DNA from: an uncultured Bacilli bacterium
Lineage (GTDB): Bacteria; Bacillota_I; Bacilli_A; RF39; UBA660
DNA length: 50,031 nucleotides
Assembly (NCBI GenBank): GCA_947630575.1
Contig: CANRIB010000006.1
Coordinates: 1 to 50,031 of the forward strand
Direction of reading: 5' to 3'
Shown here: in pieces, positions 1 to 50,031 of the stretch
Layout: each line of letters begins with the position of its first letter
Position numbering within the stretch: position 1 is the first letter of the stretch
Notes under the pieces: generated by a model
The model's input: the letters and a program-made list of their open reading frames with translations, nothing else
What the model was told of the DNA's origin: nothing
The model's database searches: none
Translations under genes and position numbers: made by a program

Positions 1-74
1 CAATTTTAAGCGACTTTTTATATAGATAATATAATTAATCAAATTAACTTGATTTAAAAAACTGTCCGTAGGTA
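1..74. mobile_element. Terminus of an IS-like element extending beyond the left window edge
   Basis: 58-74 AAAACTGTCCGTAGGTA is a 16/17 inverted match to 49960-49976 TAGCTACGGACAGTTTT at the other window end. No transposase is visible and the family is not assigned. Confidence 0.65.
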
Positions 75-170
75 AGGAAATATCTTAAAGTAAAATACTG
101 CTTGTCTATTATGCTTATCCTTTTTATTAATAGACAAGATATGGGTTACCTTTACCCAAACATAATCCAG

Positions 171-202
171 GAACAAAGCTTTTCGACTTTGTTCTTTCTT
201 TT
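171..202 (+). terminator. Intrinsic terminator-like hairpin
   Basis: GAACAAAG-cttttcga-CTTTGTTC followed by TTTCTTTT. Confidence 0.6.
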
Positions 203-212
203 CTTCTGAATA

Positions 213-241
213 TTTACATAAACCTAAAAAAGTATTATAAT
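213..241 (+). promoter_or_regulatory. sigmaA-type promoter for the deacetylase gene
   Basis: TTTACA-17 bp-TATAAT; implies the start is ATG 258 behind a GGTGA SD. Confidence 0.55.
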
Positions 242-245
242 TAAT

Positions 246-1661
246 ATGGTGAATAAAATGCTAAAAAGAAGTATGATAGCAATAGCCATAATCGCCACAA
301 TCCTTTTTATTTCACTGCTGTATATTGGTTTTAAACCCATTTTAAAAGCCGAATTAAAAGGCCAAGATAAAACGATTGAAGTATTTACTGAATACCAAGA
401 TGAAGGTATTAATAGTTGTTATGGAAGTTTATTTTTAGGTTGTAAGAAAAAGCCCAATATTGAAGTAATAAATAATATCCAAGAAGATAAAATAGGCGAA
501 TATGAAATAATATATAAAGTTAAATATAAAAAGAAAGAAACAACATTAACAAGAAAAATAAAAGTAGTTGATACAACTGCTCCTGAATTAAAAATTGCAA
601 GTTCTGAATTAACCTCTTGTCCTAATACTACTGATTTTGATTTAAAATATGAAGCTATTGATAATTATGATAAAGATATAACTAGCAAAGTTACTAAAAC
701 TATAGAAAATGATAATCTTATTCTTTCTGTTACAGATTCCTCTAATAATACTACCACTAAAACTATCAAAGTAAATTATGAAGATACCGAAAAACCCAAA
801 ATTACTTTAAAAGGCTCTAATCCCACTTATTTATATGTTGGTGCAACTTATAAAGAATCTGGCTATGAAGTAACCGACAATTGTAGTTCTGATTTACAAG
901 ATAAAGTAACAGTTACCAATAATATTAATACTTCCAAAACAGGTACTTATTATGTAAATTACAAAGTAAAAGATGCTTATAATAATGAAACTACTGTTAC
1001 AAGAACAGTTAAAGTAATTATTAATCAACCAACTGTTTCAAAAGGCAATAAAATAATTTATTTAACTTTTGATGATGGTCCAAGTTACTATACTAATGAA
1101 TTACTAGATGTTTTAAAAGCCTACAATGTTAAAGCTACATTTTTTGTGACTTGGCAGTTTCCTGGTTATGCAAGTGCTATAAAAAGAGCTTATGATGAAG
1201 GCCACTCTATAGGGTTGCACACTTATAGTCATGTTTATTCTAAAGTTTATGCCAGTGTAGATGCTTATTTTAATGATTTAAATGCTATAAATGATAAAGT
1301 TAAAAACATAATTGGTATTGATTCTAAATTAATTAGATTTCCTGGTGGAAGTTCTAATACAGTAAGTAGAATAACTCCTAAGATAATGACTGTTTTAACT
1401 GGTGAAGTACAGGCTCGTGGTTATCATTATTTTGATTGGAATGTCAGTTCTAATGATACTGCTACCTCTAATAGTGCTACTATTGCTAGTAATGTTATAA
1501 AAAGTCTAAGAGGAGGTACATATATTGTTTTACAACATGATACTAAACCAGGAAGCATTCGAGCCGTCAAAAGTATTATTGAATATGGTCTTGCTAATGG
1601 CTATACATTTTTACCTCTAGACGAATCTAGTCCTACTGCCCATCATGGTTTAAATAATTAA
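246..1661 (+). CDS. Membrane-anchored polysaccharide/peptidoglycan deacetylase (CE4/NodB) with Ig-like DUF5011-type repeats
   Basis: N-terminal TM; repeated 'D..KP.ITLKG...YKE.GY...D...D...V' Ig-like modules; catalytic motifs LTFDDGP, H(T)YSH, RFPGG, DWNV, LQHD. Confidence 0.9.
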   Translation: MVNKMLKRSMIAIAIIATILFISLLYIGFKPILKAELKGQDKTIEVFTEYQDEGINSCYGSLFLGCKKKPNIEVINNIQEDKIGEYEIIYKVKYKKKETTLTRKIKVVDTTAPELKIASSELTSCPNTTDFDLKYEAIDNYDKDITSKVTKTIENDNLILSVTDSSNNTTTKTIKVNYEDTEKPKITLKGSNPTYLYVGATYKESGYEVTDNCSSDLQDKVTVTNNINTSKTGTYYVNYKVKDAYNNETTVTRTVKVIINQPTVSKGNKIIYLTFDDGPSYYTNELLDVLKAYNVKATFFVTWQFPGYASAIKRAYDEGHSIGLHTYSHVYSKVYASVDAYFNDLNAINDKVKNIIGIDSKLIRFPGGSSNTVSRITPKIMTVLTGEVQARGYHYFDWNVSSNDTATSNSATIASNVIKSLRGGTYIVLQHDTKPGSIRAVKSIIEYGLANGYTFLPLDESSPTAHHGLNN

Positions 1662-1683
1662 AAGAAAGGTAATAAAAACTCAT

Positions 1684-2418
1684 ATGAATAATTTTTGGTC
1701 TCCTTGGCATGGCTGTCACAAATGTAGTCCCGGCTGTCTTAATTGCTATGTATATTATTTAGATAAAAAGCATGGTAAAGATGCAAGTATTATAACTAAA
1801 TCTAAAACTAACTTTGATTTACCTCTTAAAAAGAATCGTCAAGGTGCATATAAAATTCCTAGTGGTACAGAAGTTGCCACTTGTTTTACTAGTGATTTTT
1901 TTCTTGAAGAAGCTGATTTATGGCGAAACGAAGCTTGGCAAATAATCAAAAAACGTCAAGATCTAACATTTTTAATCTGCACTAAAAGAATTGAACGCTT
2001 CATGGCTTGTATCCCTAGTGATTGGGGTGAAGGCTATCCCAATGTTAAACTTGCTATTACCTGTGAAAATCAAGCTATGGCCGATTTAAGATGTCCCATA
2101 TTCTTAAATATTCCTGCCCAAACTAAATATATTTTTGTCGGTCCAATTCTTGAATATGTTGATTTAAAGCCTTATCTTAAAACTGGAAAAATTGCCTCTG
2201 TATCTGTAAGCGGTGAATCCTATGAAAATGCTCGTCTATGTGATTTTAATTGGGTTAAAAAAATATATGAAGATACTAAACTTTATAATGTTGCTTTTAA
2301 TTTCCATCAGACAGGTTCCAATTTTCTCATGGATGGCAAAATCTATAAAATAAAGCATTTTGAAGAATTTGAACAAGCAAAAAAAGGGGAAGAGTATCTT
2401 TTAAATCATTATAAATAA
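1684..2418 (+). CDS. DUF5131 (phage Gp37/Gp68-like, radical-SAM-like) protein
   Basis: WSPWHGCHKCSPGCLNCY, TSDFF, CTKR.ER, TCENQ, SGES motifs. Confidence 0.85.
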   Translation: MNNFWSPWHGCHKCSPGCLNCYVYYLDKKHGKDASIITKSKTNFDLPLKKNRQGAYKIPSGTEVATCFTSDFFLEEADLWRNEAWQIIKKRQDLTFLICTKRIERFMACIPSDWGEGYPNVKLAITCENQAMADLRCPIFLNIPAQTKYIFVGPILEYVDLKPYLKTGKIASVSVSGESYENARLCDFNWVKKIYEDTKLYNVAFNFHQTGSNFLMDGKIYKIKHFEEFEQAKKGEEYLLNHYK

Positions 2419-2534
2419 ATCTAAATCTTATTGCCCATATTCTGTGCACTTATTTTTATATTACATCTAAGAAATAATTATAAGCATTATTATCACTAAT
2501 TGCAGTTTTAACAAAAATGTGTTAAAATAAAAAT

Positions 2535-4148
2535 ATGAGGTCAAGTGTTATGCTAAGAAGAGTAGAGTTTAAAAAAAAGGGGCGTAATGCGTTTTATCGC
2601 AATTGGAAATCTTGTATTATTGTTTGCTTTTTATATATAGTTTTAGTAGGTGGTTCTGTAATCACCATTAATCGGGAATTTGACTATGACTATCGCGATA
2701 ACATTAAAAATTTAAACATCAATAATATTGAAGGCGACACTAACTCTGACATCGTAAATGAATTTATCAATGGTCTTTCTGGTAATAAACCAAAAGAATA
2801 TAACTTTTTAAGTAATACCACAAGAGGAGTTATTGGCACACTAGCAAACTCTGTATCTAAAACCGGATCTTTCTTATTTGGAGCCCTAAATGCTATTAAT
2901 GAAGCCTTATTTAAAGACCGTATTTGGCCCAGTGTTGTCATAATTATAGGCGCGTGTCTTTCTCTTTTATATTGGATTTTTGTAAGTAAAGTTTTAGAAG
3001 TAGGTTTAGATAGATTTTATTTAGAAAATCATCGTTTTACTCAAACTAAAACAAGTAAAATTCTCATGCCCTATAAACTAAATAAAGCAACTAATATTGC
3101 CTATACGATGTTTTTAAAAAATATTTATACTATTCTTTGGAGTTTTACTATAATCGGGGGCTTTATTAAAGCATATTCTTACAAAATGGTTCCCTTTATT
3201 CTCGCAGAAAATCCCAACATGAAACCTAAAGATGTTATTAACTTATCTCGAGAAATGATGGATGGTTATAAATGGGAAATGTTTAAATTAGATTTATCAT
3301 TTATAGGTTATTATATCTTAGGATTTTTAACTTTTAATATTAGTAATATTGTCTTTACTACTCCAGTAATTAAAGCTACATATGTTGAAGTATATATTTA
3401 TTTTCGGGATTTAGCCAAAACTAAAGGTTTAACTAAATCTGAATTATTAAAAGATAACTTATTGGATGGCCCATTAACTATTGGTGAATATCCTTTATAT
3501 GATAAAATGCTTAAAAATAGCAAAAATCATTTTTGGTTAAATTTTGATTATAATCGTAATTATAGTTTAGTATATTTACTCTTAATATGTTTTATAATTT
3601 CTATTATTGGTTTTATGTGGGAAACATTACTTCATTTATTCCAATATGGCGTTTTAGTTAAAAGGGGAACTTTACATGGACCATGGCTTCCTATTTATGG
3701 AGGAGGCTGTTTTGCTTTATTAGTTTTATTAAAAAATTATCGTAAGAATCCTTTTACTTATTTTCTTTTATCTATGGTTATCTGTGGTGTTATTGAATAT
3801 TTAACCAGTGTTTATTTAGAAGTTGTCCATCATATGTCTTGGTGGAATTATAATGGCTTTTTCTTAAATTTAAATGGGCGTATTTGTCTTGAAGGTTTAA
3901 TTGTCTTTGGAATAGGGGGAGTAATTGCAACTTATATTATTGCACCTTTAATAAGTAATGTGTTAGACCGTCTAAAACCTCAAACTAGAAATATTTTATG
4001 TCTGGTATTAATGTCTTTATTAATCTTTGACTTTTATATTTCTGGTAAAAATCCTAATACTGGTAAAGGCATAACTTCTGAACTTGATAATATCTCAATT
4101 ATCCTTAAAGATTATACTTTATTTTCTTCTAAATCCCACTTTAAATAG
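2535..4148 (+). CDS. Integral membrane protein, DUF975 fused to a putative ABC-permease-like (DUF1113-type) domain
   Basis: DUF975 motif 'LWS..IIGG.IKAYSY.M.P.ILAENP...S.EMMDGYKW.MF.LDLSF'; C-terminal 'GF.WE...RG.L.GPWLPIYG...EY...WW.Y...NLNGRICL'. Confidence 0.75.
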   Translation: MRSSVMLRRVEFKKKGRNAFYRNWKSCIIVCFLYIVLVGGSVITINREFDYDYRDNIKNLNINNIEGDTNSDIVNEFINGLSGNKPKEYNFLSNTTRGVIGTLANSVSKTGSFLFGALNAINEALFKDRIWPSVVIIIGACLSLLYWIFVSKVLEVGLDRFYLENHRFTQTKTSKILMPYKLNKATNIAYTMFLKNIYTILWSFTIIGGFIKAYSYKMVPFILAENPNMKPKDVINLSREMMDGYKWEMFKLDLSFIGYYILGFLTFNISNIVFTTPVIKATYVEVYIYFRDLAKTKGLTKSELLKDNLLDGPLTIGEYPLYDKMLKNSKNHFWLNFDYNRNYSLVYLLLICFIISIIGFMWETLLHLFQYGVLVKRGTLHGPWLPIYGGGCFALLVLLKNYRKNPFTYFLLSMVICGVIEYLTSVYLEVVHHMSWWNYNGFFLNLNGRICLEGLIVFGIGGVIATYIIAPLISNVLDRLKPQTRNILCLVLMSLLIFDFYISGKNPNTGKGITSELDNISIILKDYTLFSSKSHFK

Positions 4149-4196
4149 CTTTTTTAAAGCTTTTTTTCATGTTATAATAATAATATAGGTGGTAGT

Positions 4197-5093
4197 ATGA
4201 AAACTCTTACAATCAAAGACCCATGGGCAAGTTTAATCATCCATGGTTATAAAAAATATGAATTTCGTTCTTGGAAAACATCCTATCGTGGTAAAATCCT
4301 AATTCACTCAAGTATTAATCCTGAAAAGAAAATTATCTCTAATTTTAAATCTTTAAACTTAAATTATAATCCTGGATATATTATTGGAGAAGCAACTATC
4401 AAAGATTGTCTTCCTCTAACCAAAGAATTTAATAACAAATTAATTAAAGAAAATAAATTAATTTATGGAGATAATAAGAATAGAAAAGGATATGCCTGGG
4501 AATTAACTAATATTAAAAAATATGAAAAACCCTTTAAAGCTAAAGGCAGTTTAAGTCTATGGGAATATTATTCTAAAGAAGAAATCATGAATATCATGGC
4601 CAATATTAAATATGGTTATTTAGATAAATCAAACCAAATTCATTTAGATATTGATTCTAATTTCCCTTTAAATTATATTTTATCTACTCCGAAAGAAGTT
4701 TTACTAAATAAAGTAGGTATTTGTTGGGATCAAGTCGAACTAGAAAGAACTTTATTTAAAGGTCATGATGTTAAAACTTATTTTATTGTTTATTATGGTA
4801 ATAATAAATGTCCTACTCATACTTTTTTAACTTTAAAAGAAAATAATAAATATTATTGGTTTGAACATTCCTGGGAGCTATATAAAGGTATTCATGAATA
4901 TGATACTCTAAAAAACTTACTTTTAGATGTTAAAGCTAAATTTATTAAAAGTGAACTAAAAAATAAATATCAGGAAGATAATTTAAAAATAATACCTTAT
5001 AAAAAACCTCAATCTCATTTAACTGTAAATGAATTTTATGCCCACTGTGAACAATATGAACCAATTATTTTAAAGGAGAATCAAAATGAATAA
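4197..5093 (+). CDS. ASCH domain fused to a transglutaminase/papain-like domain
   Basis: N-terminal 'LTIKDPWASLIIHGYKKYEFRSWKTSYRG.ILIH' (ASCH); C-terminal 'GICWDQVELER...THTF...WFEHSW' similar to 7863-8387. Confidence 0.75.
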   Translation: MKTLTIKDPWASLIIHGYKKYEFRSWKTSYRGKILIHSSINPEKKIISNFKSLNLNYNPGYIIGEATIKDCLPLTKEFNNKLIKENKLIYGDNKNRKGYAWELTNIKKYEKPFKAKGSLSLWEYYSKEEIMNIMANIKYGYLDKSNQIHLDIDSNFPLNYILSTPKEVLLNKVGICWDQVELERTLFKGHDVKTYFIVYYGNNKCPTHTFLTLKENNKYYWFEHSWELYKGIHEYDTLKNLLLDVKAKFIKSELKNKYQEDNLKIIPYKKPQSHLTVNEFYAHCEQYEPIILKENQNE

Positions 5094-5478
5094 AAAAGGT
5101 TTTACTCTTATTGAATTACTATGTGTTATAGCGCTTCTTGCCTTAATTACCACACTTGCCAGTACAAGTATTATAAATTTATCTAAAAAAAGCAAAGAAA
5201 ATCTTTACTGTGCTAAAATTTCTTTAATTAAAACTGCCGCGGAAGACTATGCCTTAAAACTCGAAAAAGAACTTAATGCAAGCACTAATTTATATGAAGG
5301 TTATAAAAGTCTAACTATTAAAGTTAGTGATTTAGTATCTTCTGGCAAACTTACTGCCGATAAAGATGATATAGTTTTAAATCCCCTAGATAATACTAGC
5401 ATGAATAATCTAGAAATTATTATATATTTAGCTAATAATCATATTAATTCTTATATTGCCACTGATAATATTTGTTAA
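5086..5478 (+). CDS. Type IV pilin/pseudopilin-like protein with prepilin N-terminal cleavage/methylation motif
   Basis: MNKKG|FTLIELLCVIALL class III signal peptide. Confidence 0.85.
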   Translation: MNKKGFTLIELLCVIALLALITTLASTSIINLSKKSKENLYCAKISLIKTAAEDYALKLEKELNASTNLYEGYKSLTIKVSDLVSSGKLTADKDDIVLNPLDNTSMNNLEIIIYLANNHINSYIATDNIC

Positions 5479-5525
5479 TTTTTCAAATTTATGTTAAAAT
5501 AAAGAATCAAAAAGGAGGGACTATA

Positions 5526-6830
5526 ATGAAATGTGTTTGCTTAATAGGTAAGCCAAATGTCGGTAAATCTACTATTTTTAATAAACTAATTAAAGAAAAA
5601 AAGTCTATTATTTTAGATGAAGCTGGAATCACAAGAGATCGTATTTATGGGAAAGTAACCTATAAAAATAAAACTTTTTCTTTAATTGATACAGGGGGAA
5701 TTACAAGTGATATAGGTGAGTTTAACACAGATATTAAAATTCAAGCTGAATTAGGCGCATCTGAATCTGATTTAATATTATTTGTTGTTGATGGCAAAAC
5801 CGGCTTAGACCACAGTGATTATTACATTAGAGATATGCTCTTAAAAGCAGGTAAAGAAGTAATTGTTGTAGTAAATAAAGTTGATAATGCTAAAAGAAAA
5901 GAAAATATCTATGAGTTTTATGAATTAGGCTTTCCAACAATTATCAGTGTTTCTGGTGAACACAATTTAGGCTTTAATGAACTTTTAGATGCGATTACAA
6001 AAGATATAAAAGAAAATACCGATATTACATCAAGTATTCCTAAATTTTGTATTATTGGTCGCCCTAATGTTGGCAAAAGTAGCTTAATAAATGCTTTATT
6101 AAATGAAGAAAGAACGATAGTATCTAATATCGCCGGCACTACCAGAGATTCTATTGACACTTTATTTACTTATGATAAAAAAGAATATATTGCCATTGAT
6201 ACTGCTGGTATGCGTAAAAAAGGTAAAATATATGAAAATATTGAAAAATATAGTTATCTTCGGAGTATGCGCGCTATAGAAGAATCCGATGTTTGCTGTG
6301 TGGTTGTAAATGCTGAAGAAGGCATAATTGAACATGATAAACATATCTTAGGATATGCTCTTGAAGCCGGAAAAGGAGTAGTCTTAGTTGTAAATAAATG
6401 GGATAAAATAAATAATCCCAATGAAGCCATCAAAAAATGGCAACAAAAAATAGCGAGTGAATTTCAATTTACGCCTTATATAAAAGTAGTTTTCTTATCA
6501 GCTTTAAAAAAGAAACGTATTCATACGCTTATGCCTGCCATAATTGAAGCTTACGAAAACAATTCTAAAAATATTCCTACTAGTCTTTTAAACAATGTTA
6601 TTACGGAAGCTGTAAGCTTAAATGCCCCTCCATCTTTTAAAGGAAAACGTTTAAAAATATATTTTGTCAGTGAAACTGGCCTAAAACCTCCTAAATTTAC
6701 TTTTCAAGTTAATGATAAAAAACTCATCCACTTTAGTTATGAAAGATATTTAGAAAATAAAATAAGAGAAAATTTTGATTTAACTGGAACTCCTATAATA
6801 TTACAATTTAAAACTAAAAATGAACATTAA
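5526..6830 (+). CDS. der: Ribosome biogenesis GTPase Der/EngA
   Basis: Two GTPase domains (GKPNVGKS, GRPNVGKS, DTGG/DTAG, NKVD/NKWD) plus KH-like C-terminus; start moved to ATG 5526 behind AAGGAGG. Confidence 0.97.
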   Translation: MKCVCLIGKPNVGKSTIFNKLIKEKKSIILDEAGITRDRIYGKVTYKNKTFSLIDTGGITSDIGEFNTDIKIQAELGASESDLILFVVDGKTGLDHSDYYIRDMLLKAGKEVIVVVNKVDNAKRKENIYEFYELGFPTIISVSGEHNLGFNELLDAITKDIKENTDITSSIPKFCIIGRPNVGKSSLINALLNEERTIVSNIAGTTRDSIDTLFTYDKKEYIAIDTAGMRKKGKIYENIEKYSYLRSMRAIEESDVCCVVVNAEEGIIEHDKHILGYALEAGKGVVLVVNKWDKINNPNEAIKKWQQKIASEFQFTPYIKVVFLSALKKKRIHTLMPAIIEAYENNSKNIPTSLLNNVITEAVSLNAPPSFKGKRLKIYFVSETGLKPPKFTFQVNDKKLIHFSYERYLENKIRENFDLTGTPIILQFKTKNEH

Positions 6831-6862
6831 AAAAGTGATGTTAAAAAAATTCATCGCTTTTA
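6830..6862. terminator. Bidirectional terminator between der and the convergent XRE gene
   Basis: AAAAGTGATG...CATCGCTTTT hairpin. Confidence 0.55.
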
Positions 6863-6863
6863 T

Positions 6864-7127
6864 TTATACCTCTAATTTTTCTCTTTCGTCTATTCTTTTC
6901 TTAGTTATAATATGTTCTTCATTATAAGTAACTAAATCTTTTGAAGAAACATTAAGTAATAAAGCTAATTCATCAATTCTTTCAATACTAATATTTTCTT
7001 CGCCTCTCTCCACACTAGCCATATATTTATAAGATAATCCTAATTGGGTATAAAACTTTTCTTGACTCATTCCCATTTTATATCGATAATATTTTAAATT
7101 CATGCCAATAATTTCTTTTAAATTCAT
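6864..7127 (-). CDS. XRE-family HTH transcriptional regulator
   Basis: 'NLKYYRYKMGMSQEKF...GLSYKYMASVERGEENISIE'. Confidence 0.85.
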   Translation of the reverse strand: MNLKEIIGMNLKYYRYKMGMSQEKFYTQLGLSYKYMASVERGEENISIERIDELALLLNVSSKDLVTYNEEHIITKKRIDEREKLEV

Positions 7128-7200
7128 TTATTCCTTCTCCTCACACTTAATATTATTGATAATTTCATCTAAAGTCTACCCAGTTATAGCTACACAAAAT

Positions 7201-7229
7201 TTGACATTCCAAAATTTTTGGTATATTAT
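7201..7229 (+). promoter_or_regulatory. sigmaA promoter
   Basis: TTGACA-17-TATTAT upstream of a GGAGGAG SD. Confidence 0.7.
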
Positions 7230-7247
7230 ATATCTAGTGGAGGAGTT

Positions 7248-7466
7248 ATGGTAAAAAGTAGTACAAATGTAAATTTTAAATTACAAAATTTACGCAAAAT
7301 AAGTAATATGTCTTATGAAGATGTAGCTAAAAAGGTTGGTATCTGTAAAGCTTACTATTGGCAAATAGAGCATGGTAATCGTCGTCTATACTACGATTTA
7401 GCTTTAAAAATTGCCAAAGTTTTTAAGAAAAAACCTGATGAAATTTTTTATAGCTATTATAAATAA
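7248..7466 (+). CDS. XRE-family HTH regulator, divergent from 6864-7127
   Basis: 'LQNLRK..NMSYEDVAKKVGICKAYYWQIEHGNR.L.YDLALKIA.VF...PDEIF'; ATG 7248 follows GGAGGAG. Confidence 0.85.
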   Translation: MVKSSTNVNFKLQNLRKISNMSYEDVAKKVGICKAYYWQIEHGNRRLYYDLALKIAKVFKKKPDEIFYSYYK

Positions 7467-7492
7467 ACCAAAAATACTTTCTAACATATAAT
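7463..7492 (+). promoter_or_regulatory. Mother-cell sigma (sigK/sigE-like) promoter
   Basis: AC(7467-68)-16 bp-CATATAAT(7485-92) upstream of spoVIF. Confidence 0.45.
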
Positions 7493-7511
7493 GTTTTAGG
7501 AGGTATTTTTT

Positions 7512-7751
7512 ATGCTAGATGACTCATTTTTTAAAAAAGTTGAAAAGAAAACTAAGGTAGACAAAAATACCATCATAAGTCTTGCCGAAAAACTTCAAAA
7601 TGGCAACATGAAAGACCCCGAAACTTTAAATGAAGTAATAGATACTTTAAGTAAAATGACTGGTAAAAAAGTAAATAAAGAATTAAAAAACAAAATAATT
7701 GAAAAAGTTGTCGCCGATGAAGTTCCTAAAACTATTGATAATATGTTTTAA
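7512..7751 (+). CDS. spoVIF: Stage VI sporulation protein F-like
   Basis: 'DSFFKKVEKKT.V....I..LA..LQN.N.KD..TL..VI..LS......V.KE....I' matches the SpoVIF family pattern. Confidence 0.85.
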   Translation: MLDDSFFKKVEKKTKVDKNTIISLAEKLQNGNMKDPETLNEVIDTLSKMTGKKVNKELKNKIIEKVVADEVPKTIDNMF

Positions 7752-7862
7752 AAAATTTTTTTCCCATAAAAAGGGCGAAAAACACCAATTATTATTAATT
7801 TAAGAAATTTTTGATTGCCAAGACCACCCATTTTCTGTTATAATAGGCACTAGGTGGAGTAC

Positions 7863-8387
7863 ATGGAACAAGTTAATAATGTTATGGATATTTTAGAAAG
7901 TTTAAAAGATATTGAATACGGCTGGATGGACATAGAAAAAAATGTCTATCGCAATGTCGACAAGGGATTTAAAAAGAAGTATGTGTTAGCAAATCCTGAA
8001 GAAACAATTACTAATAAAGTAGGTACCTGTTTTGATTTAGTTGAAGTAGAAAGAAACTATTTCAAAAATCTAGGTTTAAAATTTAATACTTACTTTATGA
8101 TTTATTACGAATCTAAACGTATATATACACATACCTTTATCGTTTATGAAGAAAACGAAAAATTCTATTGGTTAGAAGTATCATGGGAGAAAAATCGTGG
8201 TATTCATGAATTTATGTCATTATACGATTTACTAACCACAGTTCGAAGTGAATTTATTAAATTTCATAATATCAAATTTATGGATATGGATTACTTATGT
8301 GTTTACAAATATAAGAAACCAAAATTCCATATTGGTTTAAAAGAATTTTATAAACACTGCGAAAATGGGGAAAATGTTATAATCTAA
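7863..8387 (+). CDS. Transglutaminase/papain-like protein, paralog of the C-terminal half of 4197-5093
   Basis: 'KVGTCFDLVEVER...THTF...YWLEVSWE...GIHE...EFYKHCE'; ATG 7863 after AGGTGGAG. Confidence 0.65.
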   Translation: MEQVNNVMDILESLKDIEYGWMDIEKNVYRNVDKGFKKKYVLANPEETITNKVGTCFDLVEVERNYFKNLGLKFNTYFMIYYESKRIYTHTFIVYEENEKFYWLEVSWEKNRGIHEFMSLYDLLTTVRSEFIKFHNIKFMDMDYLCVYKYKKPKFHIGLKEFYKHCENGENVII

Positions 8388-8390
8388 CCC

Positions 8391-8419
8391 TTGAGTAATA
8401 GCTATATTTATGCTATACT
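8391..8419 (+). promoter_or_regulatory. sigmaA promoter of the T-box leader
   Basis: TTGAGT-17-TATACT with extended TG. Confidence 0.65.
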
Positions 8420-8425
8420 AAACAC

Positions 8426-8634
8426 ATAAAGCAAATATTAAAAGACATGATTTATAAAATGATTTTTTATAGAGAGTTTAACATTTGGTGGAAGTTAATA
8501 AATAGTTTTATAAATTACTCCTTTTATAGTGAGATTAATAATCTCCGTTTAAGTTACGTTATAGACTTAAAATAAGTAATATAAAGGATGGTACCGCAGA
8601 ATTTGCTCCTTAAAGAGCCTGCGGTTTTTTATTT
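8426..8634 (+). ncRNA. T-box riboswitch (Thr)
   Basis: Stem I with AGAGA and GGTGGAA motifs, putative specifier ACT (8517-19), T-box AAGGA-TGGTACC-GCAG (8584-99) pairing with TGCTCCT, terminator ACCGCAG...CTGCGGT-TTTTT; thrS downstream. Confidence 0.88.
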
Positions 8635-8647
8635 AGGAGGGATATTT

Positions 8648-8977
8648 ATTACAAGAGAAATGTATAAAGATTATCTAACGGCATTTTATTATTTAAAAAA
8701 TAGTTTAGAAATCGAACATGATACAGCATATAACAAAGTATTATCAGTTTTAAAAAATATTATTGAAAGTTATGAAATGAGTGCTTGGGCTCACGAATTA
8801 AAAATGTTTAAGCCTGAAGAACTTGCTACTCCTGATATTTTAACTAAAACTCTATATACTTTAAAAGTTTTATATTTAGTAGCACCCGATACCAAAGAAG
8901 AGGGAGAGCTATTAGCTAAAAAAATTCAAAAAATAATTATTAATAATAAATTAGAAGAAAGAGGAATTAAAAGATGA
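8648..8977 (+). CDS. Hypothetical helical protein between the T-box and thrS (start ATT 8648 or ATG 8660)
   Basis: Open frame, strong SD AGGAGG at 8635-40, stop overlaps the thrS start (ATGA). Confidence 0.6.
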   Translation: MTREMYKDYLTAFYYLKNSLEIEHDTAYNKVLSVLKNIIESYEMSAWAHELKMFKPEELATPDILTKTLYTLKVLYLVAPDTKEEGELLAKKIQKIIINNKLEERGIKR

Positions 8978-10731
8978 TAAATATTAAAGAAAATGAAAAA
9001 TTAAGTATTTTAAACCATAGTTGTGCCCATTTACTAGCTCAAGCCGTAAAACATTTATATCCTGAAGCTTTATTTTGGGTTGGACCCGTCATTGAAGAAG
9101 GATTTTACTATGATATTGATTTAGGAGGTATTACTCTAACTGAAGAAGATTTACCTAAAATTGAAAAGGAAATGAAAAAAATTGCTAAAGATGGCAAAAG
9201 AATCATTAGAGAAGAAATTTCTAAAGAAGAAGCTTTAGAAAAATTTAAAAATGATCCCTATAAAATAGATTTAATCTCTCGTATGGATGAAAAAGATACC
9301 ATCATTAGTTGTTATACTCAAGGTGATTTTACAGACCTATGTCGTGGACCTCATGTTGAAACTGTTAAGCTTTTAAAGAATTTCAAACTTTTAAAAGTAA
9401 GTGGAGCCTACTGGAAAGGTGATGCCAAAAATCATATGCTTCAAAGAATCTATGGTATATGTTTTGAAACACCCGAAGATTTAGAAGCTCATTTAAAAGA
9501 ACTTGAAGAAGCAAAAGAAAGAGATCACCGTAAACTCGGCAAAGAATTAGGTATATTCATGACTTCTGATTTAGTTGGAAAAGGTATGCCTATGTATTTA
9601 CCTAATGGTTATATTATTTGGGAAGAATTAGAAAACTATATTAAAGATAAAGAAAAGAAATTAGGCTATAATCATGTTTTAACTCCTCCATTAGGCAATG
9701 TTGAACTTTATAAAACGTCTGGACATTGGGATCATTATCAAGAAAATATGTTCCCCAAAATGGAAGTAGAAGGGGAAGAATTTGTTTTAAGACCTATGAA
9801 TTGTCCTCATCATATGATGATTTATGGTAATACTATTCATTCATATCGTGACTTACCAATCCGTATTGGCGAAATTGCCCGCGATTGTCGTTTTGAAGCG
9901 AGTGGGGCTCTAAAAGGCATAGAAAGGGCGAGAACTTTCTGTCAAAATGATGCTCACTTATTTGTTACTCATGAGCAAATAGAATCTGAATTTAAATGTG
10001 TAGTAGACTTAATCTTAGAAGTTTATCAAGAATTAAATATCAAAAACTTTAGATTTGAATTATCTCTAAGAGATCCAGAAGATAAAGTTAAATATTATCC
10101 TGATGATGAAATGTGGAATAATGCTGAAGATACTTTAAGAAAAGTTTTAGACCATATTGGTATTGATTATGTTGAAAAAAAAGGTGAGGCAGCTTTCTAT
10201 GGCCCTAAACTAGATGTTCAAGTAAAACCTGCGGTCGGTAATGAATACACTTTATCTACTTGCCAATTAGATTTTTGCTTACCTATGCGTTTTAATTTAA
10301 ATTACATCGATAAAGATGGTTCAAAAAAGACTCCAGTAGTTATCCATAGAGCAATTTTAGGAAGTATTGACCGTTTTATCGCTTATTATTTAGAAGAAAC
10401 TAAAGGAGTTTTACCATTATGGTTATCTCCAATAGAGATTAATATTATTCCTGTAAATAATGAATATCACCTAGAATATGCTGAAAAAATATTTGCTAAA
10501 TTAAAAGAATTGAATATCCGTGTTAATTTAGATAGCAGAGAAGAAAAGCTCGGTTATAAAATGCGGGAATCAGTCATGAAAAAAATCCCATATGCTTTAA
10601 TTCTTGGCAATAAAGAAACAGAATCAAATACCATCAGTTTCCGAAAATATGGCAGTGAAGAAACAATAACAATGCCTATCGATGACTTTATAAATAAAAT
10701 AACTGAAGAAATAAAAAATAAAGGAAACTAA
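8974..10731 (+). CDS. thrS: Threonyl-tRNA synthetase (short form lacking the N-terminal TGS domain)
   Basis: HSCAHLL and DLCRGPH editing motifs, RDHRKLG, RPMNCPHH, AAFYGPKLD, HRAILGS. Confidence 0.97.
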   Translation: MINIKENEKLSILNHSCAHLLAQAVKHLYPEALFWVGPVIEEGFYYDIDLGGITLTEEDLPKIEKEMKKIAKDGKRIIREEISKEEALEKFKNDPYKIDLISRMDEKDTIISCYTQGDFTDLCRGPHVETVKLLKNFKLLKVSGAYWKGDAKNHMLQRIYGICFETPEDLEAHLKELEEAKERDHRKLGKELGIFMTSDLVGKGMPMYLPNGYIIWEELENYIKDKEKKLGYNHVLTPPLGNVELYKTSGHWDHYQENMFPKMEVEGEEFVLRPMNCPHHMMIYGNTIHSYRDLPIRIGEIARDCRFEASGALKGIERARTFCQNDAHLFVTHEQIESEFKCVVDLILEVYQELNIKNFRFELSLRDPEDKVKYYPDDEMWNNAEDTLRKVLDHIGIDYVEKKGEAAFYGPKLDVQVKPAVGNEYTLSTCQLDFCLPMRFNLNYIDKDGSKKTPVVIHRAILGSIDRFIAYYLEETKGVLPLWLSPIEINIIPVNNEYHLEYAEKIFAKLKELNIRVNLDSREEKLGYKMRESVMKKIPYALILGNKETESNTISFRKYGSEETITMPIDDFINKITEEIKNKGN

Positions 10732-10814
10732 AAAACGACCGGTTTTCTATTCAAAAAATAAAAAAACGACCGGTTTTCTGTTCAAAAAATAAAAAAACGA
10801 CCGGTTTTGACCGG
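10729..10814 (+). repeat. 31-bp tandem repeat, ~2.6 copies plus a partial core
   Basis: CGACCGGTTTT starts at 10736, 10767 and 10798; unit AAAAAAACGACCGGTTTTCT(A/G)TTCAAAAAAT. Confidence 0.9.
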
Positions 10815-10835
10815 AAAAAAGAAGGGGGAGTAGTA

Positions 10836-12134
10836 ATGAAACTGGCTAAATACAATAAAATAGAAAATAATACTATAGATTATAAAGAAAAAGTAGAAAC
10901 TAAAAAACCAAAAAGTTGGCTTAAAACAATTTCGGCTTTTGCTAATTCTAATGGAGGTATATTAGTATTCGGTGTAAGAGATAATGACCATGAATTAATA
11001 GGTTTAAATAATCCTATAAAAGATTCAGAAGAAATATCTAAATTAATAAACAGTAAAATTGAACCATTACCAAGATATGAATTAAATTCTTTTACTAAAA
11101 ATGAAAAAACATTTATTGAAGTAAAGATAGGAGATGGACCTAAAACACCTTATTACTATATTTCCGATGGTCGTAAAGAAGCTTTTATTCGCTCTGGAAA
11201 TGAATCTATTCCTGCACCAAAACATATTTTAGAAAATCTTATTTTAAAAGGACAAAATACCACTTTTGATGAATTGCCTAGTAATATTAATATTAAAGAA
11301 GCAAGTTTTACTCTTTTAAATGCTACCTTAATTAAAGAAACAGATAAACAACTTAATAAAGATAAAGATTTAATCTCTTTAGAATTAGCAACAAAAGACA
11401 AAAAACTAACAAATGCTGGCTTATTATTATGTGATCAAGGATTATTAAAACAATCTAGAATATTTTGCACTAAATGGAAAGGCTTAATAAAGGGCTCATT
11501 GAAAGAAGATGCTTATGACGATAAAGAATATACTGGAAGCATTATAACTTTACTAAATAATGCTGAAATGTTTATTAAAAATAATTCTAAAATAAGTTGG
11601 TATATAGACGGAATGAAAAGAATAGAGAAAAAAGATTACCCTCTAGAAGCTGTTCGTGAAGCAATTGTAAATGCTATTATTCATCGTGATTATCAAATTA
11701 TTGGTTCTGAAATTCATATTGATATGTTTGATGATAGATTAGAAATAACTTCCCCAGGAGGCATGCTAGATGGAAGTCTAATTCAAAATTTAGATATAAC
11801 TAAAATTTCTTCAATGCGCCGTAATAAAGTAATATCAGATATTTTTAGCAGACTTAATTTTATGGAAAGAAGAGGCAGTGGATTAATTAGAATATTAGAA
11901 GCCTACGATGACTGTAATATTAAACCAACATTTAATTCTAATGTATCATCTTTTAAAGTTACATTTCCAAATAAAAGATATACTGAAAATAATTCTAATA
12001 CTAAAGAAAAAATTGAAAAAAATATAATTAATGATAAAGATTTGTTTATTTTAAATACATATAAACTATTAAAAGGTAAAATTAGAAGTAAAACTTTTGA
12101 CCAATTAGAATTTGGATTTATGTCAAGTTTTTAG
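10836..12134 (+). pseudogene. AlbA_2/Schlafen-domain + HATPase_c_4 ('RecG C-terminal'-like) protein, 3' end truncated by IS3
   Basis: 'EN.TIDYKE...WLKTISAFANSNGG.L.FGV.D', 'REAIVNAIIHRDY', 'DDRLEITSPG', 'RN..I...F.RL..MERRGSG'; the last codons read into the IS3 IR at 12113. Confidence 0.8.
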
Positions 12135-12159
12135 ACATATTTTTTTGGACAATCTTTAA

Positions 12160-13077
12160 TTAAGCAATTGCTAAATTTGCAATATAATTATTATATTTTT
12201 CATTTGGAGTTATATATCCAAGTGTACTATGTATTCTTTGGTTATTATACCAGCCTTCTATAAATTCAAATATTGCTAATCTAGCTTCTTCAAATGTTTC
12301 ATACGTATTTACATTTACTTCTTCTTTTTTTAATATGGCATTGAAGCTTTCCATACTTGCATTATCATATGGATAACCTTTTTTACTATATGAATGCTTG
12401 ATTTTTAAATCGCTTAAAAGTTTTTCATAATCATTAGATGTATATTGACTTCCACAATCTGAATGAAATATTCCTTCTTGTTTTAGCCCGCGATTAACTA
12501 ATGCCTTCTTAAATGCATCTATTACTAAATCGTTCTCCATATTTAATCCATATGACCAACCCACAACTTTTAAATCAAATAAATCCATTACTATTGCTAA
12601 ATAAGTCCATCCGGTTTCTTTTGTATAAATATATGTTATATCTCCAACCCATTTTTCACTTGGCTTTTCAGCAAAGAAGTTTTGCTCTAAAAGATTTAAA
12701 TATTCTTTTTTATCATCTTGTTTTGAACTTCCTGAATGATTAAATTTCTTAATTGTTATACTTCTTAAACCTAAAAATTTCATTCTTCTTGCAACTCTTT
12801 TTTGACTTACTTTAAATCCTTCTTTATTAAGTATTTTGGTTATTTTAGGAGAACCATATCTTCCTTTTGATTTATTATATATTTGTTTTATTTTAATATC
12901 TAATTCATTATTAGCTTGCTTATAACTATTAATTGGATTTTTAATTTGATAATAATAATCTGATTTAGTAATATTTAAAGCTTTGCATAATAATGTTATA
13001 GAATGTTCTTTTTCATGTTCTTTTATAAATTTAACCTTTTCTTTTATCGTTTTGTGAATATGGCCATGGCTTTTTTT
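12160..13077 (-). CDS. IS3 OrfB DDE transposase, expressed as OrfAB through -1 frameshift
   Basis: I translated the -1 frame and it is open from the A7G site (13070-77) through YGSPKI, WVGDITY, HSDCGSQY, DNASMESF, YNNQRIHSTLG. Confidence 0.9.
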   Translation of the reverse strand, partial: KKSHGHIHKTIKEKVKFIKEHEKEHSITLLCKALNITKSDYYYQIKNPINSYKQANNELDIKIKQIYNKSKGRYGSPKITKILNKEGFKVSQKRVARRMKFLGLRSITIKKFNHSGSSKQDDKKEYLNLLEQNFFAEKPSEKWVGDITYIYTKETGWTYLAIVMDLFDLKVVGWSYGLNMENDLVIDAFKKALVNRGLKQEGIFHSDCGSQYTSNDYEKLLSDLKIKHSYSKKGYPYDNASMESFNAILKKEEVNVNTYETFEEARLAIFEFIEGWYNNQRIHSTLGYITPNEKYNNYIANLAIA

Positions 13078-13316
13078 AATATTTCATTTTCTTCTTTCAA
13101 TAATCTGTTTTCTTTTTGAAGTTTTATTATGTCATTATTACAAGTAATAGTTCCTTCCGATGTAGTTATAGTTCCAAATTTTTCTTTCCAAGCATATACT
13201 AAACTTCTGCTTATGCCATATTCACATACTATTTCTGATATTGCTTTACCATTTTCTATAAGTTTTACAATATTTTTTTTGAAATCTTCATCATATTTTT
13301 TATTCGTCCTTCCCAT
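13044..13316 (-). CDS. IS3 OrfA (HTH)
   Basis: 'KYDEDFK..IV...E.G..ISEI..EYGIS...VYAW...L.KEN..LKEENEILKKAMAIF'. Confidence 0.9.
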   Translation of the reverse strand: MGRTNKKYDEDFKKNIVKLIENGKAISEIVCEYGISRSLVYAWKEKFGTITTSEGTITCNNDIIKLQKENRLLKEENEILKKAMAIFTKR

Positions 13317-13407
13317 AGAACATCTATTCCTTTCATTTAATTTCTATTTTACAATATTTTTTATTAAACGTCCAAAATTTTGTGTCCTAATATCTATTCT
13401 AGCACCA

Positions 13408-13744
13408 TTATATAATTTTTGCTCCATGTTGAATAATTTGGTATATCATCATACATGCTTAATCCCAAAAACCATCTATATGCAATATTAACTTTGCATT
13501 CTTCACAAGTCCTTCTCATACTATTTATTCCAAATATTATATTTATAAATATCAATTTAAAAAGTACCATTGGAGGAACACTTGGTTTTCCTATTTCACT
13601 GTATAAATCTCTTACTAATTCTTCTATAAAAGTAAAATCTATACAATTGTCTAGTTTTCTTACTAAATGTTCTTTTGGTACCAATTCTTCTAATGTGCTT
13701 AATATTATACAATCTTTTTTATAATTTTGTCTGGTCATTGCCAT
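13408..13744 (-). pseudogene. N-terminal fragment of an IS1182-family transposase (DUF772), cut by IS3
   Basis: 'LEELVPKEHLVRKLD..IDF.FI...V.DLYS..GKPSVPP.VLFK...FGI.SMR...VNIAYRWFLGL...D.IP.YST.SKN'. Confidence 0.85.
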
Positions 13745-13882
13745 ATTTATCACTTACTCCTTACTGTACCTATATTTACATTATACCATTTTTCCAATAA
13801 AAAAGTAAGGCTTGTAAGCTTAATTTTAGGTACAATAAGCAACCTTACATTTTTATTATAATATATTTTTTTCAAAATAAAA

Positions 13883-13918
13883 AGACTATTAACAAAATTT
13901 CTTTTGTCAACAGTCTGA
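13883..13918. mobile_element. Probable left end of the IS1182 remnant (imperfect palindrome)
   Basis: AGACTATTAACAAAA-ttttc-TTTTGTCAACAGTCT, directly beside the spoIVA terminator. Confidence 0.5.
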
Positions 13919-13953
13919 AATAACATTCAAGCACCACTCTTGAATGTTATTTT
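13918..13953 (-). terminator. spoIVA terminator
   Basis: AAATAACATTCAAG-caccact-CTTGAATGTTATTT perfect hairpin. Confidence 0.75.
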
Positions 13954-15444
13954 TTATAATACAATTGCAATTAAATTATTAGCTCCTTTATTAACTATTT
14001 TATTAACTGTTTGACTAAGTTTATATCTAGTAGCATCAGGCATCATTGAAAGTTTAGCTTGAATACCTTCTTGTACTATAGCTTCTAAACTTCTTCCAAA
14101 TATTTCAGATTGCCAAATAGAATCAGGGTCTTTTTCATAATCTTTCATTAAATAATTAATAAGTTCTTTACTTTGTTGTTCAGAACCAATAATAGGTTCA
14201 AAAGTTGATTGTACTTCCACTTTCATTAAATGAATAGAAGAAGCCGTTGCTTTTAATTTAACCCCATATCTCGAACCTTGCTTAACTATTTCTGGAGTTT
14301 CTAATTTCATATCTTTAATTGTTGGATAAACAATTCCATAACCCGATTGTCTAGCCACTTTTAAAGCACTTTTAATGGAATCCATTTCTTCTTTAGCTTC
14401 TTTATAATTAGCAAATATTCTAATAAGTCCCGCTTTCGATGTTGCCGAATCTCCCATAATACTTTTTAAAACTTCATTATATAATTCTTCTTTAGCTTCT
14501 AAATTAATTGTCACTGTACCTGTTGCCGCATCAAGTTCACTTATATAAGATTTACTTATATATTCACTATCTTGAAAATGTTCTAATATATAATCAATAT
14601 CTTTAATTTTTTCTACACTAATAACACTTTCTTTAATCTTATCTAAATAGTGTTCTTTAATTTCATGATTTTTAGGTAAAGCATCAATCCAACCAGGAAT
14701 ATTTACTTTAATATCTAATACTGGAAATTCATATAAAGCTTTTTTAAGTATTTCCATTATTTCAATTTCATTCATTTTTTCTGCACTAATAGGTATAACT
14801 GGAACATCATATGATTCTTCTAAATCTTTAGCTATTCTAATTGTTTCTGTGTTAGTAGGGTGCACACTATTTAAAACAACAATAAAAGGTTTACCAATTT
14901 CTTTTAATTCACAAATAACTTTATTTTCTGCTTCAATATAACTAGATCGAGGTATTTCTCCAAAAGAACCATCACTAGTTACTACAATACCTATAGTCGC
15001 ATGATCTCTAATAACTTTTTCTGTTCCAATTTCCGCTGCTTCAATAAAAGGTATAGAATCTTCAAACCAAGGAGTTTTAACCATTCTTGGATTTCCATCT
15101 TCATCTTCATAACCAGTCGCACCCGGTATTACAAAACCCACACAATCTACTAATTTAATATTTGTTTTAAATTCATCAACTTGAACTTCAGCTCCATTAG
15201 AAGGTACAAATTTTGGCTCTGTAGTCATAATAGTTTTTCCTTGAGCACTTTGAGGAATTTCATCTAAACAATGTTTTTTCTCATATTCATCATTAATATT
15301 AGGAACAACTAAATTTTCAATAAATCTTTTAATAAAGGTAGATTTACCAGTCCGAACAGCCCCCACAACCCCAAGATATATACTTCCATTTCCTCTTTTG
15401 GCAATCGATTCAAGTAATTCTTTTTTTTCCAAAAAATTCACCAT
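13954..15444 (-). CDS. spoIVA: Stage IV sporulation protein A (spore coat morphogenetic ATPase)
   Basis: 'IYLGVVGAVRTGKSTFIKRF', 'MTTEPKFVP', 'PRMVKTPWF', 'AAEIGTEKVI.DH.TIG', 'IW.S.IFGRSL'. Confidence 0.97.
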   Translation of the reverse strand: MVNFLEKKELLESIAKRGNGSIYLGVVGAVRTGKSTFIKRFIENLVVPNINDEYEKKHCLDEIPQSAQGKTIMTTEPKFVPSNGAEVQVDEFKTNIKLVDCVGFVIPGATGYEDEDGNPRMVKTPWFEDSIPFIEAAEIGTEKVIRDHATIGIVVTSDGSFGEIPRSSYIEAENKVICELKEIGKPFIVVLNSVHPTNTETIRIAKDLEESYDVPVIPISAEKMNEIEIMEILKKALYEFPVLDIKVNIPGWIDALPKNHEIKEHYLDKIKESVISVEKIKDIDYILEHFQDSEYISKSYISELDAATGTVTINLEAKEELYNEVLKSIMGDSATSKAGLIRIFANYKEAKEEMDSIKSALKVARQSGYGIVYPTIKDMKLETPEIVKQGSRYGVKLKATASSIHLMKVEVQSTFEPIIGSEQQSKELINYLMKDYEKDPDSIWQSEIFGRSLEAIVQEGIQAKLSMMPDATRYKLSQTVNKIVNKGANNLIAIVL

Positions 15445-15463
15445 CTTTCAAACTTTCTACTTA

Positions 15464-15492
15464 AAACTATGAAACATAACCTAAAAATATAA
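15464..15492 (-). promoter_or_regulatory. sigmaE-like promoter of spoIVA
   Basis: Minus strand tATA-16 bp-CATAGTTT. Confidence 0.6.
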
Positions 15493-15668
15493 CTATAAAA
15501 ATAAAATAAGCAAAGAGTAATAAAAATGTGTTATATGATAATATTACTATTAAAAAAAGTGAAACAAAACAATTATCCCAACTTAAAGAACACTAGTTCT
15601 TTTTTCTTTTAGTTTTCTATTATTGTTAAATTACTTTAAATATTATATAATATAATTGGTGTTAAAAT

Positions 15669-17381
15669 ATGAATTGGATTTTAAATATTAATAAAAAGAA
15701 TAAATTCTCATATTATTTATATGTTATCATGTCCATTATCTTCGACAGCCTTTCATTTATTATTCCCATACTTATTGGCTATGTAGTAGATATGGTAACT
15801 ATCAAACATAACTATAATCATTTATTATTAATAATATTAGTTATTATATTATTTTCTATTGTTATTACTTTTTTAGATTATATTTCTTTAATTAAACTTG
15901 ATTATACTGGTGAAAAAATAAGTAGTAGTCTAAAAGAAAAATGTTATTCCCATATTAATACTCTCGATTATCATTTTTTTGAACATAACAATAAAGGCGA
16001 ATTAATGACTAATTTTACAGGCGATATTAGCACTATTAAAAGACATTTATCTTTTAATATTAGAGTTATAGGTTCTATTCTTTTAACATTTATCTGTTCT
16101 TTAGTTTATTTATTAACTATTAATATTCCTTTTACTTTAATATTACTTACTCCAGGTATCTTAATAGGCATCTCATCCTTTATCTTTACTAAAAAAGCTA
16201 TGCCCAAATATGAAGAATTAAGAGATTTACAAGCTAATTCTAATGATTATATCAGTGATAATATTGAAGGCAACAAAGTAATTAAATCTTTTGCTTTAGA
16301 ATCCAAAGAAATAAAAAATATGACTAAAATAAACCAAAAATATATTTTAAAAGATATTGGAGTAGGTTACTTTGAATCTACATTTTATAGTATTGTTGAT
16401 TTTTTAAGTTATTTTATGAACGCGATATTTTTAATTATCGGTGGATATTTATTTATTCATAGTAAACTATCTATAGGAGAATTAGTAATATTTAATGCTT
16501 ATTTATATAATTTAAGAGCACCTTTTATTCGTTTAAGTTATTTATTAAATACTATTGAAAGATATAGTATTGCTAAAAAAAGAATTAAAAAGTTATTAGA
16601 TAGTAAACCATTAGTTAAATTAAATGGTCCTAAAAGATTAAAAAGTCTAAAAGTACCTATTGAATTTAAAAATGTTAAAATAGTTTATGATAATAAAACT
16701 ATTTTAGATAACTTAAATATTACTATTAATCCAAATGAAACTATCGCATTTATTGGTTCTACTGGTTCAGGTAAATCTTCTATCGTAAATCTTTTATTAG
16801 GTTTTATTACTCCTGCAAGTGGCGAAATTCTAATTAATGGGGAAAATTATTTAAATTATAATATTAAAGATATCAGAAGACTAGTTGGTTATGTAACTCA
16901 AAATGCTTATTTATTTAGTGATACTATTTATAATAATATCGCGTATGGTAATACTAAAATAACTAAAAAAGAAGCTTCTAAATATGCTAAAATCGCTTGT
17001 TGTGATTATATTGAAAACTTACCTGATAAATTAGATACTATTATTGGGGAAAAAGGAGTTGGCCTATCAGGCGGCGAAAAACAAAGATTAAGCCTAGCAA
17101 GAGCTCTCGCGGTTAAACCAGATATTTTATTATTAGATGAAATAACCAGTGCTCTAGACATCGAAACCGAAGAAAAAATAAATGAAAGTATTAATAATTT
17201 AGATTATGAATCTACCAAAATTATTATTGCTAGTAAAATAGTATCTGTTGAAAAAGCAAACAAAATATATGTCTTAGATAAAGGTCAAATAGTTGAAAGT
17301 GGAACTCATCAAGAATTATTAAATAAAAAGGGCTATTATTATGAATTATATACGATTGGAAGAGGTGAAATAAATGGTTAA
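15669..17381 (+). CDS. ABC exporter, TMD+NBD subunit 1 of a heterodimer
   Basis: Multi-TM region; GSTGSGKS, LSGGEKQR, LLLDE. Confidence 0.92.
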   Translation: MNWILNINKKNKFSYYLYVIMSIIFDSLSFIIPILIGYVVDMVTIKHNYNHLLLIILVIILFSIVITFLDYISLIKLDYTGEKISSSLKEKCYSHINTLDYHFFEHNNKGELMTNFTGDISTIKRHLSFNIRVIGSILLTFICSLVYLLTINIPFTLILLTPGILIGISSFIFTKKAMPKYEELRDLQANSNDYISDNIEGNKVIKSFALESKEIKNMTKINQKYILKDIGVGYFESTFYSIVDFLSYFMNAIFLIIGGYLFIHSKLSIGELVIFNAYLYNLRAPFIRLSYLLNTIERYSIAKKRIKKLLDSKPLVKLNGPKRLKSLKVPIEFKNVKIVYDNKTILDNLNITINPNETIAFIGSTGSGKSSIVNLLLGFITPASGEILINGENYLNYNIKDIRRLVGYVTQNAYLFSDTIYNNIAYGNTKITKKEASKYAKIACCDYIENLPDKLDTIIGEKGVGLSGGEKQRLSLARALAVKPDILLLDEITSALDIETEEKINESINNLDYESTKIIIASKIVSVEKANKIYVLDKGQIVESGTHQELLNKKGYYYELYTIGRGEING

Positions 17382-19131
17382 TAATTATCAAAAAGATGAA
17401 GAAAAAACCAAATTTTCTTTTTCCAACTTAAAACGTATCTTAAAATTTTTTAAACCTTATAAAAAAGGTTTAACATTATCTTTCTTTCTTGGCATATTCT
17501 CTAATTTATTACTTTTAATTATTCCCCAAATATTTTTATATGCGATTGATAAATCATTTCCCAACCAAAATTTTATGGAAATAATTTTATTAACTTTCAT
17601 TATTTTAGGTTTAGTATTATTATCTGTTTTTATTGCTAAATTGAAAAGAGATAAATTATTAATGGTTTTAGATAATGTTTCCCATGATTTAAAAGTTGCT
17701 ATATTTACTAAACTTCAATATTTACCCAATAATTATTTTGATACTCATAGTCATGGTAAAATTTATACTAGAGCAACTAACTATCCTGATGAAGTAAGTG
17801 CTATTCTCTGTTATGTTTTATTAGATAGTATAATTGATATTATTAATTTATTATTTGTTATAATTTTCATGTTAGCAACCAATATTAAGTTATCTTTAAT
17901 TCCTATTATTTTGGCTCTTATAGTTACAACTATTCTTCTTTTATTATCTCCCCTTCGAAGAAGACTAAAAAATAAAGCCAATGATAAAAATGCTAATGTT
18001 AATGCTTATTTATCTGAAAGTATGGGTGGTATTAGAATTACTCAAAGTTTTAATCGAGAACTAAAAAATGAAAATATTTTAAAAGACTTAGAAGAAAAAA
18101 GAGTAGAAGCTGTTAAAAACACTCTATATTTAGGTAATTTAAGTTGGGCTCTAACCGGGGTTTTAAATCTCACTAGTATGGCTTTAATATATTATCTTGG
18201 CTTAAAATATATGTATCCCATTGTTACTTTAGGAACAATTATTGCAATTGACTCTTATAGTTCTAGATTTTGGGAACCAATTGAATATCTATCTATGAGT
18301 TATAATGATTTAATGGATGCCAGCACTTATTTAGAAAGAATATTTGAATTATTAGATGAACCATTATTAATTGAAAATAGTGCTAATGCTCTTAAACCTC
18401 ATATTAAAGGAAATATTGAATTTGAAAATGTTTACTTTAGTTATGATAACCAAGTACCTGTCTTAAAAAATCTTAATTTAAAAATTAAAGCTGGTGAAAA
18501 AATCGGTTTAGTAGGTGTAACAGGAAGTGGCAAATCAACCATTTTAAGTTTAATATCCCGTTTTTATGATACTAATAAAGGTACTATTTTAATTGATAAC
18601 TACGATATTAAAACAATTGATTTAAAAACTCTAAGAAAAAGCATTAGTATGATGATGCAAGATAGTTATTTATTTGCTCGTTCTGTTTATGATAATTTAG
18701 TTTTAGGCCAAAATATAAGCCTAAAAAAGGTGCGTGAAATCTGTAAATTACTCGATATAGACGATATGATTATGAGTCTTGAAAAAGGCTATGACACTAT
18801 TTTACTTAACAATGGCTCTAATTTATCAAGTGGTGAACGTCAATTACTTTGTATTGCCCGAATTATGATTCAAAATCCTCAAATTTTAATATTAGATGAA
18901 GCAACCAGTAATATTGATTTAAAAACTGAAAAGAAAATCGTAAATGCTCTAAATATTGTTACTCAAAATAGAACTACAATCATGGTTGCCCATCGTATTT
19001 CGACCATTAAAAATTGTGATAAAATAATATTGATTAAAAATCATCGCAATTATGAAGAGGGGACTCATGAAGAATTAATGGCTAAAAAAGGTGCCTATTA
19101 TAAATTATATATGAGTCAAAATATTAATTAA
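17374..19131 (+). CDS. ABC exporter, TMD+NBD subunit 2
   Basis: GVTGSGKS, LSSGERQ, LILDEATS, VAHR; overlaps the subunit 1 stop. Confidence 0.92.
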   Translation: MVNNYQKDEEKTKFSFSNLKRILKFFKPYKKGLTLSFFLGIFSNLLLLIIPQIFLYAIDKSFPNQNFMEIILLTFIILGLVLLSVFIAKLKRDKLLMVLDNVSHDLKVAIFTKLQYLPNNYFDTHSHGKIYTRATNYPDEVSAILCYVLLDSIIDIINLLFVIIFMLATNIKLSLIPIILALIVTTILLLLSPLRRRLKNKANDKNANVNAYLSESMGGIRITQSFNRELKNENILKDLEEKRVEAVKNTLYLGNLSWALTGVLNLTSMALIYYLGLKYMYPIVTLGTIIAIDSYSSRFWEPIEYLSMSYNDLMDASTYLERIFELLDEPLLIENSANALKPHIKGNIEFENVYFSYDNQVPVLKNLNLKIKAGEKIGLVGVTGSGKSTILSLISRFYDTNKGTILIDNYDIKTIDLKTLRKSISMMMQDSYLFARSVYDNLVLGQNISLKKVREICKLLDIDDMIMSLEKGYDTILLNNGSNLSSGERQLLCIARIMIQNPQILILDEATSNIDLKTEKKIVNALNIVTQNRTTIMVAHRISTIKNCDKIILIKNHRNYEEGTHEELMAKKGAYYKLYMSQNIN

Positions 19132-19187
19132 AATCTCTTTACTAACTATAGCATTTTTGTTATAATTACAAACAGGAAGTGTAATTT

Positions 19188-19757
19188 ATGAGAAAACTAT
19201 TTTTTATTCTTTTAACAATTATTGGGCTAACTAGCATGCCAATTAACTCATATGCTAGTGAAAAAGAAATAACTATATACTTTTTTAGAGGTTATAACTG
19301 TATTCACTGTGAAGGCTCTTTAGAGTATCTAAATAATCATAAAGATGAAATACCTACTAATATTAAAATTGTTACTTATGAAGTTTGGAAAAACAAAAAT
19401 AATGAAAAATTACATCAAGAATTAGTAAAAAAATTAGAAGTTCCTGAAGACAACTCCGACAGTGTCCCTTTCTTAGTTATAGGTAATGAATATATTGTTG
19501 GTATGGATGGTACTAAAGAAGATTTTGATAAAGTCATGAGTTTAGCTGAAAGCTTTGAAGAAAAAGATTATGAAGACGTTGTGGCGGCCACAACCAAAGA
19601 AATGACTAAAGAAAACAAAGATATTAAATTTAAAAGTATTACTTTAGAAAAACTCTTTGGTGGTACAAGCAAAACCGTAACTTATATTGTTTTAGGAATA
19701 TTTGCGGCTATTGTTCTTGGATTTGTTGGTATGATTTTATTCTCTCGTAAAAATTAG
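19188..19757 (+). CDS. Exported, membrane-anchored thioredoxin/glutaredoxin-fold protein
   Basis: Signal peptide, 'YFFRGYNCIHC' CxxC, cis-Pro motif 'SVPFLVIG', C-terminal TM. Confidence 0.75.
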   Translation: MRKLFFILLTIIGLTSMPINSYASEKEITIYFFRGYNCIHCEGSLEYLNNHKDEIPTNIKIVTYEVWKNKNNEKLHQELVKKLEVPEDNSDSVPFLVIGNEYIVGMDGTKEDFDKVMSLAESFEEKDYEDVVAATTKEMTKENKDIKFKSITLEKLFGGTSKTVTYIVLGIFAAIVLGFVGMILFSRKN

Positions 19758-19836
19758 AGAGCTATAAATAATGTTAAACTACTTTAATTAGTAGTTTTTT
19801 TTTGATATAATATTAGGTACGTAAGGATGTGATAAA

Positions 19837-20277
19837 ATGAAAGTAATATTACTCGCAGATGTCCGTAAAGTAGGCAAAAAAGACGAAGTAATTGAAGTAA
19901 GTGATGGTTATGCTAACAATTATTTATTAAAAAATAAACTTGCTGTCCCATTTACTAAAAGAAGTAATGAAGTTTTAAATAGAGAACTAGATAAAAAGAA
20001 AAGCGAAGAAGAGAAAAAAATTGCCGAATGTAATGCCATAAAAAAAGAATTAGAAAACAAAATATTTTCTTTTAAAGTAAAAACTGGCAGTGAAGATAAA
20101 GTTTTTGGCAAAGTTTCTACTAAACAAATCGCCGCTGAATTAAAAGATAAAGGCTACAATATTGATAAAAAATGTATCACTTTAGAACATGATTTAGATA
20201 CTTTAGGAATTCATGAAGTATTGATATCCTTACATAAAGAGGTAAGTTTTAAAATAAGAGTAAAATTAAGTAAGTAG
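19837..20277 (+). CDS. rplI: 50S ribosomal protein L9
   Basis: MKVILLADV..VGKK.EVIEVSDGYANNYL. Confidence 0.97.
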   Translation: MKVILLADVRKVGKKDEVIEVSDGYANNYLLKNKLAVPFTKRSNEVLNRELDKKKSEEEKKIAECNAIKKELENKIFSFKVKTGSEDKVFGKVSTKQIAAELKDKGYNIDKKCITLEHDLDTLGIHEVLISLHKEVSFKIRVKLSK

Positions 20278-20285
20278 GTGATAAA

Positions 20286-21644
20286 ATGGCAAACAGAACT
20301 CTTCCTCATGATAACGAAGCAGAAATGAGTGTTTTAGGGGTTGCATTTTTAAGTAAAGATGCTCTTGAGCATATTAGTGATGAAGTAACAGAAGACTTAT
20401 TTTATAATGATAAGAATCGCCTAATATTTAATGCCATTATGAGCCTTTATAAAGAAAATAGTCCTGTAGATTTAACAACTGTTAAAGCTGAATTAGACAA
20501 GAAAAAAGAGTTTAATGAAATTGGGGGCTTAACTTATTTAATGGAAGTTATCGACTCTGTTGTTACCACTGCAAACTTAGGCTATTACATTAAAATATTA
20601 AAAGACCACGCTGTAAGACGTCGTCTAATTAATACTGCAACAGATATTATTACTAATTCTTATAATGATGAAAATATAACCGGCTTATTAGATGAAGCGG
20701 AAAGAAACATATTAAATGTTGTTAAAGTAAGAGAAACAAGTGAATTTGTTCCTATTCATGAAATATTACGTCGCGCGGAAGAAAGACTTGAAGAATTAGC
20801 TAAAAATAAAAGTGATATAACTGGTATTCGAACAGGTTTTTATGATTTAGATCGTGCTACTGCCGGTCTTCACGGTGGTGAGTTAATAATTCTTGCCGCT
20901 CGTCCAGGTATGGGAAAAACTGCTTTTGCCCTAAATATTGCCACCAATGCTGCCTTTACTACTGATAAAGCTATTGCCATATTTAATCTTGAAATGTCTG
21001 CCGAAATGCTTGTTAATCGTATGATTGCCAGTGTTGGAGGTATAGATTCTTACAAATTAAACACTGGTAAATTAGAACATAATGATTGGAAAAGATATAA
21101 TGAAGCAATGAGTAAACTTGCAACCACTAATATTTTTATTGAAGATAATGCTAGTATTACCGCTCCCGAGATTAAAGCAAAATGTCGTAGGTTAGCTTCA
21201 ATGCCTCAAGGGTTAGGCTTAGTAGTTATCGATTATTTACAATTAGTTACTACTGGATCAAATCGGGTAGAATCTCGTCAAGTAGAAGTATCTGAAATAT
21301 CTCGTAGTCTTAAAACAATGGCTTTAGAATTAGATGTCCCGGTAATTGCTCTCGCTCAATTATCAAGAAGTGTCGATAAAAGAGAAAATAAAGAACCTGC
21401 CTTAGTAGATTTAAGAGAATCAGGTTCTTTGGAACAAGATGCTGACTTAGTATTATTTTTAAATCGTAAAGATTACTATGAAGCCAAAAGTGAAAAAAAA
21501 GAAACTATTGTCCCCATTGATGTCATAATTGCTAAACATCGTAAAGGTTCTACTGGCCTATATCGTTTATTATTTGAATTAAATATGAGTAATTTTAAAA
21601 ATTATTTAAACCCTGAAAATATAAAAGAGGTGTCTTATGAATAA
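20286..21644 (+). CDS. dnaB: Replicative DNA helicase
   Basis: PH..EAE.SVLG, AARPGMGKT, IDYLQL, LAQLSR, DLRESGSLEQDAD. Confidence 0.97.
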   Translation: MANRTLPHDNEAEMSVLGVAFLSKDALEHISDEVTEDLFYNDKNRLIFNAIMSLYKENSPVDLTTVKAELDKKKEFNEIGGLTYLMEVIDSVVTTANLGYYIKILKDHAVRRRLINTATDIITNSYNDENITGLLDEAERNILNVVKVRETSEFVPIHEILRRAEERLEELAKNKSDITGIRTGFYDLDRATAGLHGGELIILAARPGMGKTAFALNIATNAAFTTDKAIAIFNLEMSAEMLVNRMIASVGGIDSYKLNTGKLEHNDWKRYNEAMSKLATTNIFIEDNASITAPEIKAKCRRLASMPQGLGLVVIDYLQLVTTGSNRVESRQVEVSEISRSLKTMALELDVPVIALAQLSRSVDKRENKEPALVDLRESGSLEQDADLVLFLNRKDYYEAKSEKKETIVPIDVIIAKHRKGSTGLYRLLFELNMSNFKNYLNPENIKEVSYE

Positions 21645-23130
21645 AAAAAGTATTATCATAACCATAATTTCTCTCGCCATTGTAGTTTTACTTTTAACTG
21701 TTGAAAGTGCATCAAAATTAGCTTTAAAAATTAATACTTTTTATCAAGTATATTTAAATGGTGAAAAAATCGGTTTAATAACTAATAAAGATGAACTATA
21801 TAAATTAATAGACAATAATCAAAGTTCTATTAAAAAAGAATATAAAGTAAATACTGTTTATCCACCCACTGATTTAAAAATTGTTCCTACTAATTCTTAT
21901 ACTGCTACTGCTGATAAAGTAGAGGATATATATAATTTAATTGAAGCTAAAGATGATTTTACTATTAAAGGTTATAAAGTAACTATTTATGGTAATGATA
22001 AAAACTATACTATAAATGTTTTAGATAAAGAAGTATTTTATGAAGCTGCCAAAAGATTTGTAAGAGCTTTTTTAGACCAAAACGAATATGAAAAATATAT
22101 TAATAATGAACAAGAAGAAATCGTGGAAACTGGTCGTATTATTAAAAATATGAAGTTTCTTGAAAATATTTATATCAAAGAAGATTATTTAAGTGTTAAT
22201 GAAAAAATATACACTGAAGAGCAAGATTTAAGTCACTTTTTATTATTTGGTAGTGACCCAGAAAATGAAGAATATACCGTTAAACTTGGAGATACCATCA
22301 AATCTGTCTCAGAAGATAATAAATTAAGTGTCGAAGAATTTTTAATTGCCAACTCCAGTTATAAATCCGAAGATACTTTACTTCGAGTTGGTGACACCGT
22401 AAACGTAACCTTAATTGATCCTCAATTAACATTTGCATATGAAATATATGATGTTTACAATCAAGTAGATTATTATACTAAAGAAACAGTTCGTGATAGT
22501 AATAAAAATATTGGTTATTCTGAAATTACTACTCGTGGTCAAAATGGTTTAGTTCGTTATTCAGAAACTTATACTATAACTAATGGAGTAAGACCTCAAG
22601 GTGCCGAACCCGTTAAAATTGCCACTTTAATTGAAACTGTAAATCAAATAACTACTGTAGGTACTCGTAACCCTAATCCATATGTTCCAGTTGATCCATT
22701 AATTATTGATGGTGATTGGGGCTGGCCTACAAATAAAGGCTATATCATTACTAGTTTCCGTGGTTGGCGATGGGGAGCTTTCCATGCTGGAATTGATATT
22801 TCTGGTGCTGGTAACTTTAATTCTCCTATTTTTGCTGCCGCCGATGGAGTCGTGGAATATGCCTATAATGGTTGTCCATCTAGAGGTTCAGGACTTGGCG
22901 ATAAATGTGGTAATAGTCTTGGTAACTCTATCCGTATCAATCATGAAAATGGTTATACGACAAGATATGGCCACATGACTAACAACTTATTAGTTAAAGT
23001 AGGGGACCGGGTAACCAAAGGTCAAAAAATTGGCTTTATGGGTTCCAGTGGTGATTCATCCGGACCTCACTTACACTTTGAAGCAGCCTATAATGGTACT
23101 ACCTTTAATCCATTGGAGTTGTATCAATAA
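21637..23130 (+). CDS. M23 peptidoglycan endopeptidase with LysM and G5-like domains
   Basis: LysM 'YTVKLGDTI.SVS.DN.LS.EE...AN'; M23 HAGID, YGHM, SSGPHLHFE. Confidence 0.9.
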   Translation: MNKKSIIITIISLAIVVLLLTVESASKLALKINTFYQVYLNGEKIGLITNKDELYKLIDNNQSSIKKEYKVNTVYPPTDLKIVPTNSYTATADKVEDIYNLIEAKDDFTIKGYKVTIYGNDKNYTINVLDKEVFYEAAKRFVRAFLDQNEYEKYINNEQEEIVETGRIIKNMKFLENIYIKEDYLSVNEKIYTEEQDLSHFLLFGSDPENEEYTVKLGDTIKSVSEDNKLSVEEFLIANSSYKSEDTLLRVGDTVNVTLIDPQLTFAYEIYDVYNQVDYYTKETVRDSNKNIGYSEITTRGQNGLVRYSETYTITNGVRPQGAEPVKIATLIETVNQITTVGTRNPNPYVPVDPLIIDGDWGWPTNKGYIITSFRGWRWGAFHAGIDISGAGNFNSPIFAAADGVVEYAYNGCPSRGSGLGDKCGNSLGNSIRINHENGYTTRYGHMTNNLLVKVGDRVTKGQKIGFMGSSGDSSGPHLHFEAAYNGTTFNPLELYQ

Positions 23131-23894
23131 TGAAAATATGTATTTTAGCAAGTGGTTCAGGGGGCAATTCTACTTATATAGAAACAAATAATTATAAAAT
23201 TTTAGTAGATATAGGTAAAAATCGTAAATATATTGTTGATAAACTAAAAGAAATAAATGTTAATGCCGAAGATATTGATTATATCTTTATCAGTCATCTT
23301 CATGTTGATCATATCTCTGCTTTAAAAACATTTATTAAAAAATATCATCCCACAATTGTTATATCCAAATCTATGTTTCAAGAGCTAGAAGATATCCATG
23401 ATTATGAGCATATTTTAATTTATGATGATGAAGTAATACTAAACAACCTACGTGTTACCTGTATTCACTCTAGTCATGATGCTACAGATTCTCGTAATTT
23501 TCTCTTTGAAAGTGATAATCATTCGGTAGTATATGTAACCGATACAGGTTATGTTAATCAAAAGAATTTTAAATATTTACAAAACAAAGAAGTATATTTA
23601 TTTGAAAGTAATCATGATATTGAAAAATTACAACATGGACCATATCCTGACTGGCTAAAAAAAAGAGTTTTATCGGACTATGGTCATTTAAGTAATAATG
23701 CCTGCAGTGTTTATCTAAGTAAATTAATTGGCAATAATACCAAAAAAATTTATTTAATGCACTTATCTAAAGAAAATAACTCTGAAGAATTAGCTCTAAA
23801 TGAAATTCATCATGTCTTTAATGATTATCATATTGAATTTGATGATATAACCTGTGCTAAACCAAGCGAAGTAAGTGAAGTGATAACCATATGA
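23130..23894 (+). CDS. walJ: Metallo-beta-lactamase fold exonuclease, YycJ/WalJ family
   Basis: LASGSGGN, SHLHVDH, SHDA, TDTGY, ESNHD, GPYP.WLK.RV, GHLSN, HLS.ENN. Confidence 0.85.
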   Translation: MKICILASGSGGNSTYIETNNYKILVDIGKNRKYIVDKLKEINVNAEDIDYIFISHLHVDHISALKTFIKKYHPTIVISKSMFQELEDIHDYEHILIYDDEVILNNLRVTCIHSSHDATDSRNFLFESDNHSVVYVTDTGYVNQKNFKYLQNKEVYLFESNHDIEKLQHGPYPDWLKKRVLSDYGHLSNNACSVYLSKLIGNNTKKIYLMHLSKENNSEELALNEIHHVFNDYHIEFDDITCAKPSEVSEVITI

Positions 23895-24328
23895 TTAAAA
23901 TAATATGTTTAGGAAAATTAAAAGAAAAATATTTAGTAGAATTAGTCAATGATTATCTAAAAAGAATAAACAAATATCATAAAATAGAATTAATAGAACT
24001 AAAAGATGAAGAAAATTTAGAAAGTGAAGCTAAAAATATTAGCAAATATCTAAAACCTCATGATTATATTATAACCTTAGAAATAGAAGGAAAGAAATTA
24101 GATAGTCTAGAATTTGCAAGTTTAATATCGAATACTTTTATTACTAATAGTACAATTACTTTTATAATAGGCTCATCAACTGGTTTAGGAGCAAGTATTA
24201 AAAATAGAAGTAATTATCATTTATCATTTTCTAGTTTAACTTTTCCTCATGGCTTATTTAGAGGAATCTTACTAGAACAAATATATCGTGCTTTTAAAAT
24301 AAATAATCATGAAATGTATCATAAATAA
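23891..24328 (+). CDS. rlmH: 23S rRNA pseudouridine-1915 N3-methyltransferase
   Basis: GKLKEKY, FIIGSS.GL, LSFS.LTFPH.L.R.ILLEQIYRAFKI...YHK. Confidence 0.95.
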   Translation: MIKIICLGKLKEKYLVELVNDYLKRINKYHKIELIELKDEENLESEAKNISKYLKPHDYIITLEIEGKKLDSLEFASLISNTFITNSTITFIIGSSTGLGASIKNRSNYHLSFSSLTFPHGLFRGILLEQIYRAFKINNHEMYHK

Positions 24329-24359
24329 AAAAATTAAAGAAGTAGAGGAGTGAAGTAAA

Positions 24360-25016
24360 ATGATTGGCAATGATTGGGACGAAAAATTATCTATTATTTG
24401 GCATAGTGAGGGGTTTAAAAAATTTTATCATATCGTCGAAGAGGAATATAAAAATAAAACTATATTTCCTCCTAAAGATCATATATTTGATGCTTTAAAA
24501 TTAACCCCCTATAAAGATACTCGAGTTGTAATTGTTGGGCAAGACCCATATCACGGGGTTGGCGAAGCTCACGGTTTATCTTTTTCAGTTCAAAAAGGTG
24601 TTAAAGTCCCTCCATCTCTCCAAAATATTTATAAAGAACTTTATGATGATTTAGGCATACCTCCTAAAAACGATGGGGATTTAACTAATTGGGCAAAAAA
24701 TGGTGTTTTGCTCCTTAATTCCGTTTTAACTGTCGTAAAAGATACACCTGCCTCTCATCGCAAATTAGGTTGGGAACGGCTAACAGACTATATCATTAAA
24801 TTATTAAATGAAAAAGAAGAACCCGTAGTCTTTATTTTATGGGGAAACTTTGCTAAAGAAAAAGCGGTTTTAATAACTAATCCTAAACATTTAATAATTA
24901 CCAGTCCTCATCCAAGTCCTTTTTCGGCTAGATATGGTTTCTTTGGCTCTAGACCATTTAGTAAAACCAATGAATTCTTAAAAAAGAATGGCTTAAAAGA
25001 AATAGATTGGAGTTAA
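24360..25016 (+). CDS. ung: Uracil-DNA glycosylase
   Basis: GQDPYH, PPSL.NIYKEL, GVLLLN, HPSP.SA. Confidence 0.97.
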   Translation: MIGNDWDEKLSIIWHSEGFKKFYHIVEEEYKNKTIFPPKDHIFDALKLTPYKDTRVVIVGQDPYHGVGEAHGLSFSVQKGVKVPPSLQNIYKELYDDLGIPPKNDGDLTNWAKNGVLLLNSVLTVVKDTPASHRKLGWERLTDYIIKLLNEKEEPVVFILWGNFAKEKAVLITNPKHLIITSPHPSPFSARYGFFGSRPFSKTNEFLKKNGLKEIDWS

Positions 25017-25019
25017 AAT

Positions 25020-25136
25020 ATGATTGGTATAAGTATCGCCGCCAAAATTGAATGGCAAACTGTCTTAAATTTTTATCATAAAAGTTTAGATACTTGTTCT
25101 TTATATCCTTTTGGTGAATATTTTATTATTAGCTAA
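25020..25136 (+). pseudogene. 38-codon remnant resembling the N-terminus of a nucleoside phosphorylase / MTA-SAH nucleosidase
   Basis: GGAG SD; MIGISIAAKIEWQTVLNFYHKSLDTCSLYPFGEYFIIS*; not in the ORF track. Confidence 0.4.
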
Positions 25137-25154
25137 AGTTATAAAAATAGATGA

Positions 25155-25706
25155 CTAAATTTTAAAGTCATCTATTATTTCATCATCCATATCTTTCCCA
25201 TCAAAGAATAATTTTAATTTAAATTTATGAATTCTTGCAATAACATTAGTAGGAAAACGTCTAATCATCGCATTTTCTAAACTAGTGTTTTTATTATAAT
25301 AATTTTTTGCCGCACATAATTTTTCATCTAATCTTCTAATTTTTTCTAACTCTTCATTTAACTCTTCATCATCATCTAAACCCAAATCACCTTGCATTTT
25401 TAATATCATCGTAAATCCTTCATTAAGTTTTCTATCCATATCAAAGTTTGATATATTCATTTCATTAAGTTTTTCATATTCTTTAAAATAATTTTTATTT
25501 TCTTTACTTTTATTTTTTAAATTATTACTAATTCTAATCAAACTATCATATTTAATTCTTAAATTCTCATCAATAATACATTCTGCTTCATGTACTTTAG
25601 TTTTTAAATCATTAAGTTTATTAAATGCGGTTATATAAAAAATACCTCCTAAAGAACCAATTATAATTATAATAAGTAAAATAGAAATCCAAAGCATATC
25701 CATCAC
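25155..25706 (-). CDS. LemA-family protein
   Basis: N-terminal TM, 'FNKL..L...V.EA...ID..L..KYD', 'AAKNYYN......N..I..FP.N.IA'. Confidence 0.8.
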   Translation of the reverse strand: MMDMLWISILLIIIIIGSLGGIFYITAFNKLNDLKTKVHEAECIIDENLRIKYDSLIRISNNLKNKSKENKNYFKEYEKLNEMNISNFDMDRKLNEGFTMILKMQGDLGLDDDEELNEELEKIRRLDEKLCAAKNYYNKNTSLENAMIRRFPTNVIARIHKFKLKLFFDGKDMDDEIIDDFKI

Positions 25707-25829
25707 CTACTATAAGTATAACATAAAATCCTTAAAAATAAAATTCTAAAATAATTTCTTTGACAAAACTAAACTAAATTTAACTATGAATATTACCTTT
25801 ATTATGATACAATTACTATAGGTGATAAC

Positions 25830-26330
25830 ATGGAAATAAAAAAACTAGTCTTAGGACCTTTACATACTAATTGCTATTTAGTAATAAAAGAAAATGCTTG
25901 TCTAATAATTGATCCTGCAAGTTCTGCAGATATTATTATTAATGCTTGTAAGTCTTATCAAGTAAAAGGTATTTTAGTAACCCATCATCATTTTGATCAT
26001 ATTGGTGCTCTAAAAGAATTAGAAAACTTTTATCATTTAAAACATAATACTTTTAATGATAATTTTGGTTATGAAATAATAAAAACCCCCGGACATGCTA
26101 GCGATTCTCTAACTTTTTACTTTAAACCTGAAAAAGTCATGTTTACGGGAGATTTTATCTTTTATCATACTTGTGGCCGTTGTGATTTAGAAACATCCAG
26201 CATTAAAGATATGCAAGAAAGTTTAGCAAAAATTAAACAATATCCCGATGATATAACTATTTATCCCGGTCATGGAAAATCTTCTATTCTTGGTGCAGAA
26301 AAAGAATTATTTACCAAATATTTTAATTAA
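25830..26330 (+). CDS. MBL-fold hydrolase (glyoxalase II-like)
   Basis: TNCYLV, THHHFDHIG, TPGH, FTGD, YPGHG. Confidence 0.9.
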   Translation: MEIKKLVLGPLHTNCYLVIKENACLIIDPASSADIIINACKSYQVKGILVTHHHFDHIGALKELENFYHLKHNTFNDNFGYEIIKTPGHASDSLTFYFKPEKVMFTGDFIFYHTCGRCDLETSSIKDMQESLAKIKQYPDDITIYPGHGKSSILGAEKELFTKYFN

Positions 26331-26340
26331 AAAAACGTCA

Positions 26341-26706
26341 CTAAAACGTTTTTTCTGAATAATCATGATTATAGTTTATTCTTTCTTCAAAAGTAACAAA
26401 ATTTAAATATATCATTCTAAGCAACCACCAATCTCCAGTTTTAGGATCACTCATAATTAAATGATCTCGTCCTGCTTCTTCAATTATTCCTTCATAAGTT
26501 TTATCTCGCCAGTCATTAGAATCAGGATAAGAAAAATATGCTTTAACTTTTTTTCCTTTATTAAGTCTTAAAATATTTTCAATATAACTTTGTTCCATAG
26601 GTAAACTAGCGGTACTACTAAAATTAATATTTCCTGGAGGACTTTCTAAAGTTGAAATATTATTATTAGAAGGAAAAGTAGGATTACTAAAAAAATTGCC
26701 GTTCAT
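26341..26706 (-). CDS. gerQ: Spore coat protein GerQ
   Basis: 'EQSYIENILRLNKGK', 'GIIEEAGRDHLI.SDP.TG..LL.MIYL..VTFEE'. Confidence 0.92.
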   Translation of the reverse strand: MNGNFFSNPTFPSNNNISTLESPPGNINFSSTASLPMEQSYIENILRLNKGKKVKAYFSYPDSNDWRDKTYEGIIEEAGRDHLIMSDPKTGDWWLLRMIYLNFVTFEERINYNHDYSEKTF

Positions 26707-26723
26707 ATATCCACCTCTCTAAA

Positions 26724-26750
26724 TTTATATGAATAATTTTCTAATTTATG
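26724..26750 (-). promoter_or_regulatory. sigmaE-like promoter of gerQ
   Basis: Minus strand cATA-15 bp-CATATAAAT; the spacer is one base short of consensus. Confidence 0.45.
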
Positions 26751-26802
26751 TTGACAATTAAATAAAATAATTTTATTATTTTAATAGAAAGTAGGAAACT
26801 AA

Positions 26803-27708
26803 ATGGACCTAAAAAAAATTTTAGAAATAGTAACTGATAAAAATCGTATTCCCAATATCTGCTTCATGATTTTAGGTGTTTTTTTACTCGCCTTAAATTA
26901 TAATTTATTTTTTGCTCCCAATAATTTAGTCACGGGAGGTACCAGTGGTCTTGCCATTGTTTTTAATCAGTTATGGGGTTGGAATAATCAAGTATTTATT
27001 TATATTTCCAGTTTTATTTTATTAATAATTAGTTTCATTGTTTTAGGTGTTAAAAAAACTAAACCCGCGATTGTAGGAAGTATATTATATCCTCTTATGC
27101 TTACTTTTACACTTCCTCTTAGCAATGTTCTTGCCACCCATATTGCTTTTGAAGACTATATAACAACCATTATTTGCACTAGTATTTTATCAGGTTTTGC
27201 TAATGGACTTATCTATAAAACTGGATATAATACAGGTGGTTCAGATATTATCATGAATATAATGGTTAAATATCTTCATATGCCCGAGGGAAGAGCTACC
27301 TTTATTTGTAATTTAGTTATTATTATATTTGCCGGTTTTATTCTCGGTTTAAATCAAATAATTTACGCTATTATCATTATATATATTTCTAGTATCATTG
27401 TAGATCGTATGATAATTGGTATTTCTAAAAGCAAACTATTTATTATTGAAACTTCCAAAATAAAAGAAATAGAAGATGTAATTATCGATAATCTTCATTT
27501 AGGAGTAACGATTTTAAAAGCAAAAGGTGGATACACCAATGAAACTAAAGAACTTCTGATGTGTGCTGTCCCAACCAATGATTATTACATGTTTAAAGAA
27601 ATAATTTTAGCTATCGATGAAAATGCTTTCTTTATTATCAATGATTGTTATGACCTTGAAGGTGGCACCATGAAAAATCGTAATTTTAGTTTAGATTCTA
27701 TTCTTTAA
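26803..27708 (+). CDS. YitT-family membrane protein
   Basis: PNNLVTGGTSGLAI, TGGSDI, GVTIL.A.GGYT, ID.NAF. Confidence 0.9.
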   Translation: MDLKKILEIVTDKNRIPNICFMILGVFLLALNYNLFFAPNNLVTGGTSGLAIVFNQLWGWNNQVFIYISSFILLIISFIVLGVKKTKPAIVGSILYPLMLTFTLPLSNVLATHIAFEDYITTIICTSILSGFANGLIYKTGYNTGGSDIIMNIMVKYLHMPEGRATFICNLVIIIFAGFILGLNQIIYAIIIIYISSIIVDRMIIGISKSKLFIIETSKIKEIEDVIIDNLHLGVTILKAKGGYTNETKELLMCAVPTNDYYMFKEIILAIDENAFFIINDCYDLEGGTMKNRNFSLDSIL

Positions 27709-27738
27709 AGATATAAGTAATTGTATCTTTTTTTATGC

Positions 27739-27767
27739 TTGACACTTATACATATGTTTGCTATAAT
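27739..27767 (+). promoter_or_regulatory. Consensus sigmaA promoter of the ORF6N gene
   Basis: TTGACA-17-TATAAT with extended TG. Confidence 0.85.
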
Positions 27768-27814
27768 TTGATTAGAATAAACAGGGAACAAAATAATAAT
27801 TAGGAGGTTTTGGG

Positions 27815-29046
27815 ATGAATATTAAAATTTATAATCTAAGAAGAGTAGAAGTAGTATTAGATAGTGATTTAGCTTTTATGTATAACTATGAAACTAAATA
27901 CTTAAATAGATTAGTAGCAAGACATAAAGAAAAGTTTTCTGAAACTAATTATTTTAAACTAACAAATGAAGAATTTACATCTTTAAGGTGCCAAAATGTC
28001 ACCTTAAAAACTAGTCGTGGACAACATCGTAAATATCTTCCTTATGTATTTACTAAAGCAGGAATAGAGGTTTTAAGTAGCATTTTAAAAACACCCAATA
28101 AAGAAATAATTACGCAAAATATATTAAAAAATTTTACTCAAGAAAATGTAAATTTATCTTTAATAAAGCCCGTAAAATCAGCCAAAATCGAAGATTTGAT
28201 ATATGAAATAAGAGGAGTAAAAGTCATGCTTGATAAAGACATTGCAAGACTTTTTGGCTATACCACAAAAGAGCTAAATCGTAATGTTAAAAATAATATT
28301 TCGCGGTTTCCTGAGAGTTATTGTTTTCAACTTACTGAAGAAGAATATAGCAACTTGAGGTGCAAAATTTTCACCTCAAGTTTAAATGCTTATGGAGGTC
28401 GAAGATATTTGCCTTATGTTTATACAGAATATGGGGTAACCATGCTCGCCGGCATTTTAAAAAGTGAAGTTGCCGTAAAAGCAAGTATTAGTATTGTTAA
28501 TGCGTTTATAAATATGCGCAGATTTATTTCCAGTGAATTATTAGAACAAAAATATCTAAAAGAATTAATTTTTCAAAATCGTGAAGATATAAAAATATTA
28601 AAAGAAGCCTTTTCTAAATTTCAAAACAAAGAAGAAATTAACACGATTTTTTTGAAGGCGAAATATACGATGCTTACTCTAAACTTCTAGATATAATGCA
28701 AAAAGCCCAAAAAGAATTAATAATAATTGATAATTATGCTGATAAAACCGTTTTAGATATGATTAAAAATTTAAAAATCAAAATAACTCTTATAACTAAA
28801 AAAGATGCCAAACTAAAATCTTTAGATATAACAAAATATAATGAAGAATATCATAATTTAAAAATAGTATATAGTAATTCTTTTCATGACCGGTATATAA
28901 TACTAGATAAAAAAATTATCTATCACTGCGGAGCTTCTCTTAATCATGCCGGTGTTAAAACTTTTTCTCTTAATAAAATTGAAGATAATGATATTATAAC
29001 TCTTTTAATTACTAAAATTAACAATATAATAAATGACAAATCCTAA
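27815..29046 (+). pseudogene. Tandem ORF6N-domain protein with a C-terminal PLD-like domain, split by a 1-nt frameshift in a T7 tract
   Basis: Two 'IY..R.V.V.LD.D.A..Y.Y.TK.LN..V.....F...Y.F.LT.EE...LRC...T...R.YLPYV.T..G' domains; adding one T at 28647-53 gives ...NTIFFEGEIYDAYSKLLDIMQKA..IDNY...HDRYIILD...HCGASLNHAG. Confidence 0.8.
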
Positions 29047-29083
29047 ATATTTGATATAATTATTATATAAAGGTGGTGCTAAA

Positions 29084-31264
29084 ATGTATGCTAAATGTCT
29101 TATTGAATATCCCGTTAAAACCCTAGATAAAACTTTTACTTATAAAATACCTTCTAATTTAATAGACAAAATCAAAGTAGGCATGAAAGTTTTAGTGCCA
29201 TTTAATAATCGTTTAGTTCATGGTTTTGTTCTTGATATTACCGATAATTACAGTGATTCTTATGAATTAAAAGAAATTTCTACAATTGAAGATGAATTTT
29301 TAATTTTAAATCATGAATTACTTGAATTAGGCAAGTATTTAAAGGATTGTACTTTATGTAATTTAATCACAGCCTATCAAACGATGCTTCCAAGCGCGTT
29401 AAAAATAAAAGATCAAAAAAATAATTATGACAAATATGAAAAATATGTTTTTTTAAACGAAGATAATCCTTTATTAAATAGTTATATTTCTACCCATAAA
29501 GGTCAAAAAGTAGATATATTAAAAAGACTCTTAGAAGAAAAAAAAGTTTTAAAAAAAGAATTTAATTATGCGAGTTTAAAAGAACTAGAAAAAGAAAATT
29601 TAATTAAAATTATACCTGAAAAAGTTTATCGTTTAAATAATAATTCAGAAAAATTACCGGAAAAAAAATTAACTATGGAGCAACAAGCTGTATTTGATTC
29701 TATTTGTAAGAGCTTTAATGAAACCAAAACCTTTTTAATTCATGGAGTAACTGGATCTGGGAAAACTTTTATTTATATTAACTTAATCAAAGAAGTTTTA
29801 AAAAATGGTAAGTCAGCTTTATTATTAGTCCCAGAGATTAGTTTAACAGAACAAATAATAAATATTTTTTATGCTTATTTTGGTTCTAATGTTGCTATTT
29901 TGCATTCTGGTTTATCTAAAACTGAAAAATATGACGAATATCTAAAAATTTTAAATAAAGAAACAAGAATTGTAATTGGGACTCGCAGTGCTGTTTTTGC
30001 TCCTTTAACTAATTTAGGTATAATTATTGTTGATGAAGAACACAGTGATACTTACAAACAAGATAATAATCCTAAATATCATGCTTTAGATATGGCTAAA
30101 TTTCGCAGTAACTATCATCATTGTCCCTTAGTTTTAGGAAGTGCCACCCCAAGCTTGGAATCTATGGCTCGGGCGGAAAAAGGGGTCTATACTTTACTTA
30201 CATTAAAAAATCGCGTTAATAATCAAATATTGCCAACCAATATAATTGTTGATATGAAAGAGGAGCTAAAAAAAAGAAATTTCATTATTAGTGAAGAACT
30301 AGATAAAAGCATTAAAGAAACCTTAAAAAATGATGAACAAGTAATTTTATTACTAAATAGAAGGGGATTTTCTACAGTTATTACTTGCAGCAACTGTGGC
30401 TTTACCTATAAATGTCCTCACTGTGAAATATCTTTAACATATCATAAAAGCTCTAATGTTTTAAGATGTCATTACTGTGGTTTTACAAAACTAAAAGATG
30501 ATATATGCCCTAATTGTCATGAAAAAGGTTTAAACTATCTAGGCATGGGTACCGAAAAACTAGAAAATATAATTACTGAAAAATATCCAACGGCTAAAGT
30601 TATTCGTATGGATGCCGACACCACCACCAAAAAAGGTGCTCACGATAAAATAATTAAATCTTTTCGCAACAAAGAATATAACATTTTAATTGGTACTCAG
30701 ATGATTAGCAAAGGTCTAGACTTTCCTGATTGTACTTTAGTTGGTATTATTAATGCTGATACTACTTTAAATATTCCTGATTTCCGGAGCAGTGAAAGAA
30801 CTTTTGCTCTCCTCCATCAAGCATCAGGCAGGGCAGGACGTAGTACTAAAAAAGGCAAAGTGATTATTCAAACATTTAATCCTGATAATCGCACCATTAT
30901 TAATGTATCTTTAAATAATTATCTAAAATTTTATCATGAAGAAATGCAAATAAGAAGATTATTAAAATATCCCCCATATTATTATTTAGTAAATATTAAA
31001 GTTTGCAGCAAAGATTATACTAAAGCAAGTACCAATGCTACCAAAGTTTTAAACTATCTTAAGAGTAATCTCGATAATAACTGTTTATTATTAGGACCAT
31101 CAACTGCTTTAAATTTCAAACTAAAAAATATCTTTCGCTTTAATATTACTATAAAATACAAAACCGCAGAGAAACTTAAACCCATCGTGAAAGAATTAGA
31201 TAATATCTTTGCCAATAATAAAGAAGTTTTTTTAGAAATAGATTTTAATCCTTTACAATTATAA
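29084..31264 (+). CDS. priA: Primosomal protein N' helicase
   Basis: GVTGSGKT, LVPEISLT, DEEH, SATPS, four CxxC pairs, GTQMISKG.DFP, QASGRAGR. Confidence 0.97.
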   Translation: MYAKCLIEYPVKTLDKTFTYKIPSNLIDKIKVGMKVLVPFNNRLVHGFVLDITDNYSDSYELKEISTIEDEFLILNHELLELGKYLKDCTLCNLITAYQTMLPSALKIKDQKNNYDKYEKYVFLNEDNPLLNSYISTHKGQKVDILKRLLEEKKVLKKEFNYASLKELEKENLIKIIPEKVYRLNNNSEKLPEKKLTMEQQAVFDSICKSFNETKTFLIHGVTGSGKTFIYINLIKEVLKNGKSALLLVPEISLTEQIINIFYAYFGSNVAILHSGLSKTEKYDEYLKILNKETRIVIGTRSAVFAPLTNLGIIIVDEEHSDTYKQDNNPKYHALDMAKFRSNYHHCPLVLGSATPSLESMARAEKGVYTLLTLKNRVNNQILPTNIIVDMKEELKKRNFIISEELDKSIKETLKNDEQVILLLNRRGFSTVITCSNCGFTYKCPHCEISLTYHKSSNVLRCHYCGFTKLKDDICPNCHEKGLNYLGMGTEKLENIITEKYPTAKVIRMDADTTTKKGAHDKIIKSFRNKEYNILIGTQMISKGLDFPDCTLVGIINADTTLNIPDFRSSERTFALLHQASGRAGRSTKKGKVIIQTFNPDNRTIINVSLNNYLKFYHEEMQIRRLLKYPPYYYLVNIKVCSKDYTKASTNATKVLNYLKSNLDNNCLLLGPSTALNFKLKNIFRFNITIKYKTAEKLKPIVKELDNIFANNKEVFLEIDFNPLQL

Positions 31265-31272
31265 CTAATCTT

Positions 31273-31320
31273 GTATAAAAAAAGCTCTTTTTACCCATAA
31301 ATAAAGGGAAAGGAGTTTTT
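31273..31320 (+). promoter_or_regulatory. Forespore-sigma-like promoter overlapping an RBS-sequestering hairpin
   Basis: GTATA-18-CATAAAT; arms 31280-96 and 31306-20 pair and include the SD AAAGGAG. Confidence 0.55.
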
Positions 31321-31322
31321 AA

Positions 31323-32099
31323 ATGGCCAGATATAAAGTAGATATAACAGGTATTAATACTAATGAATTAAAAGTTTTAACTAGTGAAGAAACAATTAAA
31401 TTATTTGAAAGGTTTCATGCTGGGGACCAATTAGCTAAAGAAGAATTAATAAATGGTAATTTAAAATTAGTTTTAAGTATTTTAAGAAGTTTTAATAAAG
31501 GCAATTATAATATGGATGACTTATTTCAAGTGGGAGTGATTGGTTTAATTAAAGCGATTGACAACTTTGATTTATCATATAATTTAAAATTATCAACATA
31601 TGCTGTACCCTTAATTTTAGGCGAAATAAAGCGCTTTATAAGAGATAACACTAGCATCAGGGTAAGTCGCAGCATTAAAGATCTTGCCTATAGTATTATT
31701 AACTTTAAAGAATCATATTTTAATAAATATGGAATTGAACCGACCAATGAAGAAATTAGTAAAGAACTATCTATTCCAGAATATAAAATTGCTAATGCTC
31801 TCGATTCTCTAAAAGAACCCATGAGTATATATGAACCTATTTATAATGATGGAGGAGATACCATTTATTTAATGGATCAACTAGCCGATAAAAAAGAATT
31901 AAACAGTGATAAAGATTTACTCATATCTCTTAATCGTGGCTTAAACAAAATAAAAGCCCGTGAAAAAGAAATATTAATGGAAAGATATATTGTTGGTAAA
32001 ACGCAAATGGAAATTGCCGAAGCTCTAAACATTAGTCAAGCCCAAGTATCAAGAATTGAAAAAAATGCTATATTAAGCTTAAAAAGGATGATTAAATAA
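31323..32099 (+). CDS. sigG: Sporulation sigma factor SigG
   Basis: SigG-typical N-terminus 'KVDITGINT..L.VL', 'GNLKLVLS', 'DDLFQVG.IGL.KAIDNFD', 'EPIYNDGGDTIYLMDQ', 'ISQAQVSR.EK'. Confidence 0.93.
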   Translation: MARYKVDITGINTNELKVLTSEETIKLFERFHAGDQLAKEELINGNLKLVLSILRSFNKGNYNMDDLFQVGVIGLIKAIDNFDLSYNLKLSTYAVPLILGEIKRFIRDNTSIRVSRSIKDLAYSIINFKESYFNKYGIEPTNEEISKELSIPEYKIANALDSLKEPMSIYEPIYNDGGDTIYLMDQLADKKELNSDKDLLISLNRGLNKIKAREKEILMERYIVGKTQMEIAEALNISQAQVSRIEKNAILSLKRMIK

Positions 32100-32217
32100 T
32101 TATTTAATAAAATTAGTAAAAATATTATACTAATAAATTAATGATTTACAACTTCATCAATTTACTAATCAGTATTATACGTGTTATAATGAACTTGAAA
32201 GGAAATAATTACTTAAT

Positions 32218-33207
32218 ATGAATAAAATTATTATATTTAGTCATGAAAGTGATATTGATGGTATGGGTTCAATTATTTTAGGCAAATTAGCTTTTAAAAA
32301 TATTGCTTATCAATTATTACCCAATCCAGAAAGTTTAGAATTAACTTTTAGAAAATTATTGACGGAACAAAAATTATTATCATATAACCAAATATATATT
32401 ACTGATTTAGCATTAAGAAATCCTTCTTTAGAAATGGTTGCCAATTCTTCTTTAAAAGACAAAGTTTTAATTTTTGACCATCACCAAAGATCAATTGATG
32501 AAAAATTAAATATTTATCCTTTTACCCAAATAATAGAAGAAGACCAAAATGGTAAAAAATGTGGTACTGAATTATTTTATGAATATTTAATTCAGCATAA
32601 TTTAATTACAAATACCCCTATAATTAAAGATTTTGTTGAATTAACGCGTCTAGAAGATACTTGGGAATGGCAAAATAAGGGCAAATTTGGTATTATGGCT
32701 CATGATTTAGCTATTTATTTTAATATTGTAGGACCTGAAGCTTATATTTCTAATATCACAACTAAACTTAAGGATTCTAAAGAAAGGTTTACTTTTACTT
32801 TCGAAGAACAAAATCAAATTAACGAAAAGAAAGCTCAAACCCTCAAAGTATTAAATGATTTATTAAAAGAAATTGTCTATTTTAAAGATGAGTTTAATAA
32901 CAAATTTGGCATAGTATATGCTAAATATGAATATCGTAATGATTTACCAGAATATATTCGTACTATAAATAATCCTGAAAATATTAAATATTTAATTATT
33001 GTGGCCTTAGATAAAGGGGAAAATGGTCAAAAATCATATCGAACTATAACTGATGGTTTTGATGTAAATCATATTGCCAAAAATCATGGCGGCGGTGGCC
33101 ACAAAAGTGCCGCGGCAGTTAATATTACTTTAAACCAAAAAAGTGAATCGCAAAAATTATCTAAAGAAGAGAGCTTAAAATATCTTGCAGAATGTAAGTA
33201 TACCTAA
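32218..33207 (+). CDS. DHH/DHHA1 phosphoesterase (NrnB/oligoribonuclease-like)
   Basis: SH.SDIDG, ITDL, FDHH, GGGGH..AA. Confidence 0.85.
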   Translation: MNKIIIFSHESDIDGMGSIILGKLAFKNIAYQLLPNPESLELTFRKLLTEQKLLSYNQIYITDLALRNPSLEMVANSSLKDKVLIFDHHQRSIDEKLNIYPFTQIIEEDQNGKKCGTELFYEYLIQHNLITNTPIIKDFVELTRLEDTWEWQNKGKFGIMAHDLAIYFNIVGPEAYISNITTKLKDSKERFTFTFEEQNQINEKKAQTLKVLNDLLKEIVYFKDEFNNKFGIVYAKYEYRNDLPEYIRTINNPENIKYLIIVALDKGENGQKSYRTITDGFDVNHIAKNHGGGGHKSAAAVNITLNQKSESQKLSKEESLKYLAECKYT

Positions 33208-33277
33208 AAAATATCAAAAATTATCTAAATTTGATGTTTTTTTAATATTTAAACGTATAATTAATTAGGTGAAATAT

Positions 33278-33502
33278 ATGCGTTTAAGTGAATTGCAACT
33301 AAAAATGGTAATCAATGTCCAAGATGGTAAACATTTAGGAGTTATAATTGATGCTGAAGTTACTGAAAATGGCGAAATAAATTATTTTGTAGTCGCTCCT
33401 CGTCATTTTTTTAGAAGATTATTTAAAAGTGACCCCGAAACTAACATAACTATTAAACAAATTGTCAAAATCGGGGAAGATGTCATTTTAGTAGATTTAT
33501 AA
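33278..33502 (+). CDS. ylmC: YlmC/YmxH PRC-barrel sporulation protein
   Basis: 'MRLSELQ.K.VINV.DG..LG.I.D.E', 'I.KIGEDVILV'; ATG 33278 after AGGTGA. Confidence 0.88.
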   Translation: MRLSELQLKMVINVQDGKHLGVIIDAEVTENGEINYFVVAPRHFFRRLFKSDPETNITIKQIVKIGEDVILVDL

Positions 33503-33555
33503 ATCTTTCTCTTTTGTCATTTTTATTTTTATGATACAATTATATTGGTGATTTT

Positions 33556-34020
33556 ATGAGCAAAAAAACATTTATTATCGCGATAATCATTTTAATTATT
33601 GACCAATTATCTAAAAGCATAATTGAAATATATATTCCTTTAAATGAAAGTTTAACTATTTTTAAAGGCTTTTCTTTAACTGTAGTCCACAATTTTGGTG
33701 GAGCATGGAGTATATTTGCTAATATGAGTTATCTTTTTATATTATTTTCTATTATAAGTTTAATTTTCTTAATTCGTTTTATGTTCAGTTTTAAAAATAA
33801 TATTCGTAATAATATTGCTTTTGCTCTAACTACCGGGGGGATAATATCTAATCTCGCAGATCGTTTATTTCTAGGCTATGTAAGAGATTTTTTAGATTTC
33901 ACCATTTTTGGTTATGATTATCCAATTTTTAATATTGCCGATGTATCTATTGTTTTAGGGGTAATACTTTTAATATACGCGATAATAAAAGGAGAAGATA
34001 AAAATGTTAAAAATAATTAG
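33556..34020 (+). CDS. lspA: Lipoprotein signal peptidase
   Basis: DQLSK, N.GGAWS, GG..SNL.DR, V.DF, FNIAD. Confidence 0.95.
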   Translation: MSKKTFIIAIIILIIDQLSKSIIEIYIPLNESLTIFKGFSLTVVHNFGGAWSIFANMSYLFILFSIISLIFLIRFMFSFKNNIRNNIAFALTTGGIISNLADRLFLGYVRDFLDFTIFGYDYPIFNIADVSIVLGVILLIYAIIKGEDKNVKNN

Positions 34021-34897
34021 TACTAAAGAAAATATTCGCCTAGATAAATATCTAAGTGAAAATACTGAATATTCTCGTGAATTAATTCAAAAAATGATAA
34101 CCCAAGAACTAATTAAAGTAAACAATAAAAAAACTAAAGCTAGTTATAAATTAGCTTTAAATGATGAAATTACTCTTAATGAAGAAAATATAAATAATAC
34201 TCCTGAAATTAAAGCCACTCCCATGAAACTTGATATAGTCTATGAAGATGAATATTTAATGATTATTAATAAACCCAGTGGCCTAGTAGTCCATCCAGGA
34301 AATGGCAATTATGATAATACTTTAGTTAATGGTCTTATGTATTACACTAAAAATTTAAGTGATATAAATGGTGAAATACGTCCAGGCATTGTCCACCGCA
34401 TTGATAAAGATACCAGTGGTCTTATTATGATTGCTAAAACTAATAAAGTTCATGAATTACTAGCCGATGATTTTAAACACAAACGGATAAAAAGAGAATA
34501 TATTGCTCTTTTAAATGGCGTTTTTAAAAATAGTGGAGCCACCATTGATGCTCCAATCGGTAGAGATAAAAAAAACAGAGAAAAAATGACTGTTACAGCC
34601 GATAATAGCAAAAATGCCATTACGCATATGCAAGTTTTAAAAAGATATCCTAATCATACTTTAGTAAGCTGCATTTTAGAAACCGGACGTACCCATCAAA
34701 TTCGTGTTCATATGGCCTACATTGGCTATCCAATTCATAATGATCCGGTCTATTCTCATGATAATGCGACTTCTTTTGGTCAATTTCTTCACTCTTACAA
34801 AATGAACTTTATTCACCCTATAACTAAAAAAGAAATGGAGTTTGTCTGTCCACTTCCTAAATATTTCACGGATTATTTAAAAGAAATTGCCGAATAA
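34004..34897 (+). CDS. rluD: RluD/RluA-family 23S pseudouridine synthase with S4 domain
   Basis: RLDKYL, NKPSGLVVHPG, RPGIVHRIDKDTSG, LETGRTHQIRVH. Confidence 0.92.
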   Translation: MLKIISTKENIRLDKYLSENTEYSRELIQKMITQELIKVNNKKTKASYKLALNDEITLNEENINNTPEIKATPMKLDIVYEDEYLMIINKPSGLVVHPGNGNYDNTLVNGLMYYTKNLSDINGEIRPGIVHRIDKDTSGLIMIAKTNKVHELLADDFKHKRIKREYIALLNGVFKNSGATIDAPIGRDKKNREKMTVTADNSKNAITHMQVLKRYPNHTLVSCILETGRTHQIRVHMAYIGYPIHNDPVYSHDNATSFGQFLHSYKMNFIHPITKKEMEFVCPLPKYFTDYLKEIAE

Positions 34898-34898
34898 T

Positions 34899-35216
34899 TT
34901 AAAGGCATAACCCAATCATAAATCCTCCAATATAGCTTGTAATTAAAAAATAAATAATAGGTAATATTTTAGTTTTATGAAATATTTCTTTTATTTTAAG
35001 ATTATACCATAAAGCACTAATAAATAATAATAAACTAATTACTAAACTATAAATATTATCTTTAAAATATAGATAATAAAGAGGAAGAATTATTAAAAAA
35101 ATAAAGTTAATAATTATTACAAATAAATTATCACAATTAATATTATAATGATAAATAAAATAGTAAATAGTTATTAAAATTAAGTAAATAAATGTTAAGT
35201 AAAACAGGTAAGACAT
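34899..35216 (-). CDS. Small hydrophobic membrane protein, weakly TspO-like
   Basis: About 4 TM stretches; GAGGTGA SD. Confidence 0.55.
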   Translation of the reverse strand: MSYLFYLTFIYLILITIYYFIYHYNINCDNLFVIIINFIFLIILPLYYLYFKDNIYSLVISLLLFISALWYNLKIKEIFHKTKILPIIYFLITSYIGGFMIGLCL

Positions 35217-35269
35217 TAAATCACCTCTTTACTAAATATATGTTTTATTATAAAATATAAGTACTCGAG

Positions 35270-36427
35270 GTGAGTAAAATGAATTATAGTATAATGAACA
35301 AAAATGATGAAATAGTTATGGCTTTAGTCCATTATTTTATCACAGAAGAAAATTATAGTCCCATTGTTGTAAAGGGTGTTAAAGATGAAATATGGCTTGA
35401 AAACCTTGATGGTCCATATCGTATCATAAGAATAAACTCTAAAGAAATATATAATGATGAACAATATAAAGTAGATGTTTTTAGAACTGCTCGTGTTGTT
35501 GAGCAAATTAAGAAAAAAACTCTATCATTAAAAGTAAATACTTTAAATATTCTTTTAAATGTTTCTGACAATGTTAAAAATAAAGAGAATCCCAAAAATA
35601 TTTTTTCTTTAATATTATCTGATGTTAGTGAAATAACTAAAGATAAAGATATGTTAGAATTATTTCCTAAATTAAAAAACAAATTATTAAAAGATAAAGA
35701 GGGAATAGACCTTATTGTCAGTGTTACCAATGATATTAATGCGAAAACAATTCGTGATAATGAAACTTTTACCAAAATATTTAGTCCTAAAAAAATTATT
35801 GTAACTCCAATTTTAATTGGTATTTGCCTTCTTGCTTTTATTGCTATGTATATTTTTGGTAATGGCAGTGAAAATACCATGACTTTAGTTATGTTTGGTG
35901 CCAATGTCCAAAGTTTAGTTAAACAAGGAGAGATATGGCGACTTTTAACATCTATATTCTTACATATAGGTATCATTCATTTATTAGTTAATATGTATGC
36001 ATTATATGTAATTGGTCATCAATTAGAAAGTTTTTTAGGCAAATTTAAATATTTAATAGTCTTTTTAGTAAGTGGCATCGTTGGTTCTTTACTATCTGTT
36101 GTTATTCATGAAAGTGTTTCTGCTGGTGCCAGTGGAGCTATTTTTGGCCTTTTAGGTTCTTTATTATATTTTGGTTATCATTATCGTCTTTATTTAGGAA
36201 CTGTTTTAAGAACTCAAATAATCCCAGTTATTCTTCTTAATTTAATAATAGGTTTTATGCTCCCAGGAATTGATAATTTTGCTCATATAGGTGGTTTAAT
36301 CGGCGGTTATTTAATTACTATGGCTCTAGGAGTTCCGGGAAAAACTAAAAAAAGTGATCAAATAAATGGCACAATAGTCTTACTTTTATTAATTGGTTTC
36401 TTAAGCTTTATGCTTTTTTGGTACTAG
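35270..36427 (+). CDS. Rhomboid intramembrane serine protease (GluP/YqgP-like)
   Basis: WRLLTSIFLH.G..HL..NM, GASG, AHIGG; long soluble N-terminal domain. Confidence 0.92.
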   Translation: MSKMNYSIMNKNDEIVMALVHYFITEENYSPIVVKGVKDEIWLENLDGPYRIIRINSKEIYNDEQYKVDVFRTARVVEQIKKKTLSLKVNTLNILLNVSDNVKNKENPKNIFSLILSDVSEITKDKDMLELFPKLKNKLLKDKEGIDLIVSVTNDINAKTIRDNETFTKIFSPKKIIVTPILIGICLLAFIAMYIFGNGSENTMTLVMFGANVQSLVKQGEIWRLLTSIFLHIGIIHLLVNMYALYVIGHQLESFLGKFKYLIVFLVSGIVGSLLSVVIHESVSAGASGAIFGLLGSLLYFGYHYRLYLGTVLRTQIIPVILLNLIIGFMLPGIDNFAHIGGLIGGYLITMALGVPGKTKKSDQINGTIVLLLLIGFLSFMLFWY

Positions 36428-36430
36428 TAT

Positions 36431-37144
36431 ATGGAAAGATTACAAAAAGTTATTGCTAGTTCTGGCCTCACTTCTCGTCGTAAAGCAGAAGAATTAATAA
36501 GTGCTGGAAAAGTAAGAGTAAATGGTCAAATAATAAAAGAGCTTGGAACAAAAGTTGAATTTAATGATATAATTGAAGTTAATGGTAAAACTATTTCTAA
36601 AGATATTCCTAAAGTATATTATTTATTAAATAAACCTTTTGGCGTTATAACTAGTACTAAAGATGAAAAAAATCGTAAGACAGTTATAGATTTAATTCCA
36701 ACTTCCGAAAGAATTTATCCTGTCGGTCGTCTAGATTATGATACTACTGGTTTATTAATTTTAACCAATGATGGCGAACTTACTAATCTTTTAATGCATC
36801 CTAAAAACAATATTCCCAAAACTTATTTAGCTAAAATAAAAGGGGTTTTAACTAAAGATGATATTGATAGATTAAAAAATGGTATTATAATTGATGATCG
36901 TAAAGTAGATACGTCTAACTTTAAAATAAAAGATAAAGATTTCAAAGAAGACACTTCTTTAATTGAAATAACTATCCATGAAGGAAGAAATCATATTGTA
37001 AAAAAAATCTTCGCATATTTAAATCATCCTGTATTAAGACTTAAAAGAACCAAAATTGCTTTTCTTGATTTAACTGATTTACCCATAGGTTCTTATCGTA
37101 AATTAAAAATAAAAGAAATAAAAAAACTATATAGTTTAAAATAA
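36431..37144 (+). CDS. rluB: RluB/RsuA-family pseudouridine synthase
   Basis: MERLQKVIA..G..SRRKAEELI, YPVGRLDYDTTG, EGRNH.VK. Confidence 0.9.
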   Translation: MERLQKVIASSGLTSRRKAEELISAGKVRVNGQIIKELGTKVEFNDIIEVNGKTISKDIPKVYYLLNKPFGVITSTKDEKNRKTVIDLIPTSERIYPVGRLDYDTTGLLILTNDGELTNLLMHPKNNIPKTYLAKIKGVLTKDDIDRLKNGIIIDDRKVDTSNFKIKDKDFKEDTSLIEITIHEGRNHIVKKIFAYLNHPVLRLKRTKIAFLDLTDLPIGSYRKLKIKEIKKLYSLK

Positions 37145-37268
37145 GCATTTATCATGATGGTTTTTTATTAAATATAAAATTGACAATTTATTAAAAAATT
37201 AAAATAAAGTAATTGTAAAATAAATTACAATATGATAAGCTTAATATATATATAATTGGAGGTAAAAT

Positions 37269-38924
37269 ATGAGTGTAACTGATGTAAATGTTCCCAAAGC
37301 TAGAAATTATATTGAAAAAATTCAAAAATATAAACAATATTATACTAATAAACAATATGATTTTAGTCGTCCATCATACTATGGACATAGCTATGATTTA
37401 AATAGATATTTAGCTAAAATTTATAAAAAATATCAAGACATTACTGCAAATTTAGACAATATAAAAAATTATGTTGAAGAATATGTTGATGATGTCGAAG
37501 CAGTTGAAAAATTGAGTATAGGAGAAACAGGAAGTATTCATGATATTGATGTCAAAACCAAAGTAATAAATTATAAAGATGTTTTAAAATCTTTTAAAAT
37601 GCAAGATAATAGACTATTTCAAAATGCTAAACAAGTTACAACTATTGCCGATGTAGTTACACAAAGTATATGGGGCTTTAACTCTAAAAAAGATACTAAA
37701 ACTAGTGAAAACAATAATGTCAAAAAAGAAACAATTGCCGAAGAAGCTAATTTAACATCTGCATCAGTTTCAAAAAATACAGTAAAACCCGAAAAAACAC
37801 ATACAAACAGAACCACAGGAAATGCTACAACTACTGAAACTCTTAATTCTACTGTTAGTAAAGAAACTGAAAATACAGTTGAAAATATTGCTCCACCAGC
37901 AGAAACTACTCCAGAAAATACAACAACTACACCAGTATTCTCTGAAGAAGAAATTCGTAAGGCTAATTCTGAACAAGCCCTAAAAAATATTGAAGAAGCC
38001 ATTTTAGCTATGATAAGTCGAAATCCTCGTCTTGGTGATATTCTAGAATCTGTAAAAAAAGGCGAAGTTGTAGATTTAACTAAAGAACAAAAAAAGGTTC
38101 AAAATGATTATAATCGTGTAAAAGAATTATATGATATGTATAATGAAACATATCCTGAATATAAAATAGAAACATATGTTGATAAACCAACTGCCGAAAC
38201 ACCAATCCCCGAAGAACCAATAAACGAACAAGTACAGGAATCATTTTCTAAAGAAAGTTTGCAACAAGCAACAAGCTTATTAGCCGCTTTAGTTGGAACT
38301 CCAGGCTTAAGAGCAATGCTAAGTGCTTTGCAATTAGGTTTAAATATTGATTTAAAAGATGTTCCTCTAGAAGCTCAAAATGCCTTAAAAAAAGTACAAG
38401 AAATATGTAAAGAAAAAGGCATGTCATTGCAAGAAGTTTTAAATAATAGCCTTCAGGAAACAAATATTTACGAATCAAGTGCTAATATTACTAGATTAGA
38501 AGCTGATGCTGATTTTCTTGAATATACTGATGAAATTGAAATATATCCACTTGCATTTTTCTCTGTCAATAATGAATATTTTGTCGATAAAAATATAAGC
38601 TTAGTTCAATATTTAAATCGTATTGATGCTAAAATAGACAATTACCCAGATCTTTCAAATGGTTTATTTGATTTAGAATTTGATGAACCACTTCCTGTCA
38701 TCGCGTGCCTTTTATATACTAAAGGTCGTGAATTAAGAAGACAACCTGATATTAATCCAGAACTTGCTGAAAATATTACAAGTTGTGAATCATTTGATGA
38801 AAATAATGATGTTGTAATAGAAGATTTAGAAAAATTAGAAGAGTTAGTATCTCCATATCTAACAGATAATGAAAAACGTTATATAGATATCCTTAAAAAT
38901 ACTTCAAATAGTGAAACTGCCTAA
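37269..38924 (+). CDS. Hypothetical 551-aa protein, candidate T7SS substrate
   Basis: No signal peptide or TM; helical N-terminal ~85 aa; T/E/P-rich linkers; duplicated helical module; GGAGGT SD and its own terminator. Confidence 0.7.
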   Translation: MSVTDVNVPKARNYIEKIQKYKQYYTNKQYDFSRPSYYGHSYDLNRYLAKIYKKYQDITANLDNIKNYVEEYVDDVEAVEKLSIGETGSIHDIDVKTKVINYKDVLKSFKMQDNRLFQNAKQVTTIADVVTQSIWGFNSKKDTKTSENNNVKKETIAEEANLTSASVSKNTVKPEKTHTNRTTGNATTTETLNSTVSKETENTVENIAPPAETTPENTTTTPVFSEEEIRKANSEQALKNIEEAILAMISRNPRLGDILESVKKGEVVDLTKEQKKVQNDYNRVKELYDMYNETYPEYKIETYVDKPTAETPIPEEPINEQVQESFSKESLQQATSLLAALVGTPGLRAMLSALQLGLNIDLKDVPLEAQNALKKVQEICKEKGMSLQEVLNNSLQETNIYESSANITRLEADADFLEYTDEIEIYPLAFFSVNNEYFVDKNISLVQYLNRIDAKIDNYPDLSNGLFDLEFDEPLPVIACLLYTKGRELRRQPDINPELAENITSCESFDENNDVVIEDLEKLEELVSPYLTDNEKRYIDILKNTSNSETA

Positions 38925-38952
38925 AGCATAACCTATAAAGTTATGCTTTTTC
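38923..38952 (+). terminator. Intrinsic terminator
   Basis: AAAGCATAAC-ctataaa-GTTATGCTTT-TT. Confidence 0.75.
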
Positions 38953-39006
38953 TATTTTCTTTTAAAATAAATCATGTTATAATTACTATCATAGAAGGTG
39001 AGTACT

Positions 39007-39231
39007 ATGAAATGTGATAAATGCGGTTTTGTCCCTAATCCTGGTGATCAAATTTGTATGAACTGTGGAGCTAAATTAAGTTTATTAAATGCTGTATTAC
39101 CAGACGTAGAAGAAGTAAAAATAGAAACTAAAAAAAATAATAAAAAAATAATTATTATATCTGTTATAGGTATAGTTGCTTTAATAATTATAATATTCTT
39201 GATTATTAAATTTCTAGTTTTAAAAGGATAA
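39007..39231 (+). CDS. Zinc-ribbon protein with C-terminal TM anchor
   Basis: MKCDKCG...CMNCGAKL; poly-K followed by a hydrophobic helix; ATG 39007 after AGGTGA. Confidence 0.8.
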   Translation: MKCDKCGFVPNPGDQICMNCGAKLSLLNAVLPDVEEVKIETKKNNKKIIIISVIGIVALIIIIFLIIKFLVLKG

Positions 39232-39233
39232 TT

Positions 39234-39488
39234 ATGAAAAATAAGTTATTAGTAATAGTATATGTGCCTTTAATTGAAAAGCAAATAGATATGTATATCC
39301 CTGTAGTAAAAAAAGTTGGCACAATCAAGAATCTAATTATTAAAATAATTGAAGAAGAAAGCGAAGGAACTTTTATAGATGATGGCAGCAAGAATCTTTA
39401 TGATAAACAAACTGGCGAAAAAATAGATAATAACCAATTTGTCAAAGAAAGTATTATTAAAAATGGCTCTAAATTAATTTTGTATTAA
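39234..39488 (+). CDS. esaB: EsaB/YukD ubiquitin-like T7SS protein
   Basis: 84 aa, 'DMYIP....V..IK', C-terminal 'IKNGSKLIL'; directly upstream of essC. Confidence 0.75.
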   Translation: MKNKLLVIVYVPLIEKQIDMYIPVVKKVGTIKNLIIKIIEEESEGTFIDDGSKNLYDKQTGEKIDNNQFVKESIIKNGSKLILY

Positions 39489-39500
39489 GGAAGTGAGTAT

Positions 39501-42500
39501 ATGCAATTAACCATAATAAAAAAAGATAAATTAAGCATTTTTAATTTGCCAGATGAAATAAAAGGGAGCCATTGGATAACTGACTTTGAAAATGGTCGTA
39601 AAATTAATTTAATAAATATTGAAGCTACTGAAAAAGGTTGGAATATAATTAGTAATCATGATGCTTTTATAGTAGACAATAATGATATTATGGTTCCTTA
39701 TACCATTTTAACAAATTATAATTTCTATCTTTTAAAAAATAATTATAAAAATGAAAAATATTATTTGTATTGCTCACCAGTATATGATGAAACTTATCGT
39801 GAATTAGGAATAGATAATAAAATAATTGTCGGCAGTGATAATTCCTGTGATATTTGTTATAATTTAAATGGTGTTCCTAAAAAAGCTTTTAATATTATGA
39901 AAATAGGTAATTATTATTTTCTTACAATTACCGATAAAAATACCTCCGTATTTGTTAATCAAAAAAGGATATTAAGCAGCAAAAGAATTGAATATGGGGA
40001 TATAATTTTTATTTTTGGTTTAAAAATAATTTTAATGCGCCATGATGGTCGTGATTATCTTTTAGTTAACAATCCTAATAATATGCTTGCTTTTAATGCT
40101 TCATTTGTTAATATTGTTCCAACTCCAAGCGAATTTATTGAAGATAACACTGAATTAACAATTGATTCTATATATGATGAAGACACCTACTTTTATCGTG
40201 CTCCCCATTTTTACAAAACTCTAGACGATTTTAAATTAAATATTGATGTTCCACCATCTAAAAAAGAAGAAGACAAAACTCCAGCCGCCCTAACAATTGG
40301 ACCTATGCTTACAATGGCCATGACTTCTGTAGTAACTTTAATGTCTACTTTAAGCCAAATATCATCTGGTGAAAGAGATATGAGTTCTTCTATAACTTCA
40401 TTAGTTATGTGTGGTGCTATGCTAGCCAGTTGTTTACTATGGCCTTTATTAACTAAAGCTTATCAAAAATTTAGTGCTAAAATGTATGAGAAAAAAAGGC
40501 AAAAATTATATCGCAAATATATAGATAAAAAAGAAAGAGAAATCCAAGAAAGATTAGAAATTCAAAGAAAATCTTTACTTGAAAATAACTTTACAGTTAC
40601 CGATTGTCAAAATGTAATTCGTGGTCATAATGTCAAATTATGGCAAAGAAGAATAACTGATGATGACTTTTTAACTTTACCAGTTGGAATAGGGAATCTT
40701 CCTATGAAAATAGATATTAAATATCCCGAAGAACATTTCAGCTTAACTGAAGATAATCTATTAGATATAGCTCATTCTTTAGGTAAAAAAGAACGTATTT
40801 TAATGGATGTGCCAATTACTTTCTCATTTTTTGAAAATAAAACTAGTGGTATTGTCGGTGATCCTATAACTACCAAAGATTTTATTGATCGCCTTGTTTT
40901 ACAAATGATGGCTAATTATAGTTATGATGAACTAAAAATAGTTACTTTTACATCTATCGATAATGAAAATGATTGGGATTATATTAAAACAATTCCCCAC
41001 AGTTGGTCTAATGATCATGTATTTAGATATTTTGGCTCTTCTAATGAAGATTATCGAGAAATAATATATAATTTAGAAAAAATATATAATGAACGTCAAA
41101 GCACCGAACGCGATAATAGTAAACCTATGCCATATTATGTAATTATCACCGATGCTATTAAATCAATTGACAATTATGATTTTATTAAAAATATGATGGC
41201 GAGTAATAATAACTATGGTTTTAGTATTATCATGTTAGTAGATAAAGTATCAGCTCTACCAAATGAATGCAAAAGTTTTATCAATGTTTCTAAAGAAGAA
41301 TGTTCAATTTATAGCAGTGTTATCAATCTTGATGCTCAAAAATTTAAAATAGATTATTCTCCAATTGATGAAATATACAATTGTGCTCGTGAATTAGCTA
41401 ATATCCCTATTGATATAAAAAGCGAAGTAGAAGCAAGCTTGCCAGATGTATATCAATTTTTAGAAATGTATCAAGTGGGCAAAATAGAACAATTAAATTC
41501 TCAAGATCGTTGGAAAAAAAGTAATCCTATTCTTAGTTTACAAGCTCCCATTGGTATTGGTAAAAGTGGCGAAATAATAACCTTAGATTTACATGAAAAA
41601 TATCATGGACCCCATGGTTTAGTTGCCGGTACGACAGGATCTGGTAAATCTGAATTTATAATTACTTATATTTTATCTTTAGCAGTCAACTATCATCCCT
41701 ATGAAGTTCAAGTAATATTAATTGATTATAAAGGTGGAAGCCTCGCAGGAGCTTTTTGTAGTGATTCTTATGAACTGCCCCATTTAGCAGGAACTATAAC
41801 AAATCTAGATGGTAATGAATTAAATAGATCTCTAGCATCTATTGAAAGCGAAGTTAAAAGAAGACAACAAGAATTTAACGATGCTAGAAAAATTTCTGGC
41901 GAAAGTACCATAGATATTTATAAGTATCAAAAATTATGGCGAGAAGGGCGTCTAAAAGACAAAGAACCAATAGCCCATTTATTTATAATTAGTGATGAGT
42001 TTGCAGAACTTAAAGAACAACAACCAGAATTTATGGACAAATTAATTTCTGTTGCTCGTGTTGGTAGGTCTTTGGGTGTTCACTTAATTCTTGCTACTCA
42101 AAAACCCGGTGGAGTAGTTGATTCTCAAATTTGGTCCAATACTCGTTTTCGTGTCTGTCTTAAAGTTCAAGACACCAGTGATTCTCAAGAAGTACTAAAA
42201 AAACCTGATGCTGCTTATTTAAAGAAAACTGGACGTTTCTTTTTACAAGTAGGCTTTGATGAAGTTTTTACTTTAGGGCAATCTGCTTGGGCTGGCGGCC
42301 AATATTACCCAAATACAACTTTTAAAAAAGATATAGACACATCAATAAATACTATTAATAATATTGGCTTTATTACTACAACTAAAGATATTGAAGTATC
42401 TGAAACAGTTGAATCGCTAGGAGAAGAATTACCTAACATAGTGAAATATTTAAGCGATATAGCCGTCAAAGATAACATTAAAATAAAAAAACTATGGTTA

Positions 42501-44087
42501 GATAAAATACCAGCTAAAATATATATTGATTCCTTAAAAAGCAAATATAATTTTACTCGCACACCATTTATATTAAATCCCATTATTGGTGAGTATGATG
42601 ACCCTGAAAGTCAAAATCAATTTGCCTTAACAGTACCATTATCCAAATTAGGGAGCGCTATTATCTATGGTATCACAGGTGCTGGTAAAGAAGATTTTTT
42701 AACTAGTTTAATTTATTCTTGTATGACTTCATATAGTCCAGAAGAAGTAAATTTTTATATTTTAGATTTTGGTGCTGAAACCCTTCGTGTCTTTGTTAAA
42801 TCTCCTTATGTCGGTGATATAGTGTATATGGGAGAAGAAGATAAACTTATTAATTTATTTAAGATGATTAATAATGAATTAGAAATTAGAAAACAAAAAT
42901 TTGCTGAATATGGTGGTACATATGAAAGCTATATCACAAATACCAAAGAGTATATACCTAATATAGTAGTAATGATTAATAACTATGAAGCATTCTTAGA
43001 AAATTATGAAGATATTTCTGAAGAACTTAATGGTCTTTTAAGAGAAGCTTTTAAATATGGTATTTACTTTATTATTACCGCGAGTAGTGAAAATAATATT
43101 CGCACTAAAACTCGTCAAAATATTTCTTTAATCTATGTCTTAGCTCAAAATAATGAATCTGATTATTCTAGCATCTTAGGTAATATTCGTGGAAAAGTAC
43201 CTGCTAAATATAAAGGCCGTGGTTTATTTAAAAAAGATAATATTTATGAATTTCAAACTGCTTCTGTAAAAGAAGAAAATGTTTATGAATATTTAAGTAA
43301 TTATTGCAAATTAACTCAAGAAAAAATTACATATCGTGCTAAAAGAATACCTGTTCTACCAGAAATTGTAAATTATGACGCTATAATAAGTGACGTTACT
43401 AATACTCCAAACATGGTCATAGGTATCAATAAAAATAAATTAGAAGTAGAAAAATATAACTTTAAGAAAAATGCCATTAATTTAATATGTTCTTATGAAT
43501 TAGAAAGTATGATTACTTTTATAAATGCTTTAATAAATGAAGTAAATTATACCAAAGAATATGAAACATTATTTATAAATACAAGTGAAATAACTATTGA
43601 TAACCATAATTTAAAAGGTAAATTATACACTACTAATTTTGATGATGTTATTAATAGTATGGCAAATTATATCAATCAAGTTTATGATTTATATGAAAAA
43701 AATAATTATAATCTTAATTTAGTAATTAACCAAAAGAAATTTATGATATTTATCTTTGGATTATTTGACTTTATGAATAAGCTAAACGATGAAACCAAGA
43801 ATAAATTAAGTGACATGATTAAAAAAGATAATCAAATAGGTCTTATCTCCTTTGTTCTCGTGGACAATCCAGATGTTATTAAAAATTATGCTTATGATGA
43901 TTGGTTCAAAAATGGTTGTGATACTTCTCGTGGTATCTATATAGGAAGTGGCATTGCGGATCAAAACTTATTTAAAATATCTAAATTTGATCGAGAAGAT
44001 CGTGAAGATATATCTAATGAATATGGTTATTTAATTCAAACATCTAAAATATATCGCATAAAATTATTAGAAAGTTTTGAAGAATAA
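39501..44087 (+). CDS. essC: Type VII secretion FtsK/SpoIIIE ATPase EssC/YukB
   Basis: FHA-like N-terminus, two TMs, 'LWQRR..DDDFL', 'LDLHEK.HGPHGLVAGTTGSGKSE', IDYKGG, DEFAELK, 'GRSLGVHLILATQKP', second domain GITGAGK/LDFG. Confidence 0.95.
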   Translation: MQLTIIKKDKLSIFNLPDEIKGSHWITDFENGRKINLINIEATEKGWNIISNHDAFIVDNNDIMVPYTILTNYNFYLLKNNYKNEKYYLYCSPVYDETYRELGIDNKIIVGSDNSCDICYNLNGVPKKAFNIMKIGNYYFLTITDKNTSVFVNQKRILSSKRIEYGDIIFIFGLKIILMRHDGRDYLLVNNPNNMLAFNASFVNIVPTPSEFIEDNTELTIDSIYDEDTYFYRAPHFYKTLDDFKLNIDVPPSKKEEDKTPAALTIGPMLTMAMTSVVTLMSTLSQISSGERDMSSSITSLVMCGAMLASCLLWPLLTKAYQKFSAKMYEKKRQKLYRKYIDKKEREIQERLEIQRKSLLENNFTVTDCQNVIRGHNVKLWQRRITDDDFLTLPVGIGNLPMKIDIKYPEEHFSLTEDNLLDIAHSLGKKERILMDVPITFSFFENKTSGIVGDPITTKDFIDRLVLQMMANYSYDELKIVTFTSIDNENDWDYIKTIPHSWSNDHVFRYFGSSNEDYREIIYNLEKIYNERQSTERDNSKPMPYYVIITDAIKSIDNYDFIKNMMASNNNYGFSIIMLVDKVSALPNECKSFINVSKEECSIYSSVINLDAQKFKIDYSPIDEIYNCARELANIPIDIKSEVEASLPDVYQFLEMYQVGKIEQLNSQDRWKKSNPILSLQAPIGIGKSGEIITLDLHEKYHGPHGLVAGTTGSGKSEFIITYILSLAVNYHPYEVQVILIDYKGGSLAGAFCSDSYELPHLAGTITNLDGNELNRSLASIESEVKRRQQEFNDARKISGESTIDIYKYQKLWREGRLKDKEPIAHLFIISDEFAELKEQQPEFMDKLISVARVGRSLGVHLILATQKPGGVVDSQIWSNTRFRVCLKVQDTSDSQEVLKKPDAAYLKKTGRFFLQVGFDEVFTLGQSAWAGGQYYPNTTFKKDIDTSINTINNIGFITTTKDIEVSETVESLGEELPNIVKYLSDIAVKDNIKIKKLWLDKIPAKIYIDSLKSKYNFTRTPFILNPIIGEYDDPESQNQFALTVPLSKLGSAIIYGITGAGKEDFLTSLIYSCMTSYSPEEVNFYILDFGAETLRVFVKSPYVGDIVYMGEEDKLINLFKMINNELEIRKQKFAEYGGTYESYITNTKEYIPNIVVMINNYEAFLENYEDISEELNGLLREAFKYGIYFIITASSENNIRTKTRQNISLIYVLAQNNESDYSSILGNIRGKVPAKYKGRGLFKKDNIYEFQTASVKEENVYEYLSNYCKLTQEKITYRAKRIPVLPEIVNYDAIISDVTNTPNMVIGINKNKLEVEKYNFKKNAINLICSYELESMITFINALINEVNYTKEYETLFINTSEITIDNHNLKGKLYTTNFDDVINSMANYINQVYDLYEKNNYNLNLVINQKKFMIFIFGLFDFMNKLNDETKNKLSDMIKKDNQIGLISFVLVDNPDVIKNYAYDDWFKNGCDTSRGIYIGSGIADQNLFKISKFDREDREDISNEYGYLIQTSKIYRIKLLESFEE

Positions 44088-44139
44088 ATTTCTTAAATTC
44101 AACATTTTTCTAAGATATTGTAAAGAAACGTAAATAAAA

Positions 44140-44168
44140 TTGACTAATAAAATAAAGTATGCTATATT
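44140..44168 (+). promoter_or_regulatory. sigmaA promoter of the double-WXG100 gene
   Basis: TTGACT-17-TATATT with extended TG; SD AAGGAGGT downstream. Confidence 0.65.
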
Positions 44169-44222
44169 TATAATATAAAGCATGGTAACATGATATAAGA
44201 TTAAATTTAAAGGAGGTATATT

Positions 44223-44882
44223 ATGTCTGTATTTGCTTATAATCCAGAAGCTGCTAAAAGTTGGGCTAATGGAATTGTTAATTATTTAAATGGAGGAAGT
44301 GAAAGCATAAGTGCTTGTTCTAAAAAGCTTAGTGAACAAATAGAAATATTAGTTCAACCTAATGTTTGGACAGGATCTGCTGCTGCTCAAAATTATCAAA
44401 ATTTTATGGATACTCATAGAGCTTTTATTAAATTTATTAATAGTTTTGGTGATGCTTTTAGAGATTCAATGACCAAAGTTAATAAAGCTGTCGCAGAACT
44501 AGAAATGGCTAATTTAGGTGCTGATACTAATATTGAATCAACATTTGGAACTTTATCATATGATCAAATCGCTGCTTTATCTGAACAAAATATTAATAAA
44601 GCAGAAGTTACTTATGATTATGATAAAATTAGTGAAGTTAGTAGTTCTTTAAAAAGTATTGTGGCTATGGTTGACAGTATTAAAACTAATTTAACAAATA
44701 AAATCAATGAATTAAATAATGGTTCTGGAATGTGGGATGGCACTTCAGCTGAACAAGCTAAAGAAACTTTAAGCTCTATCATAAGTTCAAATATGCAAAA
44801 AATTAACGAACTATTAACTATAGATGTTAAAGAAATATCTGATGCCGCTGCTAGAGCTTCACAAGTAGATAGGGGAGCATAA
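44223..44882 (+). CDS. Tandem double WXG100-domain protein
   Basis: Two ~100-aa helical halves, each with a central WxG (VWTGSAA, MWDGTSA). Confidence 0.8.
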   Translation: MSVFAYNPEAAKSWANGIVNYLNGGSESISACSKKLSEQIEILVQPNVWTGSAAAQNYQNFMDTHRAFIKFINSFGDAFRDSMTKVNKAVAELEMANLGADTNIESTFGTLSYDQIAALSEQNINKAEVTYDYDKISEVSSSLKSIVAMVDSIKTNLTNKINELNNGSGMWDGTSAEQAKETLSSIISSNMQKINELLTIDVKEISDAAARASQVDRGA

Positions 44883-44904
44883 AAAATCACAATTGTGATT
44901 TTTT
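44881..44904 (+). terminator. Terminator after the WXG100 gene
   Basis: AAAAAATCAC-aatt-GTGATTTTTT. Confidence 0.7.
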
Positions 44905-44958
44905 ATAGATAAGAACTAAATGTTATATTTAGTTTTTATCTATGAAAGGAAGATTTAA

Positions 44959-45258
44959 ATGGATATAAGAATAAATACTGATAACATGAAAAATCATATT
45001 AAAGATATAGATTCATATATGAATGATTATCAAATAATTTTATCTAAAATAAAGGGTATTATTGATTCTGGACTTAAAAATGCTATAAAAACAGAGCAAT
45101 TATATCAAAATTTTAATGAAGAAATTCAAGGATTAAGAAGAAGTTTAGAAAGTTTACCAGTTCAAATGCAAACTTGGAAAAAATTTATTGATGGCTACAT
45201 AGAAGCTAGTGAATCATTAGATATTAATTATAATAAACAAAAAATAATCTTAAGATAG
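44959..45258 (+). CDS. Small helical WXG100-like protein without a WxG motif
   Basis: 99 aa, 'IRINTDNM' N-terminus, helix-turn-helix hairpin pattern, T7SS context. Confidence 0.6.
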   Translation: MDIRINTDNMKNHIKDIDSYMNDYQIILSKIKGIIDSGLKNAIKTEQLYQNFNEEIQGLRRSLESLPVQMQTWKKFIDGYIEASESLDINYNKQKIILR

Positions 45259-45268
45259 GAGTAAAATT

Positions 45269-45577
45269 ATGAATTATGAAATTAATATAAATCTACCACT
45301 AGTTGAAGAAGCCAACAACTCATTAAAAGAAGAGTTTACAAATATGCTTACAACCTTAGATAATATTTTACAAGCCTACAATAATCTTCTTAACGATAGT
45401 GAATGGGAAACTGAAACCAAAGAATATTTTCGCCCCATAATTAAAAATTTTAAAGAAAATATCAACATTATAAATACTAAATTTAATGATATAAATACAT
45501 ATTTAACTAATGTAGTAGATAATTATAATCGTCATGAAAAAAATGTTGCAGAAGATATAAAAAACTTAGGAGGTTAA
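45269..45577 (+). CDS. WXG100-like protein
   Basis: 102 aa, central W (SEWET), C-terminal YxxxE (YNRHE). Confidence 0.65.
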   Translation: MNYEININLPLVEEANNSLKEEFTNMLTTLDNILQAYNNLLNDSEWETETKEYFRPIIKNFKENINIINTKFNDINTYLTNVVDNYNRHEKNVAEDIKNLGG

Positions 45578-45578
45578 T

Positions 45579-45971
45579 ATGGCATATAAATATAGTGAAG
45601 TATATAATCCCACTGAATTAAAGAATTTAGCAAATACTCTAATAAGTGAGTTAAATGGTGATTATAATCTTAAAAATTTAAAAGATATTGAAGGAATAAA
45701 AACAAAATCCATAGAAAACAATATTAAAGAAGCTTTAGATAAAATGCAAGTAGGAAAAAATTCTACATTAAGTGGTGATGTAAAGCATTTAAAATTAATG
45801 CTTGAAAATTTAAAATCAGCTTGTACAAGTATTATATCTTATCAATCAAAAGTAAAAGAATTAAAAAAATATCAAGATAACAATAAAGATGGAAAATATG
45901 ATGTAACAATTAAAAATTTAAAAAAATCTATAAATACTTCAGAAACATTAATAGACAATTATTTAAAGTAA
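45579..45971 (+). CDS. Helical hypothetical protein, T7SS-associated
   Basis: 'YNPTELKNLANTL' resembles WXG100 N-termini; AGGAGG SD; 1-nt gap from the previous gene. Confidence 0.6.
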   Translation: MAYKYSEVYNPTELKNLANTLISELNGDYNLKNLKDIEGIKTKSIENNIKEALDKMQVGKNSTLSGDVKHLKLMLENLKSACTSIISYQSKVKELKKYQDNNKDGKYDVTIKNLKKSINTSETLIDNYLK

Positions 45972-45990
45972 TAAGAAATGAGGCATAAAA

Positions 45991-47937
45991 ATGTTTGGAA
46001 AAATCTTATATATAAGTGACAATATTTGTTACATAGAAAATAAAGGCTCAAATGAAATTGGTGGAGATTTATTAAATCTTCATTTAATATTTGAACATGA
46101 AGATCAAAAATTATTAGGAGAAATAGTCGAAATAAGAGATGACCGTATTGAAGTTAGATTTCTAGGTGAATTTATAAATGGCCGTTATAACAATGGTGTC
46201 TTAAGAAAAGCAAGTTTAAATAGTACAATTCGTGTTATTAATACAGAAGAATTATTAGAACTTGTAGGAAAAGAATCTAATAAAAGTTTTGTCTTAGGAA
46301 AAAGTGCCACATATAAAGATTTTAATGTTTGTCCAGATATTAATGATTTATTTGCCAATCATATGTGTATATTTGGTAACTCTGGTTCAGGTAAATCTTG
46401 TGGAGTATCAAGAGTAGTTCAAAATATTTTAAGTAATAAAAATTTTCTCGCATATAATGCTAATTTAATTTTCTTTGACTCTTTTGGTGAATACAAAAAT
46501 GCTTTTAAAAATATAAACGCTATTAACCCATATTACAATTATAAATTTGTTACTTCTCGTATTCGTGATGAAGGCGACGTTCAAATAAATTTACCATTAA
46601 ATCTTTTAAAAGTAGATGATATAGGAATTCTTCTTCAAGCTGATAAACACTCTCAATTAACTATTATAGAAAGAGCTTTAAAATATGCTAAAATATTTGC
46701 CACTGATACCCCAGAAGCTAATCAATACAAAAATCATATTATCGCCAATGCTCTAATAACTATTTTATATAGCCAAAGTACTACTAGACAAAAAAAAGAT
46801 GATATCTTTACTATCATCGATACATGTCATACCAAAGAATTTAATTTTGATTCTGTTATTCCTGGTCTTGGTTATACTCGAAGTTTTAGTGAATGTTTTG
46901 CCATTGATTCTCATGGCCATTTTGGTGAAGAAGTATTAATTACTGAATATATTTTAAAATTCATAGATGAAAATTTAAATGAGATTGAAGAACCTGCTGA
47001 TGCTATCTTTACATTAGGTGGTTTAGCTAAAGCTCTAGATTTCACTTTAATAAGTGAAGGCTTTAATCAAAATAAAAATATGCATGATGATGCTCAATTA
47101 TTAAAGGTAAGATTAAATACTATTTTACATAGCAATATGAAAGAATTTTTTACTGGTACTGAATATGTTACACCTGCCAAATTTATAACTAGATTAGTTA
47201 GTAATAATAACAAAAAATCTCAAATAATTAATATTAATCTTGAAGGATTAGACGATAGTTATGCTAAAGCTTTAGTTAAAATATATTCTCGTATTATTTT
47301 TGACTTTGCTAAAGAAAACGCCAATCGTGCCACAGTTCCTTTTCATTTATTTTTAGAAGAAGCTCATAGATATGTTCAACATGATAATGATGTCTTCTTA
47401 CTTGGATATAACATCTTTGATCGTATTGCTAAAGAAGGTCGTAAATATGGTGTTATTTTAGATATTATTAGTCAAAGACCAGTTGAAATAAGTGATACTG
47501 TTATTGCCCAATGTTCTAACTTTTTAATATTTAAAATGACTCACCCAAAAGATATTAAATATATTGAAGAAATGTTACCAAATATTAGTGCTGATGTTAT
47601 AGAAAAAATGAAAATATTACAACCAGGAACTTGTGTAGCCTTTGGAACAGCTTTTAAAATACCAATGATTTGTAAATTAGAAATGCCAAATCCTCGTCCA
47701 TATTCTGCAAGCTGTGATGTATCATCATATTGGGATTCTAAAAATGATATTAATAAAGACATAAACGATAATGAAACAGGGGAACAAACAAGTCCAACCA
47801 TAAATCAAAATGTAACAATTAGACCTGATGTCATTAATAGTGAAATTAAAAATCAAATTAATATTCCTAATGAAAATCCAAATCCCGAAACTCAAAACAG
47901 ATTTATTAATCCTGAAAACATAAACCCCGTTTCTTAA
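45991..47937 (+). CDS. HerA-like (DUF87) P-loop ATPase with N-terminal beta-barrel
   Basis: H..IFGNSGSGKS, FDSFGEY, LEEAHRY, RIAKEGRKYG, ISQRP.EIS.TV.AQCSN, LQPG.C. Confidence 0.9.
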   Translation: MFGKILYISDNICYIENKGSNEIGGDLLNLHLIFEHEDQKLLGEIVEIRDDRIEVRFLGEFINGRYNNGVLRKASLNSTIRVINTEELLELVGKESNKSFVLGKSATYKDFNVCPDINDLFANHMCIFGNSGSGKSCGVSRVVQNILSNKNFLAYNANLIFFDSFGEYKNAFKNINAINPYYNYKFVTSRIRDEGDVQINLPLNLLKVDDIGILLQADKHSQLTIIERALKYAKIFATDTPEANQYKNHIIANALITILYSQSTTRQKKDDIFTIIDTCHTKEFNFDSVIPGLGYTRSFSECFAIDSHGHFGEEVLITEYILKFIDENLNEIEEPADAIFTLGGLAKALDFTLISEGFNQNKNMHDDAQLLKVRLNTILHSNMKEFFTGTEYVTPAKFITRLVSNNNKKSQIININLEGLDDSYAKALVKIYSRIIFDFAKENANRATVPFHLFLEEAHRYVQHDNDVFLLGYNIFDRIAKEGRKYGVILDIISQRPVEISDTVIAQCSNFLIFKMTHPKDIKYIEEMLPNISADVIEKMKILQPGTCVAFGTAFKIPMICKLEMPNPRPYSASCDVSSYWDSKNDINKDINDNETGEQTSPTINQNVTIRPDVINSEIKNQINIPNENPNPETQNRFINPENINPVS

Positions 47938-47952
47938 ACAAACGAGGTTTTA
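47922..47952. terminator. Bidirectional terminator
   Basis: AAACCCCGTTT...AAACGAGGTTT between convergent genes. Confidence 0.55.
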
Positions 47953-48405
47953 TTTTAAATATTTAGGATTATCAATTCTACCAAGTAAATAATCGGCACT
48001 TATTTTATATTTACAACATATATCATAAAGATAAATAGTATTTATTAAAATTCTTCCTCTTTCATAATCTGATAAAACTGATTGAGTAGTATTTAAAATA
48101 TTTTTTAAATCATTTTGAGTTAATTTTTTTTCTTTTCTTAATTCTCTTAATCTGTTACCTACAATCTTATAATCAATATCTTTCTTAATATTATCATAAC
48201 TTTTTTCATCACTAAAATTAAATATATAATCTAAAGAAACATTAAAATAATTGCATATATTAATTAAATGTTTTAACGGCATAATTGTTTTTTCTCTTTC
48301 AAATTCACTATAAGCAGCATTAGAAATTCCAATAACTTTAACTAATTCAGTCTGCTTAATACCATCATAAGTTCTTATATCTTTAAGTCTATCCTTATAA
48401 ATCAT
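47950..48405 (-). CDS. XRE regulator with two tandem HTH domains
   Basis: 'RLKDIR...IKQ.EL...IS..AYS.FER...N.SLDY' and 'RLRELRKEKKLTQ..L...TQS..S.YERG...ISADYLLG'. Confidence 0.9.
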   Translation of the reverse strand: MIYKDRLKDIRTYDGIKQTELVKVIGISNAAYSEFEREKTIMPLKHLINICNYFNVSLDYIFNFSDEKSYDNIKKDIDYKIVGNRLRELRKEKKLTQNDLKNILNTTQSVLSDYERGRILINTIYLYDICCKYKISADYLLGRIDNPKYLK

Positions 48406-48462
48406 TTATAACCACCATAATTATTTTCTCATTAAAAAGTGGCAAAGAAAAAATAATCAAGT

Positions 48463-48507
48463 AATATCGATATTTTTCTTGACTTTTAGTATATCAGATA
48501 TTATAAT
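48463..48507 (+). promoter_or_regulatory. sigmaA promoter with two palindromic operator-like sites
   Basis: TTGACT(48479)-17-TATAAT(48502); AATATCGATATT at 48463-74 and ATATCAGATAT at 48491-501. Confidence 0.65.
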
Positions 48508-48559
48508 TTTAATATAAGTTAGAAAAATCTAATAATATTGAAAGTTAGGGCGAATAAAA

Positions 48560-49978
48560 ATGGAAAAGAAAAATGGAATTTTAGTTTTAATAATGGTTTT
48601 AATTATAATAAGTGTAGTATTATTAATACCCAAGAATAAAGAATATAAAATAAAAGAAGATAATATTACAAAAGAAGAATATAATACATTATCTATGTTT
48701 ATAGTAGATGGAGAAAAAGAAACTCCAATAGATAAAACACCAGATGCTAGTAAATATGAAATAGATACAAATAAAAGTTATTGTAAAAGAGGAGATCAAG
48801 AATTACGTAATATCCTCACAACCATAAACAATAACTTTGTATTTAAAGAATTACATACCAATGATAAATGTTATTTATGGTTTAATAAAATTACTAATGT
48901 TGGAGATTTAATTATAGATAATTCGACTTATTATGATGGAACAACTCCAAATTTTAGTCAAACTGCATGTGATAGTGGGTGCAACACTACTGATAAAGGA
49001 CTTTATAAAACACAAGACGATGATGGAGATACATATTACTTTAGAGGAAGTGTAACAGATAACTGGGTCAAATTTGCAGGATATTATTGGAGGATTATTC
49101 GAATAAATGGTGATGGAACAATAAGGTTGATATATTCTGGAGATGAAAGTGAAACAAATGTAGATTTCCCAAATAGTAATAAAACTAATCCAGCATATGT
49201 GACAAATACTGGAACTCAAGTAACAATAGATAATTCTAATATTATAGCATTTAATATTAGTCCTAAGCAAAATAGATATGTAGGATATATGTATGGTTCT
49301 ACTAGTGGAGATTATTCTACATCACATAAAAATGATACATCAAGTAATATAAAAACAAAATTGGAAAGTTGGTATTCAACTAATTTAGAGAATAAATCAG
49401 TAGGAAGTAAAAAAGCATCAGATTATATAGATACAGATGCAGGATTTTGTGGAGATAGAACACCATATGATGGATATGGTTCTTCAGCAACTGTAGATTA
49501 TACAAAAGGAGGAACAACAACCACAACATATTATGGAGGGTATTTTAGATTAGCAGTGAATAAACAACCAGATTTACATTGTAAAAGAAAAACAGGAAAT
49601 AATGGAAGTACTACAACATTATCAGAAGATAATGATTTATATACAGTAAGTGGTTCTAAAAAGGGAAATAAAGCAATATCAAAACCAGTAGGGTTAATAA
49701 GTGCAGATGAAGTAAGTTTTGCAGGAGGTAGAACTGGAGCAAATAACCAAGGATATTACTTATATACAGGTCAAACATATTGGACAATGTCTCCGTCTGA
49801 CTTTAGCGGCTGGGCTTGGGTGTTCTATGTGGATACGAGTGGCAAGCTCAGCGACACCTACGCGTACTACTCGTATGGTGTGCGTCCAGTAATAAATCTA
49901 AAAGCTGATACAAAAATAGCATTTCAAAATCCTAATGGAGAAAATAAAGGAACATATCTTAGCTACGGACAGTTTTGA
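48560..49978 (+). CDS. Membrane-anchored surface protein with predicted C-type-lectin-like C-terminus, probable DGR target; last residues derive from an IS end
   Basis: N-terminal TM; 'YYFRG...NWVKF...WRIIRINGDG.IRLIY', 'VGLISADEV', 'YWTMSP...GVRPVINL'. Confidence 0.75.
   Translation: MEKKNGILVLIMVLIIISVVLLIPKNKEYKIKEDNITKEEYNTLSMFIVDGEKETPIDKTPDASKYEIDTNKSYCKRGDQELRNILTTINNNFVFKELHTNDKCYLWFNKITNVGDLIIDNSTYYDGTTPNFSQTACDSGCNTTDKGLYKTQDDDGDTYYFRGSVTDNWVKFAGYYWRIIRINGDGTIRLIYSGDESETNVDFPNSNKTNPAYVTNTGTQVTIDNSNIIAFNISPKQNRYVGYMYGSTSGDYSTSHKNDTSSNIKTKLESWYSTNLENKSVGSKKASDYIDTDAGFCGDRTPYDGYGSSATVDYTKGGTTTTTYYGGYFRLAVNKQPDLHCKRKTGNNGSTTTLSEDNDLYTVSGSKKGNKAISKPVGLISADEVSFAGGRTGANNQGYYLYTGQTYWTMSPSDFSGWAWVFYVDTSGKLSDTYAYYSYGVRPVINLKADTKIAFQNPNGENKGTYLSYGQF
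49781..49890 (+). other. Putative DGR variable region (VR)
   Basis: 60/110 G+C by hand count in an otherwise AT-rich gene; 12 of 36 codons are NNC; lies between WTMSP and GVRP. Confidence 0.7.
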
Positions 49979-50031
49979 ATAAACCCAGTGTTTATAAGGG
50001 ATAAAAGAATAAAAAGTACGACTAGTAAGTG
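49960..50031. mobile_element. Terminus of an IS-like element extending beyond the right window edge
   Basis: TAGCTACGGACAGTTTT, inverted match to 58-74; interrupts the end of the last ORF. Confidence 0.65.

What the first reader, a model, noticed from the sequence alone, without database searches (positions are those of the whole stretch)
39007..47937. Minimal, atypical type VII secretion locus coupled to a HerA-like ATPase
Seen: co-oriented Zn-ribbon-TM protein, EsaB, FHA-type EssC, double WXG100, three small helical proteins and a HerA/DUF87 ATPase, bounded by terminators. No EsaA, EssA or EssB, no LXG toxin and no immunity array are in the window. Known: Bacillota T7SSb needs EsaA, EssA, EssB, EsaB, EssC and EsxA and usually has toxin-immunity genes after essC; some actinobacterial ESX systems take part in DNA transfer. 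Inference: a distinct T7SS variant in which a second ring ATPase occupies the usual effector position, possibly for DNA transfer, anti-phage defence or sporulation rather than toxin delivery. This is the best candidate for an undescribed system here.
Basis: partly seen in the sequence, partly recalled or inferred. Interest (0 to 1): 0.85.

Follow-up and report, generated by a model that had tools for sequence, protein, structure and literature searches.

The report
Compact type VII secretion locus beside HerA
An uncultured small-genome gut bacterium has a stripped-down type VII protein-secretion gene cluster that lacks three usual membrane parts; the HerA motor gene next to it is probably a resident neighbour, not part of the machine.

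Summary
The HerA interpretation mostly fails.

The locus holds:
- a Zn-ribbon/TM protein
- a ubiquitin-fold EsaB-like protein
- an FHA-bearing EssC
- a fused double WXG100
- three small helical proteins

EssB, EssA and EsaA were not found in this genome. EssB was found in 0 of 60 other EssC-positive genomes of the order, against 12 of 12 EssC-positive genomes of other Bacilli orders. The order's EssC splits from those on one long branch. This is a compact T7SS variant, typical of the order (EssC in 193 of 401 genomes). It matches none of T7SSa-j as far as I read that paper.

There is an effector. The upstream 551-aa gene has an N-terminal domain that heads 103 protein clusters of 69-5100 aa. 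That domain is predicted to bind two of the small helical proteins (0.80 against a best control of 0.01).

HerA occurs in 383 of 401 genomes, with or without EssC. Only 8 of 80 sampled EssC loci have it nearby. Linkage is tight only within the window's own HerA clade, a relocated lineage that persists in 21 genomes without EssC. Earlier scan notes on other genomes reached the same view of this HerA and also reported minimal T7SS loci.

The parts
37269..38924 (+). p551: candidate secreted polymorphic effector. It has an N-terminal ~125-aa targeting-like domain, a T/N/E-rich linker and a C-terminal region of unknown function.
   Evidence: No Pfam or NCBIfam family. A profile of the N-terminal domain hits 103 cluster representatives (64 at E<=1e-10). 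Each match starts within the first 36 residues, in proteins of 69-5100 aa. The domain is predicted to bind h99 and h102: ipSAE 0.80, best control 0.01. No TM segment.
38923..38949 (+). Terminator-like hairpin plus T run after p551
   Evidence: sequence read
38975..38983 (+). TGTTATAAT, an extended -10-like motif ahead of the Zn-ribbon gene. This is my reading of the sequence; the scan did not flag it.
   Evidence: sequence; inference
39007..39231 (+). Zn-ribbon (CxxC...CxxC) protein with one C-terminal TM helix. Clade-specific small membrane partner. The ORF is also open from GTG 38998.
   Evidence: Homologues lie before EsaB-EssC only in loci whose EssC is 63% or more identical to the window's. 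No tblastn hit in 40 more distant loci.
39234..39488 (+). EsaB/YukD-like ubiquitin-fold protein (TsxB)
   Evidence: Found next to EssC in 36 of 40 and 34 of 40 loci.
39501..44087 (+). EssC: FHA N-terminus, TM region (residues 295-319 strongly hydrophobic), FtsK/SpoIIIE ATPase domains (Walker A at 710 and 1057)
44140..44168 (+). Promoter-like site (TTGACT-17-TATATT, with TG) ahead of the WXG genes
   Evidence: strong GGAGG ribosome-binding site seen
44223..44882 (+). Fused tandem WXG100 protein (EsxA-like, two WxG motifs)
44959..45258 (+). h99: WXG100-like helper. The family consensus has WQG; the window's copy lacks the W.
45269..45577 (+). h102: WXG100-like helper (weak WXG100/ESAT-6 hits)
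45579..45971 (+). h130: helical protein with a conserved LxG(S) motif; small substrate or adaptor of unknown fold class
   Evidence: pLDDT 78, all helical; no significant fold match
45991..47937 (+). HerA-family ATPase with a disordered N/P-rich tail. It starts 20 bp after h130 with its own GAGG ribosome-binding site and no terminator between. Judged a resident neighbour rather than a T7SS part.
47922..47950 (.). Hairpin between the convergent HerA and HTH genes, scored as a terminator on the - strand only

Best explanation
Window 37269-45971 encodes a compact type VII secretion system of a kind typical of this order of uncultured small-genome gut Bacilli.

Machine. It consists of the FHA-bearing EssC motor and channel and a ubiquitin-fold EsaB-like protein that probably docks on EssC. 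In this clade there is also a 74-aa Zn-ribbon membrane protein. EssB, EssA and EsaA are missing from this lineage. I do not think they are hidden elsewhere in the genome.

Substrates. These are a covalently fused double WXG100, the helical protein h130, and the polymorphic effector p551. The N-terminal domain of p551 is inferred to bundle with the WXG100-like helpers h99 and h102 into a pre-secretion complex, which EssC then recognises. This parallels LXG toxins and their Lap partners.

HerA. The HerA gene at 45991-47937 belongs to an order-wide, strongly conserved orphan HerA family whose flanks are a variable slot. In this clade a relocated HerA lineage lies next to the T7SS cassette and is probably read through from it, but it works independently of secretion.

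Shown: gene content, folds and families, absences, distributions and linkage counts.
Inferred: that EssC alone forms the channel, that p551 is exported, and that HerA is functionally independent.
For: T7SS identity.

Absences.
- Own genome: no EssB (TIGR03926, PF10140), EssA (PF10661) or EsaA N-terminus (TIGR03929).
- EssB: 0 of 60 EssC-positive genomes of the order, against 12 of 12 EssC-positive genomes of other orders of the class, all above the cut-off and next to EssC.
- EsaA N-terminus: only 4 of 30 genomes gave hits, all below the cut-off (51-70 bits against 122) and away from EssC.
- EssA: 7 of 30 genomes gave weak hits, inside ORFs of 170-957 aa. None lay within 50 kb of EssC in the six genomes whose EssC place was listed.

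Conservation.
- EssC is in 193 of 401 genomes and 77 of 145 genera. 148 of the 150 listed copies have no in-frame stop.
- The order's 61 EssC rows separate from 11 EssB-linked EssC rows by one branch (100*, length 1.14).
- The genome has 5 PBP transpeptidase genes, so the cell is walled.

p551. The complex scored 0.80 against a best control of 0.01. That mark was reached by 58 of 80 solved complexes and 2 of 110 mismatched pairs. The runs share at least 92% of contacts and the partner's pLDDT is at least 81.

HerA independence.
- 383 of 401 genomes have HerA: 188 of 193 EssC-positive and 195 of 208 EssC-negative.
- Genus g46 lacks HerA in 4 of 4 genomes, and 2 of them have EssC.
- 8 of 80 EssC loci have a HerA nearby.
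- 21 of 24 genomes of the window's HerA clade without adjacent T7SS genes have no EssC at all.
- That lineage is the sole A-type HerA in four EssC-negative genomes.
- HerA's immediate neighbours fall into 30 different gene clusters upstream (74 loci) and 40 downstream (75 loci).
Against: Linkage inside the window's HerA clade is tight.
- The clade has 45 rows and 100* support. 20 other loci plus the window have T7SS genes beside HerA, in at least three gene orders.
- Two of the three remaining EssC-positive genomes have HerA at a contig edge, so adjacency could not be seen.
- In some loci T7SS-type genes flank HerA on both sides (L004, L040, L043).

Three genomes (G108, G268, G096) keep a HerA in the canonical gatCAB-ThiF context and also carry an extra copy of the window's lineage next to the T7SS. 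HerA may therefore have travelled with the cassette.

Three further HerA lineages border T7SS clusters: genus codes g88, g38 and g43.

In the window, HerA follows h130 by 20 bp with no terminator between.

Absence of EssA-like or EssB-like function rests on sequence models. A very divergent analogue, such as the Zn-ribbon TM protein, would be missed.

The complex model may pass through likeness to solved LXG-Lap-type bundles. No secretion has been measured.
Confidence: 0.68

Rival explanations
1. HerA is a genuine accessory ATPase of this T7SS clade, for example a cytosolic unfoldase or chaperone analogous to EccA or TsfV, or a link to DNA transfer. A paralogue of the order's core HerA was captured by the T7SS cassette and moves with it.
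For: - Within the 45-row HerA clade, adjacency to the window-type T7SS holds in 21 rows and is probably cut by contig ends in 2 more. It survives changes of gene order.
- G108, G268 and G096 have an extra HerA copy next to the T7SS besides the copy in the canonical context.
- The own genome's canonical slot (c3 - ToxN - ThiF on contig C25) is empty, and its only HerA sits at the T7SS.
- The gap is 20 bp with no terminator.
- Three other HerA lineages border T7SS clusters.
- The published T7SSf includes an AAA+ ATPase (PMC11217815, Results, read).
Against: - HerA presence does not depend on EssC: 188 of 193 against 195 of 208 genomes.
- The same HerA lineage persists in 21 genomes without EssC and is the only A-type HerA in four EssC-negative genomes.
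- 72 of 80 EssC loci have no HerA nearby.
- HerA flanks are a general variable slot, so cassettes of any kind gather there (earlier scan notes).
- No binding test of HerA was run.
Confidence: 0.17
2. It is an ordinary T7SSb whose EssA, EssB and EsaA equivalents are present but too divergent for the sequence models. The Zn-ribbon TM protein might stand in for EssA, or unlinked membrane proteins might serve.
For: - Small membrane proteins evolve fast.
- The Zn-ribbon TM gene keeps a fixed place before EsaB-EssC in the window's EssC clade.
- EssC itself scores above the T7SSb EssC cut-off.
- A soluble Ser/Thr kinase sits at the same place in L086, L087 and L121.
Against: - The same models found EssB in 12 of 12 EssC-positive genomes of other Bacilli orders and in 0 of 61 here.
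- Many loci of the order hold only EssC, EsaB and two small helical genes set among ribosomal-protein and transporter genes.
- No further gene is conserved around EssC across the 40 clustered loci.
Confidence: 0.1
3. The cluster is a decaying, non-functional remnant left after loss of the membrane components.
For: Three parts that are essential in the studied T7SSb are missing.
Against: - All ORFs are intact.
- EssC is full length without stops in 148 of 150 listed copies across 77 genera.
- Walker A motifs are kept.
- EsaB is kept beside EssC in 70 of 80 loci.
- The substrate genes are diversified and the effector N-domain family is large.
Confidence: 0.05

Closest known systems
T7SSb (Ess of Staphylococcus aureus, Yuk of Bacillus subtilis)
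   Same: EssC with an N-terminal FHA domain and FtsK/SpoIIIE ATPase domains. TIGR03928 scores above its cut-off and the best solved relative is B. subtilis YukB. There are WXG100 substrates, a ubiquitin-like EsaB/YukD, small WXG-like helpers, and DUF4176 genes in related loci.
   Different: No EssB/YukC, EssA or EsaA/YueB. The WXG100 is a fused tandem. The effector's N-terminal domain is not Pfam LXG. A Zn-ribbon TM protein is present. EssC lies on a separate long branch.
T7SSc-T7SSj of Garrett, Higginson and Palmer 2024 (PMC11217815; abstract, Results parts 1-2 and Discussion read; supplements closed)
   Same: It shares the near-universal TsxA/TsxB/TsxC core. Like T7SSg it is 'relatively simple'. 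Like T7SSf it has an extra ATPase gene inside the cluster. A kinase occurs in some related loci, as in several of these subtypes.
   Different: - T7SSg lacks FHA on its ATPase and has a DUF5050 propeller.
- T7SSf has a PPM phosphatase, DUF6382-FHA TsfJ and the AAA+/TadZ-like TsfV, not HerA.
- T7SSd, e and j have a membrane kinase and a large Ig-like TsxI.
- T7SSc and T7SSh lack FHA.
None of these components is among the locus proteins. That survey used RefSeq. The words zinc, metagenom and mycoplasm do not occur in its main text.
LXG polymorphic toxins with Lap-type helper proteins
   Same: A conserved N-terminal helical domain heads proteins with very variable C-termini. Small WXG100-like partners are encoded nearby and are predicted to bind that domain. 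One relative ends in an ADP-ribosyltransferase toxin domain. DUF4176 genes stand before the large relatives.
   Different: No Pfam LXG hit in p551, in 4 large relatives or in 10 representatives. No immunity gene follows p551; a terminator follows directly. The C-terminal function is unknown.
HerA of HerA-NurA repair and of anti-phage HerA systems (solved chains 9c1m, 8xau, 8ziq, 8wiv, 4d2i, 8j4u)
   Same: DUF87/HerA ATPase core with Walker A and B; E 7.6e-44 to 9c1m.
   Different: No NurA in the genome. No SIR2 or DUF4297 partner among the neighbours. NCBIfam anti-phage HerA models score 171 and 137 bits against cut-offs of 850 and 800. The gene is present in 383 of 401 genomes of the order, which is unlike a mobile defence gene.

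Membership tests
T7SSb (Ess/Yuk) | EssC: membrane FtsK/SpoIIIE ATPase with N-terminal FHA domain(s) | tested here: met
   TIGR03928 1022 bits against cut-off 778; YukB 2.4e-119; FHA 22.8 bits against 20.7, found in 38 of 41 family members
T7SSb (Ess/Yuk) | EsxA-type WXG100 substrate | tested here: met
   TIGR03930 46.6 bits against 44.85 and Pfam WXG100 33.9 bits against 27.3 on the 219-aa protein. Two WxG motifs. It is a fused tandem, which is atypical.
T7SSb (Ess/Yuk) | EsaB/YukD ubiquitin-like protein | tested here: met
   By fold: pLDDT 94, beta-grasp, Foldseek matches to ubiquitin and the EccD5 Ubl. By sequence: only 9 of 34 family members reach YukD; the window's own copy does not.
T7SSb (Ess/Yuk) | EssB/YukC pseudokinase membrane protein | tested here: not met
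   Own genome 0; 0 of 60 EssC-positive genomes of the order; positive control 12 of 12 in other orders
T7SSb (Ess/Yuk) | EssA | tested here: not met
   Own genome 0. 7 of 30 genomes gave weak hits inside larger ORFs, none near EssC where its place was listed. A divergent analogue cannot be excluded.
T7SSb (Ess/Yuk) | EsaA/YueB large envelope-spanning protein | tested here: not met
   Own genome 0. 4 of 30 genomes gave hits below the cut-off, in ORFs of about 655-715 aa away from EssC. Only the N-terminal model was searched.
T7SSg (PMC11217815) | ATPase without FHA; DUF5050 beta-propeller TsgL; adjacent Tad genes | tested here: not met
   FHA is present. No DUF5050 or Tad hit among the ten locus proteins. 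Features taken from the paper's Results.
T7SSf (PMC11217815) | PPM phosphatase TsfF, DUF6382-FHA TsfJ, AAA+/TadZ-like TsfV | tested here: not met
   None among the locus proteins. Not searched genome-wide. EssC was not placed on a tree with TsfC, because the accessions are in closed supplements.
T7SSd/e/j (PMC11217815) | Membrane Ser/Thr kinase TsxD and large Ig-like TsxI | tested here: not met
   None in the window locus. A soluble 236-260-aa kinase occurs in related loci L086, L087 and L121.
LXG toxin family | Pfam LXG N-terminal domain | tested here: not met
   No hit for p551, for 4 large relatives or for 10 representatives
LXG toxin family | Conserved N-terminal domain, polymorphic C-termini, small helical partners that bind the N-domain | tested here: met
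   (103 representatives, 69-5100 aa, match at the N-terminus). (0.80 against 0.01; a model, not a measurement).
LXG toxin family | Cognate immunity gene downstream | tested here: not met
   A terminator and then the Zn-ribbon gene follow p551 directly
HerA family | DUF87/HerA ATPase core with Walker A and B | tested here: met
HerA-NurA repair pair | NurA nuclease partner | tested here: not met
   PF09376: 0 matches in the own genome at E<=0.1; the control rang in 7 of 14 known genomes
Anti-phage HerA systems | Adjacent SIR2 or DUF4297 effector; mobile, patchy distribution | tested here: not met
   No such neighbour. NCBIfam scores lie far below the cut-offs. Present in 383 of 401 genomes.

The most novel reading that the evidence does not exclude
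In this clade a paralogue of the order's core HerA has been captured by the T7SS cassette and serves as its cytosolic hexameric ATPase, an analogue of EccA or TsfV that prepares or unfolds substrates such as the p551-h99-h102 bundle. It travels with the cassette between genomes. It would be the first HerA-type motor tied to protein secretion.
Probability: 0.15. Interest if true: 0.85.

Novelty: new variant of a known kind. Interest (0 to 1): 0.55.

Why it matters
Which parts of the Bacillota T7SS form the channel is still unsettled, and all studied T7SSb need EssA, EssB and EsaA. Here about half of the sampled genomes of a widespread gut lineage keep an intact EssC, a ubiquitin-like partner and WXG100 proteins but none of those three, although the cells are walled. 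If this core exports protein, it is the smallest natural T7SS and a simple model for asking whether EssC alone makes the pore.

The upstream gene also defines a new N-terminal address domain carried by proteins of up to 5100 aa. That opens a set of unstudied effectors of uncultured gut bacteria.

The HerA result is a caution. A neighbour in the 'effector position' can be a resident gene beside a variable slot.

Tried and rejected
- NurA partner for HerA: none in the genome.
- Fold search of the h130 model: no match at E<=0.001. The weak PPE41 rows are not significant.
- ESM Atlas for the p551 C-terminus: no usable hit.
- Word-indexed homologue search with p551 residues 1-170: only itself. The profile search was needed.
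- Profile of the EsaB-like family against PDB sequences: nothing relevant. The fold search settled it.
- Test of whether HerA plus the T7SS is an insertion between MetRS and TatD: inconclusive. The own genome has the two genes on different contigs with other neighbours.
- The 'EssC' hit beside the B-type HerA in L128 is a 765-aa protein at 32% identity. I did not count it as T7SS.
- Wall-less cell as the reason for the missing EsaA: rejected, since there are 5 PBP transpeptidase genes, and LysM and sortase domains occur in related loci.
- Literature: no paper on a T7SS linked to HerA, or on T7SS in this lineage, was found. The only hit for 'type VII secretion' plus 'RF39' was an unrelated review, seen in the listing only.
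- No complex test of HerA with any T7SS protein was run. The single job went to p551N with h99 and h102.
- In the EssC tree two rows, L152 and L156, have very long branches. Their longest ORF may not be EssC. They do not affect the split.
Full report
OBSERVATION

The window is contig C6 of a 1.33-Mb, 62-contig genome that is 92.3% complete. G+C is about 27%. Its relatives are uncultured gut 'Bacilli', 'Tenericutes', 'Mycoplasma sp. CAG:776' and Candidatus Caccenecus, by record titles. NCBI files the last under Bacilli incertae sedis. Earlier scan notes call the lineage RF39-type; I did not test that name.

The + strand carries these ORFs:
- p551, 37269-38924
- a Zn-ribbon/TM protein, 39007-39231
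- an 84-aa protein, 39234-39488
- EssC, 39501-44087
- a 219-aa double WXG100, 44223-44882
- h99, h102 and h130, 44959-45971
- a HerA-like ATPase, 45991-47937

A convergent double-HTH gene and a 472-aa membrane-anchored protein follow.

Family searches confirm:
- EssC: TIGR03928 1022 bits against a cut-off of 778.
- WXG100 on the 219-aa protein, and weakly on h102.
- DUF87/HerA.

The 84-aa protein gives no YukD hit on its own. However, 9 of 34 members of its family do. An alignment-based AF2 model (pLDDT 94) is a beta-grasp. Its best structural matches are ubiquitin, NEDD8 and the ubiquitin-like domain of EccD5 in ESX-5.

The EssC N-terminus holds an FHA domain at residues 108-169, found in 38 of 41 family members. 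The 219-aa protein has two WxG motifs.

A + strand terminator lies at 38923-38949. The hairpin at 47922-47950 scored only on the - strand. The sequence shows an extended -10-like TGTTATAAT before the Zn-ribbon gene (my reading). There is a promoter-like site plus a strong ribosome-binding site before the WXG genes. HerA starts 20 bp after h130 with its own GAGG and no terminator.

THE MISSING PARTS ARE MISSING IN THE WHOLE LINEAGE

In the own genome there is no match to EssB (TIGR03926, PF10140), EssA (PF10661), the EsaA N-terminus (TIGR03929) or, by sequence, YukD. Each model rang in the Bacillus subtilis control.

EssC was found in 193 of 401 sampled genomes of the order, in 77 of 145 genera. 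148 of the 150 listed copies have no in-frame stop.

- EssB. In 60 EssC-positive genomes of 40 genera, YukC/EssB was found in 0. As a control I sampled 120 other genomes of the class. The 12 outside the order whose EssC passes the TIGR03928 cut-off all have YukC above its cut-off, directly beside EssC (12 of 12).
- EsaA N-terminus. It gave hits below the cut-off in 4 of 30 genomes, away from EssC.
- EssA. It gave 7 of 30 weak hits inside larger ORFs. None lay within 50 kb of EssC in the six genomes whose EssC place was listed.

On a FastTree of 72 rows, the 61 EssC of the order and the 11 EssB-linked EssC fall on two sides of one branch (100*, length 1.14). Two order rows have suspect long branches. 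The odd-numbered loci of the second batch were left out.

The genome has five PBP transpeptidase genes, so a missing wall does not explain the reduction.

WHAT IS CONSERVED AROUND EssC

I fetched 80 EssC loci with flanks of up to 7.5 kb. The EsaB-like gene is beside EssC in 36 of 40 and 34 of 40 of them.

The first 40 loci were clustered:
- About 97-aa WXG100-like genes of the h102 type occur in 29 of the 41 sources clustered (the 40 loci plus the window's own stretch), often in two to four copies.
- A common order is EsaB, four such genes, a ~160-aa h130-like gene, DUF4176, a 1000-1850-aa protein, then EssC.
- Another group holds only EssC, EsaB and two small helical genes. These sit between ribosomal protein genes (L13, S9), a ZIP transporter and other housekeeping genes.
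- No further gene is conserved across the 40 clustered loci.

The Zn-ribbon/TM gene is confined to loci whose EssC is at least 63% identical to the window's. A soluble Ser/Thr kinase sits there in L086, L087 and L121.

AN EFFECTOR WAS OVERLOOKED

The first ~120 residues of p551 resemble the N-termini of proteins of 851-1667 aa in related loci. A profile of this domain found 103 cluster representatives among 1.84 billion (64 at E<=1e-10, 11 at E<=1e-30). The match always starts within the first 36 residues, in proteins of 69 to 5100 aa.

Of 10 representatives scanned, 1 ends in an ADP-ribosyltransferase exoenzyme domain, 1 has a weak SctB2 hit and 8 have no Pfam family. This is the pattern of a polymorphic effector family with a shared export domain. 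None of them hits Pfam LXG.

A complex model of p551(1-125) with h99 and h102 scored 0.80 against a best control of 0.01. That mark was reached by 58 of 80 solved complexes and 2 of 110 mismatched pairs. The runs agree in at least 92% of contacts and the partner's pLDDT is at least 81. The pass may reflect likeness to solved helical bundles of T7SS substrates. It supports binding but does not show it.

The h99 family carries WQG, the h102 family NWxS, and the h130 family an LxGS motif. The h130 model is helical (pLDDT 78) without a significant fold match. No immunity gene follows p551.

HerA

HerA's solved relatives are HerA proteins (9c1m at 7.6e-44, also 8xau, 8ziq and 4d2i). There is no NurA.

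HerA is present in 383 of 401 genomes and 138 of 145 genera. Of the 18 genomes without it, 5 have EssC. HerA therefore occurs in 188 of 193 EssC-positive and 195 of 208 EssC-negative genomes. Genus g46 lacks it in 4 of 4 genomes, and 2 of those have EssC.

Only 8 of 80 EssC loci hold a HerA in the fetched flanks. These fall in four lineages: the window's clade, g88, g38 and g43.

I also looked at 80 HerA loci, the best 80 of 194 relatives. The immediate neighbours fall into 30 clusters upstream and 40 downstream. They include gatB, MetRS, TatD, ThiF, ToxN, Fic and GNAT genes.

HerA itself is not one simple orthologue:
- Most genomes have an A-type copy (48-100% identical to the window's) and a B-type copy (38-43%).
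- The own genome has one copy only.

A FastTree of 95 HerA rows puts the window in a 45-row clade (100*). Left out were four loci that duplicate others and fragments under 450 aa. In that clade, 21 rows are T7SS-adjacent and 24 are not. None of the 43 other A-type rows is adjacent.

Of the 24 non-adjacent genomes, 21 have no EssC at E<=1e-30. Two have HerA at a contig edge. One has a 40%-identical EssC on another contig.

G108, G268 and G096 keep a HerA in the canonical gatCAB-HerA-ThiF context and also carry a copy of the window's clade beside the T7SS. In the own genome the canonical slot on contig C25 reads gatB, a HAD-type gene, c3, ToxN, ThiF, with no HerA.

So the window's HerA belongs to a relocated lineage that has replaced the canonical copy in many genomes. 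It is closely linked to the window-type T7SS wherever that is present. It also stays as the sole A-type HerA in four EssC-negative genomes (G227, G251, G113, G056).

READING

The simplest account is as follows.
- This is a compact T7SS cassette: core EssC, EsaB and WXG100 proteins, here with a Zn-ribbon membrane protein.
- Its substrates are the fused WXG100, h130 and p551, with h99 and h102 as targeting partners.
- It lies in the variable slot next to a resident HerA gene.
- The cassette has been lost repeatedly while HerA stayed.

I give this 0.68.

The main rival is that this HerA lineage was captured by the cassette and works with it. I give that 0.17. In its favour are the tight linkage within the clade, the extra copy in three genomes and the recurrence in other lineages. 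A variable slot beside HerA would also produce such recurrences.

Independent earlier notes of this scan on other genomes describe the same 'core orphan HerA beside a variable slot', and minimal T7SS loci without EssA/B/EsaA in other gut Firmicutes. My counts agree with the former.

COMPARISON WITH PRINT

Garrett, Higginson and Palmer (PMC11217815) define T7SSc-j from RefSeq. I read the abstract, Results parts 1-2 and the Discussion. TsxA, TsxB and TsxC are near-universal in their subtypes. None of the subtypes, as I read them, is the set seen here: an FHA-bearing ATPase, a Ubl protein, WXG100 proteins, a Zn-ribbon TM protein and no other conserved part. None has a HerA.

Five literature searches found nothing on a T7SS with HerA or in this lineage.

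VERDICT

The T7SS locus is real. It is a new variant of a known kind. The HerA coupling is unproven and probably incidental.

Noticed in passing
window 47950-49978, and genome-wide (G000, at least 32 contigs): The double-HTH regulator (47950-48405, - strand) and the 472-aa N-terminally anchored protein (48560-49978) belong to greatly expanded families. There are 34 HTH copies and 53 p472 copies in the 1.33-Mb genome. 23 HTH copies pair divergently with a p472 copy. Together they cover about 6% of the genome.
   Followed up: partly
G000 contig C25, about 7646-10974 (outside the window): The canonical HerA slot of related genomes (gatB - HAD_SAK_2-like - c3 - HerA - ToxN - ThiF) is present here but has no HerA. 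Only about 250 bp separate c3 from a ToxN-like gene.
   Followed up: partly
G108, G015, G035, G347, G267, G227, G251, G056 (e.g. L124, L126, L128, L130, L132): Most genomes of the order carry a second, B-type HerA paralogue, 38-43% identical, in unrelated contexts. The window's genome and genus have none at E<=1e-3.
   Followed up: partly
L086:14395-15105, L087:12849-13574, L121:4896-5678: A soluble 236-260-aa Ser/Thr protein kinase (Pkinase E 1e-26, HCDLKPNN motif) sits just upstream of Zn-ribbon-EsaB-EssC, or near EssC, in three related loci. This recalls the kinases in published T7SS variants.
   Followed up: no
L088:16449-17021: An h130-like helical protein carries a C-terminal LysM domain (E 1.4e-15). 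It may be a T7SS substrate that binds peptidoglycan.
   Followed up: no
P0136 (852 aa): A member of the p551 N-domain family ends in an ADP-ribosyltransferase exoenzyme domain (E 1.6e-7). Other members reach 5100 aa with no known domains.
   Followed up: no
L046-L082 loci, both flanks of HerA: ToxN (type III toxin-antitoxin toxin), Fic, GNAT and HAD_SAK_2 genes alternate in the slots directly beside the canonical HerA. The flanks look like an accessory-gene hot spot.
   Followed up: partly
L056:8924-9898 and homologues (cluster c3, about 330 aa): A protein with no Pfam family lies directly or nearly directly upstream of HerA in 25 of 80 loci. It persists in the own genome at the emptied slot. 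Its function, and whether it relates to HerA, is unknown.
   Followed up: no

Follow-up and report, generated by a model that had tools for sequence, protein, structure and literature searches.

We propose that positions 49790-49887 of the 50,031-nt stretch of DNA analysed in this work (hereafter the window) very probably constitute the variable region (VR) of a chromosomal gene that is a remote target for a diversity-generating retroelement (DGR) and encodes a membrane-anchored, enlarged C-type-lectin-like protein. The G+C-rich island observed at the end of the gene would thus be DGR-written sequence, and the idea of a foreign insert is set aside. The original prediction, which had found no template (TR) or reverse transcriptase (RT) in the window, allowed for either a remote target or a placement of the other parts beyond a presumed insertion sequence; the genome holds 13 TR units and one Avd/RT cassette, and since all of these predicted elements lie outside the window, they point to a remote chromosomal target. 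The features of the window on which the argument relies are the following:

47950 to 48405, reverse strand: small regulator of 151 aa with two HTH_3 (XRE-type) domains, divergent to the target gene (ORF, Pfam)
48560 to 49978, forward strand: predicted DGR target gene, 472 aa, with an N-terminal membrane anchor and an enlarged C-type-lectin-like ectodomain (ORF, model)
48569 to 48631, forward strand: hydrophobic stretch near the N-terminus, putative signal peptide or signal anchor, residues GILVLIMVLIIISVVLLIP (translation)
49778 to 49789, forward strand: 5' flank TATTGGACAATG, kept among VR genes, just 5' of the start of TR homology (per-column identity)
49790 to 49887, forward strand: predicted VR, 98 nt, TR-homologous (alignment to the TR at C1:69320-69601)
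49877 to 49887, forward strand: G+C-rich 3' end of the TR/VR homology, GGTGTGCGTCC (TR and VR alignments)
49888 to 49912, forward strand: VR-specific 3' flank, AGTAATAAATCT to GCTGATAC (nucleotide conservation in VR genes)
49958 to 50031, forward strand: 74-nt repeat at the contig end (100% identity to other contig ends)

The abrupt rise in G+C that first drew attention to this segment holds, as do its flanking peptides YWTMSP and GVRPV: 60 of the 110 nt at 49781-49890 are G or C, and this is the maximum among all the 49,922 segments of 110 nt in the 50 kb (mean 29.7, sd 6.2), values of at least 55 being reached only at start positions 49763-49799, so that the jump is unique in the 50 kb. The 100-nt profile ranges from 0.45 to 0.51 at the island and from 0.16 to 0.39 elsewhere in the gene. 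The codon usage noticed at the beginning was also found again; 12 of the 36 in-frame codons are NNC and 12 are NNG (24 G/C-ending in all), while the remaining 407 codons of the ORF include 17 NNC and 40 G/C-ending ones, NNC codons being therefore rare in the rest of the gene. The VR encodes the last strands of the ectodomain, ending in GVRPV.

The alignment of the VR with its best TR places 28 positions, spanning 49797-49875, opposite TR adenines. Mismatches affect 15 of these 28 positions and 7 of the 70 others, with one 3-nt gap (Fisher p 1.1e-5, a value that, as for all the TR/VR comparisons, is optimistic because adenine mismatches were cost-free and the best-fitting TR was picked out of 13), and all 15 adenine mismatches fall at codon position 1 or 2. 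The bias is strong, not exclusive: the non-adenine mismatches lie at 49813, 49819, 49835, 49846, 49850, 49863, and 49885. Thus, the expectation that the TR should differ from the VR almost only at adenines was borne out cleanly by six sibling VRs (1-3 mismatches at 71 non-adenine positions, 12-16 at 30 adenines), but only statistically by the copy in the window.

These siblings belong to a large family. When the segment was used as a blastn query on the genome it comes from (1.33 Mb, 27.0% G+C, in an assembly that is 92.3% complete and breaks at such repeats), 57 places were retrieved, corresponding to 47 VRs within ORFs, which answers the suggested count of paralogs, and to 10 AAC-rich non-coding copies. 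When 18 VRs were projected on one TR, the entropy was 1.48 bits at the 30 TR-adenine columns vs. 0.31 bits at the 71 other columns (Mann-Whitney p 4.5e-15), and 37 of the 47 VRs show the adenine bias at p < 0.01, bearing in mind the optimism of these p-values. The borders of the segment are conserved as well. Across most of TGGACAATGTCTCCG each column is identical in 44-47 of the 47 VR loci, whereas the TRs possess only the GTCTCCG part of this 5' flank. On the other side, the VR 3' flank is identical in 37-47 of the 47 loci over CCAGTAATAAAT, synonymous third positions included, and the boundary itself differs between the two kinds of copies, the VRs reading GGTGTGCGCCCAGTAATAAATCT and the TR units GGTGTGCGCCCAATATCC, with ATATCC and what follows in place of the VR flank. 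On the basis of these alignments, GGTGTGCGTCC is likely to be the GC part of an IMH-like site and the segment 49888-49912 is a candidate IMH discriminator; the asymmetric 3' sequences would fit an IMH vs. IMH* boundary setting the direction of transfer.

The template side of the system consists, in this assembly, of 13 stand-alone AAC-rich units on contigs C1, C2, C11, C13, and C16, three of them detected through their 3' domain, beyond the 10 blastn copies. Each unit is about 280 nt long and comprises a -10 box, a helix closing its 5' and 3' parts, a TR of about 100 nt, a conserved structured 3' domain, and a terminator. The 30 adenines of the TR are distributed over codon positions 1, 2, and 3 as 15, 15, and 0. 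Among 49 distinct units from eight genomes, the pairing of several RNA helices is kept by double-sided changes (UA in 41 and CG in 8 at one pair, CG in 40 and UA in 9 at another, with no unpaired case in the 49; UA in 26, CG in 14, UG in 8, and CA in 1 at a further pair). No Rfam family was assigned to the units, the sole match being a sub-threshold S10-leader (E 0.61). The TR copies also differ from each other, at 44 of 196 places in majority-adenine columns vs. 22 of 385 elsewhere, which could mean that the barrier between VR and TR leaks.

As for the enzyme, a single cassette containing a MutS-like gene, Avd, and RT is present in the genome, on a contig (C32) separate from the window and from the TRs. 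The RT (PF00078, E 1e-22) has as its best PDB sequence match 8ub7_A, a 328-aa "Reverse transcriptase" (E 3.3e-27) that from this length we take to be the BPP-1 enzyme, vs. 9e-14 for the best group II RT; none of the NCBIfam models specific for DGR RTs scored on it. The bAvd gene lies upstream of the RT gene and overlaps it (PF22296, 40.4 bits with a cut-off of 40; NF033474, E 1.4e-9, beneath that model's own cut-off of 80) and is preceded in turn by a protein with MutS_I only (E 1.7e-7), an accessory class named MSL (PMC5758913). The proposed blastn search for a TR beside an RT/avd gene therefore succeeded in part: AAC-rich TRs were found, but none beside the RT. Indeed, no TR-like sequence occurs in C32:5901-8320 or across the whole 12.9-kb contig, so that the canonical arrangement of TR beside RT is not seen in this assembly, and the RT is therefore assumed to act in trans. 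Nor does a TR occur in the retrieved surroundings of 31 loci with an RT at least 70% identical to this one. In seven remoter relatives of the RT (44-55% identity), by contrast, a TR-like sequence precedes the RT at a distance of 0.4-1 kb. A 3'-domain match downstream of the RT of one locus (L044) was rejected as an AT-rich chance match. Two candidates for a second DGR RT were also discarded, one being a group II maturase (C51, 434.6 bits) and the other a protein beside a Dcm methylase that matched no NCBIfam model and stays unclassified (C18). The two components tend to go together within the genus: TR units are present in 13 of 18 other genomes, 10 of these 13 harbor a stop-free RT, and in the five TR-less genomes the RT was either not found (three) or interrupted by stops (two). 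The sister species have from 2 to 24 TR units, partly in tandem arrays at about 300-nt spacing.

One might imagine that no retroelement is involved, and that the segment is a conserved domain of paralogs that gene conversion and selection keep alike, its ligand-contact codons evolving fast. The existence of 47 paralogs with conserved flanks would agree with this idea, and some codons could owe a higher variability to positive selection acting on the residues that bind. However, the variable columns coincide with the adenines of AAC-rich copies that are non-coding, are each equipped with a promoter and a terminator, and are devoid of adenines at third codon positions; the genome harbors an Avd-RT cassette, whose occurrence across species goes along with that of the TR units; and selection at the protein level leaves a block of 55% G+C in a genome of 27% G+C unexplained. 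We consequently regard this explanation as scarcely credible.

The contig end requires some caution. The original prediction assumed an insertion sequence there; what is found is the 74-nt repeat, no insertion sequence was demonstrated, and a search for a transposase beside the repeat gave none in the assembled sequence. The repeat recurs with 100% identity at the ends of contigs C5, C45, C38, C20, C18, and C11 (three tandem copies with a 139-nt period at the end of C5), and each copy lies just 3' of a paralogous target gene, with a differing junction point. It is confined to contig ends; therefore, the body of the repeat is unassembled. As the final 6 sense codons of the target ORF and its stop codon come from this repeat, the 3' end of the gene may be rearranged or misassembled. 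About 12 sibling genes are followed by a tail element of about 97 nt, which in the window gene is absent, the 74-nt repeat standing instead.

The repeat shared with six other contig ends, together with a 47-member family having near-identical VR flanks, raises the question of whether the VR interior might be a read chimera of several paralogs or strains. The segment is in frame, stop-free, and coherently TR-like throughout, which makes such an artefact very unlikely; a chimera of this kind would still be DGR VR sequence, so that the class of the feature would be unchanged. Assembled Logan contigs from four runs of one rabbit-gut sample, and from six runs of two other studies with small shares, were compared with positions 48560-50031. 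Coverage of the bin 49810-49859 is 0.28, 0.58, 0, and 0.06, with deep neighbouring bins, a contig identical to the window ends at 49807, and many contigs skip about 70 nt over the VR. This gap fits hypervariability or 47 paralogs with common flanks alike, and contigs cannot separate the two. No close ortholog was found in the metagenome contigs (8 loci, 28-34% identity), and in 43 genomes of the genus the best match spans the regulator and the gene start (82% identity), the whole gene being unmatched.

A further question concerns the age of the last rewriting. The window VR might be a fossil, that is, a region formerly written by the DGR that is no longer an acceptor and is drifting with much of its TR-derived G+C kept. 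Same-length TRs are present for 29 of the 47 VRs, whereas the length class of the window VR (24, 51) comprises only 4 of the 47 VRs and none of the 13 TRs, the VR being one codon shorter than its best TR; this suggests that some time may have passed since the copy was last rewritten. A set of 37 TR units taken from seven sister genomes contains no better fit than the best TR of its own genome, the closest of them having 8 non-adenine mismatches and 6 gap columns. In comparisons with the three closest paralogs, identity amounts to 84-87% in the gene body, 32-39% at the TR-adenine positions, and 77-86% at the non-adenine VR positions; as the latter are no more alike than the gene body, nothing indicates that a TR has recently reset the VR. 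In addition to the seven non-adenine mismatches and the length difference from every TR of the assembly, the fossil interpretation would account for the C>T change at 49885, within the G+C-rich 3' homology, where all 13 TRs and 30 of the 47 VRs have C, for the missing tail element with the 74-nt repeat in its place, and for the continuous decay series of the family (G+C from 0.58 to 0.33, non-adenine mismatches from 1 to 31). Against it, the G+C of the window VR is 0.56, as in the freshest copies (0.53-0.58) and not as in decayed ones (0.33-0.45); the ORF is intact; and three of the seven non-adenine differences occur in other TRs (TGG, C13:24717; AATACG, C1:7853; AAC replacing GGC). Moreover, the matching TR may simply be missing from an assembly that is incomplete and breaks at repeats, and a TR of the same length class is known in a sister species (unit L128+1517). 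We thus consider a fossil VR a serious, though not the favored, possibility; the last rewriting was probably not recent, or else the TR is absent from the 92%-complete assembly.

Concerning the target protein, the hydrophobic segment at its N-terminus suggests a membrane topology, and the AF2 model of the 472 residues (mean pLDDT 76.9, pTM 0.78) has a low-confidence helix at residues 4-21. In VIA-align it matches best residues 33-301 of 9qa6_A (197 aligned, rmsd 3.9, Z 11.7), followed by 8q4e (Z 5.8), TvpA 2y3c (Z 4.9), Mtd 1yu0 (Z 3.9), and many CLEC domains at Z 4-4.5, while Foldseek gave no PDB match at E <= 0.001. The 9qa6 structure is the N-terminal domain of the IgA peptidase of Thomasclavelia ramosa, which its authors describe as a C-type-lectin-like core with large insertions and double the usual size (PMC12237041). 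In this respect the predicted C-type-lectin fold finds support, and the model points to such a fold with the VR at its C-terminal end. The likeness to the Thomasclavelia domain is structural: a PDB profile search built with 30 homologs gave nothing relevant and no sequence similarity to 9qa6, and that domain is not known to be DGR-diversified. Pfam DUF6273 (PF19789) scores 22.9 bits, below its 23.5 cut-off and over profile positions 81-171 only; its precomputed annotation is present on many homologs among the 120 matches listed. Upstream, the regulator (HTH_3, E 3.2e-21, two stretches) and the gene start form a module that, at E <= 1e-20, has a match in all 43 of the 43 further genomes of the genus, and a divergent regulator homolog lies within 700 nt upstream of 25 of the 47 target genes according to a crude tblastn test.

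What is established here is how the sequences are related, that their differences are adenine-specific, which genes the genome contains, that the RNA covaries, and that TR units and RT co-occur phyletically; TR-unit transcription, RT action in trans, a role of the flank, and any continued rewriting of the window VR are inferred. The proposed scheme is as follows. One of the 13 stand-alone TR RNA genes would be transcribed into an RNA of about 280 nt, with its 5' end near GGTTAATCT and its 3' end at the terminator; the Avd-RT complex from C32, encoded with the MutS-like gene, would copy the TR to cDNA, misincorporating opposite its adenines; and the cDNA would replace a VR, guided by the common GTCTCCG 5' end and the G+C-rich 3' end GGTGTGCGCCC, with the flank CAGTAATAAATCT marking VRs and not TRs as acceptors. 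Furthermore, the adenine-biased differences among templates suggest that this enzyme may act on the template library as well and diversify it. We can only tentatively advance a two-tier trans-acting DGR, in which a library of TR RNAs, possibly diversified too, and one TR-less cassette would rewrite about 47 lectin-like receptor genes.

In Bordetella phage BPP-1 the DGR is composed of the mtd VR, avd, a TR with spacer RNA, and brt. The differences between TR and VR are adenine-specific and the TR has AAC-type codons; Avd lies beside the RT; the VR is located at the C-terminus of a C-type-lectin-fold protein; a structured RNA is found 3' of the TR; and the homology has a G+C-rich 3' end, after which the flank differs between VR and TR. 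All these features are paralleled in the present genome. However, here the TR lies outside the cassette, in 13 separate units on five other contigs, and the one cassette would serve, or would once have served, about 47 chromosomal genes and not one phage gene. Cellular DGRs with remote targets, such as those of Treponema denticola TvpA, of Legionella, and of architecture D (Wu et al. 2018, PMC5758913), resemble it in their chromosomal, remote surface-protein targets and in a MutS-like small protein accompanying Avd. The maximum given in that survey is eight targets (Stenotrophomonas), or seven non-adjacent ones (Treponema), as compared with 47 VR-bearing ORFs and a TR family detached from the RT in this genome. 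The large genome of Thiohalocapsa sp. PB-PSB1 has nine DGR loci and 15 targets, the latter associated with conflict systems; the expansion took place via intragenomic duplication, and several loci are devoid of RT or TR and are presumed to be diversified in trans (PMC10907252). These last two features are shared with our system, which differs in that its 1.33 Mb hold one RT, 13 TR RNA genes, and 47 lectin-like proteins with a membrane anchor. Our literature searches on DGRs in RF39, CAG-776, UBA660, and Mollicutes found no such system described (supplementary tables of the DGR surveys may list these RTs), and those on TR arrays, orphan TRs, or multiple templates found no description of the present architecture.

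To our knowledge, DGRs are the sole machines by which prokaryotes naturally hypermutate chosen proteins, and those we know of have one TR per RT and few targets; they are also being rebuilt as tools for directed evolution. If the proposed scheme is correct, TR RNAs would be modular and portable, as compact 280-nt units with defined ends, and surveys of TRs proximal to the RT would undercount such systems. This would concern, for example, the method of Roux et al., which they describe as detecting repeats around a candidate RT (PMC8144416). With a small regulator beside many of its targets, it would constitute a bacterial repertoire system of unusual scale. It would also suggest that small-genome gut Bacilli devote a large share of their coding capacity to variable surface receptors, which might bear on the binding of hosts, phages, or other cells.

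The segment 49781-49890, which the original prediction had read as the variable region (VR) of a diversity-generating retroelement (DGR), belongs to the 3'-terminal part of a long reading frame:

48560-49978, + strand, target ORF, 472 codons

The base composition was exactly as had been described, with 60 G+C in 110 nt and 12 of 36 codons of the NNC type (12 more are NNG), and NNC codons are rare in the rest of the gene (17 of 407, with 40 of 407 ending in G or C). When all the 110-nt windows of the 50-kb window were compared (mean 29.7 G+C, sd 6.2), a value of at least 55 was reached solely at the VR locus; the genome-wide G+C content is 27.0%. This G+C island is far beyond chance.

The window's own genome (1,334,683 bp, 62 contigs, 92.3% complete, the window being contig C6) was searched by blastn (word size 7) with 49740-49920 as the query, and the 57 matching places fell into two classes on alignment. 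The first one (47 of 57) comprises VRs, each placed at the 3' end of a long ORF (at least 440 aa in 46 of them) and flanked by ..TATTGGACAATGTCTCCG on the upstream side and by GGTGTGCGCCCAGTAATAAATCT.. on the other; 47 is also the number of paralogs sharing the VR, whose counting the original prediction had suggested as a check. The second class (10 of 57) is AAC-rich, has non-coding flanks and represents the template repeat (TR) that such a search had been expected to retrieve. A query with the conserved stretch that follows the TR on its 3' side recovered three further units, for a total of 13:

contig C1, six TR units
contig C2, one TR unit
contig C11, one TR unit
contig C13, two TR units in tandem
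contig C16, three TR units in tandem

It had also been anticipated that VR and TR would differ almost only at TR adenines; this is the case for six sibling VRs, which are far cleaner (mismatches at 1-3 of 71 non-A positions and at 12-16 of 30 adenines), but it applies to the window copy only in part. The latter, aligned with its best TR (C1:69320-69601), exhibits mismatches at 15 of 28 TR adenines, all in codon positions 1 or 2, and at 7 of 70 other bases, plus one 3-nt gap; three of the seven non-A differences occur in other TR copies. The p-values of the adenine test (Fisher p 1.1e-5 for A vs non-A mismatches of the window VR against this TR; p < 0.01 for 37 of the 47 VRs) are optimistic, because adenine mismatches were unpenalised in the scoring and the best of 13 TRs was picked. 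However, 23 of the 47 VR-TR alignments are gap-free and therefore independent of the scoring; this applies to three of the six cleanest VRs. For 18 VRs aligned on one TR, the entropy was 1.48 bits at the 30 TR-A columns vs 0.31 at the 71 others (p 4.5e-15), and of the TR adenines 15 are at the first codon position, 15 at the second and none at the third. The window gene and its three closest paralogs agree at 84-87% of positions in the gene body, at 32-39% of the TR-A positions and at 77-86% of the remaining VR positions.

The comparison of the 13 TR units of the genome with each other (e.g., C1:69320-69601 and C16:22863-21945) revealed deviations at 44/196 in majority-A columns vs 22/385 elsewhere (odds ratio 4.8). 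Either the templates themselves have been mutagenised or selection tolerates changes at adenines only. In L124, a locus fetched from a sister species, few adenines remain in some units of the array.

Concerning the enzyme, Pfam RVT_1 matched at three places in the genome, on contigs C51, C18 and C32. With 434.6 bits, the C51 protein was identified as a group II intron maturase. The C18 protein is unclassified, adjoins a Dcm methylase, was matched by no NCBIfam model and may be a defence-type RT:

607-2208 of fetched locus L011 (contig C18), - strand, 533-aa protein, weak RVT_1 match (29.4 bits)

The C32 protein is an RT of 370 aa, whose best match among solved structures was 8ub7_A (E 3.3e-27, vs 9e-14 for group II RTs), which we take to be the BPP-1 enzyme. 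Directly upstream, and overlapping, is a bAvd gene of 117 aa (PF22296, 40.4 bits, cut-off 40; NF033474, E 1.4e-9), preceded by a 140-aa protein with MutS domain I only (E 1.7e-7) and, further upstream, by a paralogous target gene. Wu et al. (PMC5758913) describe MutS-like "MSL" proteins as a known DGR accessory class found with Avd. Directly downstream of the RT, on the same strand, a 175-aa ORF (L010:738-1265 of the fetched C32 locus, - strand), with no match in Pfam or NCBIfam, may be a further accessory gene. The expectation of a TR beside an RT/avd gene was correct insofar as TRs and Avd-RT are both in the genome, but no TR-like sequence was found in C32:5901-8320 or in the rest of this 12.9-kb contig.

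The TR units are predicted RNA genes. A TATAAT box, often as TGNTATAAT, is present in 8 of 10 aligned copies; the 5' GGTTAATCT is able to pair with the 3' AGATTAATC, and the TR is followed by GGTGTGCGCCCAATATCC, by a 3' domain of about 60 nt that is conserved and, at the 3' end, by a variable hairpin and then a terminator hairpin with a T run. When 49 distinct TR units (eight genomes) were compared, pairing in the predicted helices was maintained by double-sided changes: two pairs (UA 41/CG 8 and CG 40/UA 9) are unpaired in 0 of 49, a further one is UA 26/CG 14/UG 8/CA 1, and the closing helix includes UA 39/UG 6/CG 3/CA 1, although the independent events are fewer than these counts, since related sequences share changes. 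No Rfam family was found for the TR units.

When 8,000 candidates from a large collection were scored against the target protein, at least 7,862 of them matched at E <= 1e-10. The AF2 model of this protein, built from 30 homologs (mean pLDDT 76.9, pTM 0.78), has an N-terminal helix at residues 4-21. Foldseek gave no match to this model at E <= 0.001. With VIA-align (48,161 chains), the top match was 9qa6_A, residues 33-301 (Z 11.7, rmsd 3.9, 197 aligned), and nearly all the entries listed below it are C-type lectin domains, which agrees, for a predicted model, with the C-type-lectin fold that the original prediction had linked to such VRs. The matches include the Legionella Lcl C-terminal domain (Z 5.8), the Treponema DGR target TvpA (Z 4.9) and Mtd (Z 3.9). 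According to its authors (PMC12237041), the N-terminal domain of 9qa6 is twice as large as usual, with a C-type-lectin-like core that carries large insertions and with a function unknown to them. Pfam DUF6273 scored 22.9 bits on the target protein, slightly below the cut-off of 23.5.

Upstream of the target gene lie a divergent regulator and a set of genes (39501-47937, + strand) resembling a type VII (WXG100) secretion cluster:

39501-44087, + strand, FtsK/SpoIIIE ATPase, 1528 aa
44223-44882, + strand, WXG100-domain protein
45269-45577, + strand, second WXG100 protein, below the Pfam cut-off (22.5 vs 27.3 bits)
45991-47937, + strand, HerA-like DUF87 ATPase, 648 aa
47950-48405, - strand, regulator with two HTH_3 domains, divergent from the target gene

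The module formed by the regulator and the gene start was matched in all 43 other genomes of the genus, and a divergent regulator lies within 700 nt of 25 of the 47 target genes, according to a crude tblastn test.

As for the state of the window copy, its VR belongs to a length class (24 nt from TCTCCG to GTGTTC and 51 nt onward to GGTGTGCG) that includes three other VRs and none of the 13 TRs; a TR of equal length exists for 29 of the 47 VRs. A sister-species TR of the window VR's length class differs from it by 15 non-A mismatches, and 49885 C>T is a non-A change inside the G+C-rich 3' homology. Moreover, the gene runs into a repeat:

49958-50031, contig-end repeat of 74 nt, holding the last six sense codons and the stop codon of the target ORF

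This repeat (74-77 nt) is 100% identical at seven contig ends (the window, C5, C11, C18, C20, C38 and C45), always directly downstream of a target gene, with a varying junction point that falls inside the ORF in the window and C18; on C5 a 139-nt unit is repeated in tandem, 2.5 times. The repeat may represent a recombination site, a tandem satellite or the terminus of a mobile element whose body is absent from the assembly. The length class, the TR mismatches, 49885 C>T and the contig-end repeat suggest that the last rewriting of the window VR is not recent; at 0.56, its G+C is still as in fresh copies. Either the gene underwent no recent rewriting or the assembly lacks its template, and the chances that the DGR currently acts on this VR appear about even. 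A different element (about 97 nt; hairpin and T run) is located after the stop codon of about 12 target genes, at 84-97% identity, and occurs at C32:8320-8224 (- strand) and some 18 further genomic places; the window's gene has no such element behind it.

RT orthologs of 70-91% identity were found at 31 loci, under record titles naming uncultured Bacilli, Tenericutes or Mycoplasmatota, Mycoplasma sp. CAG:776 and Candidatus Caccenecus; their fetched flanks contained no TR unit. In seven more distant RT relatives (44-55% identity), a TR-like sequence precedes the RT by 0.4-1 kb, and one of them (locus L061) also has a recognisable version of the TR 3' domain. On this evidence, the detached TR genes appear to descend from a canonical TR-plus-spacer RNA. 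Of 18 other genomes of the genus, 13 contain the 3' domain, with 2-24 matches per genome, part of them in tandem arrays at a spacing of about 300 nt (twelve in G015:C20:22682-26085), and was not found in 12 genomes from 12 other families. Among 43 other genomes of the genus, 34 possess the RT; it is stop-free in 10 of the 13 genomes with TR units, and in the five without them it was either not found (three) or carries stops (two). This co-occurrence is supportive, short of a formal test because the genomes are kin and some are incomplete. In several sister species (genomes G008, G011, G031, G038 and G040) the RT ortholog contains 4 to 23 in-frame stops, and G008 and G011 also lack TR units, which suggests a repeated loss of the whole DGR system.

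TR copies, an Avd-RT cassette and adenine-biased mismatches are all found in the genome, so that the identity originally proposed is upheld and the G+C-rich feature is, judging from these comparisons, a real DGR variable region. Regarding known systems, Wu et al. (PMC5758913) report at most eight targets and at most seven non-adjacent ones, as well as the MSL class; Yan et al. mention some multi-VR DGRs with more than one TR, e.g., two TRs and six VRs; Doré et al. (PMC10907252) describe nine loci and 15 targets, with TR or RT partly used in trans; and Roux et al. (PMC8144416) describe repeat detection around the candidate RT. Among the papers that we searched, none was found to treat DGRs of this lineage or TR arrays. 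On sequence grounds, the system is an unusual DGR variant, in which a TR-less RT cassette and a dispersed and tandem family of predicted TR RNA genes would serve 47 putative targets in 1.33 Mb.
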